From: an uncultured Mycoplasmatota bacterium
Lineage (GTDB): Bacteria > Bacillota_I > Bacilli_A > RF39 > UBA660
DNA length: 64,000 nucleotides
Assembly: GCA_900546715.1 (NCBI GenBank)
Contig: UREA01000004.1
Location: 7,395 to 71,394, forward strand
Reading direction: 5' to 3'
Part shown: positions 1-64,000 of the stretch, piece after piece
Position numbering within the stretch: position 1 is the stretch's first letter
How the letters are laid out: each line of letters opens with the position of its first letter
Notes under the pieces: model-generated
Seen by the model: the letters and a program-made list of their open reading frames with translations, nothing else
What the model was told of the DNA's origin: nothing
Database searches by the model: none
Translations under genes and position numbers: made by a program

Positions 1-405
1 AGTATGAACCATATAGTTTTCTTAATAATTGGCTTCTCATCAGTACTTGCTATTACAGTTTTATACAACCTAACAACTATTAACATTTCGGAAAGAACTA
101 GAGAAATAGCTACATTAAAAGTACTTGGTTTTAATGATAAAGAAATATCTATGTATGTTTATAGAGAAACAATTATTCTAACTATTATTGGTATATTAAT
201 AGGTTTAGTCCTAGGTATTGGCCTAAATGCCTTTGTCTTAACTGTTGCAGAGACTGATGAAATAATATTCATTAAAGAGATTAATTATTTAAGTTATATT
301 TTAACAGTTGTAATTATGATTATATTTACTATAATTGTTCAAATAATTACTAACTTTATCCTTAGAAAAGTAAATATGATTGATTCATTAAAATCAGTAG
401 AATAG
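1..405 (+). CDS. ABC transporter permease, FtsX/MacB-like C-terminal fragment (5' end lies outside the window)
   Basis: The frame is open to the window start. The translation is a hydrophobic multi-TM C-terminus typical of FtsX-family permeases. It ends just before a bidirectional terminator hairpin. Confidence 0.55.
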   Translation, partial: SMNHIVFLIIGFSSVLAITVLYNLTTINISERTREIATLKVLGFNDKEISMYVYRETIILTIIGILIGLVLGIGLNAFVLTVAETDEIIFIKEINYLSYILTVVIMIIFTIIVQIITNFILRKVNMIDSLKSVE

Positions 406-407
406 AA

Positions 408-431
408 AAAAGGTCGTAAGACCTTTTTTAT
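408..431. terminator. Bidirectional rho-independent terminator between the convergent FtsX-like gene and recA
   Basis: aaaaaaGGTCgtaaGACCtttttta is a perfect short GC stem flanked by A- and T-tracts on both sides. Confidence 0.6.
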
Positions 432-1471
432 TCTGCATTCTTTTTATCTTCTTTTTTATCTTTAGATTTTACAAAACCATAATGTTCTCTAATCTTTTGT
501 TCAAGTTCATCACGAAGATTAGTATTTTCTTTTAAATAAGCCTTAACATTTTCTTTACCTTGACCTATTTTTTCACCATTATATGAATACCATGCTCCGC
601 TTTTATCAAGAATTGCTAAATCACTAGCAATATCAATAATTTCTCCTTCTTTAGAAATACCTTCGCCATACATAATATCTACACTAGCAGTCTTAAATGG
701 TGGAGCAACTTTATTTTTAACTACTTTAATATTGGTTTTATTACCAATTATTTGGTCTCCCATTTTAATTTGTTCACCTTTTCTTACATCAAGACGAATT
801 GTTGAGTAAAATTTAAGAGCTCTACCACCTGGTGTAGTTTCAGGATTACCAAACATTACTCCAACTTTTTCGCGTAATTGATTAATAAATATCGCAGTTG
901 TTTTAGTTTTATTCATGGTACCTGATAATTTTCTTAAGGCTTGGGACATAAGTCTAGCTTGCAAACCAACATGAGAATCTCCCATTTCCCCATCAATTTC
1001 CGCTTGAGGTACTAAAGCTGCAACTGAGTCAATTACAATTAAACTAACAGCTTCACTTTTAACTAAGGCATCACAAATTTCTAAAGCTTGTTCTCCTGTA
1101 TCTGGTTGACTTAATAAAAGTTCATTTATATCAACACCTAAATTTTTAGCATACACAGGATCTAAGGCATGTTCGGCATCAATAAATGCTGCTCTACCTC
1201 CAGCTTTTTGTACTTCTGCTATAGCTTGCAATGCAACTGTTGTTTTACCACTTGATTCCGGTCCATATATTTCAATGATTCTTCCCTTAGGATAACCTCC
1301 AACACCTAAAGCAATATCGATAGCAAGTGAACCACTAGATACCACATCTACTTCAATATGTTCATTATCCCCAAGTTTCATAATAGCACCAGCTCCAAAT
1401 TGCTTTTCAATATCTGCTAGAACTTGTTCTAGTGCCTTATCTTTATTCTTTTCATCTTTAACTGATTTCAT
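428..1471 (-). CDS. recA: Recombinase RecA
   Basis: Walker [11 protein letters not shown]2 loop region, canonical start [28 protein letters not shown]. An AGGAGG RBS sits 5 nt upstream of the ATG at 1471. The ORF-track start at 1582 is an unsupported N-terminal extension. Confidence 0.95.
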
Positions 1472-1571
1472 TATTCCTCCTAATATACTCTGATACAAAT
1501 TAATTGTAATATACTTTAAAAAAAATGTCAATATTTTTTTACAAATATTTGTTCGTTTTTTATTAAAAAGA

Positions 1572-1596
1572 AAAAAGCACAAAAATTAGTGCTTAA
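1572..1596 (-). terminator. Putative terminator of the spoVA operon
   Basis: Hairpin AAGCAC-aaaaatta-GTGCTT, followed on the minus strand by a U-tract (plus-strand aaaaagaaaaaa). Confidence 0.45.
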
Positions 1597-1597
1597 A

Positions 1598-1948
1598 TTA
1601 ATTCTTAGGTTTAGCCACTAAAGATACTAAAAAGGCAAATATTATAGCTCCAGCAATAGCAGCTGATGATTTGGTAAACATATTAGAAAATATCCCTAGT
1701 ATTCCTTCCGCCATATACCCCTGAATTGCAGCCTGATAAAGCATATGACCAAAATTTGATATTAACACTGTTGCTCCAGCTCCAAATTTAACAACTAAAT
1801 CATCATATACTCCAAGAAATGAAAGTAAGGCTCCAATTGCAGTATAAATACTTGTAATATGTCCTGGCGTAAGTTTGGTATTATCTAAAATAATCTGGGC
1901 TATTGCACAAGCAAATCCGGCGAATAAAAAGGCATTTAGAAAATTCAT
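1598..1948 (-). CDS. spoVAE: Stage V sporulation protein AE (SpoVAEb-like small membrane protein)
   Basis: 116-aa hydrophobic protein immediately downstream of spoVAD. This size and position are typical of SpoVAEb. Confidence 0.75.
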   Translation of the reverse strand: MNFLNAFLFAGFACAIAQIILDNTKLTPGHITSIYTAIGALLSFLGVYDDLVVKFGAGATVLISNFGHMLYQAAIQGYMAEGILGIFSNMFTKSSAAIAGAIIFAFLVSLVAKPKN

Positions 1949-2925
1949 TATTCCACCTCCAAACTTACAGCATGAGCAATCGCAGGAATACTCATTTTTT
2001 GATTAACAAATGTTGTTGAGTGCAAAGCTCCAGTTCCAATAATTAATATTTTTTTATATTTTTTACTAGTTAAAATTTTACAAAATAAAACTAAAGGCAG
2101 ACAAGCAGGTCCACTACCACCAGCATAAGTTTCTTGACTATCTAAAAATAATTCACAACCGGCATCCATATAATTTTTGAGTTGAACATTATAATTTTTT
2201 TCTAAATAATCTTGAAATATTTTACCCCCAACACAACCTAAATCACCAGTTAAAATAAGATCATAATAAGAGGCCTCTCTTTTTAAATCCGTTAAATGTC
2301 GCATTAATGTTGATGCTGCAGCGGGTGCCATAACTGCTCCCATATGGTTAGCATCACTTATATCCATATCAATGGCTACACCAATTGTTGATGATTCAAT
2401 TTTTATCTTACTTTCTCTTTTTCCAACTAAAGTGGCAATAGCACCAGTTGTTGTAAATGTTGAAGTGTGAGGCCTTGGTGCTCCATATTCTACTGGATAC
2501 CTAAATTGTTTTTCCGCTGTTAAATTATGCGAACTAACTACGGTAATAACTTTTTTAAAACCACTACAGTCAACAAAATTACTAGCAAGTATTAATTCTT
2601 CAGGAAATGTTGCACAAGCCGAATACACCCCTAAAAATGGGATATTATAATTTTTAGCATTATAGCTAGAAACAGCAATTTGATTAGTTAAATCCCCTCC
2701 AACTAATAAATCTATATCAGAATCATTTAAACTATTACGATGCATTAAATTATTAACTACATCTTCTTGCATCTTAACCTCAGCTTGTTCAAAAGTTTTT
2801 TCTTTATAATAATAATCATCCATAGATAAATTATATTTTTTTAAATGACTTTCTTTTTCTAATGGTCCAACAATTGTAAAATAATCATCTAAATAGACAT
2901 TCTTATATTTCTTACTAGACACCAA
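1948..2925 (-). CDS. spoVAD: Stage V sporulation protein AD (thiolase-fold)
   Basis: 325 aa, matching the SpoVAD length/family. Start is coupled to the spoVAE stop and lies in a spoVAC-D-E array. Confidence 0.8.
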   Translation of the reverse strand: MVSSKKYKNVYLDDYFTIVGPLEKESHLKKYNLSMDDYYYKEKTFEQAEVKMQEDVVNNLMHRNSLNDSDIDLLVGGDLTNQIAVSSYNAKNYNIPFLGVYSACATFPEELILASNFVDCSGFKKVITVVSSHNLTAEKQFRYPVEYGAPRPHTSTFTTTGAIATLVGKRESKIKIESSTIGVAIDMDISDANHMGAVMAPAAASTLMRHLTDLKREASYYDLILTGDLGCVGGKIFQDYLEKNYNVQLKNYMDAGCELFLDSQETYAGGSGPACLPLVLFCKILTSKKYKKILIIGTGALHSTTFVNQKMSIPAIAHAVSLEVE

Positions 2926-3352
2926 TAACCACTCTCACAATCACTAAAATAAATGCCGAAATTACGCCATATAAAATAACTGAACCTGCAAGTTTAAAAA
3001 TATTAGCTCCAAGTCCTGTAATTAGACCATCCTTCTTATAATCAAGAGCACTACCAGTTACACTATGAGCAAAACCAGTTGTAGGTATTATAAGCCCACA
3101 TTTACACTTATTAACCCAATTATCAAAGAATCCAAAAGCGGTCAAGATACTAGCAGTACCTATAATTATTAAACAAGTCCAAGTTGCAGCAATAACTTTA
3201 GACATACCAAATGATTCTTGAAGCATAAAGATAATAAACTCTCCAAAAAAGCCAATTAAACCACCAACAAAAAAAGCAACAACAATATTTCTTAGTTTAG
3301 GTTCCTTCGGCGTATGTTTTTTTACTAATTTTTTATAATCTTCTTTAGTCAT
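2915..3352 (-). CDS. spoVAC: Stage V sporulation protein AC
   Basis: 145-aa polytopic membrane protein matching SpoVAC length and topology. First gene of the spoVAC-D-E array after the sigma-factor gene. Confidence 0.8.
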   Translation of the reverse strand: MTKEDYKKLVKKHTPKEPKLRNIVVAFFVGGLIGFFGEFIIFMLQESFGMSKVIAATWTCLIIIGTASILTAFGFFDNWVNKCKCGLIIPTTGFAHSVTGSALDYKKDGLITGLGANIFKLAGSVILYGVISAFILVIVRVVIGV

Positions 3353-3386
3353 ATTATCACCTAAACTTATTGTGTCGCTATTTTTC

Positions 3387-4034
3387 TTACATATACATAA
3401 AATCTCGCATTTTTTTCAAACTTTTTGATTCATACCTCGATACCATTACTTGTGTAATACCAAGTTTTCTAGCAGTCTCACTTTGCGTTAAATCTTCATA
3501 ATATCTAGCTTTTATAATATCTTGTTCTAAAGTATCTAGAGAATCAATACTATCTTGAAGCAGTATTTTATCATCTACTGTTACATCTTCTTCTTTATAT
3601 AAAACCTCATGTAAACTTCGCTCATCACTTTCTTCATCAATAGAAACTAAAGAATTCGTATATTCTATTGCATTATTTAAAGTATTTAAATCAATTCCTA
3701 GAAACTCTGCTAATTCCTCATTACTAGGATTACGCATTAATTCTTGGGCCATCATACATCTACCCTTTTCAATTAGTTTATTAAGTTTAATTATATCTTT
3801 ACTTACCTTAATACTTTTATTACTAGCAACCATATACATTTCCCCATAAATATACTTGTAGGCGTATGTACTAAACTTACAATCTCCATCGCATTTATAA
3901 TTGTTATAAGCTTTAATAACCCCTAAAACTCCTGCTTGATATAAATCACTTTTAGGTATTCCATAAAACTTTTTAGCAATCGTCCAAATAAGTCCAGCAT
4001 TTTCTTTAACTATTTCCTCATACATAAGCATCAC
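3387..4034 (-). CDS. sigF: Sporulation-type sigma-70 family sigma factor (SigF/SigG group)
   Basis: Region 2 (FSTYAYKYIYGEM), VKVSR and the region 4.2 HTH (ARKLGITQVMVSRYE) align with SigF/SigG. It overlaps the upstream STAS gene and is followed by spoVAC/D/E, the layout seen in clostridial sigF operons. Confidence 0.75.
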   Translation of the reverse strand: MMLMYEEIVKENAGLIWTIAKKFYGIPKSDLYQAGVLGVIKAYNNYKCDGDCKFSTYAYKYIYGEMYMVASNKSIKVSKDIIKLNKLIEKGRCMMAQELMRNPSNEELAEFLGIDLNTLNNAIEYTNSLVSIDEESDERSLHEVLYKEEDVTVDDKILLQDSIDSLDTLEQDIIKARYYEDLTQSETARKLGITQVMVSRYESKSLKKMRDFMYM

Positions 4035-4338
4035 CCATATATTTTATTTTTCTTACTCTCAAATCTTTTATTTTATCTTTTATTTCTTTATCACAACCCC
4101 ACACTTTCATACATCCATTACTACTTTTAACTAAATATTTAGCTCTTTTTAATGAATCAAGTCCAACTTCATCGATATCTCTTAAATGAATTAAAATTAA
4201 TATCAAATTACTTATCTTATGTTTTTTAAGTATCGGATTTAAATAATTATTTATCTTATAACAATTTCTTTTATTTAATACACCTTTTAAATAAACATAT
4301 AAAGTATCATCTTTATATTCTAAATTCATTTTTAACAT
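4018..4338 (-). CDS. spoIIAA: STAS-domain anti-sigma-factor antagonist (SpoIIAA-like)
   Basis: 106 aa, consistent with SpoIIAA size/STAS fold. The canonical phospho-acceptor DSSG reads DEVGLDSL here. Confidence 0.6.
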   Translation of the reverse strand: MLKMNLEYKDDTLYVYLKGVLNKRNCYKINNYLNPILKKHKISNLILILIHLRDIDEVGLDSLKRAKYLVKSSNGCMKVWGCDKEIKDKIKDLRVRKIKYMGDAYV

Positions 4339-4406
4339 AATTTTTCTCCTTACATATTTAATATAGAAGAAAAATAATCATTTTTAAACACTTTCGACAA
4401 AACAAG

Positions 4407-4443
4407 TCAAAACCCAACAAAAAAGAAAGCAATTACTTTACGC
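4407..4443 (-). terminator. Rho-independent terminator of the LCP gene
   Basis: AAGAAAGC-12 nt loop-GCTTTCTT perfect 8-bp stem, followed on the minus strand by TTTTTT. Confidence 0.6.
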
Positions 4444-4448
4444 TTTCT

Positions 4449-5870
4449 TTACAATACATTTTTTATTTTTTCTTTAGCACTATTTACACTTTCAGGATAA
4501 GGCATCATGACATATAACTTTTGATTCTTATAACTATATGTATAATCAAAAGCATTTGAGCCATCTAAAGATATAGTTTCAATATCCCATGAATACATAC
4601 CATCAATTTGCCATTTTATTAAATCAGTAATTTCCTTATTAGTAATATTTGTTAAAAATTCTCCACTTAAAGCATTAAGTAAATTATTATAATTAGTTAT
4701 AATACCAGCACTTAACACTTTATTAATAATTGCTGTTAGTACTAATTGTTGATTTTCTACCCTAACTCTATCTCCTTCACTAAAGGCTTGTCTTTCTCTT
4801 GCAAAAGATAATGCTTCTGCTCCATTTAAATTATTATTTCCTTTACTAAAGTGATATCCGTCGATACTAGTAAAATCATAATTAGAATTAACAGTAATAC
4901 CACCAAGTTCATCTACAATATCAACTAAAGTTGTAAAATTAACTTTAACATAATAATTTATATCGATATCTAGTAAATCTTCTAAAGCTTTAGTTGTTAC
5001 ATCTATTCCATAAATACCTGTATGCGTAAGTTTATCATAATCCCCATAATCACTTAAATAAACATAATAATCTCTTGGAATACTTGTAAGTAATATCTTA
5101 TTTTCTTTAGGATTAACAGAAACAATCATATTAACATCACTTCTTGATACTCTAGTAATAGATCCATAAGAATCAATACCTGTAATTAATATGTTATATG
5201 AATCACTTGTTACATCAATATCTTTATTAATATTTTTAATTTCTGTTTCAATACTATAATTTTCAATTATTCTCAAATTATCCATTAATTCATTATTAGT
5301 CTCTTTAAGCATAGTAATCTGCGCATCCTCAAGTATTATAGCAGCAACTTCTTCATCTATTAAATTATCAACCAATGAATTTATATCATCTAAAATTACA
5401 CTTTCAAAATCAATATTATTATCAATTTTTTCAATTGCATTATTTAATCCCTTATGTACATTATTATCTAAATGCCCTATAGCCTCTCCATTTAAATCTC
5501 CAAGAGTTTCATAATCACTTTCATCTAACACCAATACATTATATACTTCTTCTTTATAAGTATTAAAACCAAATTGCTTTAAAAAATCTATTGTATTAAG
5601 TTCATAAGTAATACCAAATACCATAATTATAATGAGTATAATTGATAATATTACTCCAATAACATTTCTTATTTTACCACTACCCAGCAATAACTTAATT
5701 ACTACTAAATCAATAATTAAAACAAGTACTACTAATACTATAAAATAATCTATTGGTAACACATTAATAAAATAAACTAACACTAAAATTAACACACTTA
5801 CTATAAGAAGAAATATACTTAAATATTTCATAAAACTCATTTTACTTTTATTATTTTTCTTCTTAGCCAT
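4449..5870 (-). CDS. LytR-CpsA-Psr (LCP) family cell-envelope phosphotransferase
   Basis: N-terminal TM, then ILITGIDS...RSDVNMIVSVNPKENKILLTSIPRDYYV, the LCP signature. Confidence 0.8.
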   Translation of the reverse strand: MAKKKNNKSKMSFMKYLSIFLLIVSVLILVLVYFINVLPIDYFIVLVVLVLIIDLVVIKLLLGSGKIRNVIGVILSIILIIIMVFGITYELNTIDFLKQFGFNTYKEEVYNVLVLDESDYETLGDLNGEAIGHLDNNVHKGLNNAIEKIDNNIDFESVILDDINSLVDNLIDEEVAAIILEDAQITMLKETNNELMDNLRIIENYSIETEIKNINKDIDVTSDSYNILITGIDSYGSITRVSRSDVNMIVSVNPKENKILLTSIPRDYYVYLSDYGDYDKLTHTGIYGIDVTTKALEDLLDIDINYYVKVNFTTLVDIVDELGGITVNSNYDFTSIDGYHFSKGNNNLNGAEALSFARERQAFSEGDRVRVENQQLVLTAIINKVLSAGIITNYNNLLNALSGEFLTNITNKEITDLIKWQIDGMYSWDIETISLDGSNAFDYTYSYKNQKLYVMMPYPESVNSAKEKIKNVL

Positions 5871-5932
5871 ATATTTATTTACTTCTCCTTATTACCATAT
5901 AATTTTAGCAAATAAAGATACATTTGTCTATA

Positions 5933-6244
5933 TTAGTTTTCATCACTTAATACTATTTGTTCTTTTTCTTCTTTTACTTCTGTTGTTTCATATAATCTTT
6001 TTCTAATATCGTGTATTATTTGAATAATTTCTCCGACTGCATAAATAAATACAAATGAAATTACAATTCCTATTACCGCTAAAACAATTGTTAAAAAAGG
6101 TATTTCTACAGTGCCATTAAAAGTAAAAATAACAATGAATAATATAAACATACCAACCACTAAATCAACCCACGCTATACATTTAATTGCATATGCCACC
6201 ATATTTGTTTCCCTAATAATTTTTTCATTTTCCACTTTAACCAA
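5933..6244 (-). CDS. Small hypothetical membrane protein
   Basis: 103 aa with two hydrophobic helices. Sits in a coding-dense minus-strand context. Confidence 0.45.
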   Translation of the reverse strand: MVKVENEKIIRETNMVAYAIKCIAWVDLVVGMFILFIVIFTFNGTVEIPFLTIVLAVIGIVISFVFIYAVGEIIQIIHDIRKRLYETTEVKEEKEQIVLSDEN

Positions 6245-6344
6245 CTCCTTTTATATTACAAAAAAAGTATATCATATCAAACAATTATTGTCTATATGAT
6301 ATACTTTATATTTAATGTAATATGAAGTCCATTCTTTTGTTGAC

Positions 6345-7586
6345 TTATACTATAATTCTGTAAGGATTATCAATTGAGCCATCACCAGAGGCATAAGCTA
6401 CATCAGAGTTTAAGTAAAAAACAGGTCTGACTGACATCCCAGCTAAAGCATCACCAACTTGTCCTAATATACCTGGCCCGTTTGCATAAAAAACCCTTTT
6501 ATTATCACTCAAATAACGAGTAATCGTCCACTCTGGAATCTCTAAAAATAACCAACTACTATTATTATTTAAGCTACAGTTAGTCCAATATTCCGGTAAT
6601 GTAGAATAACCATAATCGCTTACATACATTAAGCCTATTTTTGCATTGTATTTTATGTCTTGTGAATACATACCAACTTCTTCATTATATGTTGATAAAG
6701 TACTCAATAAATAAGCATCATATGTTATAATGCCACCTATACTCCACCATTTAGATAAAATAATATTTTGCCAATTGTTTTCAAAATTTGATAAAAAAAC
6801 ATTATTTAATTAGTAATTTAAATCAGATTTTTCCCAATCATTTGAACCATTATTTCCAGGACTCGGAGCAGCTAAAATTCCACTTAATTGAACAATATCA
6901 TTTTTTTTGATATTGTTGCTCACACTAGAAACATTATCAAAATCTACAATATCAGAATCCCAACTGGAGTCACCTATACTTGCATTTTTAATTAATTTAA
7001 TTTCACCATCAAAAACTCCTATCATTCTATATAAATTATCAACAGGACACGGATTTTCATCACTGCCAAAACAAACATAATTATTTGGATTTGCTCCTGC
7101 ATATCTATATGAATTATCTCCTGCCTCTTGATCTACATTAGTGTATGTTCCTTGACCATCATGATAATAAAGTCCATTAACTCCATCTTCTACATAAACA
7201 TTATTTATAATATAATCAGCTAAATATACTATATCTGGTTCTTTATCAAAGTATACATAACATTTTTCTGTATTATTAGTTTTTAAATTAACAGCATCCA
7301 GTTCTTCATTCCAAGATAATTCCCCACCATTTTCACAACTTGATAAATTACCATTAAAAACATATCCTTCCCCAGGCCAAGTACTTGAAGTAGATTTCTC
7401 ATATGTTCCAGAACCAGCTTCTGTTTCTAACATGAATGTTAGAAAACCACCAACAGAGTTTTCTTTTTTATCCTCAATATTACTTGTATACATACTATTA
7501 TCATCTTCACTTACATAAAAACAAATACTTATACCTAGTATTATTACAAATATACCACTTACTCCAATCAATATCTTTTTTTTCAT
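6345..7586 (-). pseudogene. Secreted/surface protein interrupted by one in-frame TAA (6810-6812); the two halves are 6810..7586 and 6345..6707
   Basis: Both ORFs share one frame. The only stop between them is a single TAA. The read-through translation (..SDLNY*LNNVFLSNFENNWQNIILSKWW..) looks protein-like. The N-terminus has a signal/TM and the C-terminus ends in a GDGSIDNPY-type motif. Confidence 0.5.
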
Positions 7587-7699
7587 TTTTTAACCTACCT
7601 TATAAATGAATTTTATCATTTAAAAAGTACCTATTCTATGGACAAAACATCCATATATTTCAATAAATTTTACCACCATAATTATAATATGGTGGTTCT

Positions 7700-7945
7700 A
7701 TGATACATAATGATATGTATTATTATGATATAGTAAGATATAATATTAAAAAATATAGAGAAAAAGCTAATTTAACTCAACAACAACTAGCTGATTTAGC
7801 GGGCATTACTATGAATTATTTAGCGAAAATTGAAAGTGTTAAAATGCAAAGAGGATTTACAATAGTTATTGTAGGTCGTATTGCTGATGCGCTAAATATT
7901 GATATAAGATGTTTATTTGAACCTATTGAAGAAGAAAATAAATAG
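7700..7945 (+). CDS. XRE-family HTH transcriptional regulator
   Basis: NLTQQQLADLAGITMNYLAKIE helix-turn-helix, 81 aa. Confidence 0.75.
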   Translation: MIHNDMYYYDIVRYNIKKYREKANLTQQQLADLAGITMNYLAKIESVKMQRGFTIVIVGRIADALNIDIRCLFEPIEEENK

Positions 7946-7950
7946 AAAAA

Positions 7951-7995
7951 GAAAGCGACCGCGCCGTCAAGTCGGCACGACCGCTTTCTAAATAT
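7951..7995 (+). terminator. GC-rich hairpin-like element downstream of the XRE gene (possible terminator)
   Basis: agcgaccgcgccgtcaagtcggcacgaccgctttc is a sharp GC island in AT-rich DNA with an imperfect GCCG/CGGC stem followed by CTTTCT. The CGACCGC direct repeat is also notable. Confidence 0.35.
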
Positions 7996-8261
7996 AATAT
8001 ATTACATTTTATAATATTAATCAATAATTATTTACTAAAAAAACAAAACACATATAAATATCTTGTGTGGTATCTTGTGCTATTTCTTATGTGGTTTTAT
8101 AAAATCAATTTAAAAAGGAATTAGATGTACAATACCTAGAATTATAAATAATTCGTCACTGATTTAAAAAATCTAATCCCTTTTATTTACTTATATAATT
8201 ATATATAAGTATTCTATTAACTATACATGGACTTGGGCTCCAATTGCCTGTGCCATAAATA

Positions 8262-8350
8262 ATTAATAGGTTTAAAAGAGTTCTAGTCTCTGCGTCTAAC
8301 GCATAAATCCCTAGACTAACGCCCGAAACGAGCAGAGATACAAACTCTTT
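8262..8350. other. Candidate structured RNA element in a 640-bp ORF-free convergent intergenic region
   Basis: Nested inverted repeats: outer aaaagagtt/aactctttt and inner tctctgc/gcagaga. The inner region holds a CTAACGC direct repeat and tagtct/agacta pairing. A T-tract lies at the plus-strand 3' end. Confidence 0.25.
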
Positions 8351-8535
8351 TCAAAAAGAAACCACCAAAGTACCTGTTATCAAAATTGATAAGTCTCTCC
8401 TATAAAACGGCTTCTTTTTCTATAAATAATATACTATATAATTTATTATATGTCAACAAAACAAAGCTCCCTACTAGGGAACTTCAAGATATTACTCTTC
8501 AATATCGTTAGTAAACTAATACTAGATTGATATCG

Positions 8536-8580
8536 AAAAAAATAATCATGTACTTAAGTAATACCTGTAGTACATGATAT
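8536..8580 (-). terminator. Rho-independent terminator of the yihY-like gene
   Basis: CATGTACT-14 nt-AGTACATG perfect 8-bp stem, followed on the minus strand by ATTATTTTTTTCG. Confidence 0.6.
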
Positions 8581-8586
8581 TATTAT

Positions 8587-9447
8587 TTACTTCTTTTCAA
8601 TATTTATAGAACCTGTTTTTTCCAATTCTACTTCTTCTTTACGATAATTAAGTGCCATACCTATAGTAAATACATAAGCAAGTATGTATATCCAGATCAT
8701 TAACATAACAATATTGGCAAGACTTCCATAAAATGTTGAGTAATATGCGATATTGTTGATATAAAATGAATAACCATAAGTTATAATTATCCAAGAAATA
8801 CTTGTAAATATTGCCCCATATCCGACATTTTTACTCTTTATTCTTTTATTTGGAGCAATAGTATAAAGTATTTTTATAAAGAAATACATTATTAACCAAG
8901 TAACAGGACCTTGCAATAATCTTATGATAGTTGTTACTTTATCAGTAATTGAACTATTTAAATCAACATACTCGAATAATTCAATAATTTTATCCCCAAA
9001 AACTGGAACTATTAGCATAAATATGAAAAGTAATACTAAAAATATTGTCATAATAATTGATTTTAATCTTCTTTTAAAGAAACCAGTTTGTTTTTCACCA
9101 TAAATAGCATTAGATGTAATAATAATAGATGCTGGTCCATTAGATGCCGTATAGTAACCTACAACTAAAGTTATTACTAAACCTAAACCTGAAGCACTTG
9201 ATTCTGGAATATTTAAAAGCATTGATGCAATATCTTTGGAAAAAGCATTAGCTAAAAAATCATATATTACATCGGTTGATAAATTAAGCAAGCTTGCTCC
9301 ATAACTAATAAGTGTTATAGTAGGAACAATAGCAAGCACAAAGAAAAAAGCCAGTTGTCCAGGAAGTATTGCCATCTCCGGCCTTTTTAAAACTTTTATA
9401 AAATTATCAAAAAATTCTTTAACCTCACTTTTTAACTTCTTTTTCAT
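8587..9447 (-). CDS. YihY/BrkB family polytopic membrane protein
   Basis: N-terminal ...RPEMAILPGQLAFFFVLAIVPTITLISYGASLLN... and six TM helices, typical of the YihY family. Confidence 0.75.
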   Translation of the reverse strand: MKKKLKSEVKEFFDNFIKVLKRPEMAILPGQLAFFFVLAIVPTITLISYGASLLNLSTDVIYDFLANAFSKDIASMLLNIPESSASGLGLVITLVVGYYTASNGPASIIITSNAIYGEKQTGFFKRRLKSIIMTIFLVLLFIFMLIVPVFGDKIIELFEYVDLNSSITDKVTTIIRLLQGPVTWLIMYFFIKILYTIAPNKRIKSKNVGYGAIFTSISWIIITYGYSFYINNIAYYSTFYGSLANIVMLMIWIYILAYVFTIGMALNYRKEEVELEKTGSINIEKK

Positions 9448-11446
9448 TTTTTATGGCACCCTTTTGTTTCTTCATATCTTCAACCGCTTCATTCATGGCA
9501 TCTTCAATAGTTTTTATATCATCTTCAATTATACTATATCCAAATTCTGCTCCAAAGTCATATGGTAATTTCTTTATTTCTTTATTTAATTTATGAATAT
9601 AATTAGTTATTTGTTTTTGATTGTAACCTACTAAATAAATAACAAATTCATTACCATCAGTACGCATTATTTCACTATTATCAAGTTGAGTTTTAATTAA
9701 AACATTAGCACATGCTTTAATTTGTTTATCCCCTTCATTATAGCCATTTAAATCATTAATTTCTTGAATTTTATTTAAATCTACTACTATTATAGTTTGT
9801 GGATAAATTGTATTATTATTCCATGTTGCAATATTTTCGTTTAAATAATTTCTATTTTTTAAAGATGTTAATTGATCAATAAATTTCATTTTATCATCTT
9901 TTTTAATCTTTCTCGCAATCGAAATCTTTTTACTTTTACGAATAATTATTAGAACAATTATTATAGCTATAATAACTGCATATAAAATGTATTCAGCTAC
10001 TTTTGTAACAATTCCGCCACTTTGAACAGTTTCACTATGGTTATTAAGTCCTTCTAAAATCATTTCATCTTGATCTAAGAAACTTACATATTTATCAAGT
10101 AAATTATATAAAGCACTATCAGTTCTTACTTTAAAATTATATTCATCCCCAATATAATCACTATATCTTGCTGAATAGTTATCTAACTCATCTAAACTAT
10201 AATAATCAAAAGTATTTTTATCTATTACTAAAATTACATCTCTTTTATTTAATTTAAATAAATCTTTTGTTGTACTAAATGTTTCAACATTTATACCATT
10301 AATATTGCTAATATAATCATATATTTTAGAGTTTTCTTGTACATATACAGTTTCTCCAATTAAAGAATTAATTGATTTTATAACCATATTATTATCTTTT
10401 CGTAAAGCAACACTATATTCGATATTTATTCCATTTGTAGCATTAAAATTATCGGAATAATTATAATAGTTAAAATATAAATCGACATCACCATTTTCTA
10501 CAGCATTCATAAATCTATCATAATTACGGTATTTTTCAAAATTAAATTCTACTCCCGCAAAATCACTGAATTTACTTAAAACAACCGCAGCAATTCCGCC
10601 GTATTTTCCCCCCATAATAACTTCATAAGGAGATGCATTAACAAAACCATAATTATATTCAATACTTTGCATTGAATCTATTTCCGTTGCTGATATATTT
10701 AAAGAAGTTGTAAAAGTATTAAATAAAGCTTCGTTATATAATGTATCAATTTCTTCCCAATTATTATAAAACTTTCTTAAAATGCTACTTAAAGTATCAT
10801 CTGTAGTTTGCATTGTATAATATATTTTAATATCACTAAAATGGTATAAGATATTATAATTATTACTTAAAATAGTATCTAAATAATAAGTTAAAGGTAC
10901 TATAGCATAAGTTACATCAGTTCCTATGGCATTAAATAATTCTTCACTAGATTCATATTGGGTAAATGTAACATTTGTAGAATTTATATAAGTTGATACA
11001 TAACTTAAATCACTTGTTAAAATACCTATTGTTCTACCTATTAAATCATCAGTATCACTAATTATTTCATTATTAGTACCAATTAACGCGTAGTGATCTG
11101 TAAAAAATACTACATCATTATTTCCTACACTAGTTTTAGCACCTAATGTTATACCTGATGGATTAGTTCCATTTCTAAATGTTATAGGATTAATATTTAA
11201 GCCATATTCTTCTTCAAAATCCTCTATAAAGCCATAAAACACTCCACTACCATTTTTACCAAAAACATTAGCATCATCCAAAACATTAATATTTGGTACG
11301 GTATTAATATTTTCATTTATCCAATTGCGTTCGGCAACAGTTAATTTATTTTCATCATTTAAAAGAAAATATAAAAGGATTGCAATACCTATAACAACTA
11401 GTGCACTTACAACTATAACAATTATATTTCGTCTTTTTTTCATCAC
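9425..11446 (-). CDS. Membrane protein with large extracytoplasmic domain and C-terminal degenerate GGDEF domain (RTDGNEF)
   Basis: N-terminal TM, a ~450-aa external region, a second TM, then a GGDEF fold (LTSLKNRNYL ... RTDGNEF in place of RxGGDEF). Confidence 0.7.
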   Translation of the reverse strand: MMKKRRNIIVIVVSALVVIGIAILLYFLLNDENKLTVAERNWINENINTVPNINVLDDANVFGKNGSGVFYGFIEDFEEEYGLNINPITFRNGTNPSGITLGAKTSVGNNDVVFFTDHYALIGTNNEIISDTDDLIGRTIGILTSDLSYVSTYINSTNVTFTQYESSEELFNAIGTDVTYAIVPLTYYLDTILSNNYNILYHFSDIKIYYTMQTTDDTLSSILRKFYNNWEEIDTLYNEALFNTFTTSLNISATEIDSMQSIEYNYGFVNASPYEVIMGGKYGGIAAVVLSKFSDFAGVEFNFEKYRNYDRFMNAVENGDVDLYFNYYNYSDNFNATNGINIEYSVALRKDNNMVIKSINSLIGETVYVQENSKIYDYISNINGINVETFSTTKDLFKLNKRDVILVIDKNTFDYYSLDELDNYSARYSDYIGDEYNFKVRTDSALYNLLDKYVSFLDQDEMILEGLNNHSETVQSGGIVTKVAEYILYAVIIAIIIVLIIIRKSKKISIARKIKKDDKMKFIDQLTSLKNRNYLNENIATWNNNTIYPQTIIVVDLNKIQEINDLNGYNEGDKQIKACANVLIKTQLDNSEIMRTDGNEFVIYLVGYNQKQITNYIHKLNKEIKKLPYDFGAEFGYSIIEDDIKTIEDAMNEAVEDMKKQKGAIKNEKEVKK

Positions 11447-11943
11447 TCTTCTTCACTTTCTACTGGTGTGTTATTATTCCAAACAACACCTGAACCAGCA
11501 ACATTTCTAGCCCCCATTATGGTAAATCCTTCACTATTTTCTGTTGCTGCACATTCTAGTGTAAAGTTAATATCATAATAAGATAAAATATCTTCACTAA
11601 ATAAATCTATTGATGCGGCAGCCTTACTTTCCGCATCTACTAAAGGTGTATCACCAGCAAAAGTAATAGCTACATAAATAACTCTACCTTGGGTATGAAT
11701 TGTTACATCTTCTACAGTTTCATCTTCAGCAAAACTAGCTACATATTCATCCATAAATTCTTCAGTCACCGGATAATTTTCGATTCCCTCTAATCTATCG
11801 CCATAAACTGATTCACTACCTCCGAAGAAAAAGGATACAGCAACCACAATTATAGCAATTAGACATATTACTAGAATTATTCCTAGTACTATTAACACCT
11901 TATTCTTCCCCCATAATTCTTTTAGTTTATTCAAATTATTCAC
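11443..11943 (-). CDS. Membrane-anchored hypothetical protein
   Basis: 166 aa, one N-terminal TM and an acidic C-terminus. Translationally coupled to the downstream GGDEF gene. Confidence 0.45.
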   Translation of the reverse strand: MNNLNKLKELWGKNKVLIVLGIILVICLIAIIVVAVSFFFGGSESVYGDRLEGIENYPVTEEFMDEYVASFAEDETVEDVTIHTQGRVIYVAITFAGDTPLVDAESKAAASIDLFSEDILSYYDINFTLECAATENSEGFTIMGARNVAGSGVVWNNNTPVESEEE

Positions 11944-11982
11944 CTCTTTAAGTAATATAATTATACTACATATTTAGAAATA

Positions 11983-14872
<2,890 letters not shown>

Positions 14873-16963
14873 CTAAATCCTCCTTAATCCTTGATAATTA
14901 CTTAACATTTTTTTAATTCCAAACCTTTTATCAAAAGCAATTGTCACAAATCTCTCATCAGCATCAATTACAACACCTTTACCATATGTATCATGCATTA
15001 CTATATCACCATGATTATATACTGTATTTTCTGTCTTGTAATATCTTTCCTTATTAAATTCTTTTACTCCACTTATATTATTTACTTTTTCATCTTTTTC
15101 AATTAAATCTCGATCAATTTCATTAATAAATCTACTTGGTGGATTAAAACTAACATTTCCATAAAGCATCCTTCTTTTAGCATTAGTTATGTATAATCTC
15201 TCTTTTGCTCTAGTTATTGCTACATAACATAGTCTTCGCTCTTCATCCATTTCTTCTTTACTATTACTTGAATTAGCATGTGGCATTATTCCTTCTTCCA
15301 TACCCGCTAGAAATACTACTTTAAATTCTAATCCCTTAGCAGAATGCATAGTCATTAAAGTTATAGCATTACCATCTTCTATATGTTCTTTAGCATCCGC
15401 AACTAAACTTATATCTTCCAAGAAATCTTCCAAATTAACTGAACCTGTTTCTTTTTGATAACTCTCGGTAATACTTCTAAATTCTTTTAGGTTTTCTAAG
15501 CGGAGTTCCGCTTCTAAAGTTTTATCTTTTTCCAGTTCCGCTTGCATACCTGATAACTCTAAAACTTTGTCAATAAGTTCTGTTAAATCTACATTTTTAG
15601 CAATTTCTTGTAAATTTAAAATTAAATTTTTAAACTCTAATTCTTTTGGCTTTTCTAATGCTTCAAACATACTAGTATTATTTGCTATGGCCCTTTGTTC
15701 TAATTCTTCAATTGATTTATTTCCAATCCCTCTTTTAGGGACATTTATAACTCTAGAAAGAGATACATCATCATGTGTATTTGATATTAATCTTAAATAA
15801 CTAATTAAATCTTTAACTTCCCTTCTTTTATAGAAATAATAACTACCCACAACTTTATAAGGATAATTCTTACTTAAAATACCTTCTTCTAGTATTCTTG
15901 ATTGGGCATTAGTCCGGTAAAGTATAGCAATATCTTTATAATCATATCCATCATCAAGTAACTTCTTTATCTCATCAAGTATTGTTTTAATTTCATCTGC
16001 TTCATCATTACATCTCGTATATTTTATTTTAACACCTAAGCCAAAATCACTATGAAGCTCAACTCCCTTACCTTCATTATTATTCTTAATAACTGAATTT
16101 GCGGCCTTTAAAATATTATTAGTGCTTCGATAATTTTGATATAAAGTAATTACTTCAACCTCTGGATAATCACTTTCAAAATTCATAATATTTTTATAAT
16201 TTGACCACCGAAATCCATAAATTGATTGACAAGGATCACCCACAACAAAAATATTACGATACTTCTCTGCCAGTTTTTTAACTAACTTATATTGCACTTC
16301 ATTAGTATCTTGATATTCATCAATTAAAATATAACGATACTTCTCTTGATAATAATCAAGTATTTCTTCATGAGTATAAAATAGCTCTACTGGGTTCTTT
16401 AACAAATCATCAAAATCAACAGCATTATTTCTTCTTAAAACTTTTTGATATTCAAAATATATTTTTAGTGCCACTTTTTCTGGTGGAGATGCTAAATATT
16501 TTTCTGCTTCACTATCACTAAGCATTTCATTTTTAATAAAACTTATTTTATTTTTTATAAAACCAGGACTATATTCTTTAGGATCATATCCTAAATCTTT
16601 AAGTAGTTTTTTTATTATACTAGTAGCATCATCACTATCAATAATTGTAAAGTTATGAGTTAGTCCCAAAGCTTCATAATTTTCCTTAATTATTCTTAAA
16701 CCAAATGAATGAAATGTTCCAACAAAAGCTCTGTTTTCTCCCACAACATTGTTGATTCTTTCCCGCATTTCCTTCGCGGCTTTATTAGTAAAAGTTATCG
16801 CTAAAATATTTCTTGAATCAATTCCACTGGCAATCAAATTAGCAATACGCATAGTAAGTACTTTTGTCTTACCAGAACCCGCTCCCGCTAACACTAGACA
16901 AGGACCATCAATGTGTTCTACTGCCTTAACTTGTTCTTTATTTAGTCCATCTAATATATTCAT
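14873..16963 (-). CDS. pcrA: ATP-dependent DNA helicase PcrA (UvrD family)
   Basis: Walker A AGAGSGKT, DEYQDTN motif, 696 aa. Conserved pcrA-ligA order. Confidence 0.95.
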   Translation of the reverse strand: MNILDGLNKEQVKAVEHIDGPCLVLAGAGSGKTKVLTMRIANLIASGIDSRNILAITFTNKAAKEMRERINNVVGENRAFVGTFHSFGLRIIKENYEALGLTHNFTIIDSDDATSIIKKLLKDLGYDPKEYSPGFIKNKISFIKNEMLSDSEAEKYLASPPEKVALKIYFEYQKVLRRNNAVDFDDLLKNPVELFYTHEEILDYYQEKYRYILIDEYQDTNEVQYKLVKKLAEKYRNIFVVGDPCQSIYGFRWSNYKNIMNFESDYPEVEVITLYQNYRSTNNILKAANSVIKNNNEGKGVELHSDFGLGVKIKYTRCNDEADEIKTILDEIKKLLDDGYDYKDIAILYRTNAQSRILEEGILSKNYPYKVVGSYYFYKRREVKDLISYLRLISNTHDDVSLSRVINVPKRGIGNKSIEELEQRAIANNTSMFEALEKPKELEFKNLILNLQEIAKNVDLTELIDKVLELSGMQAELEKDKTLEAELRLENLKEFRSITESYQKETGSVNLEDFLEDISLVADAKEHIEDGNAITLMTMHSAKGLEFKVVFLAGMEEGIMPHANSSNSKEEMDEERRLCYVAITRAKERLYITNAKRRMLYGNVSFNPPSRFINEIDRDLIEKDEKVNNISGVKEFNKERYYKTENTVYNHGDIVMHDTYGKGVVIDADERFVTIAFDKRFGIKKMLSNYQGLRRI

Positions 16964-17045
16964 ATATCCTCCATAACTACTACATATAATTATATCAAAA
17001 ATAAGTGCATTAAAAAAGAGAAAGTTCCAATATACAATTGAAACT

Positions 17046-18104
17046 TCACTTAATATCTTTAGGAAATACTTTCATTGCTGCACTTACTATTTCTAAAATT
17101 AATTTATCTAATTTTTGCATATCAAACTCTGATACTTCATACCACTTTGGTTTATTCATTTTCTTATTTAAATAACGATTTTGTAATTTGAAAATATAAA
17201 TATATGGTAATACTTCATAAAAATAATTAGAATCATTAATATTTGTCTTTTCCAAATGCATTTTAAAACCTAATATTTTTGCTAGTAATTTATTTCCTAA
17301 ATCGGTTCTTTTAACAAATCGATCACTTATAAAAATCATAATAAAAATACACACTAAACCTATTAAGTAAAATAACAAGTAATTGCCATTTAACATAGGA
17401 ATAAACATATAAATCGGAAAAGCTCCCATGATTAAAGCAAAAACACAACCAAATATTATAGCACTTAACCTCCGAGCCTTAATGCTACCAGTATTTACAT
17501 CTATAGGTTGTCGAGAAGTTATAGTATAAAACAAAACTGTAAAACCAATACTTGGAAATAATAAACAAATAATCAATGAAGAAATATCACCATAATTCGA
17601 AATAGGAATATAAGTAATTATAAAATATGTAGCAATAATCATTAAAACAATTAACCAAAATACCCAAGATGGAGTTTTACAAAATATTTTTTCATCAAAT
17701 TCTTTATATTTCATTTTACTTGACATTCTAGATAAAATAACTAGAGTATTATGATAACTAATAACATCTAAATTAGCAAATAAGTTATCCATAAATGCTT
17801 TTTCATTATAATCATCACCATTATAATCCTTTAGCTTTACTACCTCTAATTCGCTTACACTATTAAATAATGTAGTTGTTTGTTTTTCAACAATTTTTAT
17901 ATATCCTTTGCTACAAAGCTCAATTAGCATTAATCCCAAGGCATCACCACATAGCTTTTTTCTGAACACATACATTGCATCCGATATATTAATATTTGGT
18001 GGATACATTTCTTCTTTTATATCTGTTTTTTTATTTTTGCCATAAATAATCCATAAAATTAGTGTTATAATCAAAGATATTAGAGGAACAATAATCATTA
18101 CCAT
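17046..18104 (-). CDS. N-terminally truncated DUF2207-family paralogue (TM plus cytoplasmic portion only)
   Basis: Aligns with the post-TM half of the two upstream DUF2207 proteins (EEMYPPNINISDAMYVF.. vs NPPDNLSSLEIAFLYKG..). It lacks the N-terminal ectodomain and the Gly tail. Confidence 0.55.
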   Translation of the reverse strand: MVMIIVPLISLIITLILWIIYGKNKKTDIKEEMYPPNINISDAMYVFRKKLCGDALGLMLIELCSKGYIKIVEKQTTTLFNSVSELEVVKLKDYNGDDYNEKAFMDNLFANLDVISYHNTLVILSRMSSKMKYKEFDEKIFCKTPSWVFWLIVLMIIATYFIITYIPISNYGDISSLIICLLFPSIGFTVLFYTITSRQPIDVNTGSIKARRLSAIIFGCVFALIMGAFPIYMFIPMLNGNYLLFYLIGLVCIFIMIFISDRFVKRTDLGNKLLAKILGFKMHLEKTNINDSNYFYEVLPYIYIFKLQNRYLNKKMNKPKWYEVSEFDMQKLDKLILEIVSAAMKVFPKDIK

Positions 18105-19948
18105 GAACCTCCACCTCCCCCACCAGAGCCACCGCCAGTTATACCTCCTCCAGATGAAGAAGATGATGATGAATCATAAGTTACACTTGAGGCAACACTT
18201 GATGTTGTTGTACTTATATAATTATTAAATGTTATTATATCAAAAGCACCACTACCACTATACCAAGATGGTGCAGATAAAGCAATACTTTCAAAATTCT
18301 TAAACCATTTATCAGATACACCTAAAACATAAGTATAAGGTAAGATATCATAAAAATATTCGGGATTTTTATCAACCAAAGCTTCCAACTGCTCTTTTTC
18401 AGCTGTTTCTAAAAATTTTTTAAAACCTAATATTCTACCATAAATTTTATTGCCAAAATCAGTTCTAAAATTAAAAGAAAAAGCCCAATAAATTATAATA
18501 ACTGAACATATCACTGATATTATTGATGACATTATTGATAAAGTACCATACATATATTGATAATTAGTTGCTACAAAAAACATTATAGCAAAAGCAACAA
18601 TAAATATTGAAATAACAATTTTAGTAGCTACTGTATATTTAGTTTTAAGTACTAAAACAATTACTATTGCTAAAAATAATATAGTTATAATATTACCTAT
18701 TAGAGCTTCTGATGAATAGTAATTAATAAAAATTAATATGTTTGTTATACTAATAGATAAAAAAGCACATAAAATATATAAAAATTTATATGTTTTATTA
18801 GAACTTAAAAATAATTGTTGTTTATTTGTTGGAGAATTCATTTTATTTTTTATATCATATACCGCAGTGTATAATTCATCTGCTATATCTTCCACCATAA
18901 TTTTATTGCCATTTTTAAATAAGGATTCCATAAATAAATACTCTTCATGTTTATTACCGTCATAATCTTTTAATTTTATTATTTGAGTTGTAGTATAATC
19001 AGTATTTAAACTTTTAGTTGTTACCTCTTCTATTTTTAAATACTTTTTATCAGCAAGATAAACTAATAAAGAAATTACATCTTTATTTGTTACACTACCT
19101 TTATATAAAAAAGCTATTTCTAAACTATTATAATCATCTGGAGGATAAAATTCTATAGTATCAACTATTCTTACACTTCTCTTTTTTATATATAAAATTA
19201 ATCCCGCAATTATTACACTAATAATAGGTATAATTATTGCTATAAAATTATTTATACCATAATTAGATTTAGCTTCACTAAAGTACCCTTCAGGAAGTTC
19301 TAGTCTAACAGTTAAGGCATCACCTTCATATAACGGTGTATTTAATGATCCCCTTATAGTATTTCCAGATACTTCATAACTCACACTATTTGTTGAAAAA
19401 CTTTCAGGTCCATTAGAAAACCCTAATAAACTTTCATCAAATTCTTCTGGCATATTAATAGTAAATGTAACATTTGTAATAACAGTTTCCCATTCTGGTC
19501 CAATTATATTAAAATAAAATTCATCTTTGTCTTTTAAAGAATCCTTACCAACATTATAATTATATTTAATAACATATTCTTGATAACCCGTTACTAAATT
19601 ATTAGCATCTCCTAAACGAATAACCAAATTACCATCAGATTTTGATTGTGTGCTAAAAACATTAGTATAAACATTTGAAACATTAACATAATTATTCGTT
19701 GTTGTTCCATCTAATCTACTAACACGATTTCTAAGTGGAATACTTCTATATATTCCATGTCTTGCTTGATTAAAATATACTCTTATTTCTTCTGTTATAT
19801 CAAATGAATTATCTTTATTAACATCAATAACTACATTATAATCATCAATATAATAATCATAATTATCATATAACCCTTTCGCATTAGTTAAACTGATAAA
19901 GCTAACAAATAACATAACTAATAAATATTTTATTTTTCGCATTACCAT
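18098..19948 (-). CDS. DUF2207-family membrane protein with C-terminal Gly-rich tail
   Basis: Signal peptide, ~220-aa ectodomain, multi-TM region and a ...SSGGGITGGGSGGGGGGSW tail. Paralogue of the neighbouring gene; lemA-adjacent. Confidence 0.7.
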   Translation of the reverse strand: MVMRKIKYLLVMLFVSFISLTNAKGLYDNYDYYIDDYNVVIDVNKDNSFDITEEIRVYFNQARHGIYRSIPLRNRVSRLDGTTTNNYVNVSNVYTNVFSTQSKSDGNLVIRLGDANNLVTGYQEYVIKYNYNVGKDSLKDKDEFYFNIIGPEWETVITNVTFTINMPEEFDESLLGFSNGPESFSTNSVSYEVSGNTIRGSLNTPLYEGDALTVRLELPEGYFSEAKSNYGINNFIAIIIPIISVIIAGLILYIKKRSVRIVDTIEFYPPDDYNSLEIAFLYKGSVTNKDVISLLVYLADKKYLKIEEVTTKSLNTDYTTTQIIKLKDYDGNKHEEYLFMESLFKNGNKIMVEDIADELYTAVYDIKNKMNSPTNKQQLFLSSNKTYKFLYILCAFLSISITNILIFINYYSSEALIGNIITILFLAIVIVLVLKTKYTVATKIVISIFIVAFAIMFFVATNYQYMYGTLSIMSSIISVICSVIIIYWAFSFNFRTDFGNKIYGRILGFKKFLETAEKEQLEALVDKNPEYFYDILPYTYVLGVSDKWFKNFESIALSAPSWYSGSGAFDIITFNNYISTTTSSVASSVTYDSSSSSSSGGGITGGGSGGGGGGSW

Positions 19949-21813
19949 GCACCTCCTCCGCCACCACCGGAGCCGCCACCAGAAAAACCTCCACCAGAAG
20001 ATCCTCCAAATGATGAACCATCAAAGAAATCATTATTATCATTACTAGAAGATGGACCACCATGCATAACCATTGTTCTAAGCATCTTCGGTGGTCTACT
20101 CAAATCATTTATCGTACTATTAATACTTTGATTAAAGAATGCTATATTAAATCCTTCATGACTTTCAAACCAATAAGTAGGTTCTAATATAATATGTTCA
20201 AATCTTTTAATCCATATATCAGATATTCCTAAAACATAAGCATAAGGCAAAATATCATAATAATAATTTGGATGTTCTAATACAATTTTTTCTAATTCGC
20301 TTACTTCCACTAGTGAGATATACTTTTTAAAACCTAATATTTTTCCATACATCTCTTTACCATAACTTGTTCTACTTAAAAAATCTTTATTCAAAAGTAA
20401 AATAACAATCATACAAATAAAGCTTACTACCATATTAATAATAAATACTTGCCTTGATACAACAAAATCTTTTAATGAAAACCAAATAATAAATACTGCA
20501 AATCCAAATATAAATAAAATATCTAAAAACTTTAAAAAGTCACTCTTAATATGCTTTGCGGCATAATATAAAGGTATTAAAACTACCAAAGACATACAAA
20601 AGGCAATCAACATTAATATCGGTGTTGGATGAAAATCTTTAATTTGCAAATATACGGCACTAAGTACACATAAAACTGCCATTAAACCAAAAATTCCTTT
20701 GTAAAAACTATTATCTTCTTTTATAATTCTAGCTCTATTTTCTTTAGTATTAGTAATTGTTTTAATAATACTTGTTGTTTTATAAAAAGAATATTTTAAA
20801 TCTTCAATATCTACTCTATCACCATAAATAAATAATCCTCGCATGAATTCCTTAATTGCATTATCATCTTTATCATATTCTCTTAATTTAACAACGCTCA
20901 AAGTATTTTCCTCTTCTATTAATTTAATGTATTTTTCATTAGCTAAATATATAAGAAGTGATATTATATCTTTATCATTAACTTCCCCTTTATATAAAAA
21001 TGCTATCTCTAAACTAGATAAATTATCTGGGGGATTAAGTTCTACTGGTTTAACTAAATGTCGTAAAACTAAAAAATAATATAATAATAAAGCTAATACT
21101 ACAAGTATTATTGGAATAACAAAACTTAAAATCGTATTAGTATTATAAATATTAGTAGCTTCACTAAAATACCCCTCTGGTAAACTAAGTCTCACAGTTA
21201 AACCTTCAAAAGCACTTAATGCTTCTGTTGTATAACCACTAATTACATTCCCATTTACATTATATATAACTTTATTAGTTGTACTTCCATAGCTACCTGT
21301 AGAAAACCCTAATAAACTTGCATCGAATTCTTCTGGCATAGTTATAGTAAAATTAACTTTATTAATTGTTGTATCCCATTTTGTTCCAATAATATTATAA
21401 TAAAATTCATCTATATCTTTTAAAGGATCTTTTCCAATATTATAATTATATTCTATTACATAGTTTTTAGCCCCTCTTACATAAGTATTAGCATCCCCAA
21501 TAACAAGTTGATAATAACCATCACTAATCTTAGTAGTATATTTTTCATTTACTTCTACATTACTTATTAAAACATTATTTCTAGAACTTGTTCCATCTGT
21601 TCTAATAACTTCATTATGCATTGGAATATAGCGATATATCCCATGTTTATCAGTATTAAAAAATACTGCAATTTCTTCTCTTATATTATAAGAATTATTT
21701 TTTAAAACATCAATTTCTACATTATACTCATCAATATAATAATCTAAGGCATTAACATTTTTTACTCCTAATACACATATTAACAAACAAAATAAAATCC
21801 ACTTTATCTTCAT
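19942..21813 (-). CDS. DUF2207-family membrane protein with C-terminal Gly-rich tail
   Basis: Same architecture as 18098..19948 (..GGSSGGGFSGGGSGGGGGGAW). Start overlaps the lemA stop. Confidence 0.7.
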   Translation of the reverse strand: MKIKWILFCLLICVLGVKNVNALDYYIDEYNVEIDVLKNNSYNIREEIAVFFNTDKHGIYRYIPMHNEVIRTDGTSSRNNVLISNVEVNEKYTTKISDGYYQLVIGDANTYVRGAKNYVIEYNYNIGKDPLKDIDEFYYNIIGTKWDTTINKVNFTITMPEEFDASLLGFSTGSYGSTTNKVIYNVNGNVISGYTTEALSAFEGLTVRLSLPEGYFSEATNIYNTNTILSFVIPIILVVLALLLYYFLVLRHLVKPVELNPPDNLSSLEIAFLYKGEVNDKDIISLLIYLANEKYIKLIEEENTLSVVKLREYDKDDNAIKEFMRGLFIYGDRVDIEDLKYSFYKTTSIIKTITNTKENRARIIKEDNSFYKGIFGLMAVLCVLSAVYLQIKDFHPTPILMLIAFCMSLVVLIPLYYAAKHIKSDFLKFLDILFIFGFAVFIIWFSLKDFVVSRQVFIINMVVSFICMIVILLLNKDFLSRTSYGKEMYGKILGFKKYISLVEVSELEKIVLEHPNYYYDILPYAYVLGISDIWIKRFEHIILEPTYWFESHEGFNIAFFNQSINSTINDLSRPPKMLRTMVMHGGPSSSNDNNDFFDGSSFGGSSGGGFSGGGSGGGGGGAW

Positions 21814-22352
21814 AGTTTTACATCCACATTTTCTCTCTCTTCGGCTTCCGCTTCAAACATATTTTTTTGTTTGTAACCAAATATTTTAGCCACAATATTA
21901 CTAGGTATCATTTCAACTTTATTATTATACATTCTAACAACAGCATTATAATATCTTCTAGATTTTGCTATCTCATCTTCTACATCACTAAGTTTAGTAC
22001 TTAAATTTAAAAAGTTCTTATCAGCTTTAAGCTCCGGATAGCTTTCTGCTAAAGCCATAATTTTCGTAATACCACTACTTACTTGTTCATTAGTATCCAA
22101 CTTTTCTTTATCTGATAAACTATCATAACTACTTCTTAAATGTATAACTTCTGTAAGTGTATCTTTTTCATGTTTAGCATAACCCTTAACAGTTTCTACT
22201 AAATTAGGTATTAAATCCCATCTTTTCTTTAAAGAAACATCCATTGTTGAAAATGCTTCATCAACATCATTACTAAGTTTAATTAAACTATTCCAAGTAA
22301 TTAAAATATAAATTATTATTAAAACAATTATTCCACCAATAACAAAAAACAT
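21810..22352 (-). CDS. lemA: LemA family protein
   Basis: N-terminal TM plus LemA pattern ..WNSLIKLSNDVDEAFSTMDVSLKKRWDLIPNLVETVKGYAKHE..; 180 aa. Confidence 0.8.
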   Translation of the reverse strand: MFFVIGGIIVLIIIYILITWNSLIKLSNDVDEAFSTMDVSLKKRWDLIPNLVETVKGYAKHEKDTLTEVIHLRSSYDSLSDKEKLDTNEQVSSGITKIMALAESYPELKADKNFLNLSTKLSDVEDEIAKSRRYYNAVVRMYNNKVEMIPSNIVAKIFGYKQKNMFEAEAEERENVDVKL

Positions 22353-22483
22353 ATTACTACTCCTTATCTATTTTAATTATAAAATAAATTTAGAGTATCC
22401 GTCAATAACAATTACTTTAGTATACACTTATTTTTAGATTATTCATAAATTTTAATTGAAAGTACTTGTAAGGGTGAAAGTTT

Positions 22484-22930
22484 ATGAATAATCAAAATTC
22501 AAACAGCAATGGAAATTGCATTAATGAAATATTATGTGTAATTTTAGTACTACAAGAAAATGCATGTCCAGATAACTGTTTACAAACTTGTGATAGACCA
22601 GTACTCGGCGGAGGAACTAATTGTATAGTATGTAACACTAGACCAGTAATGCTTTATACTTGCTGCGGAAATGGCGTTCCATGGAGTATGCCAATAACTA
22701 AAGATTCAACAATAAGTTGTGCAGGATCTGATATTAGTACTACTTGCTCAAATGTCTTTAGAGTAGAAAAGATTGAAGGAAATTGTTGTACATTTAGAGT
22801 TCTTGCTGAAAATACAGATACTACTAGTTTATTTCCATATGTAGCTACTAATGTCTTCTTCACAATGGATTGTAGTTGTTTGTGCAGTATAAGATGTCTA
22901 TCTGATACATTTGTAGATTGTGTTTGTTAA
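22484..22930 (+). CDS. Cysteine-rich spore coat/exosporium protein, CotY/CotZ/ExsY family
   Basis: 148 aa with 23 Cys. VFRVEKIEGNCCTFRVL and C-terminal CSCLCSIRCL resemble CotZ FFRVERVHGSCATLSLL / CFCAINCL. Confidence 0.65.
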   Translation: MNNQNSNSNGNCINEILCVILVLQENACPDNCLQTCDRPVLGGGTNCIVCNTRPVMLYTCCGNGVPWSMPITKDSTISCAGSDISTTCSNVFRVEKIEGNCCTFRVLAENTDTTSLFPYVATNVFFTMDCSCLCSIRCLSDTFVDCVC

Positions 22931-22933
22931 ATA

Positions 22934-22962
22934 AAGCCTCAACTTGAGGTTTTTATTTTGCT
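22934..22962 (+). terminator. Rho-independent terminator after the CotZ-like gene
   Basis: aaaGCCTCAActTTGAGGtttttatttt. Confidence 0.7.
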
Positions 22963-22987
22963 AGAAAATATATTTAAAAAATAGTTA

Positions 22988-23032
22988 ACAAAAAACCACC
23001 TTACATCCCTTCGGACTTAGAGTGGTCTAAAC
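22988..23032 (-). terminator. Putative rny terminator
   Basis: Imperfect GC hairpin (accacc...ggtggt) followed on the minus strand by TTTTTTGTT. Confidence 0.35.
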
Positions 23033-23064
23033 ATATGTTATACAACATAAATAGTACTTATTTT

Positions 23065-24630
23065 TTATTTTGCTTCTTCTTGAACTCTAGTTTCTCTAAT
23101 TACTGTTATTTTAATAGTACCAGGATATTGCATTTCACTCTCAATTTGTTCTTTGATATCCCGAGCCATTTTATAACTTTTAGCATCATCAACTTCTTCA
23201 GGTTTGACAATAACCCTAAGTTCACGACCAGCTTGCATTGCAAATGTTTTTTCAACACCTTCATAAGAGTTACCTATTTCTTCAAGTTGTTCTAATCTCT
23301 TAATGTAATTTTCTAAAGTATCATTTCTAGCACCAGGTCTTGCCGCAGAAAGTGTATCTGCAACAGCTACTAAAACGGCAATTGTTGTTTTAGGTTCTGT
23401 ATCACCATGATGCGATGCAATAGCATCAAGCACTACATCAGGTTCATGATGTTTTTTAGCAAAATCTAATCCCACTTCAACATGTGAGCCTTCAACTTCA
23501 AAATCAATAGCTTTACCAATATCATGAAGTAAACCAGCTCTTTTAGCAAGAGTTATATTTTCTCCAAGTTCGGCTGCCATTAAACCAGTAAGGTTAGCAA
23601 CTTCAATAGAATGTTGTAAAGCATTTTGACCATAGCTTGATCTAAAGTTAAGCTTACCAACTAAAGTAACCAATTCTGGATCCATTTTAGCAATACCTAA
23701 ATCATTAATAGTTTGATTACCTATTTGAATAATTCTCGCATTAACATCTTTTACGGTCTTGTCATAAATTTCTTCAATTCTACCAGGATGAATTCTACCA
23801 TCCTTAATTAAAGATTCAATAGTAAGTTTTGCTATTTCTCTTCTTAACGGATCAAATGAAGAAATTGCTATTGCTTCAGGTGTATCATCAATTATTAAAT
23901 CAACACCAGTAACTGATTCAATTGTTCTAATATTTCTTCCTTCGCGTCCGATGAGTCTACCTTTCATATCATCATTAGGTAGGCTTATAGTACTAACTGT
24001 TTGAAGTCCCACAACATCATCAGAGTATCTCTCCATACTACTAATAATCATTTGTTTAGCTATTTCATGAGCTTCTAACTTAGCTTTAGCCTCAGCATCT
24101 TTAATGTAATTAGTAATTTCAAGTTCCATATCTTGTTCTACTCTCTCCATTATAGCTGCCTTAGCTTTTTCTTTGCTATACTTAGCAATACTTTCAAGTT
24201 TTGCTACTTCTTCTTTAAGTAGCGTATCCATTTTTTCCTCTTTTTCTTGTAAATTTTTTTGTTTAGCTAATAAATCATTTTCTTTGTCTTGTAATAAATT
24301 ATCTCTATTTTGTAACATTTCTTCTCTTTTATCTAAGTTGTTTTCTCTAGTTAATAATCTATCTTCACTTTGTAAAAGTTCGGCTTTTTTAGCCTTTATT
24401 TCCGCATCAGTTTCTTGTTTTAAACGAAAACTTTCTTGCTTTAATTCTGATAAAGCATCTCTTTTACTTTTTTCCGCTTCTAACTTAGCGGCTTCAATTA
24501 ATTTATTAGCTTTACTTACTGCTCGTGATGCTCTAATTGTAAAAACAATCCATATAATAACACCACCCAGCAAAATTCCAACAATAAGAGTCAAAATGGC
24601 AATCAAAACATTATCCATTTTTTCCTCCAA
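23065..24630 (-). CDS. rny: Ribonuclease Y
   Basis: N-terminal TM, long coiled coil, KH domain (GREGRNIRTIESVTGV) and HD domain (HSIEVANL...LLHDIGKA); 521 aa. Confidence 0.95.
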   Translation of the reverse strand: MEEKMDNVLIAILTLIVGILLGGVIIWIVFTIRASRAVSKANKLIEAAKLEAEKSKRDALSELKQESFRLKQETDAEIKAKKAELLQSEDRLLTRENNLDKREEMLQNRDNLLQDKENDLLAKQKNLQEKEEKMDTLLKEEVAKLESIAKYSKEKAKAAIMERVEQDMELEITNYIKDAEAKAKLEAHEIAKQMIISSMERYSDDVVGLQTVSTISLPNDDMKGRLIGREGRNIRTIESVTGVDLIIDDTPEAIAISSFDPLRREIAKLTIESLIKDGRIHPGRIEEIYDKTVKDVNARIIQIGNQTINDLGIAKMDPELVTLVGKLNFRSSYGQNALQHSIEVANLTGLMAAELGENITLAKRAGLLHDIGKAIDFEVEGSHVEVGLDFAKKHHEPDVVLDAIASHHGDTEPKTTIAVLVAVADTLSAARPGARNDTLENYIKRLEQLEEIGNSYEGVEKTFAMQAGRELRVIVKPEEVDDAKSYKMARDIKEQIESEMQYPGTIKITVIRETRVQEEAK

Positions 24631-24748
24631 CTTTCTATAGAATATATATAATTTATTGTTAAATATATTTATATCTACAATTTAATTATAAAATTAATTC
24701 CCAAAATAATCAAGTAGTTTTTACAAATATGAAAAAAAGCTAGGTATT

Positions 24749-25171
24749 CTAGCTATTTAATTCTATTATTTCTTCTTTAGTCATATAAACTATTCGCTCT
24801 TCATTTATAATATTATTATTTTGATAATCATGATATTCTTTTAACAAGTCATTAAGTTTTTTTGAAGATAATGTATCCTTAGTTCTTCTGAATTTTGACA
24901 ACATTGTACAATTTTCTATAGTTAATTTTGTATTTAATTGAGCATAACTATCTTCATATAAAACAGTTTCTTTTGGATTTTCTGAATTAATAAAATAGTT
25001 ATATTTATGATACAAATTGTGTAATTTTCCGGCTGTTTTATCAATTGCTATTATTTCAATATAATTATCTTTAATATCCGCAATTAACATTGGATGTTCA
25101 ATACTAGCAACTTGATCTATTTGATATCTCACTTTCAACCACAATATTTGCCCCACTTTTAAATCATTCAT
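24749..25171 (-). CDS. Putative toxin partner of the Panacea-domain protein (uncharacterized 140-aa protein)
   Basis: Translationally coupled (ATGA overlap) to the upstream Panacea gene. No recognizable domain; the N-terminus has a weak PemK/SH3-like pattern VGQILWLKV...HPMLIADIKDNYIEII. Confidence 0.4.
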   Translation of the reverse strand: MNDLKVGQILWLKVRYQIDQVASIEHPMLIADIKDNYIEIIAIDKTAGKLHNLYHKYNYFINSENPKETVLYEDSYAQLNTKLTIENCTMLSKFRRTKDTLSSKKLNDLLKEYHDYQNNNIINEERIVYMTKEEIIELNS

Positions 25172-25650
25172 AATTTTAATGCTTCTATTAATCCTTTATA
25201 TCTTTTTTTGTATTCAGCAATGTTGTCCTCAATATTCATTATAGGTGCATTATATGTATTATTGCTTAATTTCTGCCATGTTGGATCTTCATGAGTAATT
25301 TCAATTAATTCATCAAATGTAGCATTCTCTAAAGATATATATATCTTATCTAAAAATTGCTTGTCGGAATCATTTATGTTAACCATACTATTTTGATTAA
25401 TCATTAACCCATATGATTTTACAATATCTTCAATTACTGGACCATTATCATATGCTTTAAAATCATCCTTAAATAATCTTTTATTATATAATGCCAAATA
25501 TACAACTTGAGCTAAAAATAAATATTTATTAATTCTTATATTACCTTCATATGATTTTCTACCATTATAAACAACTACATTTTTGTTGAACAATTTTCGC
25601 TTTGAGTCTTTAGATAAAAAATACATAGCCACATCTTTAGCACTCAACAT
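25168..25650 (-). CDS. Panacea-domain (DUF4065, SocA/GepA-like) protein, putative antitoxin
   Basis: ..NIRINKYLFLAQVVYLALYNKRLF...FKAYDNGPVIEDIV matches the Panacea signature (KLxKLLYxAQ ... GPV). GAGGTGA RBS 7 nt upstream of the start. Confidence 0.6.
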   Translation of the reverse strand: MLSAKDVAMYFLSKDSKRKLFNKNVVVYNGRKSYEGNIRINKYLFLAQVVYLALYNKRLFKDDFKAYDNGPVIEDIVKSYGLMINQNSMVNINDSDKQFLDKIYISLENATFDELIEITHEDPTWQKLSNNTYNAPIMNIEDNIAEYKKRYKGLIEALKL

Positions 25651-25671
25651 AATATATCACCTCGCACTAAT

Positions 25672-25700
25672 ATAATATAATATTTAATGATTTTTTGCAA
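25672..25700 (-). promoter_or_regulatory. Putative sigma-A-type promoter for the Panacea pair
   Basis: Minus strand TTGCAA-N17-TATTAT, about 20 nt upstream of the RBS/ATG. Confidence 0.3.
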
Positions 25701-25900
25701 CATAATTGCTTAACTAATTTACTGAATTAATCATTAAATAAAAAAACTATTTCTATTTACAACACACATCAAGAAAAGATTTTCTATATTCAGTTGTTTT
25801 AAAATTTTCAATTTTAAAATTAACTAACATAAATATCCCCTCATATATAATATATACTGAAAGCAGCAGAAAACCAACAAATTGCGTTTTTTTCGTAAAT

Positions 25901-27226
25901 TTATTGATTTTCAGCAAGATTTATTCTTTGTGTTTTTTTAAGTAAAGTTTTTATCTTACTATACCCTATATATAATCCAATTGCAATAATAATAAATCTT
26001 ATTGGAAATAAAGTAATTGCATATCTCTCATAAGCAAAAGCCACACAATATAATATTATTTGTAATATATAAAATATCATTAAAAAAGCATATTCTAATA
26101 AATTAGTTCTATATATTAAAATTAAAATTGATGATATTAAAAATAATACTAAATCAATAATTCTAAATGCTAAATTAACTTTAATATCTATATTAAATAC
26201 TTCTTCCCAATAAAAACTAGAATATAACATTATTTTAGGCTTAAAAATTAAATAAGATTTTATAAAAGAAACTTTATCGGCTTTCCACCATTCACTAATT
26301 CTATATTTGGCTTTCAATTTATCATACTCTAAAGAATAATAAACTTTATATTTATCTCTAGGGGAATCTTCACTTAAATAATATTGCATTTCTTTAGGCA
26401 TTGAATCATTCAACACTTCATAATTTAGTTCTTCATCTAATGGATAACCACTACCTTGATAGGTTCCTAATAATAAAGGATTACCAGATCCATAAGTAAG
26501 TGGAATAAACATATCAAAAGTTTTATAATTTCGGTATATCCATGGAATTAAACTAATAATTACAACTGATATTCCAAGAATTGTTTTTTTTAATAATTCC
26601 TTAATATTATATTTTTGTATCAACAAACATATTAATAAAGCAATAGGAAATACTATTATATTTGGTCTAATATATATAGCTATAATAAAATAGAGTAACA
26701 TTAAATAAAAGTCTTTATTACGATGATTCCTTAAAAATAATAAAGAATAATATATTAATAACAACATAAATAAAATAAATGGTGTTTCTGTAAGTATTAA
26801 ATTATTCATCCATATATAGTCGGGAGCAATAAAAAATAAACTAACAATACTTGCAATATATTTATTAGAAAATAATAACGCAATTTTATAAAAAATAATT
26901 ACAGTAACAATAAATAATATTGCATAAAATATTTTTAACGCAAGTATTAATGTTGCACCAATACCAAACAGAAAACAAAACATAGCAATAATAATAGGTA
27001 AACCTGGCATTATTTGAGCTGATGTTACCCCATGCATGGTAATTTTCCCCTCTTCATAAAGGGTAATACCGCTGTTAATATAACTTAAATCATCACTATT
27101 GATTGTATAATCATAACCTAAATCAATAATTGATAATACTTTTATCACTATCAACAAAAGTATTATCAAAGAAAACAACCAATGTGATTTTACAATTTTT
27201 AATACTTTCATAGTTCCTACAATCAT
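25901..27226 (-). CDS. Polytopic membrane glycosyltransferase, GT-C fold (PMT/ArnT-like, family 39/83-like)
   Basis: 441 aa, ~11 TM helices with loop motifs resembling ArnT/PMT-type GT-C enzymes. First gene of the cell-wall polysaccharide locus. Confidence 0.5.
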   Translation of the reverse strand: MIVGTMKVLKIVKSHWLFSLIILLLIVIKVLSIIDLGYDYTINSDDLSYINSGITLYEEGKITMHGVTSAQIMPGLPIIIAMFCFLFGIGATLILALKIFYAILFIVTVIIFYKIALLFSNKYIASIVSLFFIAPDYIWMNNLILTETPFILFMLLLIYYSLLFLRNHRNKDFYLMLLYFIIAIYIRPNIIVFPIALLICLLIQKYNIKELLKKTILGISVVIISLIPWIYRNYKTFDMFIPLTYGSGNPLLLGTYQGSGYPLDEELNYEVLNDSMPKEMQYYLSEDSPRDKYKVYYSLEYDKLKAKYRISEWWKADKVSFIKSYLIFKPKIMLYSSFYWEEVFNIDIKVNLAFRIIDLVLFLISSILILIYRTNLLEYAFLMIFYILQIILYCVAFAYERYAITLFPIRFIIIAIGLYIGYSKIKTLLKKTQRINLAENQ

Positions 27227-27229
27227 CCT

Positions 27230-29260
27230 TTATTTCTTTATCTTAAACATAAATTTAACATTACTATTCCAAAATCTTTTTAATCTCTTAGGTTCAGTAA
27301 TTATCCTATAAAACCATTCTAAATTAAGTTTAATAAATATCTTTGGTGCTCGCATTTTAGCTCCACTTAAAACATCAAAAGAGCCACCTACTCCAATATA
27401 TATACCTTTTTTAGCTTTATCAAAATACTTATAAATTAATTTCTCTTGATTAGGTATACCTAAAGCTACCATACATATATCAGGATTTAATTTAATTATA
27501 TCTTCCATTATTTTATCTTTATCATCAACATAACCATTACTAAATCCAAGTAACTTAATATTTTTATATTCTTTTTTTATTTTTTCCACTAACGCTTGAA
27601 TAACCTCTTCTTTAGCTCCAAATAAATACATTGAATATTTATTTGTATTAGCAACATTCAACAAGTGTTCTGTAATATCAATACCTGTAATTCTTTCAGG
27701 TATTGATATATTTATTTTTCTTGCAACTTTTACAACTGCAATACCATCAGGAACAAAACTATAATTACCATCTAAAATATTTTTTAACTCTTTATCTTTT
27801 TCACTCATCATTAATGTTTCCGGATTAACAGTAATTATAAATCTTTTATTTTTATTTTTTAAATCCTTATCTAATTCATCAAAGTATTCATTTTTACTTT
27901 TACTATATAGTTTTTTTAAATATTCTTGCATAATTTCACCGTATTTATATCTACTATTATTGTTAATTAAAAACATAAATAATATACCTAAATATATACT
28001 ACAAGAAGGATAACCGATTATATGTCCCGACAAAAAAGATAACATTAAAAGAAACAATATGGTAAAACTAGCAATAATATTATCTATAGTTTTAAAACAA
28101 TATTTTAAAACTAATTTAATCATAAGAACTAAAGGAATCAACAAAACTAATACACCTAAAATACCATAATGAAATAATATATCTAAAAAATCTATCTCAG
28201 CATACAAAATAATATTACAATTATTAATTTGATTATTGTTAGTAAACCCGATTCCAAAAAATTTATTTTCTAAAGTTGAATCTTTATATATATTATATAA
28301 AGTATATGCTTTATTTTCCCTACCATTCAATAAACCATGAATGACTTTTTCTACTATTTCATTATTTACAACACTAGAAAAGCGATAATATTTCCCACAA
28401 GATTCATTTTGTAAATTTTTATTTATATTATCATTCTTTTTTACTTCTTTTATAGGATTATCGTTTCCAGTTACATTATTAGAAACATTATTCGTAGTTG
28501 GAGCAACAAAGGTTAATAAAATAAGTAAACAAAACACTATTAATGAAGAATAACACATAAATTTGTTTTTTCTATTTTTAACAAAATAAATAATTGTAAT
28601 AAATAACATTAATATTATTATACCAAACCAACTAACTTTAGTGCCTATCATAAAAATACTAAATATTATAGGTATAAGTAATAAAATTAATTTTCTATTA
28701 CTATTTTCTAGTTTTATAAAGAAGCTTGAAAATAGCATTAAAATAATAGCTCCAATTTCATTACCAGAGTAAAACCAACCTATGGTACCTATAGAATTTA
28801 ATCTTAAAGGATATGTAGGAAATCCTGTATTAGTAATTATTGGAATAATTAATAATACAGTATAAATTAGTAAAGTATAAAATAAAATATTATTATAGAA
28901 ATCCTTTTTAAATTTGAAATCTTCAGATATACATAAAAATGCCAATATAATAAATCCTGTAAATAAGAATTTAAATAAGCCAACTAACTCCGCAAATAAA
29001 TTAGATTCTGTAAAAATATATGTTTTGGTTAAAAAGAAACCTATAACATATATAAAACATATAACCCAATATATTATATTTAACTTACGATACTTATTTT
29101 TACTAAAAAATAAAATATAAAAAATTAAAAATATACATAATAAAGCTTTATAAATAATGCCTAAAGATATTGGCATAAAGGAATATCTAGCATTTAAAGC
29201 AGTAATTAAATCAACAAACGGTAATAAAAGTAATACAATTAAACTAATTTTTTCCTTCAT
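27230..29260 (-). CDS. Fusion: polytopic O-antigen-polymerase/ligase-like membrane domain + TagA/WecG (GT26) N-acetylmannosaminyltransferase domain
   Basis: The C-terminal ~230 aa (..VPDGIAVVKVARKINISIPERITGIDI...GVGGSFDVLSGAKMRAPKIFIKLNLEWFYRI..) is the WecB/TagA/CpsF fold. The N-terminal ~440 aa has about 12 TM helices and is paralogous to the N-terminus of 36050..38467. Start set at MKEK (29260). Confidence 0.7.
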   Translation of the reverse strand: MKEKISLIVLLLLPFVDLITALNARYSFMPISLGIIYKALLCIFLIFYILFFSKNKYRKLNIIYWVICFIYVIGFFLTKTYIFTESNLFAELVGLFKFLFTGFIILAFLCISEDFKFKKDFYNNILFYTLLIYTVLLIIPIITNTGFPTYPLRLNSIGTIGWFYSGNEIGAIILMLFSSFFIKLENSNRKLILLLIPIIFSIFMIGTKVSWFGIIILMLFITIIYFVKNRKNKFMCYSSLIVFCLLILLTFVAPTTNNVSNNVTGNDNPIKEVKKNDNINKNLQNESCGKYYRFSSVVNNEIVEKVIHGLLNGRENKAYTLYNIYKDSTLENKFFGIGFTNNNQINNCNIILYAEIDFLDILFHYGILGVLVLLIPLVLMIKLVLKYCFKTIDNIIASFTILFLLMLSFLSGHIIGYPSCSIYLGILFMFLINNNSRYKYGEIMQEYLKKLYSKSKNEYFDELDKDLKNKNKRFIITVNPETLMMSEKDKELKNILDGNYSFVPDGIAVVKVARKINISIPERITGIDITEHLLNVANTNKYSMYLFGAKEEVIQALVEKIKKEYKNIKLLGFSNGYVDDKDKIMEDIIKLNPDICMVALGIPNQEKLIYKYFDKAKKGIYIGVGGSFDVLSGAKMRAPKIFIKLNLEWFYRIITEPKRLKRFWNSNVKFMFKIKK

Positions 29261-29699
29261 TATAAACACCTGGTATTGGTATTTGATCAACACCATTTAT
29301 TGGCTCTTGCAGTTTTAAATCTTCTTTTATTTTTGTTGTCGATATTCCTTCAGTTCTATCTAAATATACTACTTCACAGTAATCTTGTAAATAATTAAAT
29401 TTATCACTTCCGGCCCAATCTGATCCCATAACAACTATATCAACTTCATATTTTTCCACATCATTTATTTTTTGTTCCCAATTTTCCTCTGGAATTACTA
29501 AATCAACATATCTTATTGCTTCTAGCATCTTTTTCCTTGTTTCATAATTATGATATGCTTTTTTTCCTTTTATTTCATTAAATTCATCAGTTGATAATGC
29601 TACTATTAAATAATCTCCCAAAGCTTTTGCTCTTTGTAATAATCTAATATGTCCATAATGTAATAAATCAAATGTCCCATATGTTAATATTCTCTTCAT
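29244..29699 (-). CDS. tagD: Glycerol-3-phosphate cytidylyltransferase
   Basis: MKRILTYGTFDLLHYGHIRLLQRAK (HxGH motif), 151 aa. Confidence 0.9.
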   Translation of the reverse strand: MKRILTYGTFDLLHYGHIRLLQRAKALGDYLIVALSTDEFNEIKGKKAYHNYETRKKMLEAIRYVDLVIPEENWEQKINDVEKYEVDIVVMGSDWAGSDKFNYLQDYCEVVYLDRTEGISTTKIKEDLKLQEPINGVDQIPIPGVYNEGKN

Positions 29700-30436
29700 T
29701 CTACCTCCATAAATTTTTTATATTTATTAATAATTACTTCTGGTTTCCCTCTATCTACTATTTCTCCATCATTAAGCCAAATAGCTTCATCACATAACTC
29801 CTTAATTGTTCCTAAACTATGAGAAACTATAACAACAGTTCTTTTTTCATCAGATATCAATTCTTTCATTTTATTATAACTTTTTTCTTTGAATTTAGCA
29901 TCTCCAACAGATAAAACTTCATCTATTAAAATAATATCAGTTTCAAGTATTGCTGTTATTGCAAAGGCAAGTTTCGAATACATTCCTGAAGAATATGTTT
30001 TAACTGGTTTATAAATAAATTTACCAATATCTGCAAATTCTATTATATCTTTTTCTTTATTTTTTATTTCTTCTTCACTAAAACCTAAAAGCATTCCTGA
30101 TAAATAAATATTTTCATATCCAGTTAATTTATTATTAAAACCTACTCCAATAGATAATAGTGATACAGAATTATTATGTAAATTAATACTGCCTTTATCT
30201 GGTGAAAAAATTCCCGCAATAGCTCGAAGTAACGTTGATTTTCCACTACCATTTTTTCCTATAATTCCGAGTATCTTTCCTTCTTCTACTTCAAAACTAA
30301 CCCCTTTTAGTGCTTCAAATTCTTCAACCTTTTTTTTCTTTTTACTCCAAGATGCTCTTATTGATGTCTTATCTAATTCCTGGTATACTATGTGTAAGTT
30401 TTTAACCGTAATTGCAATATTTTTTTTATTTTCCAT
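29696..30436 (-). CDS. tagH: Teichoic-acid/polysaccharide ABC exporter ATP-binding protein (TagH-like)
   Basis: Walker A GKNGSGKST, ABC signature SSGMYSKL, Walker B ILLIDEVL. Confidence 0.8.
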   Translation of the reverse strand: MENKKNIAITVKNLHIVYQELDKTSIRASWSKKKKKVEEFEALKGVSFEVEEGKILGIIGKNGSGKSTLLRAIAGIFSPDKGSINLHNNSVSLLSIGVGFNNKLTGYENIYLSGMLLGFSEEEIKNKEKDIIEFADIGKFIYKPVKTYSSGMYSKLAFAITAILETDIILIDEVLSVGDAKFKEKSYNKMKELISDEKRTVVIVSHSLGTIKELCDEAIWLNDGEIVDRGKPEVIINKYKKFMEVE

Positions 30437-31227
30437 TATATCACCTTTGCATAACTATTTTCACTTTTATGAATAATTTTGATACCTATAATATTTATAA
30501 TTATTCCAACCCCTAGCCAAAATAATAGTCCTTCAAAACTAGGTAATTTAGCTTCTAACAAAACTTTACGAAGTTCATCCATACAAAAGGCAATAGGATT
30601 TGCTCTCAACAAAATAAATTGTAATGTTCCATCCAGTTTTTCTCTAATATTGTAAAATATACCAGATAAATAAAAGACCATTCTTAACCCTATTTTAGTT
30701 AAATTAGCTAAATCATTAAACAAAACACCATAATGCATCAATATCATACCAATACCAAAACATAATATATATAAGACTATAATTATTGGTATTGTAAATA
30801 ATATATGCCAAGTAATAGGTACACCTTGAAACAACATTAATATAAAAGCAATAATAAGAGAAATAAACATTTTAAACAAATAAGTATATGATTTAGATAA
30901 CAATAATATATATTTAGGAATATATACTTTAGTTACTAATCCTCTATTGTTAGTTATTAATTTAACACTTCCCGAAATCATTCGATTAAAAAATTCCCAT
31001 GCAGCAAGTCCAATAAATACAAATGAAGCAAAATATGGCGTATCATTAGTAAAAATCACACTAAAAATAAAGGTGTAAATTAACATAAAACACAATGGTT
31101 CTATAATCCACCATAACCAATTTAAATAAGAACCCGCTACTTCACTTTTTAACTCAGCTTTAGCAGATCTTATAGCATACTTATTATATTTTTTTATATT
31201 TTTAAAAAATAATTTAATGTTTTTCAT
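30436..31227 (-). CDS. tagG: ABC-2 type exporter permease (TagG-like)
   Basis: 263 aa, six TM helices. Coupled to the ATPase gene. Confidence 0.75.
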   Translation of the reverse strand: MKNIKLFFKNIKKYNKYAIRSAKAELKSEVAGSYLNWLWWIIEPLCFMLIYTFIFSVIFTNDTPYFASFVFIGLAAWEFFNRMISGSVKLITNNRGLVTKVYIPKYILLLSKSYTYLFKMFISLIIAFILMLFQGVPITWHILFTIPIIIVLYILCFGIGMILMHYGVLFNDLANLTKIGLRMVFYLSGIFYNIREKLDGTLQFILLRANPIAFCMDELRKVLLEAKLPSFEGLLFWLGVGIIINIIGIKIIHKSENSYAKVI

Positions 31228-31322
31228 TACTACAACCTCTATTTTATTTTAACAAATATAATGGGCAAAGTCTATAATTTATCAAAAAAATAGATTTGTC
31301 AAACAAATCTATTCTCCAACAA

Positions 31323-33593
31323 CTAGTTATCATCATTAATAAATTCAATAAATTTTTCTGTAACTACTTTTCTTGAATATTTTTTTTCTATTTCTTCGTA
31401 ATTATTAACCAGTTCTTTTTTTGTAGTTTTATATAATTTGTTTATTTTTTCAGTTAAGTCTTCGTATGACTCAATATAACAATTAGGTATATTGTTCATT
31501 ACTTCTAAAGAACCAGGATTTTTCTTACAAAAAACCTTTTTTCCATTTAAAATAGCTTCAAAATAAGTCATACCAAAACTATGATTAATTGAAAAGTCTA
31601 TCATAACATCGTGCTTATTAAGTTCGCCCCTTACATTTTGAGTTACTCCTTTATAACGAATTATATCATATAAATCATTATCAACTAATTCATTTAAAAA
31701 CTCATCAACGTAATCTCCACCACCAAAAACATCAATTACTAAATTATTAATATTATTTTCTTTCAAATATTTACCATAATTAATTAAATTTTGCAAATCA
31801 TCAATTCTATCTCTGTTTACTCTAACTAAATATATTCCTAAATAAACTTTTTTCTTTTTTATTTTTCTTATTTGTGACTTATCAATAATCTTATAACTCT
31901 CCAACGTATTACCGGAAATTAAAAATTTTTCATAATTATTGTAATTATATTTTTTTTCAATTGCAATTCTATTTTGTTCGGTTACAAATACTGCTTTAGG
32001 TATTCTTGTTTTTTTTATTTGTTCCATAGCACCTGGAAAAACACTATCCATCACATCAGCTAAGCAATGAAAAAAATAGATTTTATTTTTTACAAAGGGG
32101 GAAGTACAGTCATTTAAAAATAAATGTAAACTTTCCCTTGTAGATATTAAAGTTTTCGTTTTTATATTTTTCATTAACTTTGTCAATTGATAACCACAAT
32201 AAGGATGTAACAAATTCATATTATAATCATATTTTAAATAACTAAAATTTCTTTTAAAGTTATGAATATTTCTCAATAATTTTTCTTTTAATGATTTTGT
32301 TTTTTTAAAAAACAAATAATTAAGATTTAAAGCACATGGCATATTTTGTGATTTCTCTGCCCTCTTTAAAGACAATAATTCTACTAAATATCCTTTTTCC
32401 AACAACCCTTCAGCCAAAGCTCTAGTAGCATTTACAGTGCCACCAACACCATAAAAATTATATCCAATAAATGTTATCTTATTATTTTGAATATTGTAAA
32501 AATAATCATAAATACGGTCTATGTGTTTACCTTGTTTAATATAATTATAATTTATTTTTTTAGGCAAACGTTTTTTAAAAAAATCATTAACTGCATAATC
32601 TTCACTTAATATAGAATTTATAAGATCTTTAGAATCTGTAATATTAAACTCATTCAATTCATCTATACTGCAATATGTTTTTCTCTTTTTTAAATAACTA
32701 TCTAAATCCGGTTGAAATAAAATAACGGGTTTATTTAAAAATGCAAAATCAAAGCCAACAGAAGAATAATCCGTAATTAGTAACTTGCTACTTGCCAATT
32801 CATCCATTACATCCACTTCATTTTGTGAAACGAATTTTATAAAATTTGAATTAAGATGATTTATTTCATCAATTACTTCATTTAAAAATTTGTCTTTAAA
32901 AAAAGAATGTACACAAATTTTAAGAACAATATTTTTTTCTGTCAAATACTTTAATAATTCTTTGGAAAAAACAACTTGTTTAATTTTTTTTATAAATATT
33001 TTAGTATCAATATTATCACCAAAATACTCTCTCCATGTCATAAACCATAAAATTTGATTTTAGTCATTGTATTTTTCCTCTTTTTTTAATAACTCTATAT
33101 ATCTAGGAAAATACTCTGCATAAAACAATTGATAATCTTTAAATTTATTACATTTTATTAAATCGTTTTTTATTAATGGATTATAATAACAAAATCTAAA
33201 CATATTATTATTATAGGATTGTCCTGTATATCCTAACTGTTTAATTGCTGTTATACCATGTTGTAAATAAATTGTAGTTTTTTTTACTTTTAAAATGATC
33301 TTTTTTCCAAGAAATTTATTAGGAACTACATCCAAGTATGATAAAGTAACAAAAAACATGTCTGAAGAAAAATACATTTTATAATGTTTTAAACTATTTC
33401 TCCACAAAATTAATTTCTTTAAATTATTAGGAAGACTTTTATAAAATTCTTTATTATTTTTATTTTTTTCCATAACAAAATATTTTTCAACATTATCATC
33501 TTTTTCGACTATATGTTTCCAATAATAATAAGAATTATTATTATGAGTCCTCCCCTCGTTTTCACCTATTAACCATATAAACTTACTATTCAT
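31323..33593 (-). pseudogene. CDP-glycerol glycerophosphotransferase (TagF-like) + GT4 fusion split by one in-frame TAA (33060-33062)
   Basis: ORFs 33060..33593 (TagF N-terminal part, WLIGENEG..) and 31323..33041 (TagF C-terminal part with LITDYSSVGFDFAFLNKPVILF, then a GT-B domain ITFIGYNFYGVGGTV...) share one frame. They are separated by 18 nt with a single stop. Confidence 0.55.
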
Positions 33594-33605
33594 ATTTAAT
33601 ACACC

Positions 33606-34865
33606 TTACCCTTTACTTAATATTTTCTCTACTACTCTTTCTGTAGCATTTCCATCTTCTAAATAATTAAATTTCTCATTAAATTTTTTATACGTATTAA
33701 AATATTTTTTTTTGTTTTTATCTATACTTTTTATTTCTTTAACTAAATCTTTTTCATTTTCTACAATTGGTCCCGGCAATTCCTTTAAATTAATATAAAA
33801 ATCTCTTAATTTATTTTTATATTCCTTTAGATCATACATATAAAATATAATAGGTCTTTTTAATATTGCATAATCAAAAAATACACTAGAATAATCTGTG
33901 ATTAATAAATCACTTATTATATATAAATCATTTATATCGTCATATTGACTAACATTATAAACAAAACCTTTATATTCATCTAAATTAATATAATTAGCAA
34001 TAAAATAATGTGATCTAAATAATAATATATAATCTTCTCCAAATAATATTTGTAATTTTTTAAAATTGATTTCTGGTTCATATACATAACCAACACCAGA
34101 CTCATGTTGATTATCTCTCCATGTCGGAGCATATAAAATAATCTTTTTATTTTTAGGAATATTTAGGTCTTTTCTTACTCTATCAACATCTTTTTGTGTA
34201 TAGTTTATCAAAAAATCATTCCGTGGATATCCTTCTTCAATTATAATATTTTCTTTATTATACTTTTTTAAATTAAAGGCACTTCTAAATTTTTCAGAAC
34301 AAAATTTAGAAGGAGATACCATATAGTCATATTTTTTTGCATCAATTCTATATTTTTTTCTAATATCTTTTAAACTATTCATAGCATTTCCACCCTCAAC
34401 AGTAATATCATAACCTAATTTTTTTAATGGTGTTCCATGCCAACACTGAATATATTTTTGACTTTTCTTTTTTAAAATTACATCTGGTATACGAGAATTA
34501 GTTATCCAATATTTTGCTTTAGCATAATATTGATAATATTTTTTTGACTTATACTTTACTACTATAGTATTTTTATTTTTTTCTAAAAATTTATAATCTT
34601 CAATATTTTTAAAAAACCAAATAAAATTATATGAACTATATTTTTTATTATGTAACATATATTCATATATAGCTTTAGGACTACAAGCATAACTTCTACC
34701 CATATACGCCTCAAAAACTATTGTATTAGAATCAACATTAGTAGTAAAATAATATTTAATATATCGTAGCCTACCCATAATATTTCTAACTTTTCTAAGA
34801 AGGACCATAAACCAATGATGCATTTTGGCATAATTTAGCAATACTTTTTTAATTTTCTTTATCAT
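33606..34865 (-). CDS. CDP-glycerol glycerophosphotransferase (TagB/TagF family)
   Basis: ..DLLITDYSSVFFDYAILKRPIIFYMYDLKEY.. signature; 419 aa. Confidence 0.85.
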   Translation of the reverse strand: MIKKIKKVLLNYAKMHHWFMVLLRKVRNIMGRLRYIKYYFTTNVDSNTIVFEAYMGRSYACSPKAIYEYMLHNKKYSSYNFIWFFKNIEDYKFLEKNKNTIVVKYKSKKYYQYYAKAKYWITNSRIPDVILKKKSQKYIQCWHGTPLKKLGYDITVEGGNAMNSLKDIRKKYRIDAKKYDYMVSPSKFCSEKFRSAFNLKKYNKENIIIEEGYPRNDFLINYTQKDVDRVRKDLNIPKNKKIILYAPTWRDNQHESGVGYVYEPEINFKKLQILFGEDYILLFRSHYFIANYINLDEYKGFVYNVSQYDDINDLYIISDLLITDYSSVFFDYAILKRPIIFYMYDLKEYKNKLRDFYINLKELPGPIVENEKDLVKEIKSIDKNKKKYFNTYKKFNEKFNYLEDGNATERVVEKILSKG

Positions 34866-36027
34866 AGTACACTCCTTTTTTTAATATAAAATTACATATG
34901 TTTTTTGTAACAGTCCCATGAGTATTACAAATATATTTATTTTTGAAATTTCGTATTACATTCAAATCATACTTATTTTTATCTATATTTTCAAATAAAG
35001 ACTTAGCATCTTTAAATACATATCTTGGAAAAGCTTTTTCTAAATCAATATTTAATCCTGGATTATTTCTATATTCTTCATAATCATACACATATAAATA
35101 CACTGGCTTTTCTAATATCGAAGCTTCAATAGAAATTGCAGAATAATCAGTAACAACAATATCTGCAATTGATAAAAGTTGTAAAGAAGTAAAATCTTCA
35201 CAATAAAATAAATTTTTAATTTTCCTACTTTTATCAATATTCATATTTGGATGTTCTTTTATAATTAGTGCATATTTATTTAAATTTACGTTATTTATTA
35301 ATTCATCAATTTTATAATTATTATCATCTCTAAATGTTGGAACATATAATATTGTTTTTCTCTTTATTAATTCTGGATATTTTTTATATATTTTATTGCG
35401 ATTTATTTTATTATATGAAAGTATATAATCTATTCTTGGCAACCCCAAATTAACAAAATAACTTTGTGGATAATTAAAAGCTTTCAAAAAATACCTTGTC
35501 ATAGCTTTTGAACCAGATATTATATAATCATAATTTTTATGCATATGTAAAATCTTTGCAATTTTTATTTTTCTTGGTGTATTTAAAGTTTGGTATCCAA
35601 ATTTTTTTATAGCCCCTAGAGCATGCCACATTTGAATAATTGTAAGATTCTTTTTATGCTTTAAATTACTAATTGTAATATTATAACCATCGGTTATACA
35701 TACTTTACTAGTTGCCAAATGATACATTTGAAAGAATGTATTCTTTATATTTTTTAAATTATCCTTTATATTTTTTCGAGTCCTTTTATTTAAAAAAACT
35801 ATTTTTATAGTATTATCTGTTTTATTAATTTCCTTGGCCAACATTCTAAAATCTAGTGAAGGCTTATCAGATTGTCTACTTATAAATACTATTTTATTTT
35901 TGGTTGGAAAAAGTTTTAAAAAAATATAAATTATATTTAAAATAAAAACTCCTATATACAATATTATAGACATAAAACCACCTAAAACTATAAACTTATT
36001 ATAACATGATTCGACATTATTGTACAT
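34849..36027 (-). CDS. CDP-glycerol glycerophosphotransferase (TagB/TagF family)
   Basis: ..IVVTDYSAISIEASILEKPVYLYVYDYEEY.. signature. N-terminal TM anchor. Confidence 0.85.
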   Translation of the reverse strand: MYNNVESCYNKFIVLGGFMSIILYIGVFILNIIYIFLKLFPTKNKIVFISRQSDKPSLDFRMLAKEINKTDNTIKIVFLNKRTRKNIKDNLKNIKNTFFQMYHLATSKVCITDGYNITISNLKHKKNLTIIQMWHALGAIKKFGYQTLNTPRKIKIAKILHMHKNYDYIISGSKAMTRYFLKAFNYPQSYFVNLGLPRIDYILSYNKINRNKIYKKYPELIKRKTILYVPTFRDDNNYKIDELINNVNLNKYALIIKEHPNMNIDKSRKIKNLFYCEDFTSLQLLSIADIVVTDYSAISIEASILEKPVYLYVYDYEEYRNNPGLNIDLEKAFPRYVFKDAKSLFENIDKNKYDLNVIRNFKNKYICNTHGTVTKNICNFILKKGVYYDKEN

Positions 36028-36049
36028 AAAAATGTTGCCATGGCAACAT

Positions 36050-38467
36050 TTATTCCTCGATTTTTCTAATATAATCGATTAATTTATCTTTTACATTATC
36101 ATTTTTATATTTTTCACTTGTTTTTCTTGCGTTTTTTGATAACTTATTTTTTTCTTTAACGGACATATCAATATATTCTAAAACCTTATTTGCATATTTT
36201 TTTATGTCTCTATCACTTATAATAAATCCGTTTTCATTATTTCTTATAACATCTAACACTCCTTTAGCACTATCAAAGGCAATACAAGGTATTCCATAAC
36301 TCATTGCCTCAATTACCACTAAACCAAATGATTCTTCAAATGATGTCATTAAATATAAAGAACTATTTTGTAAATATTTTTTTATAAAATTTTGATTTTT
36401 AAATCCCCATAATTTAATATTATCTTCTAAATTATAATCTTTAATTAATTTAATTAAATTTTCTTTTTCTAATCCATCACCAAAAATATCTAAATGAATA
36501 CTATTATCTTGCTTTACAAAAATTTGCATTATTTTAATTAAATCAGCAAACCCTTTTATTTTATCAAGTCTACCAATGGCAATTAAATTTTTATTATTAA
36601 CTTTACTTATTTCATTATCACCCGGATAATAATTTAAGGCGAGTGGAATAAACTGCATTTTAATATTCACTTTATCTTTATATTGATCATATAAATACTT
36701 ACTTACTGGCATTATATAATCAATATTACTAAGTTTATTTAACTTAGCTATATATTCATCACTAATATCATACACATGTTGTTCACATACCTTTATTGCA
36801 TCTTTTCTTCCATATTTATTTAACAATTTACTAAATTCATATCTTGTTGATATAATTACTTTAGCATCACTATTAATTATATATTTTATTAATCTACTAT
36901 TTTTATTCATTAATATATATAAAGATTTAATGCCTTCTTTAAAAGTTTTAATTAATTTAAAACTTTTAAGACTATTAATAAATTCTTCTTTATTTGAAAC
37001 AGTATTCATTAAATATGTTACTTTTACTTTTTTACCTAACTTAAATGGTATATCATAACTTTGTTTATATAAAGAAATAATTTCTACTTCATAATTACTA
37101 CTTAGCATTGATGCTTGACTAGCTATAGCATTTTCAACTCCGCCATAACCCATATGCAAAGCTAAAAAAGCTATCTTTTTATCATTTATTTTTACTTTTT
37201 CAAATGCTTTTAAACCACTAGCTAAAAACATACAATAAACTACTATATAAATAGATACTGCAGGTGCCATATAAACATGACCCGCGACATTAGATATGCC
37301 AAGACTCATTAAAATCATTAAAATATAAAACACTCTATTTTTATTTAATTTAAATTTATCTTTAATAAGTAAATACAATAAAAATATAAATGGCATCAAG
37401 AATAATATTATTGCAATTACTCCAATATGATAAAATATATCTAAAATATCCATTTCAATTAATTTGGTTACATTTCCATTATTTATTTCAGCATTATTAT
37501 TAAAACCTAGACCAAACAATAAAGTCTCAGCATTAAAATTATCTAAATAAATTTCATTAGTGTTTTTTAAAAAATAATTTCTTTGACTAAGAAGTCTAAG
37601 TCCATATTTTTTTATTTTAACAAATAAGGAATCACCAGGAAGATCTTCGCAATTAACACATTCATATTCAGTCATTGATGGTGTTTCCATTACCGCAAAG
37701 AAATTATCCATTGTATAACTTCCAATACTAATCATTAATATTACAATAAATACAATTAAACTAGAAATAAACGGATTTTTAAATACTTTTTTATTATACA
37801 AATAAGATATTATAAGTACAATAAAACCAGTAATTAAAAGCCCAAATAAAGTTACTTTAGTACCAACATAACTTATAACTAGTAATATTGGAAGTATTCC
37901 CAAAAATAAATATTTTCTTTTATTACTAATTAAAAGATAAGAAAAAGGAAATAATAAAACTAGTATTGTAGAAACTTCATTCGCCGCATAGAACCAACCA
38001 ATCATACCATATAAACCATTTTCATAAGTATTAAAACTAGTACCAGTAAGTATTGGTAATATTAATAAAACAGAATAAACAATTATAGTATAGAGCATTA
38101 ATTTTTCTATTATTTCTTTTTCAAAACCGATATCATCAAATAAACATAAAAATGAGAAAAAGCCAATTGGAAAGAACAAAAATTTTACTAAATAATTTAT
38201 TTCATTAAATAAAACATTAAAATTATCAATAGGTTTACATACTAAATAAAATGTACTGAATAAAAAAGCTAATATAATATATATAATTGTTATTTTTTTA
38301 TATTTTGATTTAGTTAAGAAAATAGAATATATCACTAAAAATACAAGTAATAATCCTTTAATTATTCCTCCGATAGATATAGATACATCTAAAAATCTAG
38401 CAGTTATGGAACTACCTAAATCTATAAATGGCAAAAGAAGAAATAACAAATAAATAAATTTCTTCAT
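36050..38467 (-). CDS. Fusion: polytopic polymerase/ligase-like membrane domain + GT4 (GT-B) glycosyltransferase
   Basis: N-terminal ~400 aa is paralogous to the N-terminus of 27230..29260. The C-terminus has the GT4 motif EESFGLVVIEAMSYGIPCIAFD. Confidence 0.7.
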   Translation of the reverse strand: MKKFIYLLFLLLPFIDLGSSITARFLDVSISIGGIIKGLLLVFLVIYSIFLTKSKYKKITIIYIILAFLFSTFYLVCKPIDNFNVLFNEINYLVKFLFFPIGFFSFLCLFDDIGFEKEIIEKLMLYTIIVYSVLLILPILTGTSFNTYENGLYGMIGWFYAANEVSTILVLLFPFSYLLISNKRKYLFLGILPILLVISYVGTKVTLFGLLITGFIVLIISYLYNKKVFKNPFISSLIVFIVILMISIGSYTMDNFFAVMETPSMTEYECVNCEDLPGDSLFVKIKKYGLRLLSQRNYFLKNTNEIYLDNFNAETLLFGLGFNNNAEINNGNVTKLIEMDILDIFYHIGVIAIILFLMPFIFLLYLLIKDKFKLNKNRVFYILMILMSLGISNVAGHVYMAPAVSIYIVVYCMFLASGLKAFEKVKINDKKIAFLALHMGYGGVENAIASQASMLSSNYEVEIISLYKQSYDIPFKLGKKVKVTYLMNTVSNKEEFINSLKSFKLIKTFKEGIKSLYILMNKNSRLIKYIINSDAKVIISTRYEFSKLLNKYGRKDAIKVCEQHVYDISDEYIAKLNKLSNIDYIMPVSKYLYDQYKDKVNIKMQFIPLALNYYPGDNEISKVNNKNLIAIGRLDKIKGFADLIKIMQIFVKQDNSIHLDIFGDGLEKENLIKLIKDYNLEDNIKLWGFKNQNFIKKYLQNSSLYLMTSFEESFGLVVIEAMSYGIPCIAFDSAKGVLDVIRNNENGFIISDRDIKKYANKVLEYIDMSVKEKNKLSKNARKTSEKYKNDNVKDKLIDYIRKIEE

Positions 38468-39426
38468 TTTGTATTTCTCCTTTCTAACAAATTATAAATT
38501 GTACAATACAACTTAGTTAATATTTTACTAGATTTCACTTTTCTTTTCAAGTAGTTAAACTTATTTAAATAATTACATCTTCTCCATTTACTATCTAAAT
38601 TATCTAAATAATCAAATGCTTCATCAATAAATTTATTTCTAATATTTTTATTATTTATATATCTTTGTTGAATTGTATAATCCGTAAGTATCATTACTAC
38701 CAAATTAATCATAGCTTCATGCATATAATCATATTTTTCTAAATCTTTAACAATTATATCTGTTATTTTTAATATATCAAATATTCTTTCATCTCTCGTT
38801 GTAGTTTCACTTTTTTCATGAATTACATAATGAGCTAAACATTTATTTATTTTACCTATTTTTTTAGCACTTAATAATAATCTACATACAAATGGTGCAT
38901 CTTCATATTTTAAATTTTCTATAAATCTATTATTTTTATCTTTAAATAATTCTTTTTTATATATTTTATTACATGGTCCTAAATTTATGTAGTTAATAAT
39001 TTCTGGATTTTCCATTAAGTTTGTATCTTTAAAAGATGCAAACTTAATTTCTTTTAATTCATTATTTATATCCTCAAAGTAATCACATATAACTATATCA
39101 CATTTATCTTTAATGGCTTTATTATACATTACTTCACAAAAATTAGATTCTATATAATCATCTGAATCAATAAACGCTAAATACTCTCCGCTAGCTATTT
39201 CTATACCAAGATTTCTAGTTTTTCCTATACCTTCATTTTTTTTAGATATATATTTTATTCTTTTATCTTTATATTTTTTTATAATACTTTCACAATTATC
39301 AGTTGATCCATCATTAATTAAAATAATTTCAATCTCTTTTAAAGTTTGATTTAATAAAGAATTAATACACTTATTTAAATACTTTGCAGTATTATATACT
39401 GGTACAATAATACTTACCTTTACCAT
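38464..39426 (-). CDS. Family 2 glycosyltransferase
   Basis: VSIIVPVYNTAKYLNKCINSLLNQTLKEIEIILINDGSTDN ... DSDD. Confidence 0.85.
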   Translation of the reverse strand: MVKVSIIVPVYNTAKYLNKCINSLLNQTLKEIEIILINDGSTDNCESIIKKYKDKRIKYISKKNEGIGKTRNLGIEIASGEYLAFIDSDDYIESNFCEVMYNKAIKDKCDIVICDYFEDINNELKEIKFASFKDTNLMENPEIINYINLGPCNKIYKKELFKDKNNRFIENLKYEDAPFVCRLLLSAKKIGKINKCLAHYVIHEKSETTTRDERIFDILKITDIIVKDLEKYDYMHEAMINLVVMILTDYTIQQRYINNKNIRNKFIDEAFDYLDNLDSKWRRCNYLNKFNYLKRKVKSSKILTKLYCTIYNLLERRNTK

Positions 39427-39428
39427 AA

Positions 39429-41420
39429 TTACCTCTTAATTACTTTTTTAATTATTATTTTAATTGTTGCTACTAAACCATAATTATCTAAACAATAAAT
39501 TACTTTTTCTAATACATTTTTATCTGTTGTATTATTTATTGGTCTTTTTTCATATTTTTGCAAATCAATTTTTTTACATTTATCAATACACATTTCCAAT
39601 GTCTTTTGATAAGGAGAAGTTTTCAAATGTATTGCCATTTTATAATAAAAATTATAAACTGATCCTTCCAATTGTTTTTTTCTTTTATCAGGTACATCCT
39701 CAATCATAAATTGCCATAATTCTTCTCCTTCAGATACTGCCTTTGGATTCATATTTGTATCTTGCAACGAATGAATTCTTGTTTTAGCTAATATATCCGT
39801 CATATGAACAAATTGATATTTTTTTAAAAATTTATGCCACAAATCATAATCTTGAGTACATCTAAGATTTTCATTAAATTTACCACATTCATCAAATGCC
39901 ACTTTAGGTATTAACATAGTTATTCCATTTACACAACCACGAAGAAGACAATATTCAGGTATTAAAGTGTTTTTATGATTAATAATTACTTCACTTAACT
40001 TTCTACCATTTTCATTTATAAGTAAATAATTACTAAATAATACAATATTTTTATTTTTTTGCCTACTAAAAAAATTTATTTGATTTTCTATTTTTTGTGG
40101 AAAATATAAATCATCATGTGAAAGCCAAGAAAAATATTTCCCTTGCATTTTTTCAATTGCTAAATTAAGAGCAGAAGCAACTCCCCCATTTTCTTTTTTG
40201 AAATATCTTATTTTATTTTTATATTTCTTACAAATAGCATCAGTATTATCAACAGATCCATCATTCACCACAATTATTTCAATATTATTATAAGTTTGTG
40301 CAAGTGCACTTTCAATTGCTTCTTCTAAATAATTCTCTCCATTATAAACTGGAATTACTATAGATACTAACGGATTAAACCCATCAGGATCTATATTTTG
40401 CCATTTGTTATACTTATCAGAAATAACTTCATTTTTTATTATTTTATTATATATATTATCATAATCATTATTATTCATATCTTTTATTATATTACGATAA
40501 ATTTTAGATTTATATAAATTGTTATTTTTCAAAAAATTATTTTTTTCTAAAAGATATTCTTTTTTATTTTTAGTCATATTTTCTTTTACTATTCCTAAAA
40601 ATTCCCTTACTTTATATATTGGTATAACATCTAAAGAATAACAAATATGAGGTATATATGCATTTGCAGCATAAATTTGTGCATAAGTTATATTTTGCTC
40701 ATATAATAAATCTATCGCTTCAATTAAGCATTCCAATCCATCCTTATATTTTTCATAATTAATATTTCTAGTAAGAGAATCAGGACTTTGATAATAGTAA
40801 TAGTAATTATCTTTACAATATGATATTTTATTTGCTTTAATTATTGCAAAAATACTAAATAATATATCATCACTCTTTTTTTTAGAAAACTGATTATTTT
40901 TAATTAAATCTTTTTTAAATAACTTAGAACAAGTTGAAACACAAGCCCAATTACCTAGTAATATTTCTTTAGAGATATTTATATCGTTACTTTCTTTTGT
41001 AGAATATATATTGTTAACATAAATATTATTTTTTATTTCTTTATCATTTTCCACCAAAGAAATATCAGATACGACTATATCACTACTTTCCTTTTCGGCA
41101 AGTTTTAACATTGTTTGAAAATACAATTTATCCACATAATCATCAGCATCAATAAAACCTATATATTTACCATTAGCAATTTCTAGCGCTTTATTGCGAC
41201 TTAGGCCTGCTCCAATATTTTTATCATTGTTAATTAAAACAATATTTTTATCTACATTCTCATTTTGATAGTTTTTAATAATTTTTAAAGATTCATCTGT
41301 TGAGCAATCATTGATTATTATTAGTTCATCATTAACTGTTAAATACTTTAAAAATGAATCTAAGCATTTATTTAAATATTTTTCAGCATTATATACTGGC
41401 ATAATAATTGATAAATTCAT
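39429..41420 (-). CDS. Tandem double-GT2 glycosyltransferase
   Basis: Two GT2 modules: LSIIMPVYNAEKYLNKC...DADD and VSIVIPVYNGENYLEEAIESALAQTYNNIEIIVVNDGS...HDD. Confidence 0.8.
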   Translation of the reverse strand: MNLSIIMPVYNAEKYLNKCLDSFLKYLTVNDELIIINDCSTDESLKIIKNYQNENVDKNIVLINNDKNIGAGLSRNKALEIANGKYIGFIDADDYVDKLYFQTMLKLAEKESSDIVVSDISLVENDKEIKNNIYVNNIYSTKESNDINISKEILLGNWACVSTCSKLFKKDLIKNNQFSKKKSDDILFSIFAIIKANKISYCKDNYYYYYQSPDSLTRNINYEKYKDGLECLIEAIDLLYEQNITYAQIYAANAYIPHICYSLDVIPIYKVREFLGIVKENMTKNKKEYLLEKNNFLKNNNLYKSKIYRNIIKDMNNNDYDNIYNKIIKNEVISDKYNKWQNIDPDGFNPLVSIVIPVYNGENYLEEAIESALAQTYNNIEIIVVNDGSVDNTDAICKKYKNKIRYFKKENGGVASALNLAIEKMQGKYFSWLSHDDLYFPQKIENQINFFSRQKNKNIVLFSNYLLINENGRKLSEVIINHKNTLIPEYCLLRGCVNGITMLIPKVAFDECGKFNENLRCTQDYDLWHKFLKKYQFVHMTDILAKTRIHSLQDTNMNPKAVSEGEELWQFMIEDVPDKRKKQLEGSVYNFYYKMAIHLKTSPYQKTLEMCIDKCKKIDLQKYEKRPINNTTDKNVLEKVIYCLDNYGLVATIKIIIKKVIKR
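40100..40390. repeat. Diverged ~290-bp direct repeat (GT2 module); partner copy at ~44400..44690
   Basis: The second GT2 module of 39429..41420 and the GT2 module of 42492..44711 share long identical runs at DNA level, about 80% overall (e.g. tcatcatgtgaaagccaaga...; ...atatcttattttatt...). Confidence 0.55.
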
Positions 41421-41428
41421 ATTTCACT

Positions 41429-42481
41429 CTATTTCCTTTTAAATAAATTCGTAAGATTTCTTAATGGCTTTGTAATCCTCCAACTTTTAGAATTTAATAT
41501 ATCATTTAAATAATTGTTAATTTCTGTGTTTGACTTTTTAATAATTTCATTTTCTTCAATATAATTCCTTTGTTGTTGTTTTAACATATCATATTCATTT
41601 TTTATTTTCTTATTCTCTAATTTAAGATTTTCTAAATCTTTTTGAAAATCCATTTTTTTAAATTCTGCTTTTATAAAATCATATTGAGATTTCAACAAAT
41701 TATTAATACTATAAATACTATTTTCATAATTTTGTATTAATAAGTCTTTTTCAATTTTTTCAGCATATTTAGCTTTAATCATAATTCGATTATCACTTTC
41801 TTCTTTTATCAAAGATAAAACATACCCCTGATTAATTAAAAATTCCGTACATTTATATGCACAATATTCCGAATGTAATTCTATATATATTAATGGGTGA
41901 TATTTACTAATAGTATTAATAGCCCCTAATAATAACATAAATTCTGCTCCCTCGATATCTATCTTAATAATATCAGGAATCAATTTATTTTTTGAAACAA
42001 AAGAATCCAAAGTTTTTGTTTCTACAATTTGATATTCAAAACAATTTGGCAAATTATCATTAGATATAGTAGAATGAGAACCTTCAATTCTAGAAGTTGA
42101 ACTAGGTCCTTCAATAACTTTTGACAAATACATTTTTACACTAGCATTTGCGTTTGACAGCGCATATGGAAATACTCTTATATTGGCTGAAATTTTTTTG
42201 TTTTTCTCAAAATTTTTCTCTATTCTCTTTCGATTATAAGGATTTGGTTCAAACGCAATAATTTTACAATTTTTAGAATACTTGGAAAAAACCATGCTAG
42301 ACAAACCTATAAATGCTCCTACATCAAATATAGTTTTATTATTCAGTTCTTCAGAAATCATATCATTAACCATTTCTGGATCAGTATTACCATTTTCATA
42401 TACTTTAAAATATTCTGCTGTAGTATAAATTTTTATTCCTTTAGCATTTCCTTCATTAAATTCATAAAAATCTAATTTCAT
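41429..42481 (-). CDS. FkbM-family methyltransferase with C-terminal coiled coil
   Basis: DVGAFIGLSSMVFSKYSKNCKIIAFEPNP SAM-binding motif. C-terminal heptad-rich ~100 aa. Confidence 0.7.
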   Translation of the reverse strand: MKLDFYEFNEGNAKGIKIYTTAEYFKVYENGNTDPEMVNDMISEELNNKTIFDVGAFIGLSSMVFSKYSKNCKIIAFEPNPYNRKRIEKNFEKNKKISANIRVFPYALSNANASVKMYLSKVIEGPSSTSRIEGSHSTISNDNLPNCFEYQIVETKTLDSFVSKNKLIPDIIKIDIEGAEFMLLLGAINTISKYHPLIYIELHSEYCAYKCTEFLINQGYVLSLIKEESDNRIMIKAKYAEKIEKDLLIQNYENSIYSINNLLKSQYDFIKAEFKKMDFQKDLENLKLENKKIKNEYDMLKQQQRNYIEENEIIKKSNTEINNYLNDILNSKSWRITKPLRNLTNLFKRK

Positions 42482-42491
42482 TATTATTCAC

Positions 42492-44711
42492 CTACTCATC
42501 AAATTTTATTATCTTTTTAAATAAATTCATTATTTTTTTATCAGAATTCAAAATTACTTTTTTTATTTCTTTTCTAGTTTTTAAAGGCAATAATCGATAA
42601 AATTTTCTAAAAACATTTGACTTATATACAATAGGAATAGTAGTATAGTTTGTTTCTGAATAAACATTATGTTTTTTTAATTGTTCAATTGTTAATTTAG
42701 CTTCTGTTGAAAGTAAATGATTTTTCATTACATCTTTATATACATTAATTATGTTATTAATATATATATCTTTTGAATAATTTTTTTCTACAAAATTACG
42801 ACATATATTCCCTTTTCTGATAAGTTCCTTTTTATCTTTAATCAATTCTGATAATTTATTAGAAAAAGAATCTTCATCAACGCATAAACCGATATTTGGC
42901 GACGAAATAACTTCGCTAATGGCAGAGCCAGGGCTATTTATAGACAATACAAATTTTCCACACGCCATTGCTTCAATAGCCATCATTCCAAATGTTTCTT
43001 GTTTTGATGGCATTAAGAAAATATCACACGCTTGATACAACTTTATTAACTTTTCATCATCAACCCAACCATATTCTTTAATATTATACTCATTTTTATC
43101 CAAATCACTTAATAATCCGATTTGGTCAGTTGTTAATATTGTAATATTTTTTTGGCATTTTATATTATTTAATGCTTTTTTTATTATATTTAATCCCTTA
43201 AATTGGTCATTAACACTTCTAAACATTATTACAATATCGTTTTCTGGAATATCTAGCTCATCTCTAATAGTTTTTTGATTATTGGTTGGTTTAAACTTTT
43301 CTAAATTTATCCCAAATGGAACCTTATATATTTTTTTATCTTTCCAAATTGGTGATTTCAAAACTTTATTTTTCATCCATTCTGTAGAAACTATTATTGC
43401 AATTTGTGAATTATTTATCGCTTTTTTCTTTAATAAAAAGTTTAAAGATGAATAGTCGCTAGATAACGGAAATAATTCGTCCAAATATTCACAATCAAAA
43501 CATTGCTTTTGCCATTTATCACAGTCAAAGTGGTGTACACAATGTCCTCCTAAGAAAAAAGGATCATGCATACTTATAACACAGGGCTTAAGTTCTGTTA
43601 TATAAGGTAAATATTCTAAATTTATCAAATTATGTATTAAATGAAAATGTATTATATCTGCCCCGTAAAATAATTTATTTTTTAAAAATTCTTTTTCGGA
43701 ATTTTTCATATTAAAGTCAAATAAAAATGTTTTTTTATCGTCAGATTGTTTAAACAAAACCATTTGCTTAGAAGATATTCCGTTTTCTCTTAAATAATTG
43801 TGTAAATCATGACCATTAAACTTATTACCTATTAAGTCATATGAAGAAACTTGTAAATTCTTTATTAATTTATCACTTATATAATTATACGCTTTATAAT
43901 AACCTGCTGCCCCAAAAAAATCTAACATATCTTCATAAAAATCCAACTTTGTAGGTGCTAATAATTTAAAATCATTTTCTTTAAAATTATCAATAATTTT
44001 TATAAATAAATCACTATATTCTTCTGAACCTTTAACTTTACTTCTTCTTCCTTGTCTATTAGAAGAATCTCTTGCCGTTACTAAAATTTCAGGAATTAAT
44101 TTATGAGGAAATTTTGAAAACGCTCTATAGAAAAATTCAAAATCTTGAGCAACTAATGATTTTTCATCAAATAAGCCTACTTTTTTAAAACAAGCCTTAG
44201 GAATTAACAATGTACAACCATGCGTCAGATTATAAATTATTGGATGTAGCATAGATTTTTCTCTTGGTGGATATTCCTTTATATGATCTATATAATGTGT
44301 TTCATATATTTTTTCATAATTTTCGTTTATACCATTAAGATCAGACATCATTATTGTATTTTTGTTTTCTAACTTTTCCAATTCTTCTACTTGTCTTTTA
44401 ATTTTATTTGGATAATATTTATCATCATGTGAAAGCCAAGAGAAATATTCTCCATTCATGTTTTTTATTCCCAAATTTAGTGCTGTAGATGTACCTCCGT
44501 TTTCTTTTTTAAAATATCTTATTTTATTACCATAACTTTTACATATTTCATCAGTTCTATCTTCTGAACCATCATTAACAACAATAATTTCAATATTATC
44601 ATAAGTTTGTGCTAAAGCACTATCTATTGCTTCAGCAACATAATTCTCACCATTATATACAGGAATAATAATGGAAACTAAAGGGTTAAATTTTTCTTTT
44701 TTGTTTGCCAT
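42492..44711 (-). CDS. Bifunctional GT2 + GT4 glycosyltransferase
   Basis: N-terminal VSIIIPVYNGENYVAEAIDSALAQTYDNIEIIVVNDGS (GT2). C-terminal ..KQETFGMMAIEAMACGKFVLS.. (GT4). Confidence 0.8.
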   Translation of the reverse strand: MANKKEKFNPLVSIIIPVYNGENYVAEAIDSALAQTYDNIEIIVVNDGSEDRTDEICKSYGNKIRYFKKENGGTSTALNLGIKNMNGEYFSWLSHDDKYYPNKIKRQVEELEKLENKNTIMMSDLNGINENYEKIYETHYIDHIKEYPPREKSMLHPIIYNLTHGCTLLIPKACFKKVGLFDEKSLVAQDFEFFYRAFSKFPHKLIPEILVTARDSSNRQGRRSKVKGSEEYSDLFIKIIDNFKENDFKLLAPTKLDFYEDMLDFFGAAGYYKAYNYISDKLIKNLQVSSYDLIGNKFNGHDLHNYLRENGISSKQMVLFKQSDDKKTFLFDFNMKNSEKEFLKNKLFYGADIIHFHLIHNLINLEYLPYITELKPCVISMHDPFFLGGHCVHHFDCDKWQKQCFDCEYLDELFPLSSDYSSLNFLLKKKAINNSQIAIIVSTEWMKNKVLKSPIWKDKKIYKVPFGINLEKFKPTNNQKTIRDELDIPENDIVIMFRSVNDQFKGLNIIKKALNNIKCQKNITILTTDQIGLLSDLDKNEYNIKEYGWVDDEKLIKLYQACDIFLMPSKQETFGMMAIEAMACGKFVLSINSPGSAISEVISSPNIGLCVDEDSFSNKLSELIKDKKELIRKGNICRNFVEKNYSKDIYINNIINVYKDVMKNHLLSTEAKLTIEQLKKHNVYSETNYTTIPIVYKSNVFRKFYRLLPLKTRKEIKKVILNSDKKIMNLFKKIIKFDE

Positions 44712-44738
44712 TTCAATAACCTACCTCTTTATAATTTT

Positions 44739-45848
44739 TTAATATCTTCTCCATACTGTTCTATTTACATAATCAGTATAACTCATAATTATCTTAACCA
44801 TTTTGATACCTACATGATCAACATCATAATCATTTACTATATGTGGTTTACTATCTTGAGTAGTTATCACTTTTATAGCATCCAGAACGCCTTCTTTATC
44901 AACTCCACTCATAATAAGTGTACCTTCATCCATTCCTTCTGGTCTTTCATGTGCCTGTCTAATAGTAATTGCTGGAAATCCCATAATTGAAGATTCTTCA
45001 GTAATTGTTCCACTATCAGAAATTACACAAAATGCATTTTTTTGCAATTTATTATAATCGTTAAATCCTAAAGGTTTCATATATTTAACGAGTTCGTTAA
45101 ATTTGATACCTTCAGCTTCAATTTTTTTTCTTGTTCTTGGATGAGCACTAAATATAATTGGCATTTTATAGGTTTCTGCAACTGCATTAATTGATTCCAT
45201 TAATGCTTTAAAATTTTTAGGATTATCCACATTTTCTTCTCTATGAGCACTTAAGACAAAATATTTTCCTTTTTCAATATTTAATCTTTCTAAAATATCA
45301 CTATTTTCAATTTGTTCTTTATTAACATTTAATACTTCCTTCATACTAGAGCCAGTTTTAATAATCGTTTCAGGTCTAATTCCTTCAGCAATTAAATATC
45401 TTCTTGCATGTTCCGTTAAAACTAAATTAATATCACTTAAATGATCTAATACTTTTCTATTTAGTTCTTCAGGTACTCTTTCATCAAAACAACGATTTCC
45501 CGCTTCCATATGAAATACTGGAACTTTATTTCTTTTAGCAGAAATTACCGCTAGACAAGAATTAGTATCTCCATATAATAAAATTGCATCTGGTTTTTGT
45601 TCTTTAATTATTTTATCAGATTTAATAATTACATTACCAATAGTTTCTGCAGCATTTTCACCAGCTGCATTCATATAAATATCTGGTTCTCTTAATCCTA
45701 AATCTTTAAAGAAAACTTCATTTAATTCATAATCATAATTTTGTCCTGTATGAACTAAAATATGTTCTGTATACTTATCTAATTCTTTTATGGTACTAGC
45801 AAGTTTTATAATCTCTGGTCTAGTTCCAACAATTGTCATTACTTTCAT
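44739..45848 (-). CDS. UDP-N-acetylglucosamine 2-epimerase (non-hydrolysing; Cap5G/FnlC/WbvD-like)
   Basis: MKVMTIVGTRPEIIKL N-terminus, 369 aa. Confidence 0.8.
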   Translation of the reverse strand: MKVMTIVGTRPEIIKLASTIKELDKYTEHILVHTGQNYDYELNEVFFKDLGLREPDIYMNAAGENAAETIGNVIIKSDKIIKEQKPDAILLYGDTNSCLAVISAKRNKVPVFHMEAGNRCFDERVPEELNRKVLDHLSDINLVLTEHARRYLIAEGIRPETIIKTGSSMKEVLNVNKEQIENSDILERLNIEKGKYFVLSAHREENVDNPKNFKALMESINAVAETYKMPIIFSAHPRTRKKIEAEGIKFNELVKYMKPLGFNDYNKLQKNAFCVISDSGTITEESSIMGFPAITIRQAHERPEGMDEGTLIMSGVDKEGVLDAIKVITTQDSKPHIVNDYDVDHVGIKMVKIIMSYTDYVNRTVWRRY

Positions 45849-46714
45849 CTTTTAATACCCTCCACATTACAATTTTCAAAAATAATTGGATATAGTTCTT
45901 TATGATTTAATACCCATTCTTTCATTTCACTTACCATATCCTCATAACTAGGAACTTCAAAATCAAATGATTTATCTGTTCTAATTAATGTTTTTTCACT
46001 TTCAACATTTGGATTTTCAGTAATTTCAATATCTTTGTTAAAATATTTTTTAAATAATTCTAATAAGTCTTTTTTAGAAATAAAATCGTTATTTACAACA
46101 TGTTGTAACCCCGTCAAGTTATTATCAATTGCTTTTTTCATTGCTTTAGCAAGTTCAATAGTAGTAACTCCTGTCCAAATAACTTTAGTGTAACCTCCAA
46201 CAGCATCATTTTGAGTAATAAACCATTCAAATAGTCCAATTCCTTTAGGATTATTATCTGGACCCACAATAGATGTTCTAAGAGTTACATTACGATTATT
46301 ATTTATTTCTCCTAAAGCCTTACTTCTACCATAAAATGAAATTGCATCAGGTAAAGATTCTTCGTTATACTTACCAACAGTTCCTTCAAAAACACAATCA
46401 GTACTAACATGAATAAATTTAAAATTATATTTTTTAGATAATTCATCAACATAATGCGGCAATAAACTATTAAGTCTTACAGCTAATACTTTATTTTCTT
46501 CAGCAACTTTATTTAATATGCCAATACAATTTATAACTACATCTGGTTTTTCTGAAGAAATAATTGTATCTAAATTATTCATATCAGCATTAGCATCATA
46601 TATAACACCATCACCATGAGTAACAGTTCCAATAACTTCATTTCCTAGTTCTAAAAAATAATTGTAAACTACATGACCTAACATTCCATTTTTTCCTAGA
46701 ACTAATATTTTCAT
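45845..46714 (-). CDS. SDR-family NAD(P)-dependent sugar reductase/epimerase (RmlD/WbvR-like)
   Basis: MKILVLGKNGMLG Rossmann start, 289 aa. Between the 4,6-dehydratase and 2-epimerase genes. Confidence 0.65.
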   Translation of the reverse strand: MKILVLGKNGMLGHVVYNYFLELGNEVIGTVTHGDGVIYDANADMNNLDTIISSEKPDVVINCIGILNKVAEENKVLAVRLNSLLPHYVDELSKKYNFKFIHVSTDCVFEGTVGKYNEESLPDAISFYGRSKALGEINNNRNVTLRTSIVGPDNNPKGIGLFEWFITQNDAVGGYTKVIWTGVTTIELAKAMKKAIDNNLTGLQHVVNNDFISKKDLLELFKKYFNKDIEITENPNVESEKTLIRTDKSFDFEVPSYEDMVSEMKEWVLNHKELYPIIFENCNVEGIKR

Positions 46715-47721
46715 TCTTCTATTTCTCCCATTCTTTCTAGAAGATTAATCATTCCGTCAATATCAAGTTGTCTCGTGTTATTAGATGTATATGATTCAAC
46801 TTGTCGAACAGTTCCATCACCTTCTGGATAAAATTTATCATAATTTAAATCTCTATTATCCATTGGAATGCGATAATAATCTTCTAAGTCTTCGGCTTTA
46901 GTCATTTCTTCACGAGTAACTAAAACTTCATGATCTTTTTCTCCATGCCTAGTTCCAATTATTTTTATTTCAACATCGCTATTTTTATACTTAAGTATTG
47001 CTTTAGCTAAAGTATCAATTGTTGCACCTGGTGCCTTTTGTACAAACAAATCTCCTTGTTTACCATGTTCAAATGCATACATTACTAACTTTACTGCATC
47101 TTCTAGAGTCATCATGTATCTTGTCATTCCCGGATCAGTTACTGTTAATGGTTTTCCTTCTTTAATTAATTTATAAAATAAAGGAATAACTGAACCACGA
47201 GAACCCATAACATTACCATATCTTGTTAGACAAATTGTTGTTTTTGCATTATCTCCAAGCATTCGTGCTTTAGCAATAATAACCTTTTCCATTAAAGCCT
47301 TACTCATTCCCATTGCATTTATAGGATATGCTGCTTTATCCGTACTTAAACAGACAATTTTTTTTACTCCATGCTTAACTGCACACTCAAGTACATTATA
47401 TGAACCAAATACATTTGTTTTAGCAGCTTCAATTGGGAAAAATTCGCAAGATGGCACTTGTTTTAATGCAGCTGCATGAAATATGTAATCAACACCTTCC
47501 ATAGCACTATCTAAAGTTGTAATATCTCTAACATCTCCTATAAAAAACTTGATTTTAGGATTATTATATCTTTTACGCATATCATCTTGTTTCTTTTCAT
47601 CTCTTGATAAAATTCTAATTTCTTTTAAATCAGAATCTAAAAACATTTGCAAAACTTTATTTCCAAATGAACCAGTTCCTCCAGTAATCAATAATACCTT
47701 ATCTTTAAACATTTTTCTCAC
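46711..47721 (-). CDS. UDP-GlcNAc 4,6-dehydratase/5-epimerase (CapD/Cap5E/FnlA/WbjB family)
   Basis: MFKDKVLLITGGTGSFG start, 336 aa. Confidence 0.8.
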   Translation of the reverse strand: MRKMFKDKVLLITGGTGSFGNKVLQMFLDSDLKEIRILSRDEKKQDDMRKRYNNPKIKFFIGDVRDITTLDSAMEGVDYIFHAAALKQVPSCEFFPIEAAKTNVFGSYNVLECAVKHGVKKIVCLSTDKAAYPINAMGMSKALMEKVIIAKARMLGDNAKTTICLTRYGNVMGSRGSVIPLFYKLIKEGKPLTVTDPGMTRYMMTLEDAVKLVMYAFEHGKQGDLFVQKAPGATIDTLAKAILKYKNSDVEIKIIGTRHGEKDHEVLVTREEMTKAEDLEDYYRIPMDNRDLNYDKFYPEGDGTVRQVESYTSNNTRQLDIDGMINLLERMGEIEE

Positions 47722-47751
47722 TCCTCTTACATTTTATTATATCATAATTTT

Positions 47752-48489
47752 TTAAATATTCATTATTTTTTTATAATAAGTATCACATACTTTTTTTGTA
47801 TTACCCATCATAACTATTTTTCCATCTTCAAGCCATATAACTTTATTACATAATTCTCTAATAGATTCCAAGGAATGTGATACATATAAAACAGTAGTTC
47901 CACCTTTTATCATTGACATCATTTTATTTTTACTTTTTTCTTGAAATTTAATATCTCCAACAGACAATATCTCATCTACAATTAATATCTCTGGATCAAC
48001 AACTGTAGAAATTGAAAAAGCTAATTTTGCAACCATACCAGATGAAAAATTCTTAACTGGAACATCTAAAAAATCTTTAAGTTCTGAAAATTCAACAATT
48101 TCATCAAACTTTTCATTCAAAAACTCTTTAGAATATCCAAGTATCGCTCCATTTAAATAAATGTTTTCTCGAGCAGTTAAATCAGCATCAAATCCAGCTC
48201 CAAGTTCAATCATCGGAGAAATGACTCCATCAACTTCAACAGTACCTTCAGTAGGTTTCATTACTCCACTAACTACTTTAAGAAGAGTAGATTTTCCAGC
48301 CCCATTAGCACCTATTAAACCAACTACATCTCCTCTTTCCACATTAAAAGTTATATTTTTTAATGCCCAAAAATCACTTTTTTTAATTCTTTTTCTTTTA
48401 TCAAACAATCTTATAAATGTCATTTTTAAAGAATTATCCTTTTCAACACCTAAATTAAATTTCATTCCAACATCTTTTAATCTAATCAT
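47752..48489 (-). CDS. Polysaccharide ABC exporter ATP-binding protein (second TagH/Wzt-like)
   Basis: Walker A GANGAGKST, signature SSGMVAKL, Walker B ILIVDEIL. Start set at MIRLKDVGMKF to avoid overlapping the upstream permease. Confidence 0.8.
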   Translation of the reverse strand: MIRLKDVGMKFNLGVEKDNSLKMTFIRLFDKRKRIKKSDFWALKNITFNVERGDVVGLIGANGAGKSTLLKVVSGVMKPTEGTVEVDGVISPMIELGAGFDADLTARENIYLNGAILGYSKEFLNEKFDEIVEFSELKDFLDVPVKNFSSGMVAKLAFSISTVVDPEILIVDEILSVGDIKFQEKSKNKMMSMIKGGTTVLYVSHSLESIRELCNKVIWLEDGKIVMMGNTKKVCDTYYKKIMNI

Positions 48490-48499
48490 GTATCCTCCC

Positions 48500-49312
48500 T
48501 TATAAGTAATAAATAAATTTATTTTGTTTTTTTCTAAACACAAACAAACCAATTATTAAAACAACCACTCCAGATAATAAACATCCTAACAAATTGGTCC
48601 AAGTTGGCATTTGTGAATTTAACAATATATCCCTTGTAGCATTTATAAATTGATATAATGGATTAAACACAAATATTTTTTGTAACCAATCAGGTAATAT
48701 AGATATTGAATAAAATATTGGAGTAAAATAATTTAATATTGTTAGTAAAATACCCCAAATATAAATCATATCTCTTAAAAATACTGCAATTGTAGAAAGA
48801 ATATAACCAACACCAACAGTAAACATAAACATACACAAATATATAAAAGGTAATAATAAATAATATACATTAATATAGCATTTTGTTCCCTCGGCAGCAT
48901 CACCTGATAAAAAAACTATCAAAAATAATGGTATTAATGATAAAACAAAATTAATTGCAACAAATATGCATTTAGCAACTGGAAAAATATATTTAGGTAT
49001 ATATACTTTATTTATTAATGATGCATTTCCTGTAATAGAAAGCATTGCATTATTGGTGGCTTCACTAAAATAATTAAATATTACTAAACCACTCATTAAG
49101 TATACTAAATAATTAGTTCCTTCCATACTAAATTTAAACATATTAGAAAATACTATAGCCATTACTATCATCATTAATAACGGATATAAGATACTCCATA
49201 AAACCCCTAAAACACTTCTCTTGTATTTTATTTTAAAATCTCTTATTACAAGTTGTGATAATAAAAACCTATATTTTTTTACATTATAAAATATATTTTT
49301 TACAAAAGTCAT
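48500..49312 (-). CDS. ABC-2 type exporter permease (second TagG/Wzm-like)
   Basis: 270 aa, six TM helices. Confidence 0.75.
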   Translation of the reverse strand: MTFVKNIFYNVKKYRFLLSQLVIRDFKIKYKRSVLGVLWSILYPLLMMIVMAIVFSNMFKFSMEGTNYLVYLMSGLVIFNYFSEATNNAMLSITGNASLINKVYIPKYIFPVAKCIFVAINFVLSLIPLFLIVFLSGDAAEGTKCYINVYYLLLPFIYLCMFMFTVGVGYILSTIAVFLRDMIYIWGILLTILNYFTPIFYSISILPDWLQKIFVFNPLYQFINATRDILLNSQMPTWTNLLGCLLSGVVVLIIGLFVFRKKQNKFIYYL

Positions 49313-50445
49313 CTTTTCTTCCTTCCTTTCTTGCTTTTCTTCTTTTTCTTATTATGTTTTACATCAGTTGCTAATCTCACTACTACTTTATCAGTTATTT
49401 CATTTTTCTTCTTATGTTCAAATAATATATCTGTCTTAAGTATTACAAATAATAAAAGAATCATAAGTATTACATATATAGCTATAGCTATTTGATTATC
49501 CCCTAAGACATAAAATATTGATACTGCTGCAAAAGCTATGTCTATCGCATAAATTATTAAAATACTTTTAGTTGGACTATATTTCATTTTAAGAAGTTGA
49601 TGATGAAAATGTTCTTTATCAGCAACTCCAATATTTTGTCCTTTAAGTATCCTTCTAAGTATTGCAAATACTGTATCAAATATTGGTATAGCTAAAATAA
49701 TTATTGGCACAATTAAAGATGTAAATGTTGTTACTTTATATCCAAGAAGTGCAATAATTGATATCATAAACCCTAAAAATAAACTTCCGGTATCTCCCAT
49801 AAATATCTTAGCGGGTGGAAAATTATGAAATAAAAATCCTAAAGTTGAACCAAGCATAATTAGTGATATTATAACATCTAATCCCCCGATACGATTTAAT
49901 ATAAAAGCAATTATAGCAATAGTCAAGAAATATATTGAACTAATACCTGCCGCAAGGCCATCTAGGCCATCAATTAAATTAATAGCATTGGTAATTGCTA
50001 CAATAAATACAATTGAAGTAAGTGAACCCCAAAATTCATTAAAATAAATATTAAATCCAAGTAATGTTACATTTGTAAAATATAGCTCACCATATAATAC
50101 TACAATAGTTGCTGCAATAATTTGGACAATTAATTTATATCTAGCTTTAACTGGATTTATATCATCAACTATACCTACTAAAATAAGTAAGAAACCTCCA
50201 ATTAAAATGGATAACATTTGAGTGCTAACATCACCATAAAGAATATAGCCAAGTAAAAATGCTAGAAAAATTGCCAGTCCCCCAAGCCTTGGCATTGGAA
50301 CTTTATGTATTTTCCTTTCATTTGGTTCATCCATTGCATTTATATGTAAAGCAATCTTTTTTATAATTGGTACAAGTATTAAACTAGCTAAAAAAGTAAC
50401 AATTACTATAATAAATACATTATGTCCATTTACTACTAAATCCAT
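49309..50445 (-). CDS. tagO: Undecaprenyl-phosphate N-acetylhexosamine-1-phosphate transferase (TagO/WecA, MraY-like family)
   Basis: Polytopic; MraY/WecA motifs (..INAMDEPNERKIH.., ..NLIDGLDGLAAG.., FMGDTGS). Lys-rich C-terminal tail. Confidence 0.8.
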   Translation of the reverse strand: MDLVVNGHNVFIIVIVTFLASLILVPIIKKIALHINAMDEPNERKIHKVPMPRLGGLAIFLAFLLGYILYGDVSTQMLSILIGGFLLILVGIVDDINPVKARYKLIVQIIAATIVVLYGELYFTNVTLLGFNIYFNEFWGSLTSIVFIVAITNAINLIDGLDGLAAGISSIYFLTIAIIAFILNRIGGLDVIISLIMLGSTLGFLFHNFPPAKIFMGDTGSLFLGFMISIIALLGYKVTTFTSLIVPIIILAIPIFDTVFAILRRILKGQNIGVADKEHFHHQLLKMKYSPTKSILIIYAIDIAFAAVSIFYVLGDNQIAIAIYVILMILLLFVILKTDILFEHKKKNEITDKVVVRLATDVKHNKKKKKSKKGRKKR

Positions 50446-50592
50446 ATAATATTCTCCTAGTAATAATATTATAACCCATAAAAAAAGAAAATAAAAGAAT
50501 TATCCTTTATTTTCTTGAAAGTAATTTTCAAATTTAACAATTATTTCATTTAAAAGTTCTTTTTTTAGATTCAGTTTCTATTAAATCATCTA

Positions 50593-51467
50593 TTATTTTG
50601 CATTCATTATTTTTTCTTTTACCTTCATAATTAATTTTTTTACAATGAGGTCTCTTGAATGTAAATCATTATTCTTACCCAATAATAAGTTTTCATAAAA
50701 CTTTATTAAGAAACTATTATCTTGTTTTATATTTAAATAATTATTAAAGTAATTACTTCTTACTAGTGCATTTCTATAATAAACAGATTTATCTTTGAAC
50801 ATAGTATTATCTACCGTATATCCAAGCGATATTAGATTAGATACTTTTCTATAAATAGTGCAGTAGTTCTAGTATTACCTTCTCTAAATGGGTGGACCTG
50901 CCACAAATTAGAAGAAAAACTAGTTATATTATTAATCACATCAACCATATTCAATTCTTTATAATTTTTCATTTTTTCTAATGATATATCATAATCTAAT
51001 GATTGCTCTAAAAATCTACAATCACCATAAGCAACTGAATCATTATATAAAATTCTTTCATGTTTAGAAAAATCTACTTTTCTAAATTCTCCAGCAAATT
51101 CGTATACATCCTTGAATAAAAATTTGTGAATATATTTTATATAGTCTACTGATAATTCAAAATTATCTTCTTCTAATAGCTCAACAATTCTCGTAGAAAC
51201 TAAATCGCATTCAAATTCATCCCAAACTATTTCATCTGATTGATCTTTTTCTACATAATATCGTTTTAATTCATGTTCAACTTCATAAATGGTTTTCTCA
51301 CCTGTTACATTTTCTTGTAATAACTTTTCTAAATACTTAGATGGCTTTAAATTATCAACTTCTTGAAGTCCAATTGCCATATCCCACTCTTGTTGTTTTA
51401 TATTATTTTTAGGTGTCTTTGTTTCAACATAATTATTTACACTTGAATCTAATTCTTTTTCAGACAT
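50593..51467 (-). pseudogene. Fic/Doc-family protein gene disrupted by a frameshift near 50830
   Basis: ORF 50832..51467 ends just after the Fic motif HPFREGNTRTTALFIEKYLI. The expected C-terminal remainder (..SLGYTVDNTMFKDKSVYYRNAL..) continues in another frame, through ORF 50593..50802. Confidence 0.55.
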
Positions 51468-51551
51468 TCTAACATCTCCATTTATAACAGTATACCAAAA
51501 AGATTTCTATTTGTCATTGATATACAGATTTTATAAGACGATATTTATTTT

Positions 51552-52454
51552 TTAAATATCAAGTTCCTTTGCATATTTAAAATCAACAATCTCTCCATCT
51601 TTGGTTTTGATCCAACCAATAAACTTATGAGACCAATCTGACAAATCTTTAGCACTCTTTCCCTTAAATTCATCAATTATTTTATCTAATACTTTTATTT
51701 CATTTTCATTAAAACAAGACAAATCAGCATCTTGAAGAGGTGCAAATAACATAGCTGAATCATCAACTGATGAAGCAAGCTTAATATAATCTTGTTTAAT
51801 TAATAAGTTAAGTAAGGCATCTTGATTATTAACAATTGGACCAAATGGCGCATGAGCATATTTAAAATTACTTATTGCTTTATTAAATAATTTATAATTT
51901 AGAAAATCAGATGCAAATAAATATTTCATTAATTGTGTTCTATTTAATATAACTTTATTAAGTATATATAAAATTACATTAATACTTTTATAATCAATAT
52001 CAACATTTATTCTATCTAATATTTTATAATATTTTTCTTTAGATAAATTTTTATTATTTTTTAAAATATTATAAATATTATCTTTATTATTTAATAGGCT
52101 TATATAAGTATCAAGATATTCTTTCTGTGGCAGTGATTTGGCATTTTCATATCTTGTTATTGTTTTTTTACTCCACCCAAGAGCTTCCGCAAATAACCCT
52201 TGAGATAAATTTAGTGACTCTCTTATTTCTTTTAATTTTTCAAAACTTAAACCAAATAAATTTAAATAAGCAACATTTATATCATGTACAAACACATCAT
52301 AATCATCAAAATCATATTCAGTTTCACATATTGGACAAGTAAAAACTCTTTCATCAATCACAACATTTTGACCATGAATATTATGATTAGTTTTTTCAAC
52401 CCTTACTTCCACCATTACATCTTTATCACATTCAAAACAATACATTTTTTCCAT
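51552..52454 (-). CDS. Zinc-finger/HTH(XRE)-Panacea(DUF4065) fusion protein, putative autoregulated antitoxin
   Basis: N-terminal CFEC...CPIC zinc ribbon (MqsA-like), an HTH (LSQGLFAEALGWSKKTITRYE), and a C-terminal Panacea signature (..RTQLMKYLFASDF...FKYAHAPFGPIV). Confidence 0.6.
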   Translation of the reverse strand: MEKMYCFECDKDVMVEVRVEKTNHNIHGQNVVIDERVFTCPICETEYDFDDYDVFVHDINVAYLNLFGLSFEKLKEIRESLNLSQGLFAEALGWSKKTITRYENAKSLPQKEYLDTYISLLNNKDNIYNILKNNKNLSKEKYYKILDRINVDIDYKSINVILYILNKVILNRTQLMKYLFASDFLNYKLFNKAISNFKYAHAPFGPIVNNQDALLNLLIKQDYIKLASSVDDSAMLFAPLQDADLSCFNENEIKVLDKIIDEFKGKSAKDLSDWSHKFIGWIKTKDGEIVDFKYAKELDI

Positions 52455-52516
52455 ATTATCAAATCCTTTCCTAACTATAATTACTTTCGTGAAATGACAA
52501 ACATACCACTTTATTT

Positions 52517-52747
52517 CTATATGTTATATACATTCTTACCATTAATCATTTTTAAAAACACATACATCTCCGTATTATAATCCCTAGAAACATCATAATC
52601 AAAACTTACACTAATACAATCTTGCACATTGAGATTCATTACATGTTTCCATATTTCTTTTTCTTTAAATATACCTATTTCGGCAAGAGCTTGTCTAGCA
52701 GTTAATATTCTACCATTTAAATTAATTTTTCTGTTTTTAATAAACAA
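52517..52747 (-). CDS. Small hypothetical protein (76 aa) upstream of the Panacea-HTH gene
   Basis: ORF only. Same strand, 62 bp from the downstream gene. Confidence 0.25.
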   Translation of the reverse strand: MFIKNRKINLNGRILTARQALAEIGIFKEKEIWKHVMNLNVQDCISVSFDYDVSRDYNTEMYVFLKMINGKNVYNI

Positions 52748-52953
52748 TACATTTTCCTCTCCACTTCTTTTTTACATAATTTCAAAAAAGCCTCTACTGC
52801 ATTTTTATCCAATGTTGATAACATAAATCCTCCTTTACATCCTTCAGTTAATTAATTATAACAAAATTTTATATTGGTGTCGATTGTCACCATTAAGTTT
52901 TTAAACCAACATTAAAAGGCAACCGATTGATTGCCTTTTAATATAATATTTAA

Positions 52954-53808
52954 TTATGATGCCATCATAGTGGTAATTACTATAAATGCAATAATTACAA
53001 CTACAGGTATTATAATTATTGTTAAAATCATTATGAGATATTCTTGTTTTTGATTTTTTAAATATTCTTTATACCAAACTTCTACTTCCGTTTTTTTAGC
53101 AAAGTATCTATTACCTTTTTTATATAGCGGCAAATTATTATAAACATACAAATTTATCACTTTATTTCTACTACATTGAAGCATTTTCATTAAATCAATC
53201 ATAGTTAATTCTTCGTCCTCTACATATTCTTTTCTATTAATATATGCAGTAGTTAAGCTATCTAGCTTACCTCCAATTGTTCTATTTAAAAGATATTTAT
53301 TAGGAAAATCCCCAATAAATCTATCTTCATCATTAAACAGAACATCTGTTTTATAAACAAATATTCTTGTAGTATCTAAAGGCAAAAAACTATCTATTGA
53401 TAATTTAGAAGTTTCAACATTACCAAATATCAAGCGTTCAAAAGGCATTTTTTTCCGCCAATGAGAAACAATTCTATCCTTAATATTTCTAGATGTTCCA
53501 ATATATATTTGACAATAGTCATCTAAAACCATAATATAATATCCAGAATAATTACAATTATTTAAATCTTTTATTTCAATAAATTGTGGATACTTTCTTA
53601 AAAAATCTCTCAAACATTGATTAAAATCATATTTATCTAAGCTTTTAAAACGATTTAGATTAATATCAAAATTTTTTTTACAATTTTTATAATGTTCTAA
53701 TTTACTAGAATCATTTTCAATTTCTTCCAATGAAATATTAATATAATTAGAACTATTTAGTTTAACTTCTTTATATCTTGATATATCAATATTAAAATGC
53801 AACATCAA
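52954..53808 (-). CDS. GIY-YIG nuclease-domain protein with excisionase-type HTH and C-terminal TM anchor
   Basis: GYYIMVLDDYCQIYIGTSRNIKDRIVSH (GIY-YIG), ..LTMIDLMKMLQCSRNKVINLYVYNNLPLYKKGNRYFAKKTEVEVWYKEY (HTH_17/Xis-like), then a hydrophobic C-terminal helix. Confidence 0.55.
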   Translation of the reverse strand: MMLHFNIDISRYKEVKLNSSNYINISLEEIENDSSKLEHYKNCKKNFDINLNRFKSLDKYDFNQCLRDFLRKYPQFIEIKDLNNCNYSGYYIMVLDDYCQIYIGTSRNIKDRIVSHWRKKMPFERLIFGNVETSKLSIDSFLPLDTTRIFVYKTDVLFNDEDRFIGDFPNKYLLNRTIGGKLDSLTTAYINRKEYVEDEELTMIDLMKMLQCSRNKVINLYVYNNLPLYKKGNRYFAKKTEVEVWYKEYLKNQKQEYLIMILTIIIIPVVVIIAFIVITTMMAS

Positions 53809-53850
53809 AAAACTCCTTTTCTAAAAACATAACTCGCTTGACTATAAAAT

Positions 53851-56481
53851 TTATTCATCTTTAAAAACCTTAGTTATAATTGGTTTTAATAACTCTAAAA
53901 CTATAAAGGCAATTAAATTAACAAGTATTACAAATATAAATTGTGACATATTTATAATTTCTAAACCAAATAATTTACCGGCAGGTGTAAAGAACACTAT
54001 GATTTGAATCGCAAATAATACTAATATTCCTAAATTTAGATACTTATTAGAAAATATGCCTTTTTCTATTATTGGTCTTTTTAAACTCCGACAATTATAA
54101 GCAAAAACAAATTCATTTAACACAATACTAAATAGTGCCATTGTCTGAGCAATACCTTCTCCCATATTTTCAAATAAGAAATATACCAAAATACTAATAC
54201 CTGCTTCTAAAATAACTGAAATAATTAAAAATGCTATAAAAAACGGTGTAAATATTCTTTTATTTAAACCATGTGGCTTTTCCTTCATAATATTCTTAGT
54301 TGGACCTTCAAAAGCAAGAGCAATTGATGGTATAGTATCAGCTACCAAATCGATATATAATACATGTATTGCACTAATTATATTACTTCCCATAAACATA
54401 CCAAGCAAAATAATAACAATTTCTGTAAAATTACTTGATAAATTATATAACACATTTGTTATAACATTATCATAAATTCTTCTACCATTTTCTACAGCTA
54501 CAGTAATTGTATTATAAGAATCATCGAGCAAAATAATATCTGCAACATTTTTAGTAACATCCGTACCACTCTTACCCATGCCAATTCCCACATTAGCAAG
54601 TTTCATCGCTGGAGCATCATTTACCCCATCCCCCGTCATTGCAACAACCATTTTTCGTCTTTGTAAAGCCTTAACAATTTGGAGTTTATTCTCAGGACTT
54701 ACTCTTGCAAACACAGAATACTTACTAATGCATTCAGCAAGTTCTGATTTTTTCATATTTTTAAGAACTGTAGCATTAATTCCTTCATCATCACTACTTA
54801 TTATACCAACCTCTTTACCTATAGCAAGAGCTGTCTCTAAGTTATCACCAGTAAGCATTATTGGTCTAATTCCTGCACTCTTACAAGCTTCTATTGCTGC
54901 TCTTACATTTTTTCTTACAGGATCTTTAAGTCCCACTAATCCCACTAAAATCAAATCATTTTCTTCTTTAAAATAATCTTCTTCTCGCACCTGTTTAGTT
55001 TTAACTTCCTTATATGCAAAAGCAAGCACCTTTAAAGCTTCATGAGAATAATCTTTTTCTATATCTAGATAATTATTTTTGATCTCTTTAGTTAGTTTTG
55101 TTTTTTTACCATCTATTAAAACATATTTACATCTTTTAATTAAATTTTCCAAACTTCCCTTAGTATAAATATAATATTTTTTATCATCTTCATAAATTAC
55201 ACTCATTAATTTTCTATCAGAATCAAATGGTAGTTCAAGTTTTTCTTTTTTACTTTTTCTTAAATTTTCTATATTAATTTTATATTTTAATAAATAGTTA
55301 GCTAAAGCAACTTCAACACTATCTCCAAAAAATTTTTTATTATCAAGTGCAGCATTATTACATAAAGCCATAATATCAATTAATTCTGGATTATTTTTAA
55401 TATCACTCAAATTAATTATATTATTATTCGTATAAACTTTGATAACTTCCATTTGATTAGTAGTAAGTGTTCCTGTTTTATCAGTACAAATAGCTTCCGT
55501 AGCTCCTAGAGTTTCAATTGCTGCTAAATTTCTAACAATTGATTTTTTACGAGCCATTTCACTAACTCCAATAGACAATGTTGCAGTTATAGCAATTGGT
55601 AAACATTCTGGAACACTAGCAACAATCATTGAAATACAAAGCATAAAAACATTTAGCAAAGAATAATCCATGATTATGCCATAACACATAACAAAAGCTA
55701 CTAAAAAAGCTGCAATACCTGAAATAAACGAAGATATCTTTTTGATTTTAACTTGTAATGGTGTAATTGGTTCAACTGAAGTATCAATACTAGCAGCAAT
55801 TTTACCAAGCTCTGTATCCATACCAATATCAACAACTATTGCTTCTATCTTACCAGCAGTAACTACTGTCCCTGAAAAAACCATGTTTTTACGTTCCGAA
55901 ATAGTTAGATTACCATTTAATACTTCATCAGTTTTTTCAACATTTAAACTTTCTCCAGTTAATATTGCCTCATCACATTTAGCAAAATGACTTTCTATAA
56001 TTCTAGCATCCGCCGGAACTTTATCACCAGCTTCCAATATTATATAATCACCATTTACTAAGTTAGTTGAATCAATTTCTTCTATTTTACCATCTCTTTT
56101 AACAGTTGTATGAACAGAAGAATAATTCTTAAGTTTTTCAATTGCATCTTCAGCCTTTGATTCTTGTAAATACCCCATTATACAATTAATTAAAGTAGTA
56201 CCTAAAATTACAATTGGTTCCAAAAAATCTCCATCAGTAAATATCGCATAAAATAAAGACATTAAACCTACAACCAATAAAAGAATAATCATTACATTTT
56301 TAAATTGTTTCAAAAATATACTTAATTTACTCTTCTTATTCTTTTCAATTAAAACATTTTTACCAAGTATAGTTTGTCTTTTCCTAGCATCAGCCTCACT
56401 TATACCATCCATACTTGTTTTATATTCTTTAAATATTTCTTCTTTATTTTTTAAATATGCATCATTCACTATTATCACCAT
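53851..56481 (-). CDS. P-type cation-transporting ATPase, Ca2+-ATPase (P2A/YloB-like)
   Basis: Phosphorylation site ICTDKTGTLT, TGES, hinge motifs MTGDGVNDAPAMK and MLTGDN; 876 aa with ten TM helices. Confidence 0.9.
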   Translation of the reverse strand: MVIIVNDAYLKNKEEIFKEYKTSMDGISEADARKRQTILGKNVLIEKNKKSKLSIFLKQFKNVMIILLLVVGLMSLFYAIFTDGDFLEPIVILGTTLINCIMGYLQESKAEDAIEKLKNYSSVHTTVKRDGKIEEIDSTNLVNGDYIILEAGDKVPADARIIESHFAKCDEAILTGESLNVEKTDEVLNGNLTISERKNMVFSGTVVTAGKIEAIVVDIGMDTELGKIAASIDTSVEPITPLQVKIKKISSFISGIAAFLVAFVMCYGIIMDYSLLNVFMLCISMIVASVPECLPIAITATLSIGVSEMARKKSIVRNLAAIETLGATEAICTDKTGTLTTNQMEVIKVYTNNNIINLSDIKNNPELIDIMALCNNAALDNKKFFGDSVEVALANYLLKYKINIENLRKSKKEKLELPFDSDRKLMSVIYEDDKKYYIYTKGSLENLIKRCKYVLIDGKKTKLTKEIKNNYLDIEKDYSHEALKVLAFAYKEVKTKQVREEDYFKEENDLILVGLVGLKDPVRKNVRAAIEACKSAGIRPIMLTGDNLETALAIGKEVGIISSDDEGINATVLKNMKKSELAECISKYSVFARVSPENKLQIVKALQRRKMVVAMTGDGVNDAPAMKLANVGIGMGKSGTDVTKNVADIILLDDSYNTITVAVENGRRIYDNVITNVLYNLSSNFTEIVIILLGMFMGSNIISAIHVLYIDLVADTIPSIALAFEGPTKNIMKEKPHGLNKRIFTPFFIAFLIISVILEAGISILVYFLFENMGEGIAQTMALFSIVLNEFVFAYNCRSLKRPIIEKGIFSNKYLNLGILVLFAIQIIVFFTPAGKLFGLEIINMSQFIFVILVNLIAFIVLELLKPIITKVFKDE

Positions 56482-56545
56482 TACTATTATATAACAATAT
56501 TAAACCAAAAACAAAAAATTTAAGACGAATCTTAAATTTTTTACA

Positions 56546-58012
56546 CTATTTTTTCTTTTTATTTTTCTTCTTCTTTTTATTATTGTTTATATTATCATAA
56601 ACTATTGAATCTTGTTTAGTTTTATCATCTTTTTTCTCTTCAATTATCTGTTCTTTTTTATTTTCCCCCTTCATTTCTTTTACATTATCTTTTTCTTTAA
56701 GAACATTCCCTTTAATTTCTTTATTTTTATTCTTATGTTTCTTTTTACCTCTTAAAGCACATATTAATATGATAAACATTAAAACAAAAAGACCAATAAA
56801 TCCAAATATAATATAAGTATATAAATTTATTTTTTCATTTAAAGTATTAATCATCTCATCATCATATTTTATAGCACTTTGATCAATCTTATCATATTTA
56901 AAGAATCCTTCTTCACCAGTTTCTACATTAATACCATAAATAATTGCAAATCTAGAGTCATCACCAACATAAAAAGAATTAACTAGTATATCATTAATCG
57001 TTATCGTTCCACTTTTATATCCTTCTAATACTTTATCAGTACTCATTGGATAAATTGTTAAATTACTTAATTTGAGTTCATTATAAATTTTATAAGTATT
57101 ATCTTCTGCATTATATATATAAAGAGCAATATTACCTTCTTCATCTTTAAGACCTACTAAAGTAAAACCAGTTAGTTCTGATGTATATGCCGGTATTTCA
57201 AAATCATTAATATTTACTGTTGTCTCTTGATAAGCATTAACCTGCGGCAAATAATCTTTTATTTTAACAACTGTTAAATTTTTATCATATACTACTACAT
57301 TTATGGGATTTTCATCTTTAACTTCAACTGTTAAAGTATATGTTTTTTCACTACCATTTTCAGCTCTTACAACAATTTGAAAAGTATTAGTACCTTGAGT
57401 TACTGTTTGTGTGCCCGCCCCAGTTACACTTGCAGCACTATCATTTTCTTCAGCATTAATAGTTATTTCTGTTGTATTTTCTGGCACAACTACACTATAT
57501 TCTGTTACATCTTTATCAAATTCTGGTGATATTTCAAAGCCTTCAACTGATAAACTTTTTAAATCATTATCTTTTGAATATGATGCTTCTAATTCTTCTT
57601 GAGTCATAATACGAACATTTTTAGTCCCCGCACTTAAATCCATAGCACTCATATCTTCATAAGCATATGCCGAATAACTACTCATACTAATCTTAGTTCT
57701 CCCACTTTTTAAAGCTCTAAATCTAAATGTATAACTTTTACTTTTAGTACCAGAAGAAGAATTAACCATACTTACTCCTCCACCTTCACTATTGGTACTA
57801 ATAAGTTCTAAATAATTGCGATCATAATTTAAATCCATATCCCAACTACCAATTGGTGTTGAACTTGACAGTGTTACTGTAATAGATACTGTATTTCCTA
57901 CAACAGCACTTGATGTACCTGTAATTTTTATACTTCCTGATGCTGCACTAACACTAATAGGAAAAACCACTAAACAAATCAAACTAATTATTATTGTCTT
58001 TAAATGTTTCAA
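56546..58012 (-). CDS. Membrane-anchored surface protein with N-terminal cohesin-like domain and cadherin-like beta-sandwich domain
   Basis: Signal peptide, then a cohesin-like pattern (VGNTVSITVTLSSSTPIGSWDMDLNYDRNYLELIS). A cadherin-like domain follows (LKSLSVEGFEISPEFDKDVTEYSVVVPENT...). C-terminal TM and a KKKK tail. Confidence 0.55.
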   Translation of the reverse strand: MKHLKTIIISLICLVVFPISVSAASGSIKITGTSSAVVGNTVSITVTLSSSTPIGSWDMDLNYDRNYLELISTNSEGGGVSMVNSSSGTKSKSYTFRFRALKSGRTKISMSSYSAYAYEDMSAMDLSAGTKNVRIMTQEELEASYSKDNDLKSLSVEGFEISPEFDKDVTEYSVVVPENTTEITINAEENDSAASVTGAGTQTVTQGTNTFQIVVRAENGSEKTYTLTVEVKDENPINVVVYDKNLTVVKIKDYLPQVNAYQETTVNINDFEIPAYTSELTGFTLVGLKDEEGNIALYIYNAEDNTYKIYNELKLSNLTIYPMSTDKVLEGYKSGTITINDILVNSFYVGDDSRFAIIYGINVETGEEGFFKYDKIDQSAIKYDDEMINTLNEKINLYTYIIFGFIGLFVLMFIILICALRGKKKHKNKNKEIKGNVLKEKDNVKEMKGENKKEQIIEEKKDDKTKQDSIVYDNINNNKKKKKNKKKK

Positions 58013-58028
58013 TATTTATCCTCCTTTT

Positions 58029-59765
58029 TTATTGAACAATTTCATATGTACCTAAAATATATTTTTGTATTTGTAATAAATCTAGGGCATTAATTACTCC
58101 ATCACCAGAAGTATCTCCAGCAAGTGCATATACATCTGATAAACTATATGTTTCTAAAATATATTTTTGTACTTGTAATAAATCTAGGGCATTAATCACG
58201 CCATCACCAGAAGTATCTCCTTTAATAGCAATCTTTAAAGTTTCACTTCCAGTTGCATTAGCAATTTTTATTTGCATACCTGTTGTAACTGTTCCTGTTT
58301 GAAGTTCATTACCATTACTATCCATAATAATTACAGTATTATAACCAGATACTGATTCTATTGCTCCTTTAATAGTATTAATATCACTTCCTACACTAAC
58401 ACCAGTCATGTAACCACTTTGATATTTATAACCGCTGGATGTTACAATAGTACTTATTGGTAAATTACTTAAGCTTGAATCTGGTTCATCCCCAGTTGCT
58501 CCATTATTACTATTATTAATTGTTGAATTCATATTTGTAAACACAGGAATATAAAACACATATGCTTGTGATAAAATTCCCAAATCACTATAAGACTTAT
58601 ATGTAGATGCTGATTCACTTGAAGGTGCTGCAATATTTGTTTGATATTGATGAGTAAATTGCGAATTCATATCTGTAGGAACTAAATTAAATTTTTGTAA
58701 ATATGTAGTATATTGTCCAGCATTAATATAACTAGAAGAAATAAAACTTGCTCCACCAGCTAAAGCATTTTCCAAACCATACCAATTATGATCTTTAGCA
58801 TATTCTAAACCACAATAAGTTGCCCCATTAGTTGTAGCACAAGAATCACTTACTCCATAATTATAAAAATTATAATAACCTTCATATCCAGGATAAACTC
58901 CACTATATAAATTATAAAGACTTGTTGATGTTCCCATTTCTTGTAAAATGCGTGATGCCAAAAAGGTTGGACTTACATCAAGAGTTGAACCAACATTATC
59001 AATAATAACACCTAAATCATTTCCTAAATTAGCATGATATGTATAAAATGCTGCACTATCTATTATAGCTTTAACACTATTTGGATAATATGGTTTTATT
59101 AAAGAAGAATACTTTAAATATTCAAATTGAAATATAAATCTATCTGATAAAAAATTACGAGGATCCATATAATATGCTAAGGCTTGTTGACTAGCATTCT
59201 TCCAAGAACTATCCCAACCATATTGATTATTACAAGATCGGTCCATAAAAGATTCATTTGTAGTTTGAATATAACTTTTACCGCAAGAACTTTCTCTTTG
59301 AACCGCATAACTCCAATCTAGATTAGTTTGAAGAGCTACAAATTGCCAATTAGGATACATTTCTTTTAAATGACATAAACCTCCCCAATAACTTGATGGA
59401 AATCCTAAATTACTCATTTCTATTTCACAAGTAGTACTTGGTGCGACATCATCAGTACTATGACTATAAACAACATCAACATGATCCCCACAAACATAAC
59501 CACTATCAACTCCATTATAATATATTTGATACCAATCACTATTACAATCATAATGATTATTAGTATCTTGATATGTTTTATCTTCTACCAAAGTATAATA
59601 TGAACCAATATATGCTGAAGAAATTTTAGTATTTTGTGTACCTGGACCAGTTCTTACATTACAAGAAGAATTGATATAAGCACGAGCAGTCGTAGCTGCA
59701 TTTGCATCAGCTAAAAATATAAACATAATTAAAAAACTAAATAATATATATTCAACTTTTTTCAT
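58029..59765 (-). CDS. Secreted protein with SH3b-like domain, central putative cell-wall hydrolase-like region and C-terminal type-I dockerin
   Basis: Signal peptide. The C-terminal duplicated segment GDTSGDGVINALDLLQVQKYIL / GDTSGDGVINALDLLQIQKYIL is a canonical dockerin double Ca-binding repeat. Confidence 0.65.
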   Translation of the reverse strand: MKKVEYILFSFLIMFIFLADANAATTARAYINSSCNVRTGPGTQNTKISSAYIGSYYTLVEDKTYQDTNNHYDCNSDWYQIYYNGVDSGYVCGDHVDVVYSHSTDDVAPSTTCEIEMSNLGFPSSYWGGLCHLKEMYPNWQFVALQTNLDWSYAVQRESSCGKSYIQTTNESFMDRSCNNQYGWDSSWKNASQQALAYYMDPRNFLSDRFIFQFEYLKYSSLIKPYYPNSVKAIIDSAAFYTYHANLGNDLGVIIDNVGSTLDVSPTFLASRILQEMGTSTSLYNLYSGVYPGYEGYYNFYNYGVSDSCATTNGATYCGLEYAKDHNWYGLENALAGGASFISSSYINAGQYTTYLQKFNLVPTDMNSQFTHQYQTNIAAPSSESASTYKSYSDLGILSQAYVFYIPVFTNMNSTINNSNNGATGDEPDSSLSNLPISTIVTSSGYKYQSGYMTGVSVGSDINTIKGAIESVSGYNTVIIMDSNGNELQTGTVTTGMQIKIANATGSETLKIAIKGDTSGDGVINALDLLQVQKYILETYSLSDVYALAGDTSGDGVINALDLLQIQKYILGTYEIVQ

Positions 59766-59913
59766 GCTATTCTCCTTATATTAGATTCATAATAATTATA
59801 TCATTTTCGACCAATTTCGACAAATTTTTACAAAAAAAATTGTAAAACTAATGTAAACATCTATTATTTTTGAGTATTTTATAATATAATAAGTTTGAAA
59901 TGGTGGTTTTTGT

Positions 59914-60369
59914 ATGAAACATTTTGATAAAATTGACATAATTTTTATTGTTCTAATTTCTATATATTTATTAGTATTATTTATAGGTATCCTTTGGTTT
60001 ATATTAGATAAACTAGAAAAAAAATATTGGTTACCAAAGAAAAATTCTATTAATAAAACTTCTGTACCAATAGAAGAAAAGAAAACCTCTGTTAAAAAGC
60101 CAAATAAAACAATTAATACTAAAGCTACTAACAATAAAACTTCTACTCCTAAAAAGCAAACATCTATCAAGAAGCCATCAACTACTACAACTAAAAAAGC
60201 TGCAAGTAAAACAACCACAAAAACTACAACTAAAAAAACTAATACTAATAAAACTAAAACTACTACAGTTAAAAAGCAACCAAATAATTCTAGAAGAAAT
60301 ACTGGATATGTATCACCAACTAAAAGAAAGAAAACTAATAAACGCAAAAAAAAGACATCTAAGAAATAA
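59914..60369 (+). CDS. Membrane-anchored protein with Lys/Thr-rich basic low-complexity tail
   Basis: GGTGG RBS before the ATG. N-terminal TM (IIFIVLISIYLLVLFIGILWFIL), then a K/T/N-rich tail. The overlapping minus ORF 59796..60347 has shadow-like composition. Confidence 0.45.
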   Translation: MKHFDKIDIIFIVLISIYLLVLFIGILWFILDKLEKKYWLPKKNSINKTSVPIEEKKTSVKKPNKTINTKATNNKTSTPKKQTSIKKPSTTTTKKAASKTTTKTTTKKTNTNKTKTTTVKKQPNNSRRNTGYVSPTKRKKTNKRKKKTSKK

Positions 60370-60370
60370 C

Positions 60371-61309
60371 TTAAATGTCTTTTTCTGTTTCTTTAATTAT
60401 ATATATAGGACGATGTTTTGTTTCCAAATAAGTTTTAGAAAGATATAATCCCATAATACCTATACAAAATAATTGAATACCACTAACAAACATTATAATA
60501 CATACTAGTGATGGCCAACCAGCTACTGGATCACCAAAACATAAAGTTCTTACTATAATTACAATAATCATTAAAAAGGCAATCAAACAAAATATAATAC
60601 CAATAAATGCACTAAGTACTAATGGTGTTGTTGAAAAAGCTGTAATTCCTTCAATTGCATAACCAAATAACTTCCAAAAACTCCACTTACTATATCCCGC
60701 TACTCTTTCTTTATTTTCAAATTCGATCCATTTAGTATTAAATCCTACAAAACCAAAGATCCCTTTTGAATACCTATTATATTCTGGCATTGAAATTATA
60801 GCATCAACCATTTGCCTTGTCATTAATCTAAAATCTCTAGCTCCATCAACCATTTCTGTTTTCGATAATTTATTAATTATCTTATAAAACATTTTTGTGA
60901 AAAACTTCCTAAGTGGTGAATATCCATGCCTAGATACACTTCTAGATGCACAGCAATCATATTCCCCAATTTCTAATGTCTCAAACATTTCTATTAACAA
61001 CTCTGGTGGATCTTGCAAATCAACATCCATTGTTGCTACATAGTCCCCTGTTGCATGTTCTAACCCCGCTAAAATACCAGCTTCTTTACCAAAATTTCTA
61101 GAAAACGAAATATATCTTACAGTCTTATCTTTTTTAGCTAAATCTCTTAGCATTTCCAATGTCTTATCCTTACTTCCATCATTTATAAAGATAAATTCAA
61201 AAGTTGCCTTCTTTTTTAATTTTTCAACAATCTTACCCATTTCCTCATAAAATATTGGCAATGATTCTTCTTCATTATAACATGGTACTACAATTGATAT
61301 TTTTTTCAT
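60371..61309 (-). CDS. Polyprenol-phosphate hexose synthase, GT2 (CsbB/GtrB-like)
   Basis: KISIVVPCYNEEESLPIFYEEM...FINDGSKDKT... with two C-terminal TM helices. Confidence 0.8.
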   Translation of the reverse strand: MKKISIVVPCYNEEESLPIFYEEMGKIVEKLKKKATFEFIFINDGSKDKTLEMLRDLAKKDKTVRYISFSRNFGKEAGILAGLEHATGDYVATMDVDLQDPPELLIEMFETLEIGEYDCCASRSVSRHGYSPLRKFFTKMFYKIINKLSKTEMVDGARDFRLMTRQMVDAIISMPEYNRYSKGIFGFVGFNTKWIEFENKERVAGYSKWSFWKLFGYAIEGITAFSTTPLVLSAFIGIIFCLIAFLMIIVIIVRTLCFGDPVAGWPSLVCIIMFVSGIQLFCIGIMGLYLSKTYLETKHRPIYIIKETEKDI

Positions 61310-64000
61310 TTACTACTTCCTTTCTTAAACACAATCAATTTACTTAATATATAATTACCTATAATTACTACAATTTGCACAAGTATTTTTGATATTGTAT
61401 CATTATAATGCAGACAAGTAACTAAAATAAACATTAAGAACATATCTATTAATAAAGTAACTATTCTTGATGAAAAGAAACTAGTCACTTCTTTTAAAAT
61501 GTTTTTATTTTCACTAGCAAACACAAATATCCGATTAGTAACATAAGCAAAAGCTACCGATATAACCCAAGATAAGACATTTGCTATTTGTAACTCCAAT
61601 GAATTTGTTGCATCTAAAAATGTATGAGTAAATATAAAGTATGTTACAATACTTATAACAGTTGTAAGTACTCCAAAAATTAAATACATTATTATTTCTT
61701 GATATTTCTTAAATAATTTATCAAACTTTTCTTGAAATTTTTCATAAATACAAACAGCAATGAACCCCATTAATCCTACAATTGATGCAAGTATTCCAAG
61801 TAACTTACCGGGAGAATTATATGAAATTTCTATTTTATGTGATCCTGCAGGTACCTTAAATCCTACAAAAGCACTATTTACCATTTCTGCTTCTACTTCC
61901 TCTTCATCAACCATTATACTAAATCCTTCATCATAAGGAATACTAGTAATAACATAAGAATCATTTTTAGCTTCTACCTTACCAGTAATTTTACTACTAC
62001 CTTTATCAATATTTAAATCATCTATCTCTTCATAATTAATTTCCCCATAATCCATAGTATAAATATTAATATTAGATATTTCAAATCTTCCTTTACTTAT
62101 TTCTATTTCTAAATTTCTAATATCTTCATTACTTGATAAAACATATTCAAAAGTATAGTTTTGATTGTGATATCTCCAAGAACGACATGTAAGTTTATTC
62201 GTCTCTCCATTAATAGTAATTGAAGTATCTCCTCTAGAACAAGATTCATTATAATTCATATCAAAAGTAATAATTAAATATTTATTACTAATTGCCTCTG
62301 GCAATTCATAATTATATGTCGTACTTTCATCTAATTTAAAAGTGTAATTATTATCTAATTTCCAATCTAACTTTTCTATATGACTCTCATAATCTGCATA
62401 CCCACCATCAACTATTGGACTATTTAACATATAATCAACATTATAAGGAAACTCTAAAGATTCATATACCTCACTACTTCCAACATTATCAGTCACATAA
62501 ACTAAAGGAAAAGCTAGTTTATTATAATATAAATTCAAATCACCTGAACTGGCAACTTCCTCATAACCTAAACCTGGAGAATTATCACTAATAACATACT
62601 TAATTCCCATTAAATTGTTAAATAATTCATTTTTTGTTCCGGCACTAACAAATAAATTACGATATACTATATTATTACCAACACCAAAATTATAAAAGTT
62701 CCAGTAATTATTATTATAATTAGAAGAATATAAAGTTGCACTATAATAATTTTCATTATAATACTTATTCGAAGTATCTAGTGGAAAATTTTCATTTATA
62801 CTTCTATAATATCCGTGATCATTTATACTATCAAGTAAAGTTATTACATCACCACTATTAATATTTTCATATCTATCTATACTTACATATTCTTCATTAG
62901 TATTATTAATAATACTACTTACAAGTAAAAATAGTATTATTGGAATATATAAAATATAATTTTTTTGATATTTATTAAATAACAATATTAAAATAAAACT
63001 TATTAAAACATCTATAGAAAAACAAATGAGTACATCGTCATTATAATTATCAAATAAAGCAAACAGTATTAATATTAAAGCACCTACTCCTAAAGCTTTA
63101 TAATTTATATTTTTATCTTTAATATTTTTAATGAACAATGCAAGTATTATAATATAAATTACCACAAATGGTATTAATACTTTACCTCTAATATATAAAA
63201 ATCCATTTAAAGCATACATAAATATAGGTATTAAAGTAATAATTAAAGTACTTACTCCTAAAAATACTTCACTTCTTTTTTTCTTTTTAGTAACTATTAA
63301 CCCAATTGGTGCCAGTAAAAATATAGCAGTAATCCCCATACTAAATGATTTATAAACTACTTCTTTTAAATTGGGATATATTAAATCTATTAAAGAATTA
63401 CTTACATCACTTAATCTTCCCGAATTCATTATGACATAAGCACTCGGAATAAGTATTATCGCTGCCATAAGTATTGGCACAATTATTCTAATACTTGCTT
63501 TTAATACATCAATTAAAAACTCTTTTAAATTAAATGTTTTTTTATCAAGCAATTTATATACTCCATATAATAACACTGCAATTATCGCTGGAATACTATA
63601 ATAATAATTAGTCATTATTATTAAAAATATACTTATCATTAAAATATAAGATTTATTATCATTTATATATTTATCTACCCCAATTAATGCTAGTATTAAA
63701 AATGGCATATACCAAACAAACATAATATGATGATGACTTTGATATGTAATTGAACTAAAAGTTATTAAAGCTAAACTAAGTACTAAAGATAATTTATTAT
63801 CTAAAGTATTATTCTTTAAAAACTTATACATTAATATTCCAGATGCTAAGTATAACAAAATACTTGCTATAATTATATAAGTAGCCATATTTATAAATGG
63901 CAAAAAATAAGATATTAAAATAACGGGGCTTAAAAGTCCATAATAACTATAATTAAATATATTTTGGCCCGATCCAATATTAATAGCTAAATCCGGAGCT
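61306..64000 (-). CDS. YfhO-family GT-C membrane glycosyltransferase fused to a C-terminal GtrA-like domain (5' end outside the window)
   Basis: Over 860 aa, polytopic. The C-terminal ~120 aa (..LIFGVLTTVISIVTYFIFTH...NRIFVF..) is GtrA-like. The reading frame is open past the window end, and the track start is a TTG. Confidence 0.7.
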   Translation of the reverse strand, partial: APDLAINIGSGQNIFNYSYYGLLSPVILISYFLPFINMATYIIIASILLYLASGILMYKFLKNNTLDNKLSLVLSLALITFSSITYQSHHHIMFVWYMPFLILALIGVDKYINDNKSYILMISIFLIIMTNYYYSIPAIIAVLLYGVYKLLDKKTFNLKEFLIDVLKASIRIIVPILMAAIILIPSAYVIMNSGRLSDVSNSLIDLIYPNLKEVVYKSFSMGITAIFLLAPIGLIVTKKKKRSEVFLGVSTLIITLIPIFMYALNGFLYIRGKVLIPFVVIYIIILALFIKNIKDKNINYKALGVGALILILFALFDNYNDDVLICFSIDVLISFILILLFNKYQKNYILYIPIILFLLVSSIINNTNEEYVSIDRYENINSGDVITLLDSINDHGYYRSINENFPLDTSNKYYNENYYSATLYSSNYNNNYWNFYNFGVGNNIVYRNLFVSAGTKNELFNNLMGIKYVISDNSPGLGYEEVASSGDLNLYYNKLAFPLVYVTDNVGSSEVYESLEFPYNVDYMLNSPIVDGGYADYESHIEKLDWKLDNNYTFKLDESTTYNYELPEAISNKYLIITFDMNYNESCSRGDTSITINGETNKLTCRSWRYHNQNYTFEYVLSSNEDIRNLEIEISKGRFEISNINIYTMDYGEINYEEIDDLNIDKGSSKITGKVEAKNDSYVITSIPYDEGFSIMVDEEEVEAEMVNSAFVGFKVPAGSHKIEISYNSPGKLLGILASIVGLMGFIAVCIYEKFQEKFDKLFKKYQEIIMYLIFGVLTTVISIVTYFIFTHTFLDATNSLELQIANVLSWVISVAFAYVTNRIFVFASENKNILKEVTSFFSSRIVTLLIDMFLMFILVTCLHYNDTISKILVQIVVIIGNYILSKLIVFKKGSSK

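Follow-up and report, generated by a model that had tools for sequence, protein, structure and literature searches.

A spoIIA-Type Operon without a SpoIIAB Gene and with an Unconstrained Phospho-Acceptor Position in a Clade of Uncultured Gut Bacilli

A 64,000-nt stretch of DNA from an uncultured Mycoplasmatota bacterium carries a sporulation operon in which the gene for a SpoIIAA-type STAS protein runs directly into the gene for a σF-like factor, with no SpoIIAB kinase gene between them and with glutamic acid in place of the SpoIIAA phosphoserine. We read this as the spoIIA operon of a clade of uncultured, low-GC gut Bacilli, which has been cut from spoIIAA-spoIIAB-sigF to STAS-sigF and in which phospho-partner-switching has been abandoned, a reading to which we assign a probability of roughly 0.55. 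The narrower statement, that the serine phosphorylation cycle of the SpoIIAB kinase and the SpoIIE phosphatase no longer controls σF, is very probably correct.

The SpoIIAA/SpoIIAB/SpoIIE phospho-switch is the textbook route to the first compartment-specific σ factor after asymmetric division, and as described it cannot work here. A large and widespread gut clade keeps the rest of the operon without the switch, which contradicts the wide assumption that the switch is universal. If σF is controlled more simply in these organisms, they provide a natural experiment on the minimal needs for cell-specific activation; the alternative is that the module has been repurposed. Under either reading, predictors that use spoIIAB as a marker will give wrong calls for the organisms of this clade.

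Results

The STAS and σ-Factor Genes Overlap Directly

The window (that is, the whole 64-kb stretch that was analyzed) has a GC content of ∼26%, and its minus strand carries nearly all of the genes. Matches to Pfam and NCBIfam families give the gene order STAS, σ factor, spoVAC, spoVAD, spoVAE, and recA, with a gene for an LCP-family transferase upstream of the STAS gene. These matches agree with the preliminary description of this DNA, which had placed spoVAC/D/E downstream of the σ-factor gene, and the STAS and σ-factor open reading frames have exactly the coordinates given there. In window coordinates, the features of the operon are:

4393-4399, minus strand: perfect Spo0A box, TGTCGAA, 4 nt upstream of the −35-like hexamer
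4383-4388, minus strand: −35-like hexamer TTTAAA, weak
4360-4365, minus strand: −10-like hexamer TATATT, good, at a 17-nt spacer from the −35-like hexamer
4360-4399, minus strand: putative operon promoter (consensus scan), made up of the 0A box, the −35-like hexamer, the 17-nt spacer, and the −10-like hexamer
4018-4338, minus strand: STAS gene (SpoIIAA type, 106 aa)
3387-4034, minus strand: σF-like gene (215 aa from GTG 4034)
3368-3396, minus strand: putative forespore-type promoter, GTATA-N17-CACAATA, upstream of spoVAC and overlapping the σ-factor stop codon
2915-3352, minus strand: spoVAC (PF03862, E = 1.6e-25; TIGR02838, 130 bits)
1948-2925, minus strand: spoVAD (PF07451, E = 6.5e-107)
1598-1948, minus strand: spoVAE, SpoVAEB type (PF03862, E = 1.2e-24; TIGR02839, 107 bits)
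1575-1594, minus strand: terminator-like hairpin after spoVAE (consensus scan)

The STAS and σ-factor genes overlap by 8-17 nt, depending on which start codon the σ factor uses, and neither a third gene nor the remnant of a pseudogene can therefore fit between them. Candidate starts are GTG 4034, ATG 4031, and ATG 4025. The last of these is preceded by GGTGAT and is the start used by public gene calls on identical contigs, where it yields a protein of 212 aa and an overlap of 8 nt; 212 aa is probably the length of the σ factor. A consensus scan found no terminator-like site between the σ-factor gene and spoVAC, and an Rfam scan of the 64-kb window returned no match. All of the sporulation proteins of the operon score under the NCBIfam equivalog cutoffs.

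The STAS Protein Is a SpoIIAA Homolog by Sequence Profile and Fold

The STAS protein matches the Pfam STAS family (PF01740) with E = 7.3e-7 and 29.4 bits, compared with a gathering score of 22.6. Against the SpoIIAA equivalog model TIGR02886 it scores 26 bits, far below the cutoff of 114.75; by this measure the protein is a homolog of SpoIIAA, not an "equivalog." A family profile built from 34 members matched the SpoIIAA structures with E = 1.7e-14 (1TH8_B) and 7e-12 (Bacillus subtilis SpoIIAA, 1AUZ) and the RsbV-like TM1442 with only 1e-3. An AlphaFold2 model with the family alignment as input (pLDDT 92.9) gave the same assignment, as its top Protein Data Bank matches in Foldseek are SpoIIAA chains from SpoIIAB complexes (1THN_B, 1TH8_B, 1TIL_B, and 1TID_B; TM scores 0.86-0.89, rmsd 1.8-2.0 Å), the best of them being 1THN_B (TM 0.89, rmsd 1.8 Å). 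The UsfX–RsfB complex, 8IH8, is also among the matches. Profile and predicted fold together thus identify the protein as a true SpoIIAA homolog.

Far from decaying, the STAS gene evolves under purifying selection. Its dN/dS ratio between relatives is 0.08-0.4, not far off the 0.02-0.17 of the σ-factor gene. The pair of loci L013 and L014 gives 0.09 at a dS of 0.95, and the pair L018 and L019 has a pN of 0.036 with synonymous sites saturated.

Two properties of the STAS protein that might have hinted at its mode of action proved unhelpful. A redox switch, by analogy with RsfA, would call on the cysteines of the protein (Cys26, Cys76, and Cys82). Relatives do not conserve Cys26 or Cys76, and only the closest of them have Cys82; the idea was rejected. 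Charge complementarity between the STAS protein (pI 9.6) and the σ factor (pI 4.9) is uninformative, because a canonical clostridial SpoIIAA is also basic.

The Phospho-Acceptor Position Is Unconstrained

The preliminary description had proposed that the DSSG phosphorylation site of SpoIIAA reads DEVG in the STAS protein, and had named a conserved serine at a shifted position as the finding that would overturn this. The alignment to SpoIIAA upholds the substitution. The phmmer alignment with Geobacillus stearothermophilus SpoIIAA is ungapped and sets M-D57-S58-S59-G60 opposite I-D56-E57-V58-G59. The first serine, S58, is taken as the acceptor because it is the S58A variant that was crystallized in 1TID, and the 34-member family profile has the same register, with Ser58 replaced by Glu57. 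In the AlphaFold model helix α2 starts at residue 57, and E57 lies in its first turn, where Ser58 of SpoIIAA sits. Alignment, profile, and model therefore concur that the acceptor position is Glu57; the window protein has no phosphorylatable serine at the start of helix α2, while the flanking Asp56 and Gly59 are kept. No conserved serine was found at a shifted position either, the alignment being free of gaps, the structural model in agreement with it, and the acceptor column itself hypervariable.

The variability of this column is seen at two depths. Among 145 near relatives the acceptor residue is E in 104, D in 15, S in 10, N in 6, A in 6, Q in 2, and P and T in 1 each. The wider alignment contains the window protein and 131 full-length proteins that each represent a 50%-identity cluster and are the best-scoring of 727 matches at E ≤ 1e-3. 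In these 132 sequences the column has an entropy of 3.54 bits, ranks 6th in variability among the 106 columns, and holds E in 22 sequences, S in 18, K in 17, I in 16, L in 12, and N in 11, followed by others; serine or threonine occurs in only 23 of the 132 (∼17%). The columns on its flanks, by comparison, are near-invariant (0.29 bits for Asp56 and 0.35 bits for Gly59). Close relatives may differ at the acceptor position alone, with SS, AS, NS, PS, or QT. Such hypervariability is unlike that of a site that has to be phosphorylated. We conclude from the alignments that the acceptor position is unconstrained across the family and that close relatives mostly have Glu or Asp there.

A "phosphomimetic" glutamic acid was considered as a general reading of the substitution. 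It fits the near relatives, in which E or D accounts for 119 of 145 residues, but not the wider family, in which the site often holds K, I, L, N, Y, or M, and it is retained solely as a feature of the subclade.

The σ Factor Is Closest to σF

The protein encoded by the second gene contains Pfam σ70 regions 2, 3, and 4. Among the NCBIfam models SigF (TIGR02885) scores best with 144 bits, followed by SigG with 90 and SigB with 74, although the SigF equivalog cutoff of 321 bits is not reached. The best match in the Protein Data Bank is G. stearothermophilus σF (1L0O_C, 104 bits), and the next scores 60 bits. Alignment with a clostridial SigF indicates that ∼33 N-terminal residues of the canonical protein are missing. 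This shortening holds across the clade, in which the σ factor is 212-221 aa long compared with ∼250 aa for canonical, full-length SigF. Its gene lies downstream of a spoIIAA-type gene and upstream of the spoVA genes, as does sigF, the exception being one sublineage (L030), which lacks the spoVA neighbors. By sequence, then, the protein is closest to σF and keeps the ancestral spoVAC/D/E neighbors.

No Kinase Gene Is Found in the Window or the Clade Loci, and No Phosphatase Gene in the Window

A kinase HMM was made from three sequences (SpoIIAB from a Clostridia locus, RsbW from a Paenibacillus locus, and a SpoIIAB of B. subtilis) and was run against all stop-to-stop segments of the 64-kb window and of 21 loci, of which 19 belong to the clade. 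It recovered the two outgroup kinases alone and found no SpoIIAB or RsbW in the window or in the 19 clade loci. Neither HATPase_c_2 nor PP2C/SpoIIE domains were found when most of the window's other open reading frames were scanned against Pfam, or among the precomputed Pfam assignments for homologs of the window genes at 29-50 kb. The claim of the preliminary description that no kinase is encoded in cis is borne out: the STAS and σ-factor genes overlap, and no HATPase open reading frame was found in the window. The absence applies to the 64-kb window and to at most 10 kb on either side of each locus, and a HATPase gene was never adjacent to the STAS–σ pair in any neighborhood examined. In the window, the three components of phospho-partner-switching (antagonist, kinase anti-σ factor, and PP2C phosphatase) do not occur together. 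In a genome survey, Field, Bowerman, and Hugenholtz (2024) found spoIIAB and spoIIE reduced or wholly absent in the order RF39, and spoIIE in ML615J-28, a result that may not apply to the clade of the window (PMC10868615).

The Two-Gene Module Is a Trait of the Clade

One genome per GTDB species was scanned with the σ-factor protein, which yielded 14 loci of uncultured Bacilli with σ-factor identities of 51-99%. The closest locus, 99% identical in the σ factor, belongs to Candidatus Onthocola stercorigallinarum, a genus that NCBI lists as Bacilli incertae sedis; the others come from metagenome-assembled genomes (MAGs) of samples labeled goat, rabbit, and others. In all 14 GTDB loci the STAS gene is followed directly by a gene for a 212- to 216-aa σ factor, and then by spoVAC/D/E wherever the contig continues; every further metagenomic contig examined has the same two-gene order. 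Two outgroup loci of the same scan (L020 and L021) have the canonical set of three, and their phosphorylation site reads DSSG or DSTG.

The two-gene junction recurs in ∼40 independent contigs, which differ in study and host of origin. Protein searches returned >1000 related σ factors and 496 related STAS proteins, and in an exhaustive HMMER search 727 STAS cluster representatives passed E ≤ 1e-3, of which 179 also passed E ≤ 1e-10. Neighborhoods were looked up for members chosen by distance (P0340 and P0422) and for members that bear the serine (P0170, P0246, P0409, and P0392). The same adjacency was found in the distant members P0340, P0409, P0422, and P0392, and the four serine-bearing members are also without an adjacent kinase gene. 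One sublineage (L030) keeps the STAS–σ pair and has lost its spoVA neighbors. These observations establish the two-gene module as a trait of the clade and not an artifact. The source annotation of the relatives says no more than "STAS domain-containing protein [Bacilli bacterium]." The exhaustive STAS search also returned P0394, a 563-aa protein with three STAS-profile stretches and an SS-type loop, which is a multi-STAS protein from outside the clade.

A Spo0A Box Is Conserved Upstream of the STAS Gene

The putative operon promoter has the arrangement of a Spo0A-activated promoter, with a predicted 0A box beside the −35-like hexamer. Measured from the STAS start codon, the box falls between −59 and −74 in all 17 loci compared (range L006-L046), among them L030, L032, and L033, whose flanks otherwise do not align. 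Over the whole window TGTCGAA shows no enrichment, with 4 occurrences observed and 1.9 expected; it is therefore the conserved position alone that counts as evidence. Farther downstream, the motif GTATA-N17-CACAATA has what we take to be a resemblance to forespore σG/σF promoters, judged by the B. subtilis consensus. Matches to G[ACT]AT[AG]-N16-18-CA.A.TA were found at the same offset before spoVAC in 12 of 17 loci.

Discussion

The operon of the window resembles the spoIIA operon of Bacillus and Clostridium in its order of STAS antagonist and σF-like factor, in the spoVAC/D/E genes downstream (as in clostridia), and in the Spo0A box upstream. It differs in the loss of the middle gene, SpoIIAB, in the replacement of Ser58 by Glu, and in a σ factor that is shorter by ∼33 N-terminal residues, and no SpoIIE was found in the window. 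In Turicibacter sanguinis, which forms spores and belongs to the Erysipelotrichia, the three spoIIA genes lie side by side (J3478_01580, J3478_01575, and J3478_01570; PMC13492147); the nearest cultured relatives described keep the complete set. Single-domain STAS proteins whose output may run through partners other than a classical anti-σ factor have been described, namely SypA, RbaV, HmpV, and BtrV, which keep the conserved serine and the kinases SypE, RbaW, HmpW, and BtrW (PMC8256260). The same review gives a conserved serine and a partner kinase for every system that it treats, canonical or not. In contrast, the module of the window has lost both the conserved serine and the adjacent kinase. 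Like the organism of the window, the RF39, ML615J-28, and RFN20 lineages surveyed by Field et al. (2024; PMC10868615) are uncultured, host-associated Bacilli with reduced genomes. That survey, which puts the gene loss partly on record already, takes the form of a presence/absence table, without operon structure, the STAS phospho-site, promoter conservation, or mechanism. In the literature that we searched, no kinase-less STAS–sigF operon with a degenerate acceptor site is described, and, as far as that literature goes, the conserved two-gene architecture, the free acceptor position, the selection on an orphan STAS protein, and the conserved Spo0A box are new.

The preliminary description had left open whether control of σF is independent of a kinase, works by a rewired partner switch, or depends on an anti-σ factor encoded in trans. 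Because no shifted serine exists and the serine-bearing relatives are without an adjacent kinase as well, we favor the kinase-independent option. An anti-σ factor encoded elsewhere, whether SpoIIAB-like and possibly kinase-dead or unrelated to SpoIIAB, would leave the STAS protein in its role as antagonist, set by abundance, ligand, redox, or proteolysis, and one that does not phosphorylate the Glu57 site is possible. Such a partner would suit the retained SpoIIAA fold, the near-invariant Asp and Gly of the interaction loop, and the purifying selection on the STAS protein, and the visible DNA is a small part of each genome. Mycobacterium tuberculosis offers a precedent in UsfX, an RsbW-like protein without kinase activity that works with RsfA and RsfB, and control of the antagonist there is independent of phosphorylation by the anti-σ factor; RsfA is redox-regulated, and the complex of UsfX with RsfB is one of the fold matches of our model. 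In M. tuberculosis, however, the anti-σ factor is still encoded beside sigF, where the window has none, and the 64-kb window together with ∼200 kb of clade loci yielded no gene of this kind. The nonconserved cysteines also argue against a conserved redox switch. In known modules, moreover, antagonist and anti-σ factor are nearly always adjacent (PMC8256260), and spoIIAB is reduced or absent in RF39 according to the genome survey (PMC10868615). On balance we regard an anti-σ factor in trans as unlikely, though it is the main rival of our reading.

Rather improbable, in our judgment, is that sporulation is being lost in these organisms and that the STAS–σ pair is decaying or drives a regulon unrelated to sporulation, with a role for the STAS protein apart from σ control. 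Field et al. (2024) describe the orders of reduced-genome Bacilli as transition states with partial sets of sporulation genes (PMC10868615), and the SpoMAG machine-learning study, which has spoIIAB in all predicted spore formers, gives RF39 and ML615J-28 MAGs a sporulation probability of 0% (PMC12536801). The subcutoff equivalog scores of the operon's sporulation proteins, and the one sublineage that has lost the spoVA genes behind its σ-factor gene, point in the same direction. Against this stand the purifying selection on both genes, the strict conservation of the Spo0A box, the forespore-type promoter-like motif before spoVAC, the intact spoVAC/D/E genes, and the presence nearby of CotZ-, CotE-, SpoVS-, and YlbD-type genes. 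Persistence of the module over hundreds of 50%-identity clusters is likewise unlike decay. The chance that a kinase gene was simply lost from a single record by misassembly or frameshift is negligible, given that the overlapping frames leave no space for a remnant and that the junction is repeated in the independent contigs.

If the spoIIA operon has indeed been reduced to STAS-sigF and phospho-partner-switching given up, σF would still be switched on within a Spo0A-driven program, and the STAS protein would act by direct, stoichiometric protein binding. The mechanism that we prefer, and propose tentatively, is that it binds σF itself; the preference arises because the σ factor is the only conserved neighbor of the STAS protein and is always translationally coupled to it. 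The STAS protein might then serve as a holding or anti-σ-like factor on σF that is released or degraded after septation. Somewhat more doubtful is the full extension of this idea, in which a STAS protein of SpoIIAA descent now does the work of the anti-σ factor, giving a minimal STAS–σF module that provides forespore-specific activation without kinase, phosphatase, or phosphoserine; an unstable STAS protein, together with the short time during which the forespore lacks its gene, would be one possible route to such activation.

Other Features of the Window and Related Loci

Several further features of this DNA and of the loci of relatives were recorded. Among the few plus-strand genes of the window is an open reading frame for a 148-aa spore-coat protein of the CotZ family (22484-22930, plus strand; PF10612, E = 3e-11). 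In the loci of relatives, CotE and SpoVS are encoded near the module in L045, and YlbD and YlbE in L030. A 673-aa protein encoded at 9425-11446 (minus strand) has a C-terminal GGDEF domain preceded by 500 N-terminal residues without assignment, and occurs at the same position in relatives (L028).

Two genes with the SocA/Panacea antitoxin domain (50832-52454 and 24749-25650, both minus strand) resemble parts of toxin–antitoxin pairs. One of them is fused to a helix-turn-helix domain and adjoins a Fic-domain gene; the other adjoins a 140-aa open reading frame without a family match. At 56546-59765 (minus strand) the gene for a dockerin-domain protein, which also has an SH3 domain, adjoins that for a cadherin-like protein. 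The homologs of the latter in relatives carry a cohesin domain, which suggests a cohesin–dockerin pair in reduced-genome gut Bacilli, and cohesin/dockerin-type genes are also found upstream of the STAS gene in the loci L022-L025.

Three DUF2207 membrane-protein paralogs lie in a row directly 3′ of a LemA gene (17046-22352, minus strand), and a short DUF2207_C-like open reading frame is located at 5933-6244. A long cluster for cell-wall polysaccharide or teichoic acid occupies ∼27000-50500 on the minus strand, where the GC content drops to ∼22%; it includes glycosyltransferases, CDP-glycerol transferases, two ABC-2 exporters, and O-antigen-ligase-like genes.

Follow-up and report, generated by a model that had tools for sequence, protein, structure and literature searches.

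The antitoxin domain Panacea was called hyperpromiscuous by Kurata et al. 2022 (PMC8832971), and the pairs that it forms with toxins (PanA, the antitoxin, and PanT, the toxin) are the closest described systems to the locus presented here. In that work, the PanT clusters T5, T6 and T17 are of the MazF/PemK type, with a domain-less PanA and the genes in antitoxin-then-toxin order; T5 and T6 have HHpred matches to EndoA/MazF (99.5% for T5), and T17 matches PemK_toxin in CDD. PanA:MazF-like pairs are validated translation inhibitors (PMC8832971): for PanT of Pseudomonas moraviensis and of Bifidobacterium ruminantium, inhibition of protein synthesis and its neutralisation by PanA have been demonstrated, and two members validated in this way lack any CDD match. 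A standalone Panacea protein has also been shown to neutralise its toxin by direct contact (PMC10440598). Other points of reference are the MazF/EndoA/PemK/Kid toxins (PF02452), the type VI system SocAB of Caulobacter crescentus and the type III toxins CptN, ToxN and AbiQ.

The window analysed here, a stretch of 64,000 nucleotides from an uncultured Mycoplasmatota bacterium, contains two adjacent minus-strand genes, panA and panT, found where the initial annotation had placed them (Table 1). Together they probably form a PanAT-class cassette, a chromosomal toxin-antitoxin system of type II with a divergent MazF/PemK-like toxin and a standalone Panacea antitoxin. Like the Kurata PanAT pairs, this one has a standalone ("noNTD") Panacea gene upstream and the toxin gene downstream, with genes that overlap or are closely spaced, and, like the PanT proteins, the toxin has no or weak matches in domain databases and resembles EndoA/PemK/MazF by structure or profile. 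The kind of system is thus already known, since Panacea:MazF/PemK-like pairs were reported and validated by Kurata et al. (PMC8832971), and the earlier proposal of a new PanT toxin is, given the predicted MazF/PemK fold as well, not supported as stated. Unlike the Kurata pairs, the family found in the window has no match to any curated family and, in the genome collection searched, turned up only in MAGs of uncultured gut Bacillota, and its main branch has His and Asp at the Arg and Thr positions as well as a C-terminal extension. The name Onthocola, the genus of the nearest database entry (see below), is not present in the part of Dataset S1 of PMC8832971 consulted. With respect to MazF/EndoA/PemK/Kid, the partner here is Panacea and not MazE/PemI, identity of the toxin to these endoribonucleases (e.g. 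S. aureus MazF 4mzm and B. subtilis EndoA 4mdx) amounts to 8-17%, and its score stays below the Pfam gathering cut-off. The toxin is therefore an unannotated sequence family inside a known superfamily, with a known type of partner, and its novelty is the sequence family unrecognised by curated libraries, the altered catalytic positions and the C-terminal extension, the Kurata clusters being given as accession numbers and compared by description, not by sequence.

Table 1. Features of the panA-panT cassette and its downstream boundary (coordinates are those of the window).
Feature	Position	Strand	Basis or remark
panA, 160-aa standalone Panacea-domain protein, predicted antitoxin	25168..25650	-	Pfam and phrog matches
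panT, 140-aa predicted MazF/PemK-fold toxin	24749..25171	-	start overlaps panA stop
Shine-Dalgarno GAGGTG	25658..25663	-	7 nt before the PanA ATG; direct reading of the sequence
Promoter-like site of the pair: -35 TTGCAA (25700..25695), 17-nt spacer, -10 TATTAT (25677..25672)	25672..25700	-	consensus scan
Terminator-like hairpin AGCTAG-loop-CTAGCT (24754..24738), then TTTTTTT; overlaps the panT stop codon	24728..24754	-	
Promoter-like site of rny, TTGATT-17-TATAAT, outside the cassette (boundary marker)	24685..24713	-	in the conserved rny leader
rny (domains RNase_Y_N, KH and HD), downstream of the pair	23065..24630/24618	-	

A Panacea signature had been read in the 160-aa protein from the start, and the proposed search with the DUF4065 profile bore it out: SocA_Panacea (PF13274) is matched along profile positions 2-113 of 113 (E 1.1e-13, 52.5 bits, gathering score 25.7), and phrog_1281 is matched at E 3.6e-20. 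No extra N-terminal HTH, PAD1 or zinc-binding domain was found, i.e., the protein is Panacea alone. It is identical to HIU11318.1, a "SocA family protein" of Ca. Onthocola stercorigallinarum, by which the source organism, an uncultured member of the Bacilli from the gut, is recognised as this species or one very closely related to it. Neither PanA nor the panT product has a match among the PADLOC-DB v2 families.

The operon layout, noted before as typical of toxin-antitoxin systems, was confirmed from the sequence: the panA stop and panT start overlap as ATGA, which reads TCAT on the plus strand (25168-25171). A strong Shine-Dalgarno of its own is not seen before panT on direct reading, so its translation probably depends on coupling, and the ATGA overlap would be the point where the two genes are coupled. 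Both genes would be transcribed from their own promoter. That the pair carries its own promoter and ribosome-binding site had been claimed earlier; the ribosome-binding site is clear (Table 1), while promoter-like sites, in the consensus scan, are no commoner here than in shuffled sequence. However, homology to the window ends at this very place. In strains that have other genes upstream (GT2, PMT_2, or an insertion of Abi_alpha and AAA_21), it stops at 25701-25706 (L007, L009, L010, L012 and L073) or at 25695, just inside the -35 hexamer (L016 and L017), and the promoter-like stretch must therefore travel with the cassette. This boundary is better evidence for a self-contained unit than the promoter scan. 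At the other end, the hairpin after panT has a conserved stem and a variable loop in relatives, and empty-site strains have this same hairpin directly 3' of the WecG gene. Homology boundary and hairpin together delimit a unit of ~970 bp that consists of promoter, panA, panT and terminator. Beyond it, the rny leader is nearly invariant across five relatives. The pair lies 5' of rny and in the same direction, and not on its 3' flank as had been assumed. The initial annotation had the flanking genes right: those upstream code for a PMT_2-type glycosyltransferase, an O-antigen ligase/WecG fusion, a cytidylyltransferase and an ABC ATPase. The GC content of the cassette is not set apart from that of this neighbouring glycan locus. 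Compared with relatives, the toxin has a dN/dS of 0.07-0.11 and PanA one of 0.11-0.14; both are under purifying selection and, with values of about 0.1, both ORFs are real genes.

The association between the two genes is obligate. All the toxin-encoding loci examined (59/59) have a Panacea homologue immediately upstream on the same strand, mostly with the 4-nt overlap, and P0138 and P0253, two of the more divergent representatives (P0253 being one of the weakest matches), likewise have a Panacea gene immediately upstream. The conserved two-gene neighbourhood that marks a PanAT pair is thus found in distant members and at unrelated sites too. In other gut Bacillota lineages, the cassette occupies chromosomal positions that have nothing in common: a region resembling a defence island, where GmrSD_N, PLDc_2, DUF1810 and part of an integrase are encoded, the space between rpoD and serS, that between a two-component system and a DHH phosphoesterase, and a position next to a Dam-type methylase.

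We analysed variation within the species using contigs that carry an identical CotZ-like neighbour protein; an exact look-up of the window RNase Y sequence gave no match, nor did a DNA pattern taken from the rny 5' end in JGI metagenomes. Among the matches listed for the CotZ-like protein, the pair is present in six places. Three strains (L067, L070 and L071) have an empty site, in which the segment equivalent to window positions 24765..27233 is missing, which answers the check for absence from close relatives that the initial annotation had suggested. The pair is accessory, as expected from the isolated insertion next to rny envisaged there, but it is not a clean single insertion. As the indel that separates it from the empty-site strains also takes in the PMT_2 gene, the pair is best described as lying where a recombining, hypervariable glycan locus borders on rny. 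The cassette is an accessory element of Ca. Onthocola stercorigallinarum at this edge of the cell-wall glycan genes. One further allele (L073) has lost exactly window positions 24756..25171, i.e., the toxin ORF alone, leaving a 161-aa Panacea gene, and this toxin-only deletion is seen on 10 contigs.

In other species, the toxin gene has often decayed, as a pseudogene or by loss of its start codon. It carries a nonsense mutation in L029 and is a pseudogene with frameshifts or multiple stops in L054, L058 and L059, and its start codon has been lost twice independently, in L032/L033/L041 and in L049, as indicated by the different junction sequences. The Panacea gene is kept in every locus with a decayed toxin and is full-length in all of them except L058. 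None of the loci examined has an intact toxin beside a broken Panacea gene. This one-sided loss is the expected pattern for a downstream gene that does harm when its partner is absent. In L058, the PanA ORF is shortened, and both genes may be decaying there.

The 140-aa protein is annotated in GenBank as "hypothetical protein." It has no match in Pfam, NCBIfam or PADLOC, and the only one found is to phrog_13386 (function unknown, E 8.5e-8). Its family comprises 498 clusters when grouped at 90% identity and 138 when grouped at 50%, and all the members in the genome collection searched come from MAGs of gut Bacillota. An exhaustive profile search of 1.84 billion representatives recovered 138 proteins at E values up to 0.001 and gave no bridge from the family to any named one; searches of the PDB with the sequence and with the family profile gave nothing meaningful. 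An AlphaFold2 model built with 32 homologues (mean pLDDT, 77; pTM, 0.76) is a small beta-barrel followed by helices, and in three independent structure libraries MazF/Kid/PemK were top-ranked. Against the PDB, Foldseek gave S. aureus MazF and B. subtilis MazF in the lead (probability 1.00, TM 0.54-0.65), and against viral models, phage proteins named "Endoribonuclease" and "PemK-like." CcdB and ToxN-type toxins were also among the structural neighbours. The model has an SH3-like barrel and C-terminal helix that superpose on solved structures of the CcdB/MazF superfamily. Judging from this predicted fold, the protein is a highly divergent member of that superfamily, with a MazF/PemK-like architecture. 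It had been called unclassifiable, which is right for Pfam, NCBIfam and PADLOC but not for the predicted fold, and the faint PemK/SH3-like pattern that had been perceived at its N terminus turned out to be a real signal, as the structure searches lead to the MazF/PemK fold.

The link at the sequence level is weak but consistent. PemK_toxin is the most recurrent Pfam match below threshold, seen in 5 of 55 diverse members scanned singly (best E 2.7e-4), with one member spanning positions 2-103 of the 109 in the profile. P0137 scores 15.2 bits, none of the members scanned reaches the gathering score of PF02452 (23.1 bits), and the window protein has no match to it. With hhalign, the family profile aligned collinearly along 102 columns to a five-sequence MazF profile, although this is a marginal result (E 0.015, low probability). 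Of the sequences in that profile, EndoA was checked against the PDB, and the profile does recover MazF/Kid/PemK structures. Against single MazF sequences, only short segments aligned (E 0.44 and 0.044).

The catalysis of MazF has been shown to depend on Arg25 and Thr48, both essential, with only conservative Lys and Ser variants noted (PMC7354611). In the hhalign placement, H26-P27 of the window protein corresponds to R25-P26 in B. subtilis MazF, D44 to T48, and D74-S75...I85-E86 to D72-S73...I83-D84. The spacing from G7 to H26-P27 is 19 residues, equal to that from G6 to R25-P26 in B. subtilis MazF. Neither the catalytic Arg (R25 in B. subtilis MazF, R29 in that of E. coli) nor the Thr/Ser (T48 and T52, respectively) is kept in the window protein, which has His26/Asp44, or in most of the family. 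In the alignment of 55 members, 49 have His at the Arg25-equivalent position, 5 have Arg and 1 has Leu; at that equivalent to Thr48, 42 have Asp and 7 have Ser. The five with Arg at 26 (P0166, P0244, P0253, P0255 and P0257) all combine it with Ser at 44. The canonical pair is thus kept by the most divergent branch, with His/Asp in the bulk of the family, and the Arg/Ser of these basal members suggests an RNase ancestry. With His26/Asp44 at essential positions, RNase activity is not simply transferable from MazF. It is rated as probable rather than established, since the placement of the residues comes from an alignment and from a model with low-confidence loops. The loops concerned (residues 47-54 and 62-74, pLDDT <50) are the ones that line the substrate/antitoxin groove in MazF. 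By analogy with the validated MazF-like PanT proteins (PMC8832971), the free toxin would most probably be a sequence-specific endoribonuclease that arrests translation, and PanA, as other standalone PanA proteins do, would bind it directly and hold it inactive.

Other explanations differ in how much of this they change. A toxin with the same fold and the same partner might not be a MazF-type RNase, and could act as a CcdB-like gyrase poison, on another class of RNA through the His/Asp or a ToxN-like Ser/Lys site, or by binding and blocking its target. What raises this possibility is that both canonical catalytic residues are replaced and that the structural neighbours include CcdB and ToxN-type toxins. 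Histidine is, for its part, common as a general acid or base in RNases. The best matches in all three structure libraries are MazF RNases and not CcdB, the D-S...I-[DE] motif, which in MazF belongs to the substrate-binding strand, is conserved, and the basal members with Arg/Ser point to RNases as ancestors, so we consider this unlikely. Still less probable is a benign two-gene operon, in which neither the Panacea ("phage-associated") protein nor its partner, a small protein with an SH3-like barrel, would be toxic. In PMC8832971, a number of predicted PanT candidates, including MazF-annotated ones, were "not toxic" in E. coli, and ~1,000 Panacea proteins of that set lacked a toxin partner. A harmless barrel protein fits badly with the strict pairing at every locus examined, with the loss of the partner gene on one side only, PanA being always retained, and with a predicted fold that is a toxin fold. 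The Panacea protein might instead serve, as in the type VI SocAB system, as a ClpXP adaptor through which the toxin is degraded and not sequestered. Both antitoxins have the same Pfam domain, SocA_Panacea, which is named after SocA, and the NCBI name is "SocA family protein." However, PanA is far below the cut-off of the NCBIfam SocA_antitoxin equivalog NF047745 (25.9 bits against 190, aligned at residues 37-79 only, i.e., 43 residues), the toxin has a MazF-like fold with no similarity to SocB detected, nothing points to a ClpXP adaptor, and those standalone PanA proteins that have been validated do form a complex with the toxin (PMC8832971, PMC10440598). We regard a SocAB-like mechanism as very improbable. 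A type III system, with a ToxN/AbiQ/CptN-like toxin and a repetitive antitoxin RNA, has a negligible probability: the antitoxin here is a protein, and the space upstream of the toxin is filled by its conserved gene, which is under selection. TRF gave three short AT-rich low-copy repeats and no array of tandem repeats, either upstream of the toxin gene or close to it, no RNA repeat antitoxin was found, and there was no Rfam match.

A different matter is what the cassette would be for. It could be mainly an abortive-infection module for phage defence, with PanA as a sensor that releases the toxin upon infection, an interpretation that is compatible with a type II PanAT pair. In another lineage, the pair is located in the defence-island-like region mentioned above, and in L008 and L013 a cassette of Abi_alpha and AAA_21 is inserted ~150 bp upstream of panA. 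In the window, the pair has a hypervariable surface-glycan locus as its neighbour, both proteins have matches in PHROG families, and a sensor role for Panacea is favoured by the authors of PMC10440598. Against this, PADLOC gave no match, a narrow alignment of the toxin family found no relatives among IMG/VR viral contigs, tblastn with two family members found nothing in INPHARED phages or PLSDB plasmids, the pair stands among ordinary housekeeping genes in several lineages, and there is no known phage trigger. A main role in phage defence is thus possible, if doubtful. We are more sceptical, although somewhat less than in the case of the non-RNase toxin, about a bolder proposal for the main branch, i.e., that a MazF-fold toxin with a rebuilt His26/Asp44 active site and a C-terminal extension may have a mechanism or target undescribed for MazF-like toxins and perhaps, with a bare Panacea sensor, form an abortive-infection module beside a phage-receptor (cell-wall glycan) locus.

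Read as a PanAT pair with a divergent MazF/PemK-like toxin, the locus leaves the general picture of Panacea systems unchanged and adds another MazF-like branch to the toxins paired with Panacea. A family that is common in uncultured gut Bacillota, and was unannotated, is thereby assigned a fold and a likely role. The filled site, the empty site, the toxin-only deletion and the independent losses of the start codon are unusually clean evidence, at the population level, of the asymmetry between toxin and antitoxin in organisms that are unculturable. The substitution of His/Asp for the MazF catalytic pair, with Arg/Ser in the basal branch, poses a concrete and testable question about the evolution of the toxin fold. 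Finally, the window protein is 25-30 residues longer than the MazF/EndoA/PemK/Kid toxins. Its C-terminal extension of ~30 aa, conserved in the family and absent from canonical MazF, contains a strand (127-130) and a helix (132-139) in the model, and R126, M130 and N139 are invariant among close relatives.

The gene pair upstream of rny, coding for a Panacea-domain predicted antitoxin (panA) and a predicted toxin of the MazF/PemK fold (panT), is not fixed even within the species. In three strains (L067, L070 and L071), the site is empty: toxin, Panacea and PMT_2 genes are all missing, and rny is directly preceded by the terminator hairpin and a stand-alone WecG gene of 235 aa. Another strain of the species (L073) has precisely lost the toxin ORF alone and retains the Panacea gene with an altered C-terminus (161 aa, ending ...EALEFS), a variant recorded on 10 contigs. 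Decay of the toxin gene is also found in other species that carry the pair. In four of their loci (L029, L054, L058 and L059) the toxin gene is a pseudogene with nonsense mutations or frameshifts, and in another four (L032, L033, L041 and L049) its start codon was lost on two independent occasions. All eight loci still have the Panacea gene, in shortened form in L058.

Features of the pair and its neighborhood in the window and in other assemblies
Feature	Sequence	Position	Strand	Remarks
Empty site	L067, L070, L071	around 8270-8290		window 24765..27233 absent
Toxin-less Panacea allele	L073	8264-8749		counterpart of window 24756..25171 missing
Decayed or start-less toxin genes	L029, L054, L058, L059, L032, L033, L041	around 5980-6450 in each		
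Start-less toxin gene	L049	about 5075-5550		
AAA_21 + Abi_alpha cassette	L008; L013	3374-5408; 3405-5359		insertion point about window 25800
Hydrophobic 54-aa ORF, TTG start	window	25753..25917	minus	between PMT_2 gene and panA
O-antigen-ligase + WecG fusion, one 688-aa protein	window	27230..29296	minus	
Cysteine-rich CotZ-like spore-coat protein	window	22484..22930	+	between LemA/DUF2207 genes and rny
Two candidate rny starts	window	24618..24630	minus	TTG (521 aa) vs ATG at 24618 (517 aa)

The glycan locus adjoining rny is hypervariable at the strain level. Among the other strains of the species compared (L065-L074), WecG is found alone, with 235-239 aa, or as part of a 1045-aa fusion of ligase, GT4 and WecG. 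The spacer upstream of panA appears to be a small hot spot for accessory or defense genes; in some strains, a cassette coding for an AAA_21 ATPase (406 aa) and an Abi_alpha protein (256 aa) is inserted ca. 150 bp upstream of panA. This insertion lands inside the short hydrophobic ORF of the window, which matched no family and may not be a real gene.

In the assembly collection, 595 indexed blocks contain a protein of exactly the same sequence as the CotZ-like one of the window, which makes this a very widespread species among sequenced gut samples. Some contigs with this Bacillota-type pair (L018, L022, L034 and L042) were binned as Sphaerochaetaceae or Muribaculaceae, which probably reflects binning contamination rather than horizontal transfer. 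As for rny itself, the mechanical ORF call starts at the TTG, but the conserved GGAGG Shine-Dalgarno motif and the gene calls of relatives point to the ATG as the start.

What the first reader, a model, noticed from the sequence alone, without database searches (positions are those of the whole stretch)
50593..52747. Second Panacea module: zinc-ribbon/HTH/Panacea fusion upstream of a Fic/Doc gene that is frameshifted and has a non-canonical motif
The 300-aa protein combines a CxxC...CxxC zinc ribbon, an XRE HTH and a C-terminal Panacea domain. The gene immediately downstream carries a Fic core, but the motif reads HPFREGNTRTTA where HxFx(D/E)GNGRxxR is expected. Its C-terminal ~65 aa are in another frame. 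This looks like a Panacea::Fic toxin-antitoxin pair caught mid-decay, with the toxin inactivated and the antitoxin/regulator intact. Two Panacea modules bracket the 24.5-kb polysaccharide locus.
Basis: partly seen in the sequence, partly recalled or inferred. Interest (0 to 1): 0.7.

Follow-up and report, generated by a model that had tools for sequence, protein, structure and literature searches.

The report
Decayed MqsR/MqsA-Panacea module beside broken Fic

Summary
The 300-aa protein (51552-52454, minus strand) has a four-Cys zinc ribbon, an HTH and a Panacea domain. The downstream Fic gene is frameshifted and reads HPFREGNTRTTA. A second Panacea gene lies at 25168-25650.

The pairing with Fic is wrong. 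In 46 of 55 related loci an intact ~119-aa MqsR-like gene lies 1-32 bp upstream of the fusion gene. Fic follows it only in this window. The first downstream genes elsewhere are unrelated housekeeping or defence genes.

In the window the MqsR-like toxin (52471-52824) is a pseudogene, with a 1-nt deletion in an A-run and an 8-nt deletion. An otherwise invariant T of the conserved operator/-35 box is also changed.

This ZBD-HTH-Panacea antitoxin paired with MqsR has already been dissected experimentally (Ernits 2023).

Fic is a solitary gene. It matches the PADLOC candidate PDC-S72. It is broken by a 5-nt tandem duplication (50833-50842). Its Thr/Ala motif is conserved in 140 and 123 of 141 cluster representatives and matches the toxic C. 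fetus Fic2.

Verdict: an ordinary, decaying island of toxin and defence genes, and new members of known kinds.

The parts
52876..52891 (-). Candidate operator overlapping the -35 box. The window reads GGTGACAATCGACACC; the family consensus is GGTGACAATTGACACC. This can be read as an imperfect palindrome (GTGnCAATTGnCAC) or as a TGACA-N2-TGACA direct repeat. The window has C at position 10, which is T in all 45 relatives, so TTGACA becomes TCGACA.
   Evidence: The 12-mer GACARTTGACAC occurs exactly once in each of 45 loci, always upstream of the toxin gene or, where the toxin is deleted, upstream of the antitoxin gene. Position matrix. Single match in the window with 1 mismatch. Binding by the HTH domain is inferred, not shown.
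52855..52883 (-). Sigma-70-type promoter of the toxin-antitoxin operon: TCGACA, 17 nt, TATAAT, with an upstream TG.
   Evidence: Best promoter-like site in 50400-53000, 11 of 12 matches. The same -35/-10 arrangement is conserved in relatives.
52471..52824 (-). MqsR-like toxin pseudogene. Its remains read as three ORF fragments, including the 76-aa TTG ORF at 52517-52747. Lesions are A5 to A4 at 52752-52755 and an 8-nt deletion (TATAAAAT) at about 52525/52526. The 8-nt deletion removes the invariant K102 and L103 and puts the conserved C-terminal CxSFH residues out of frame.
   Evidence: tblastn finds three fragments in three frames. DNA alignments to the intact genes of L084 and L085. The repaired product is 97% identical to the intact 120-aa P0236. 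It differs from the L084 gene by only 7 of 363 nt plus the 2 indels. Family: Pfam MqsR_toxin in 25 of 30 members; the predicted fold's top PDB match is E. coli MqsR 3hi2_B.
51552..52454 (-). Intact antitoxin/regulator of 300 aa. It has an MqsA-type zinc-binding domain (about 52269-52445; C6, C9, C40, C43), an HTH (52089-52235) and a C-terminal Panacea/DUF4065 domain (51612-51932).
   Evidence: Pfam and NCBIfam hits. 115 homologues, 93-95% identical at full length. Invariant Cys residues. dN/dS 0.15-0.29 against relatives. The same architecture is characterised in B. fungorum (PMC10440598).
51489..51517 (-). Promoter-like site (ATGACA, 17 nt, TATACT, with TG) in the 84-nt spacer upstream of fic.
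   Evidence: This is a consensus match only. It is consistent with fic being a separate transcription unit.
50593..51467 (-). Fic pseudogene (PADLOC PDC-S72 / C. fetus Fic2-like subfamily). It has an N-terminal ~100-aa helical, weakly VbhA-like domain and a VbhT/Bep-type FIC domain. The motif HPFREGNTRTTA lies at 50859-50894.
50833..50842 (-). 5-nt tandem duplication ATCTA|ATCTA. It frameshifts fic after codon 210 and gives a stop at 50832-50834.
   Evidence: Absent from L004, L006, L074 and L082. Seen as a 5-nt insertion in blastn.
50621..50621 (-). Extra T near the 3' end of fic. It replaces the last 3 codons and extends the reading frame by 7 codons. This is a minor second lesion.
   Evidence: Alignment A8, column 340.

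Best explanation
The region holds two independent, decaying genetic elements in a strain-variable island. The island lies between a P-type ATPase gene and the polysaccharide locus.

Element 1 is a bicistronic type II toxin-antitoxin operon of the MqsR:PanA kind. From its start it has a promoter with an overlapping palindromic operator, then a ~120-aa MqsR-like RNase toxin gene, then 16 bp later an antitoxin gene. The antitoxin is an MqsA-type zinc-binding domain plus HTH with a C-terminal Panacea domain.

By analogy with E. coli MqsRA and the dissected B. fungorum MqsR:PanA (inferred, not shown here):
- the zinc-binding domain binds and neutralises the toxin;
- the HTH dimer represses the operon at the conserved operator;
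- the Panacea domain is dispensable for neutralisation and may be a sensor.

In this window the toxin is dead, through two frame-breaking indels. An invariant -35/operator base is mutated. The antitoxin ORF is intact, so it is an orphan antitoxin.

Element 2 is a solitary fic gene of a large, highly conserved subfamily. It combines a weakly VbhA-like N-terminal domain with a VbhT/Bep-type FIC domain. The subfamily motif is HxFxEGN-T-RT-x-A. PADLOC lists the family as PDC-S72, a candidate single-gene defence system. In the window the gene is inactivated by a 5-nt tandem duplication. Its position next to the Panacea gene is an accident of island structure.
For: Pairing. 46 of 55 loci have an intact MqsR-like ORF 1-32 bp upstream of the fusion gene, although the fusion proteins are only 38-93% identical to the window's and sit in many different genomic sites. 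The operator 12-mer is present once in each of 45 loci.

Toxin identity. Pfam MqsR_toxin hits 25 of 30 members. The AF2 model has pLDDT 87, and its top PDB hit is MqsR 3hi2_B (TM 0.73, rmsd 2.7).

Antitoxin identity..

Literature. MqsR-like is the commonest annotated PanT domain (n=90). Group T2 has the order T|A with an HTH-PanA in Bacilli (PMC8832971). For the ZBD-HTH-Panacea antitoxin, ZBD neutralises and Panacea is not required (PMC10440598).

Lesions.. An intact 97%-identical toxin exists elsewhere. There are no frame-breaking indels in about 5.4 kb of flanking ATPase, GT4 and ABC genes when compared with the same relatives.

Fic independence.. PADLOC PDC-S72 hit at E 3.2e-76. Motif conservation. 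282 clusters (50% identity) at E<=1e-30, of which the 150 best listed mostly match over nearly the whole protein. FIC fold. Fic2 precedent (PMC5651007).
Against: - No reads are available, so the indels could be assembly or consensus errors. The A5-to-A4 change in particular is a typical error type.
- In this clade fic does recur in the same island: L004 and L005 have PanA, an SLFN/AlbA_2 gene, then Fic; L010 has a Fic remnant. A lineage-specific functional link is therefore not strictly excluded.
- MqsR membership rests on borderline sequence scores (26.3 bits against a cut-off of 26.2) and a Foldseek E of only 7e-3, although MqsR is the top hit.
- The antitoxin scores just below the curated TIGR03830 cut-off.
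- Operator binding, toxicity and neutralisation are all inferred from homologues.
- The VbhA-like assignment of the Fic N-terminus is weak: 7 of 25 Pfam hits (best 7.6e-4) and hhalign probability 8%.
Confidence: 0.8

Rival explanations
1. One reading: the zinc-ribbon/HTH/Panacea protein and the downstream Fic form a cognate Panacea::Fic toxin-antitoxin pair. Fic is the decaying toxin, shown by its degenerate motif and frameshift.
For: - The two genes are adjacent on the same strand, 84 bp apart.
- Fic/Doc toxins are known PanA partners (n=32), and one pair has been validated (PMC8832971).
- fic recurs in the same island in L004, L005 and L010.
Against: - No other locus of 55 has an intact Fic next to the fusion gene, whereas 46 have MqsR-like upstream.
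- Downstream genes elsewhere are unrelated.
- Fic homologues are solitary.
- Homology with L004 starts only ~15 nt upstream of the fic start codon, so the junction is not conserved.
- fic has its own promoter-like site.
- Validated Doc:PanA pairs use a Phd-C domain, not ZBD-HTH.
- The motif is conserved, not degenerate.
Confidence: 0.04
2. Assembly or sequencing artefact: the toxin and fic genes are intact in the organism, and the indels are consensus errors.
For: - One lesion is a 1-nt change in an A-run, and another is a single extra T.
- The sequence looks like a metagenome-derived Bacilli genome, and no reads are available.
Against: - A 5-nt tandem duplication and an 8-nt deletion are not typical sequencing errors.
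- Four indels fall within about 1.2 kb of toxin and fic coding sequence. None that breaks a frame falls in about 5.4 kb of flanking conserved genes or in the 903-nt antitoxin gene.
- An invariant promoter/operator base is also substituted.
- Independent assemblies show different lesions of the same toxin: a nonsense codon in L010, a deletion in L012, and frameshifts in L019 and L041.
Confidence: 0.12
3. Dual-function antitoxin: the ZBD neutralises MqsR, while the Panacea domain senses or neutralises neighbouring island genes such as Fic. The three genes would then form one functional unit in this lineage.
For: - The role of Panacea in ZBD-containing PanAs is unknown, and a sensor role has been proposed (PMC10440598).
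- In the closest relatives the genes downstream of the antitoxin are often defence-type: Mrr-like nuclease, SLFN/AlbA_2, Cas9, DUF2397 and Fic.
Against: - Across the wider family the downstream genes are housekeeping and unrelated.
- The two-gene module moves as a unit between sites, for example L085 against L084.
- No co-variation with Fic is seen.
Confidence: 0.05
4. Phase variation or programmed frameshifting keeps the toxin or fic switchable rather than dead.
For: One lesion lies in a short A-run.
Against: - A run of 4-5 A is too short for efficient slippage.
- The 8-nt deletion and the 5-nt duplication are not reversible by slippage.
- All homologues are single-frame.
Confidence: 0.02

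Closest known systems
Bacillus fungorum MqsR:PanA (Ernits et al. 2023, PNAS, PMC10440598) and PanAT group T2 of Kurata et al. 2022 (PMC8832971)
   Same: - The toxin gene comes first and the antitoxin second.
- The toxin is MqsR-like.
- The antitoxin is a Zn-binding domain plus HTH (MqsA-type) with Panacea added at the C terminus.
- It occurs in Bacilli.
   Different: - Here the toxin is a pseudogene, and the -35/operator carries a substitution at an invariant base.
- Sequence identity to the B. fungorum proteins was not measured.
- The conserved operator GGTGACAATTGACACC comes from this analysis. I did not find it described, and I did not search for it specifically.
E. coli MqsR/MqsA (PDB 3HI2; Brown et al. 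2009)
   Same: - Gene order is toxin then antitoxin.
- The predicted toxin fold matches MqsR (TM 0.73).
- The toxin C-terminal motif YIKLT...SFHE parallels MqsR's YLKIT...SFKEK. The MqsR motif is from my memory of the sequence.
- The antitoxin has a four-Cys Zn domain followed by an HTH.
- A palindromic operator sits in the promoter.
   Different: - The antitoxin carries an extra ~170-aa Panacea domain.
- The toxin is ~20 aa longer at the N terminus.
- The operator sequence differs from the E. coli ACCT-N-AGGT palindrome (from memory).
- Sequence similarity is only borderline.
Campylobacter fetus Fic2 (Sprenger et al. 2017, PMC5651007)
   Same: - The core motif is almost identical: HPFREGNTRTIA against HPFREGNTRTTA.
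- The catalytic His sits at a similar position (184 against 192).
- Fic2 is toxic in E. coli, and toxicity depends on that His.
   Different: - Fic2 is encoded in tandem with the class II protein Fic1, which neutralises it. The window's family is solitary, with no Fic1-like neighbour.
- Full-length similarity to Fic2 was not measured.
VbhT/VbhA and Bartonella Bep FIC domains (PDB 3ZCB, 3SHG, 4NPS)
   Same: - These are the best sequence and structure matches for the FIC domain (E 1e-9 to 1e-12; TM 0.73 to VbhT).
- The N-terminal domain aligns weakly to the antitoxin VbhA in the register of its inhibitory helix.
   Different: - Motif positions 8 and 12 are Thr and Ala instead of Gly and Arg.
- The VbhA-like segment is fused in cis.
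- It reads LxxxD[GN] where VbhA has SxxxEG.
PADLOC PDC-S72, a phage-defence-candidate single-gene system (PADLOC-DB v2)
   Same: The match covers nearly the whole protein (E 3.2e-76). Homologues occur in islands with RnlAB, Eco57I-type restriction-modification, integrase and Uzume genes.
   Different: It is only a candidate, and I found no experimental paper. The window copy is frameshifted.

Membership tests
MqsR/MqsA-type type II TA | Bicistronic operon with the toxin gene upstream of the antitoxin gene | tested here: met
   46 of 55 loci have an intact ~119-aa ORF 1-32 bp upstream of the antitoxin. In the window the toxin is a pseudogene, with a 16-bp gap to the antitoxin start.
MqsR/MqsA-type type II TA | Toxin belongs to the MqsR family by sequence | tested here: inconclusive
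   Pfam PF15723 hits 25 of 30 members at E<0.01. Scores sit at the threshold: 26.3 bits (L001) and 25.3 bits (P0236) against a cut-off of 26.2. A profile search of PDB sequences found nothing.
MqsR/MqsA-type type II TA | Toxin has the MqsR (RelE-like) fold | tested here: met
   The AF2 model has pLDDT 87.3. The top Foldseek PDB hit is E. coli MqsR 3hi2_B (TMt 0.73, rmsd 2.7 over 107 columns, prob 1.00, E 7e-3). The other hits are de novo or NTF2-like proteins with TM about 0.3.
MqsR/MqsA-type type II TA | Antitoxin has an N-terminal four-Cys zinc-binding domain followed by an HTH | tested here: met
   C6, C9, C40 and C43 are invariant. TIGR03830 covers residues 6-131 at E 5.9e-16, but 58.4 bits is below the 61.8 cut-off. 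HTH_3 scores 44.7 bits.
MqsR/MqsA-type type II TA | RNase activity of the toxin; neutralisation by the zinc-binding domain; autorepression at the operator | not testable with these tools
   Inferred from E. coli MqsRA and B. fungorum MqsR:PanA (PMC10440598). A conserved operator-like 16-mer was found.
PanAT (Panacea-containing antitoxin systems) | Panacea/DUF4065 domain above the curated threshold | tested here: met
   PF13274 scores 59.2 bits against 25.7, residues 175-281, covering 112 of 113 model positions.
PanAT (Panacea-containing antitoxin systems) | Conserved two-gene neighbourhood with a toxin | tested here: met
   Met with the MqsR-like gene. This matches Kurata group T2: MqsR, HTH-PanA, order T|A.
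   An intact or near-complete Fic lies adjacent only in the window. L010 has a 51-aa remnant. In L004 and L005 another gene lies between. Every other locus has unrelated neighbours.
   The antitoxin's N-terminus is ZBD-HTH. The Fic is VbhT/Bep-type, and the Doc model TIGR01550 was not hit by the window protein. The Phd-C requirement is taken from PMC10440598.
Canonical AMPylating FIC enzymes | Core motif HxFx(D/E)GNGRxxR | tested here: not met
   The window reads HPFREGNTRTTA, with Thr for Gly at position 8 and Ala for Arg at position 12. This is conserved family-wide.
Canonical AMPylating FIC enzymes | FIC fold | tested here: met
   AF2 pLDDT 93.8. Top PDB hits are Bep, VbhT, FicT and EfFic (prob 1.00; TMt up to 0.73-0.75).
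Fic2-like / PADLOC PDC-S72 subfamily | Motif HxFxEGN-T-RT-x-A and a full-length match to the family profile | tested here: met
   PDC-S72 hit at E 3.2e-76 over residues 11-281. Thr8 in 140 of 141 and Ala12 in 123 of 141 representatives. C. fetus Fic2 has HPFREGNTRTIA.
Fic2-like / PADLOC PDC-S72 subfamily | Intact single-frame ORF of about 282 aa | tested here: not met
   A 5-nt tandem duplication truncates the product at 211 aa.
Class II (cis-inhibited) Fic / VbhA-like inhibitory module | Inhibitory helix motif [ST]xxxE[GN] in an N-terminal helix | tested here: not met
   The aligned positions read L34-x-x-x-D38-N39; the family consensus is LQxVDG. The motif as defined is therefore absent.
Class II (cis-inhibited) Fic / VbhA-like inhibitory module | Homology of the N-terminal domain to VbhA | tested here: inconclusive
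   Pfam VbhA hits 7 of 25 members (best E 7.6e-4). hhalign to VbhA (3zc7_B) aligns 42 columns at E 0.004, but with probability only 8%.

The most novel reading that the evidence does not exclude
The orphaned MqsA-Panacea antitoxin is kept by selection after the toxin is lost. It could serve as anti-addiction immunity against MqsR-carrying mobile elements or phages, or as a Panacea-based sensor and regulator acting on neighbouring island genes. On this reading, the repeated independent inactivation of the toxin in related gut Bacilli is adaptive rather than neutral decay. The cases are the window, L010, L012, L019 and L041, with the toxin absent from L018, L028 and L037; in L018 the operator is still present.
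Probability: 0.15. Interest if true: 0.45.

Novelty: new member of a known kind. Interest (0 to 1): 0.22.

Why it matters
The main value is as a correction. A Panacea antitoxin should be paired by conserved neighbourhood, not by whichever toxin-like gene happens to lie downstream. A non-canonical catalytic motif should be checked against the family before it is called decay.

Three modest positive points come out of the analysis.

1. The MqsR:MqsA-Panacea family of gut Bacilli carries a strongly conserved 16-bp operator over its -35 box. This gives a concrete target for studying autoregulation.
2. Toxin loss with retention of the antitoxin recurs in this family.
3. The Fic subfamily with the Thr/Ala motif is very large: more than 7,900 proteins in the 90%-identity cluster database and 282 clusters at 50% identity with E<=1e-30. 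It is highly conserved and associated with defence islands, and its chemistry is unknown.

Tried and rejected
- **Panacea::Fic pairing.** Rejected after the genome contigs survey and the Pfam scan of first downstream genes.
- **Third 1-nt deletion in the toxin.** An apparent deletion near the toxin stop, seen against L001, is shared with L010, L012, L084 and L085. It only changes the C terminus to ...HESNYS*. It is not a lesion.
- **Toxin profile against PDB sequences.** No hit. The fold search was needed instead.
- **Fic N-terminal profile against PDB sequences.** Only spurious uS9m and kinesin hits.
- **Literature search for PDC-S72.** Nothing found.
- **SoFic membership of the Fic.** Only a weak hit (4.9e-5), so it is not SoFic.
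- **First dN/dS attempt on the toxin.** It used a start coordinate 2 nt off and gave nonsense. It was redone as a simple difference count.
- **blastn alignment of the fic 3' end to L004.** This produced a string of artefactual gaps. The MAFFT alignment was used instead.
- **Phase variation or programmed frameshifting.** Considered and rejected, because the lesions are not reversible by slippage.
Full report
**1. What is in the sequence**

All genes discussed lie on the minus strand.

- ORF 51552-52454 encodes a 300-aa protein. It hits Pfam SocA_Panacea (residues 175-281, 59.2 bits against a cut-off of 25.7) and HTH_3 (residues 74-122). NCBIfam TIGR03830, the 'CxxCG_CxxCG_HTH, MqsA family' model, covers residues 6-131 at E 5.9e-16, at 58.4 bits, just under its 61.8 cut-off.
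- The four Cys residues (C6, C9, C40, C43) are invariant in 24 homologues.
- ORF 50832-51467 (211 aa) carries a Pfam Fic domain and ends 10 residues after the motif HPFREGNTRTTA.
- The rest of the Fic protein continues in another frame down to the stop at 50593-50595.
- A second Panacea gene lies at 25168-25650. A 140-aa ORF overlaps its 3' end.

**2. The Fic frameshift and the Fic motif**

Removing one copy of a 5-nt tandem repeat (ATCTA|ATCTA, 50833-50842) restores a 289-aa protein. That protein is 95-96% identical over its length to intact 282-283-aa proteins. Four homologous genes from other contigs lack the extra 5 nt. A single extra T at 50621 also rewrites the last three codons.

The motif is not decay.
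- It is invariant among close homologues.
- In 141 cluster representatives from an exhaustive search, position 8 is Thr in 140 and position 12 is Ala in 123. That search found 282 clusters (50% identity) at E<=1e-30.
- The near-identical motif HPFREGNTRTIA is the signature of Campylobacter fetus Fic2. Fic2 is toxic in E. coli, and the toxicity requires the catalytic His (PMC5651007).

The predicted structure (pLDDT 93.8) is a VbhT/Bep/FicT-type FIC domain preceded by about 100 residues of helices.

The N-terminal segment is conserved across the family, with consensus W..A.GLQ.VDGL.PS.YL. It resembles the antitoxin VbhA only weakly.
- Pfam VbhA hits 7 of 25 members, best E 7.6e-4.
- hhalign against VbhA aligns 42 columns at E 0.004, with probability 8%.
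- VbhA's S20, E24 and G25 align to L34, D38 and N39.

A cis-inhibitory role for this segment is a lead, not a result.

**3. Who is the partner of the Panacea protein?**

Look-ups of close homologues first showed the antitoxin preceded by a 119-aa gene with a weak MqsR_toxin hit and followed by an Mrr-like gene, not Fic. They also showed a 94%-identical Fic next to an SLFN/AlbA_2 gene at the same chromosomal site, without an adjacent Panacea gene.

A scan of one genome per species returned 66 loci. Of the 55 fetched loci with a (near-)full-length fusion gene:
- 46 have an intact MqsR-like ORF 1-32 bp upstream;
- 4 have it visibly disrupted: a nonsense codon in L010, a 5' deletion in L012, and frameshifts in L019 and L041;
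- 3 lack it (L018, L028, L037);
- 2 are cut by contig ends.

Fic follows only in the window. L010 keeps a 51-aa remnant.

The first downstream genes of 44 loci have nothing in common. They include ribosomal proteins L11 and S12, EPSP synthase, UvrC, RelA/SpoT, methyladenine glycosylase, GT4 glycosyltransferase and DUF2397. In the closest relative with an intact toxin (L084) the downstream gene is a Cas9.

Fic homologues 83-85% identical sit alone between recG and a DUF218 gene, or in islands with RnlAB, Eco57I-type restriction-modification and integrase genes.

The conserved unit is therefore the two-gene toxin-antitoxin operon. Fic is an independent neighbour.

**4. Identity of the upstream gene**

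- 25 of 30 family members hit Pfam MqsR_toxin, with scores at the threshold.
- The AF2 model of the closest intact homologue (pLDDT 87.3) has E. coli MqsR (3hi2_B) as its top PDB match, with TM 0.73 and rmsd 2.7 Å. Nothing else comes close.
- Residues invariant across the family include Y100, K102, C111, S113, F114 and H115.

**5. State of the module in the window**

The sequence was compared with the intact genes of L084 and L085. The window's toxin gene (52471-52824) has lost one A from an A5 run (52752-52755). It has also lost 8 nt (TATAAAAT, at about 52525/52526). The 8-nt loss removes K102 and L103 and puts the conserved C terminus out of frame.

Once repaired, the gene differs from L084 by only 7 of 363 nt, so the inactivation looks recent. 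The repaired product is 97% identical to an intact 120-aa protein.

Upstream lies the best sigma-70-like promoter of the region: TCGACA, 17 nt, TATAAT, at 52855-52883.

Overlapping its -35 box is a 16-mer whose family consensus is GGTGACAATTGACACC.
- Its 12-mer core occurs exactly once in each of 45 loci, always in this position, even though the surrounding DNA is not conserved.
- It is an imperfect palindrome and the obvious candidate operator for the HTH domain. That role is inferred.
- The window carries C at position 10, where all 45 relatives have T. This also damages the -35 hexamer.

The antitoxin ORF itself is intact. It shows dN/dS of 0.15-0.29 against relatives.

About 5.4 kb of flanking ATPase, GT4 and ABC-transporter genes show no frame-breaking indels against the same relatives. 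This argues against random assembly error, but reads are needed to settle it.

**6. Mechanism**

Shown here:
- the gene order;
- the domain content;
- the conserved pairing;
- the conserved operator-like element;
- the lesions.

Inferred from E. coli MqsRA and from the experimentally dissected B. fungorum MqsR:PanA (PMC10440598):
- the toxin is an RNase;
- the zinc-binding domain neutralises it;
- the HTH dimer autoregulates the operon;
- the Panacea domain is not needed for neutralisation and may be a sensor.

In the window the operon now encodes only an orphan antitoxin. Fic would have been a self-contained toxic or defence enzyme of unknown chemistry. PADLOC lists it as candidate PDC-S72 (E 3.2e-76). 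The window copy is truncated after the catalytic loop and lacks about 70 conserved C-terminal residues.

**7. Comparison with what is known, and novelty**

- Kurata et al. 2022 list MqsR-like as the commonest annotated partner of Panacea antitoxins (n=90). Their group T2 has the toxin-first order and HTH-PanA antitoxins in Bacilli.
- Ernits et al. 2023 describe exactly the ZBD-HTH-Panacea architecture.
- The Fic motif has a published precedent in C. fetus Fic2.

Both elements are therefore new members of known kinds, and both are pseudogenised or orphaned here.

The region between the ATPase and the polysaccharide genes is a strain-variable island of toxin and defence genes. It holds Uzume, MqsR:PanA and Fic in the window, and Mrr-like, SLFN/AlbA_2, Cas9 or DUF2397 genes in relatives.

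Interest is low. The useful outcomes are the corrected pairing, the operator motif, and the recurrent loss of the toxin with retention of the antitoxin.

Noticed in passing
window 52954-53808 (minus strand): A 284-aa gene lies between the P-type ATPase and the TA operon. It matches PADLOC UzuA (Uzume defence system) at E 1.6e-63 and has a weak GIY-YIG hit. It is absent from the same site in L001, L009, L010 and L084, so it is an insertion in this strain's island.
   Followed up: partly
window 24749-25650 (minus strand): The other Panacea module is a 160-aa Panacea-only protein (25168-25650, Pfam E 1.1e-13). A 140-aa ORF (24749-25171) overlaps its stop by 4 nt and has no hit in Pfam, NCBIfam or PADLOC. 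It is a plausible PanA-PanT pair with an unannotated toxin.
   Followed up: partly
L010 3622-3978; L012 3794-3978; L019 3629-3987; L041 3632-3996; L018, L028 and L037 upstream of position 4001: The MqsR-like toxin is independently inactivated or lost in other genomes, while the antitoxin is kept. L010 has a TGG-to-TAG nonsense codon, L012 a 5' deletion, and L019 and L041 frameshifts. The toxin is absent from L018, L028 and L037; in L018 the operator 12-mer is still present.
   Followed up: partly
L001 6191-7186; L004 147-1802; L084 6444-8684; L010 4983-5345 and 5440-5592: The slot downstream of the antitoxin differs between close relatives. L001 has an Mrr-like nuclease, L004 an SLFN/AlbA_2-HATPase gene followed by Fic, and L084 a Cas9. 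L010 has a truncated DUF2397 gene plus a 51-aa Fic remnant. This indicates a hot spot of gene flux.
   Followed up: partly
L012 4926-5126: A second, partial copy of the antitoxin N-terminus (residues 1-67, 76% identical) lies directly after the full antitoxin gene.
   Followed up: no
window 51552-52824 compared with L084 5077-6361: Divergence is uneven along the operon. The toxin DNA differs by 1.9%. The antitoxin's Panacea half has dS about 0.12, and its ZBD-HTH half has dS about 0.34. This suggests recombination within the operon or faster turnover of the neutralising domain.
   Followed up: no
window 7586-8587: About 1 kb has no ORF of 110 aa or more in an otherwise densely coding window. 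It was not examined.
   Followed up: no

Follow-up and report, generated by a model that had tools for sequence, protein, structure and literature searches.

What does a cohesin–dockerin pair do where there is no cellulosome? The pairing of these two modules is the textbook principle of cellulosome assembly; its roles beyond cellulosomes have mostly been catalogued and rarely explained. In the window (the whole 64-kb stretch of DNA that was analysed), a gene for a secreted dockerin protein is directly followed by a gene for a membrane protein with a cohesin. The two genes are probably an operon for a secreted GH73 endo-β-N-acetylglucosaminidase and its own membrane receptor, which would together form a 1:1, Ca2+-dependent tether of an autolysin on the membrane of the producer.

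Both reading frames were found as previously annotated, with an ATG start for the hydrolase and a TTG start for the anchor (Table 1). Judging from their layout, they form a tight bicistronic unit. The AAGGAGG motif ends 7 nt before the TTG of gene 2. The best promoter-like site ends 29 nt ahead of the start codon of the hydrolase gene; this call is weak, as such sites were not more common than in shuffles of the surrounding AT-rich DNA. A terminator-like hairpin lies after the preceding GT2 gene and ahead of the pair.

Table 1. Features of the hydrolase–anchor locus, in the order of transcription (window positions)
Feature	Position	Strand	Basis
Best promoter-like site, TTGTCG-17-TG-TATAAT	59795..59823	(-)	Consensus scan, 10/12 matches, extended -10
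Gene 1, predicted secreted peptidoglycan hydrolase, 578 aa, SP-SH3b-GH73-X-dockerin	58029..59765	(-)	ORF, Pfam, PDB GH73 matches
Signal peptide, residues 1-23, ...ADANA|A	59697..59765	(-)	Inferred by eye from sequence
SH3b (SH3_3) wall-binding domain, residues 36-96	59478..59660	(-)	Pfam PF08239, E 8.8e-7
GH73 N-acetylglucosaminidase catalytic region, residues ~120-410	58536..59408	(-)	phmmer vs PDB
Putative catalytic Glu E276 of the GH73 region	58938..58940	(-)	Alignment with AtlE, SagB
X module, residues ~430-512, just before the dockerin	58230..58478	(-)	Swapped between strains along with dockerin and cohesin
Dockerin, two 22-residue Ca2+-loop/helix repeats, nearly identical	58053..58223	(-)	Pfam PF00404, type I dockerin PDB matches
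Intergenic junction, 16 nt, AAGGAGG Shine-Dalgarno	58013..58028	(-)	Sequence
Gene 2, single-pass membrane anchor, 488 aa, SP-cohesin-linker-cadherin-like-D3-TM-Lys-rich tail	56546..58012	(-)	ORF, AlphaFold model
Cohesin module, residues 24-138	57599..57943	(-)	AF2 model, Foldseek, family profile, ortholog Pfam matches
Linker ...QEELEASYSKDN, nearly invariant, residues 139-150, at which the strain-variable cassette has its 3' edge	57563..57598	(-)	Mean pairwise identity
Cadherin-like β-sandwich domain, residues 151-230	57323..57562	(-)	Pfam PF12733
D3, β-rich stalk region, residues 235-385	56858..57310	(-)	AF2 secondary structure, pLDDT ~69-89
Transmembrane helix, residues 397-420	56753..56824	(-)	Hydrophobic stretch LYTYIIFGFIGLFVLMFIILICAL; AF2 helix 385-420
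Disordered Lys-rich tail, predicted cytoplasmic, residues 421-488	56549..56752	(-)	Composition, pLDDT <50
Strain-variable cassette: GH73, X, dockerin, junction, SP and cohesin	57560..59350	(-)	150-nt binned identity, window vs L085 and L086

Modules of the hydrolase

The SH3b-like domain that the first-pass annotation had seen in the dockerin protein was recovered by Pfam with 29.5 bits (cut-off: 27). What had been described as a possible wall-hydrolase-like region is a GH73 glucosaminidase domain: phmmer matched it in the PDB to AtlE (4pi7, E 5.7e-10), SagB (6fxp and 6u0o, E 8.6e-10 and 1.2e-9), Atl (6fxo, E 3.6e-9) and Acp of C. perfringens (5wqw, E 6.6e-9). The domain appears to be a divergent member of the family, because Pfam PF01832 gave no match in the hydrolase at E≤1. 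The NCBIfam model for SagB matched the catalytic region (E 6.4e-13) with 48.5 bits, far below its curated cut-off of 425 bits, so the hydrolase is not a SagB ortholog.

Within this region, E276 (ILQEMG) is aligned with the glutamates of the AtlE motif LVETG and the SagB motif LLETG, which we take to be the catalytic residues E138 and E155. It is conserved in at least 95% of 78 orthologs.

The duplicated C-terminal repeat had been named a dockerin, and the proposed Pfam check agreed. Dockerin_1 (PF00404) matched residues 515–571 with 50.0 bits (cut-off: 22.9; E 3.5e-13), and all 57 model positions were covered. The repeats, GDTSGDGVINALDLLQ(V/I)QKYIL, are located at residues 516–537 and 550–571 and are identical in 21 of 22 positions. 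Both loops read D-T-S-G-D-G-V-I-N-A-L-D, with D1, S3, D5, N9 and D12 as predicted Ca2+ positions, and are followed by a helix. The PDB matches were type I dockerins, namely 2ccl_B (E 1.6e-6, or 2.6e-7 with the X-dockerin region as the sole query) and 4dh2_B. No Pfam or PDB sequence match was found for the X module.

The dockerin is the best-conserved module of the hydrolase, with a mean pairwise identity of 72% compared to 51% for GH73 and 38% for SH3b. Hydrolase homologs with the same architecture numbered 3130. A search for other cargo with the 74-aa dockerin alone returned only fragments of 50–130 aa.

The membrane anchor and its cohesin

The N-terminal module of the anchor is a cohesin, in line with the β-sandwich pattern noted earlier. 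The Pfam check suggested for it failed: Cohesin PF00963 did not match the window protein even at E≤1, and phmmer with the whole anchor found no match in the PDB. The identification is therefore based on orthologs, family profile and fold. PF00963 matched 9 of 24 anchor orthologs (best E 1.7e-7), and a profile of the family's N-terminal region ranked cohesins first in the PDB (2y3n_A, E 2.8e-4; next, 9.1e-4).

The AF2 model of the module (pLDDT 94.6, pTM 0.85) predicts the flattened β-sandwich jelly-roll fold of cohesins. All of the top ten Foldseek matches in the PDB were cohesins (TM 0.62–0.79), led by 2jh2_A (TM 0.79, E 7e-8), 2xdh, 4dh2_A in third place and 2w1n; the best ones come from C. 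perfringens and A. fulgidus and are not cellulosomal. The full-length anchor model matched 2w1n at E 3.5e-9. A non-cohesin Ig fold, which had been named beforehand as the contrary outcome, was not what the fold search returned.

These results bear on a reading in which the genes are truly adjacent and the dockerin is not the ligand of the N-terminal module. This would leave the anchor as an independent adhesin or stalk, and the dockerin would bind a wall polymer or a protein encoded elsewhere. The failure of PF00963 on the window protein is consistent with this, as are the similar β-sandwiches further down the fold list (CLIPPER, CARDB and complement MG domains). The ten leading folds and the Pfam matches of the orthologs argue against it, and so does the constraint on the dockerin. 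We consider this reading quite improbable, also in view of the exchange between strains described below.

The other proposed parts of the anchor held up as well. PF12733 matched the cadherin-like domain with 46.3 bits (cut-off: 24.2; E 5.9e-12) and was present in 24 of 24 orthologs. The linker in front of it has the highest mean pairwise identity of all segments (84%). No Pfam match was found for the D3 region. The helix of the AlphaFold model spans the hydrophobic segment, as expected for a C-terminal transmembrane anchor. The tail contains 26 lysines in 68 residues, and Y472-D473 is invariant.

Distribution and exchange between strains

We compared 80 related loci from genomes of uncultured gut Bacilli. 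The hydrolase-dockerin gene ends ~15 nt before the cohesin gene in 78 of them, and the remaining two were cut by a contig end. The pair is single-copy, syntenic and near-universal across 145 species-level relatives and two classes. It recurs in Clostridia, in the cultured Vescimonas fastidiosa, with KI236_RS09685 as the anchor gene, and also on a 47%-GC faecal contig. The Vescimonas N-terminal module matched the cohesin profile weakly (hhalign E 0.002), a point in favour of an anchor that does not bind the dockerin. Exactly one dockerin adjoins exactly one cohesin-like module in the window and at each of the 80 loci, which speaks against that reading. In total, 1924 homologs of the anchor protein were found. 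A representative search with the anchor ectodomain gave a full-length family of at least ~80 clusters at 50% identity and many giant multi-repeat cadherin-like matches.

Neither the 64-kb window nor the 80 loci contain the multi-cohesin scaffoldin and the many plant-wall enzymes that make up a cellulosome, and plant-wall CAZymes are absent from the window. The earlier statement that there is no glycoside-hydrolase cellulosome context is right; the dockerin protein is itself a glycoside hydrolase, predicted to act on peptidoglycan. The count for this genome covers the 64 kb of the window, and further dockerin-bearing cargo may be encoded elsewhere in it, which counts against a dedicated tether.

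The genes flanking the pair are not conserved across the 80 loci. A downstream P-type cation ATPase, considered for a possible Ca2+ link to the dockerin, is kept at only 11 of the 80 loci and was rejected as a part of the system. The same applies to the GT2 gene, which was found with high identity at three of the 80 loci, plus two weak partial matches.

GH73 and SH3b are common endolysin parts, and homologs were found on eight 'Bacteriophage sp.' faecal-virome contigs, one of which (MT839502.1) has both genes. The pair could hence be a lysis module of a prophage or mobile element, with an endolysin and a membrane partner. However, these contig records are UNVERIFIED, short and unannotated, and no relative of the anchor came up in the IMG/VR scan. 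Both proteins carry putative Sec signal peptides. The window contains chromosomal core genes (RecA, LigA, PcrA and RNase Y) and wall biosynthesis genes, and close relatives keep the pair at a conserved position without phage genes. We have rejected a phage origin as extremely improbable, in light of the IMG/VR result, the chromosomal context and the poor virome records.

The pair is strongly diversified between conspecific strains. When comparing the window with the loci L085 and L086, the cassette showed only 57–73% nucleotide identity, with flanks that were 97–100% identical. The differing cassettes span ~0.95–1.8 kb, with an edge exactly at the boundary of cohesin and linker. Between L085 and L086, a block of ~950 bp differs, comprising the X module, the dockerin, the junction, the signal peptide and the cohesin. 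Outside this block, the DNA is at least 97% (mostly 99–100%) identical, and the catalytic domain and the stalk are untouched. X-dockerin and cohesin were thus exchanged together between strains. This cassette exchange between conspecific strains is a new observation, and its precise limits argue against an anchor that does not bind the dockerin.

Dockerin and cohesin showed the highest cross-module correlation (Spearman 0.62). In the mirror-tree test, their partial Mantel r was 0.47 (0 of 2000 permutations). We give this result less weight because the value for GH73 and cohesin is almost the same (0.45). The signal reflects block co-inheritance rather than dockerin-specific co-evolution, and physical linkage could account for part of it; this lack of dockerin specificity is a point in favour of non-binding modules.

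Exchanged alleles might be mutually specific plug–socket pairs, making the X-dockerin/cohesin cassette a polymorphic 'docking type' and leaving the hydrolase to be captured only by cells with the matching anchor. The three alleles compared do not differ at the residues through which the dockerin is predicted to be primarily recognised (A10, L11, Q17 and K18). Therefore, the exchanged cassettes need not differ in binding specificity, and the sequences do not support a specificity switch between these alleles. We regard mutually specific alleles as a doubtful possibility. If they exist, a diffusible autolysin would be privatised, or the cassette would be a device for kin recognition or antigenic variation. 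It would also represent natural, population-level orthogonal cohesin–dockerin specificity outside any cellulosome, and gut bacteria would supply orthogonal protein connectors ready for use.

The diversification counts against our preferred explanation: it is unusual for a housekeeping autolysin, and surface antigens or weapons would fit better. A cohesin-docked GH73 enzyme could be displayed on the surface as a weapon, a minimal 'lyticome' for the lysis of neighbouring gut bacteria, with the variable cassette resulting from an arms race or from kin discrimination. The 'lyticome' concept has already been proposed, and in rumen metagenomes, lysozymes and carboxypeptidases with dockerins were read as attack or defence. 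Moreover, the SH3b targeting domain is the least conserved module. The near-universal, syntenic occurrence of the pair looks like a core function instead, and no immunity-like gene is conserved beside it. In the model, the short membrane-anchored stalk would place the enzyme in or near the wall of the producer rather than outward. Overall, a weapon appears unlikely.

The proposed tether and related systems

Under the preferred reading, a tethered autolysin, the hydrolase would be exported via Sec and bound to peptidoglycan through its N-terminal SH3b domain. The GH73 domain would cut glycan strands with E276 as the general acid. The C-terminal X-dockerin dyad would plug into the lone cohesin at the tip of the downstream gene product in a Ca2+-dependent manner. 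The anchor is predicted to be a type-I membrane protein, with the cadherin-like and D3 β-domains as a stalk above one transmembrane helix. The 1:1 non-covalent tether would hold a potentially lethal autolysin on the producer, with a fixed spacing to the membrane. It may serve to remodel the wall, to trim glycan strands or to separate daughter cells. The producer is walled: the same window contains genes for an LCP ligase and for teichoic acid synthesis of the TagA/TagF type, so the predicted substrate of the hydrolase is present on the producer.

The pair had originally been taken for a two-component surface-display system. The two components are borne out by adjacency, recurrence in Clostridia, one-to-one occurrence and joint exchange. 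A general display platform fits less well than a dedicated autolysin tether because the pair has one specific kind of cargo, a GH73 peptidoglycan glucosaminidase.

The closest structural match to the cohesin is found in the glycoside hydrolase toxin pairs of C. perfringens (GH84 NagJ/GH84C cohesin; 2jh2, 2w1n and 2ozn), at a sequence identity to the C. perfringens cohesins of 13–18%. As in these toxins, the cohesin–dockerin pairing lies outside plant-fibre degradation, and an Ig-like/FN3-type domain comes after the cohesin. Adams et al. are said to have described in 2008 that the C. perfringens modules sit on soluble secreted enzymes, which form enzyme–enzyme complexes. Here, in contrast, a dedicated membrane anchor carries the cohesin, its cargo would be a peptidoglycan hydrolase and co-transcription is predicted.

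The dockerin resembles the type I modules of C. thermocellum (Xyn10B dockerin, 1ohz/2ccl; OlpC cohesin, 4dh2) in sequence, in its two symmetric repeats and in the canonical D/S/D/N/D positions. OlpC is also a single-cohesin cell-surface anchor. Unlike in cellulosomes, the window holds no scaffoldin and one cohesin with one dockerin; anchoring would be by a transmembrane helix instead of SLH domains or sortase, and the cohesin is compact (115 aa compared to 140–170 aa).

In the peptidoglycan release complex of S. aureus, a dedicated membrane protein, SpdC, holds and orients the GH73 glucosaminidase SagB at the membrane, a precedent for the control of such an enzyme by a membrane partner. Of the NCBIfam models, that of SagB matched the catalytic region best, and SagB was also one of the leading PDB matches. 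It carries an N-terminal transmembrane helix of its own; SpdC resembles CAAX proteases, has eight TM segments and binds inside the membrane. The enzyme described here is predicted to be soluble, its partner is single-pass and the proposed link is an extracellular cohesin–dockerin plug. The likeness would hence be a functional analogy only.

For R. bicirculans, a non-cellulolytic gut Firmicute, a one-sentence genomic remark links a lone cohesin and dockerin to GH73 (PMC4611034). The idea is apparently the same, and the remark comes without membrane-anchor architecture, distribution or cassette polymorphism. The R. bicirculans case is very likely the Clostridia counterpart of the Vescimonas pair. 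In the literature consulted, this remark and the 'lyticome' idea are the only precedent for the tether.

In the R. bromii amylosome and the proposed 'lyticome', gut Firmicutes likewise turn cohesin–dockerin assembly to a substrate other than cellulose. The amylosome has 26 dockerin and four cohesin proteins according to PMC4611034, compared to 1:1 here. From the rumen, cell-wall hydrolases with dockerins are already on record. The 'lyticome' would be a multi-enzyme lysis of other cells, whereas conservation points to a self-directed single-enzyme tether here.

The locus thus offers a minimal 1:1 system with a testable proposed job, a peptidoglycan glucosaminidase held on a membrane stalk, which is kept in cultured Clostridia and in a large gut lineage of uncultured bacteria with small genomes. 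It would be a new answer to the question of how Gram-positive bacteria restrain autolysins, beside SagB–SpdC and FtsEX-type control. With its ends exactly at module borders, the cassette exchange amounts to a natural experiment on the co-inheritance of an interface, and it may yield orthogonal connector pairs for synthetic biology.

Thousands of database entries could gain a new annotation. Their current labels are 'SH3 domain-containing protein', 'cadherin-like beta sandwich domain-containing protein' and 'polysaccharide catabolic process'.

The anchor cohesin and the dockerin-bearing hydrolase

Both ORFs of the first-pass annotation were present exactly as described (Table). The N-terminal module of the 488-aa anchor is a cohesin. 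This was settled by three lines of evidence (Pfam matches of orthologs, profile comparison and fold), which all gave cohesins and hence no non-cohesin Ig fold, the alternative named when the module was first called cohesin-like. The proposed check with the Pfam cohesin model PF00963 failed on the window anchor, which was unmatched even at E≤1, and a single-sequence search with the anchor gave zero matches in the PDB. PF00963 was matched by nine of 24 anchor orthologs (62–88% overall identity) on their own sequence, with a best E-value of 1.7e-7. With a profile of the N-terminal module alone, the best PDB matches were cohesins (ScaA of B. cellulosolvens, 2y3n_A, 2.8e-4), followed by 1tyj, 3l8q and NagJ. 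The AlphaFold model of residues 24–138 was very confident (pLDDT 94.6, pTM 0.85), and its ten best folds in the PDB were cohesins only (TM 0.62–0.79). At the head were 2jh2 and 2w1n of C. perfringens and 2xdh of A. fulgidus, all three non-cellulosomal, as well as OlpC (4dh2), a single-cohesin anchor. The full-length model best matched 2w1n, a cohesin–FN3 pair (3.5e-9). That the module is cohesin-like and leaves the dockerin unbound is, in our view, quite unlikely.

The cadherin-like domain and the C-terminal TM anchor were likewise recovered, and a signal peptide was read from the sequence. The tail is disordered, with lysine at 26 of 68 residues. Within this low-complexity, poorly conserved tail (window 56549–56752), Y472–D473 was invariant across 24 orthologs.

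The 578-aa hydrolase carries a Sec-type signal peptide, again read from the sequence. Its SH3b-like domain was matched by SH3_3 and its duplicated dockerin repeat by Dockerin_1. The two repeats differ at one position, and both carry an apparent Ca2+-loop pattern (D-x-S-x-D-x-x-x-N-x-x-D). The region previously annotated as a possible wall hydrolase could be specified as a GH73 glucosaminidase domain, with PDB sequence matches to AtlE (5.7e-10), SagB, Atl and Acp of C. perfringens. The NCBIfam SagB model matched at 6.4e-13, with a score far under its equivalog cut-off. Glu276 aligned with the Glu of the AtlE/SagB motif L(V/L)ETG and was conserved in at least 95% of 78 hydrolase orthologs. Neither Pfam nor a PDB sequence search matched the X module.

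The best-supported reading, which we consider probable, is a dedicated 1:1 cohesin–dockerin tether keeping a GH73 autolysin on its producer. The exported glucosaminidase would dock via X-dockerin and Ca2+ onto the single cohesin, which would cap a short Ig-like stalk held in the membrane by one TM helix. The retained autolysin may then act in wall remodelling or cell separation. Such a tether would be analogous in function to SagB–SpdC, but built from cellulosome parts instead.

Non-cellulosomal cohesin–dockerin pairs and dockerin-bearing wall hydrolases are already known, as is, from PMC4611034, a lone GH73-associated cohesin–dockerin pair in R. bicirculans. The literature searched contained neither this conserved bicistronic arrangement, in which a cohesin stalk is anchored in the membrane, nor the breadth of the pair over two Firmicutes classes, nor a co-exchanged X-dockerin/cohesin cassette.

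Features of the window and of the V. fastidiosa locus
Feature	Position	Strand	Details
SpoVAD	1948–2925	-	E 6.5e-107
Large wall-glycopolymer and teichoic-acid cluster	~25900–50445	-	
Unusual fusion, O-antigen-ligase-like + WecG/TagA	27230–29296	-	688 aa
Unusual fusion, O-antigen-ligase-like + GT1	36050–38467	-	805 aa
P-type cation ATPase (Cation_ATPase_N/C, E1-E2)	53851–56481	-	directly downstream of anchor
Anchor ORF	56546..58012	-	488 aa, TTG start
Cadherin-like domain	anchor residues 151–230		E 5.9e-12 (Pfam)
Beta-rich region	anchor residues 235–385		
Single TM helix	anchor residues 397–420		
Hydrolase ORF	58029..59765	-	578 aa, ATG start
SH3_3 domain	hydrolase residues 36–96		E 8.8e-7 (Pfam)
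X module	hydrolase residues 430–512		~80 residues, between GH73 and dockerin
Dockerin_1, full-length match	hydrolase residues 515–571		E 3.5e-13; 50 bits vs gathering score 22.9
Dockerin repeats	hydrolase residues 516–537 and 550–571		22 residues each
Divergent ORF	59914–60369	+	151 aa; N-terminal TM, Lys/Thr-rich low-complexity tail
GT2 + YfhO-GtrA fusion (teichoic-acid-glycosylation type set)	60371–63903	-	upstream of pair
V. fastidiosa hydrolase ortholog	L083 5884–7650 = NZ_AP023416.1 503342–505108		

Distribution of the gene pair

Database homologs of the same architecture numbered 1924 for the anchor and 3130 for the hydrolase, with uninformative names. At one genome per GTDB species, 145 relatives of the pair were found, all in uncultured gut Bacilli. 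Their labels included Ca. Onthocola, Ca. Caccenecus, 'Clostridium sp. CAG:609' and, for some, Tenericutes or Muribaculaceae. Several MAGs with the low-GC Firmicute pair (L011, L012, L017, L018 and others) were deposited as 'uncultured Muribaculaceae bacterium' (Bacteroidota), a label that is implausible and likely reflects taxonomic mislabelling of bins.

In 78 of the 80 loci examined, the SH3b-GH73-X-dockerin gene ended ~15 nt before the cohesin gene; in the other two, a contig end interrupts the pair. Exactly one dockerin and one cohesin were present in the window and at every locus (n=80). The flanking genes were not conserved across these loci (ATPase in 11 and GT2 in three at high identity).

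The pair extends beyond the uncultured gut Bacilli clade. One cultured carrier is Vescimonas fastidiosa MM35 (Oscillospiraceae, 61% GC), in which KI236_RS09680 and KI236_RS09685 form the pair with 10 bp between them. The first, named 'dockerin type I domain-containing protein', has SH3_3 and Dockerin and aligns with 95% of the hydrolase at 30% identity; the second, named 'cadherin-like beta sandwich domain-containing protein', aligns with the anchor along its full length at 28% identity (E 5e-34). In this hydrolase ortholog, the second dockerin repeat is without the Ca2+-loop residues (AAQLSGSKIAATSLL...), and one canonical repeat remains. This peptidoglycan-hydrolase homolog carries the GO term 'polysaccharide catabolic process' in RefSeq, probably a dockerin-driven mis-annotation. 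A third version of the pair was found on a faecal contig with 47% GC, where the anchor N-terminus matched the cohesin profile with 96.5% hhalign probability.

The pair also occurs on a 4.2-kb virome contig (MT839502.1, 'UNVERIFIED: Bacteriophage sp.'), with a hydrolase variant of 718 aa that has an additional cadherin-like module. An ORF upstream of it may be the C-terminus of a translation GTPase, and the contig is probably bacterial DNA within a virome data set. Such unverified virome contigs were the sole phage matches. Moreover, an IMG/VR scan was empty, both proteins have signal peptides and the context is chromosomal: the window DNA is ordinary chromosome, with RecA, LigA, PcrA/UvrD, RNase Y and SpoVAD. 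A prophage lysis module is therefore a very improbable explanation of the pair.

Strain-level exchange of the X-dockerin/cohesin cassette

Two strains conspecific with the window (loci L085 and L086) were compared with it. The flanking DNA was 97–100% identical. Identity fell to 57–73% at window ~57,560–59,350 (GH73, X, dockerin, junction, signal peptide and cohesin) and returned to 99–100% precisely at the cohesin/linker border. L085 and L086 were at least 97% (mostly 99–100%) identical to each other outside one ~950-bp block (L085 3481–4440 and its L086 equivalent). This block holds hydrolase residues ~430–597 (X and dockerin), the junction and anchor residues 1–~140 (signal peptide and cohesin). 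Protein identity between the two was 0.99 for GH73, 0.70 for X, 0.79 for the dockerin, 0.54 for the cohesin and 0.98 for the stalk.

The exchanged cassette spans 0.95–1.8 kb at 50–84% identity and comprises X-dockerin and cohesin, sometimes with GH73. As it is mosaic with breakpoints on module borders, X-dockerin and cohesin are exchanged as a single unit. Its 3' border is the linker QEELEASYSKDN (window 57563–57598), near-invariant at 84% identity, the most conserved anchor segment in the clade and absent in the Vescimonas ortholog. Among 116 anchors, 678 pairs had stalks at least 95% identical, and in 284 of them the cohesins were ≤70% identical. Six cohesin types occurred on one backbone, and five of seven types on more than one. 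Inside the hydrolase, an island (window 59351–59500) was 94–95% conserved between divergent stretches on either side, which suggests several recombination events.

Over 78 gene pairs, the dockerin was the most conserved hydrolase module (mean pairwise identity 72%), followed by GH73 (51%), X (43%) and SH3b (38%). The dockerin–cohesin correlation was the highest of all module pairs (Spearman 0.62). In the mirror-tree analysis, the partial Mantel r was 0.47 for dockerin and cohesin (reached by none of 2000 permutations) and 0.45 for GH73 and cohesin. As these are almost equal, the signal shows that the cohesin is inherited along with the gene next to it and is not evidence of co-evolution specific to the dockerin. 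All three alleles compared have the same residues at the primary contact positions predicted for the dockerin; allele-specific binding is possible, but these positions do not indicate it. Polymorphic, mutually specific X-dockerin/cohesin 'docking types' are a doubtful interpretation.

The cohesin-docked GH73 enzyme could instead be a weapon against other bacteria (a minimal 'lyticome'), a reading that the strain-level diversification favours. Against this stand the core-gene-like conservation and the missing immunity gene beside the pair, and we regard a weapon as unlikely.

Operon and genomic neighbourhood

The gap between the hydrolase stop codon and the anchor gene is 16 nt and contains AAGGAGG, which ends 7 nt ahead of the TTG start. 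A terminator-like hairpin lies after the GT2 gene preceding the pair. The hydrolase ATG lies 29 nt beyond the 3' end of the best promoter-like site on the - strand; this site is weak evidence, because such sites were not enriched over shuffles in the AT-rich DNA around the pair. No terminator was predicted between the anchor and the P-type ATPase. One might be tempted to link this ATPase through Ca2+ to the dockerin, but the gene is kept just in the 11 closest loci.

The wall cluster encodes an LCP ligase, TagA/WecG, TagF-like enzymes, an ABC-2 exporter, GT4, an FkbM methyltransferase and a UDP-GlcNAc 2-epimerase. Hence, the producer is walled, and the GH73 substrate under the tether reading would be its own envelope. 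SpoVAD was found in this lineage, to which several submitters give the label 'Tenericutes'. Along with the LCP ligase and the genes for teichoic acid, its presence points to a Firmicute that has a wall and possibly forms spores. In L086 (1–1520), DUF6020, GT2 and a separate GtrA replace the GT2 and YfhO-GtrA set, so the wall-glycosylation genes beside the cassette are strain-variable too.

Gene calls in L085 and L086 include the divergent ORF (151 and 153 aa); neither version has a Pfam domain. The N-terminal portion of the ORF was conserved at 17 of 80 loci. An overlapping antisense ORF (59796–60347, -, 183 aa) is probably spurious. At 50832–52454 (-), a Fic/DOC-family protein (211 aa) adjoins an HTH and SocA/Panacea-domain protein (300 aa), which looks like a toxin–antitoxin pair. 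At 17046–22352 (-), LemA precedes a tandem array of three DUF2207 membrane-protein paralogs (623, 616 and 352 aa).
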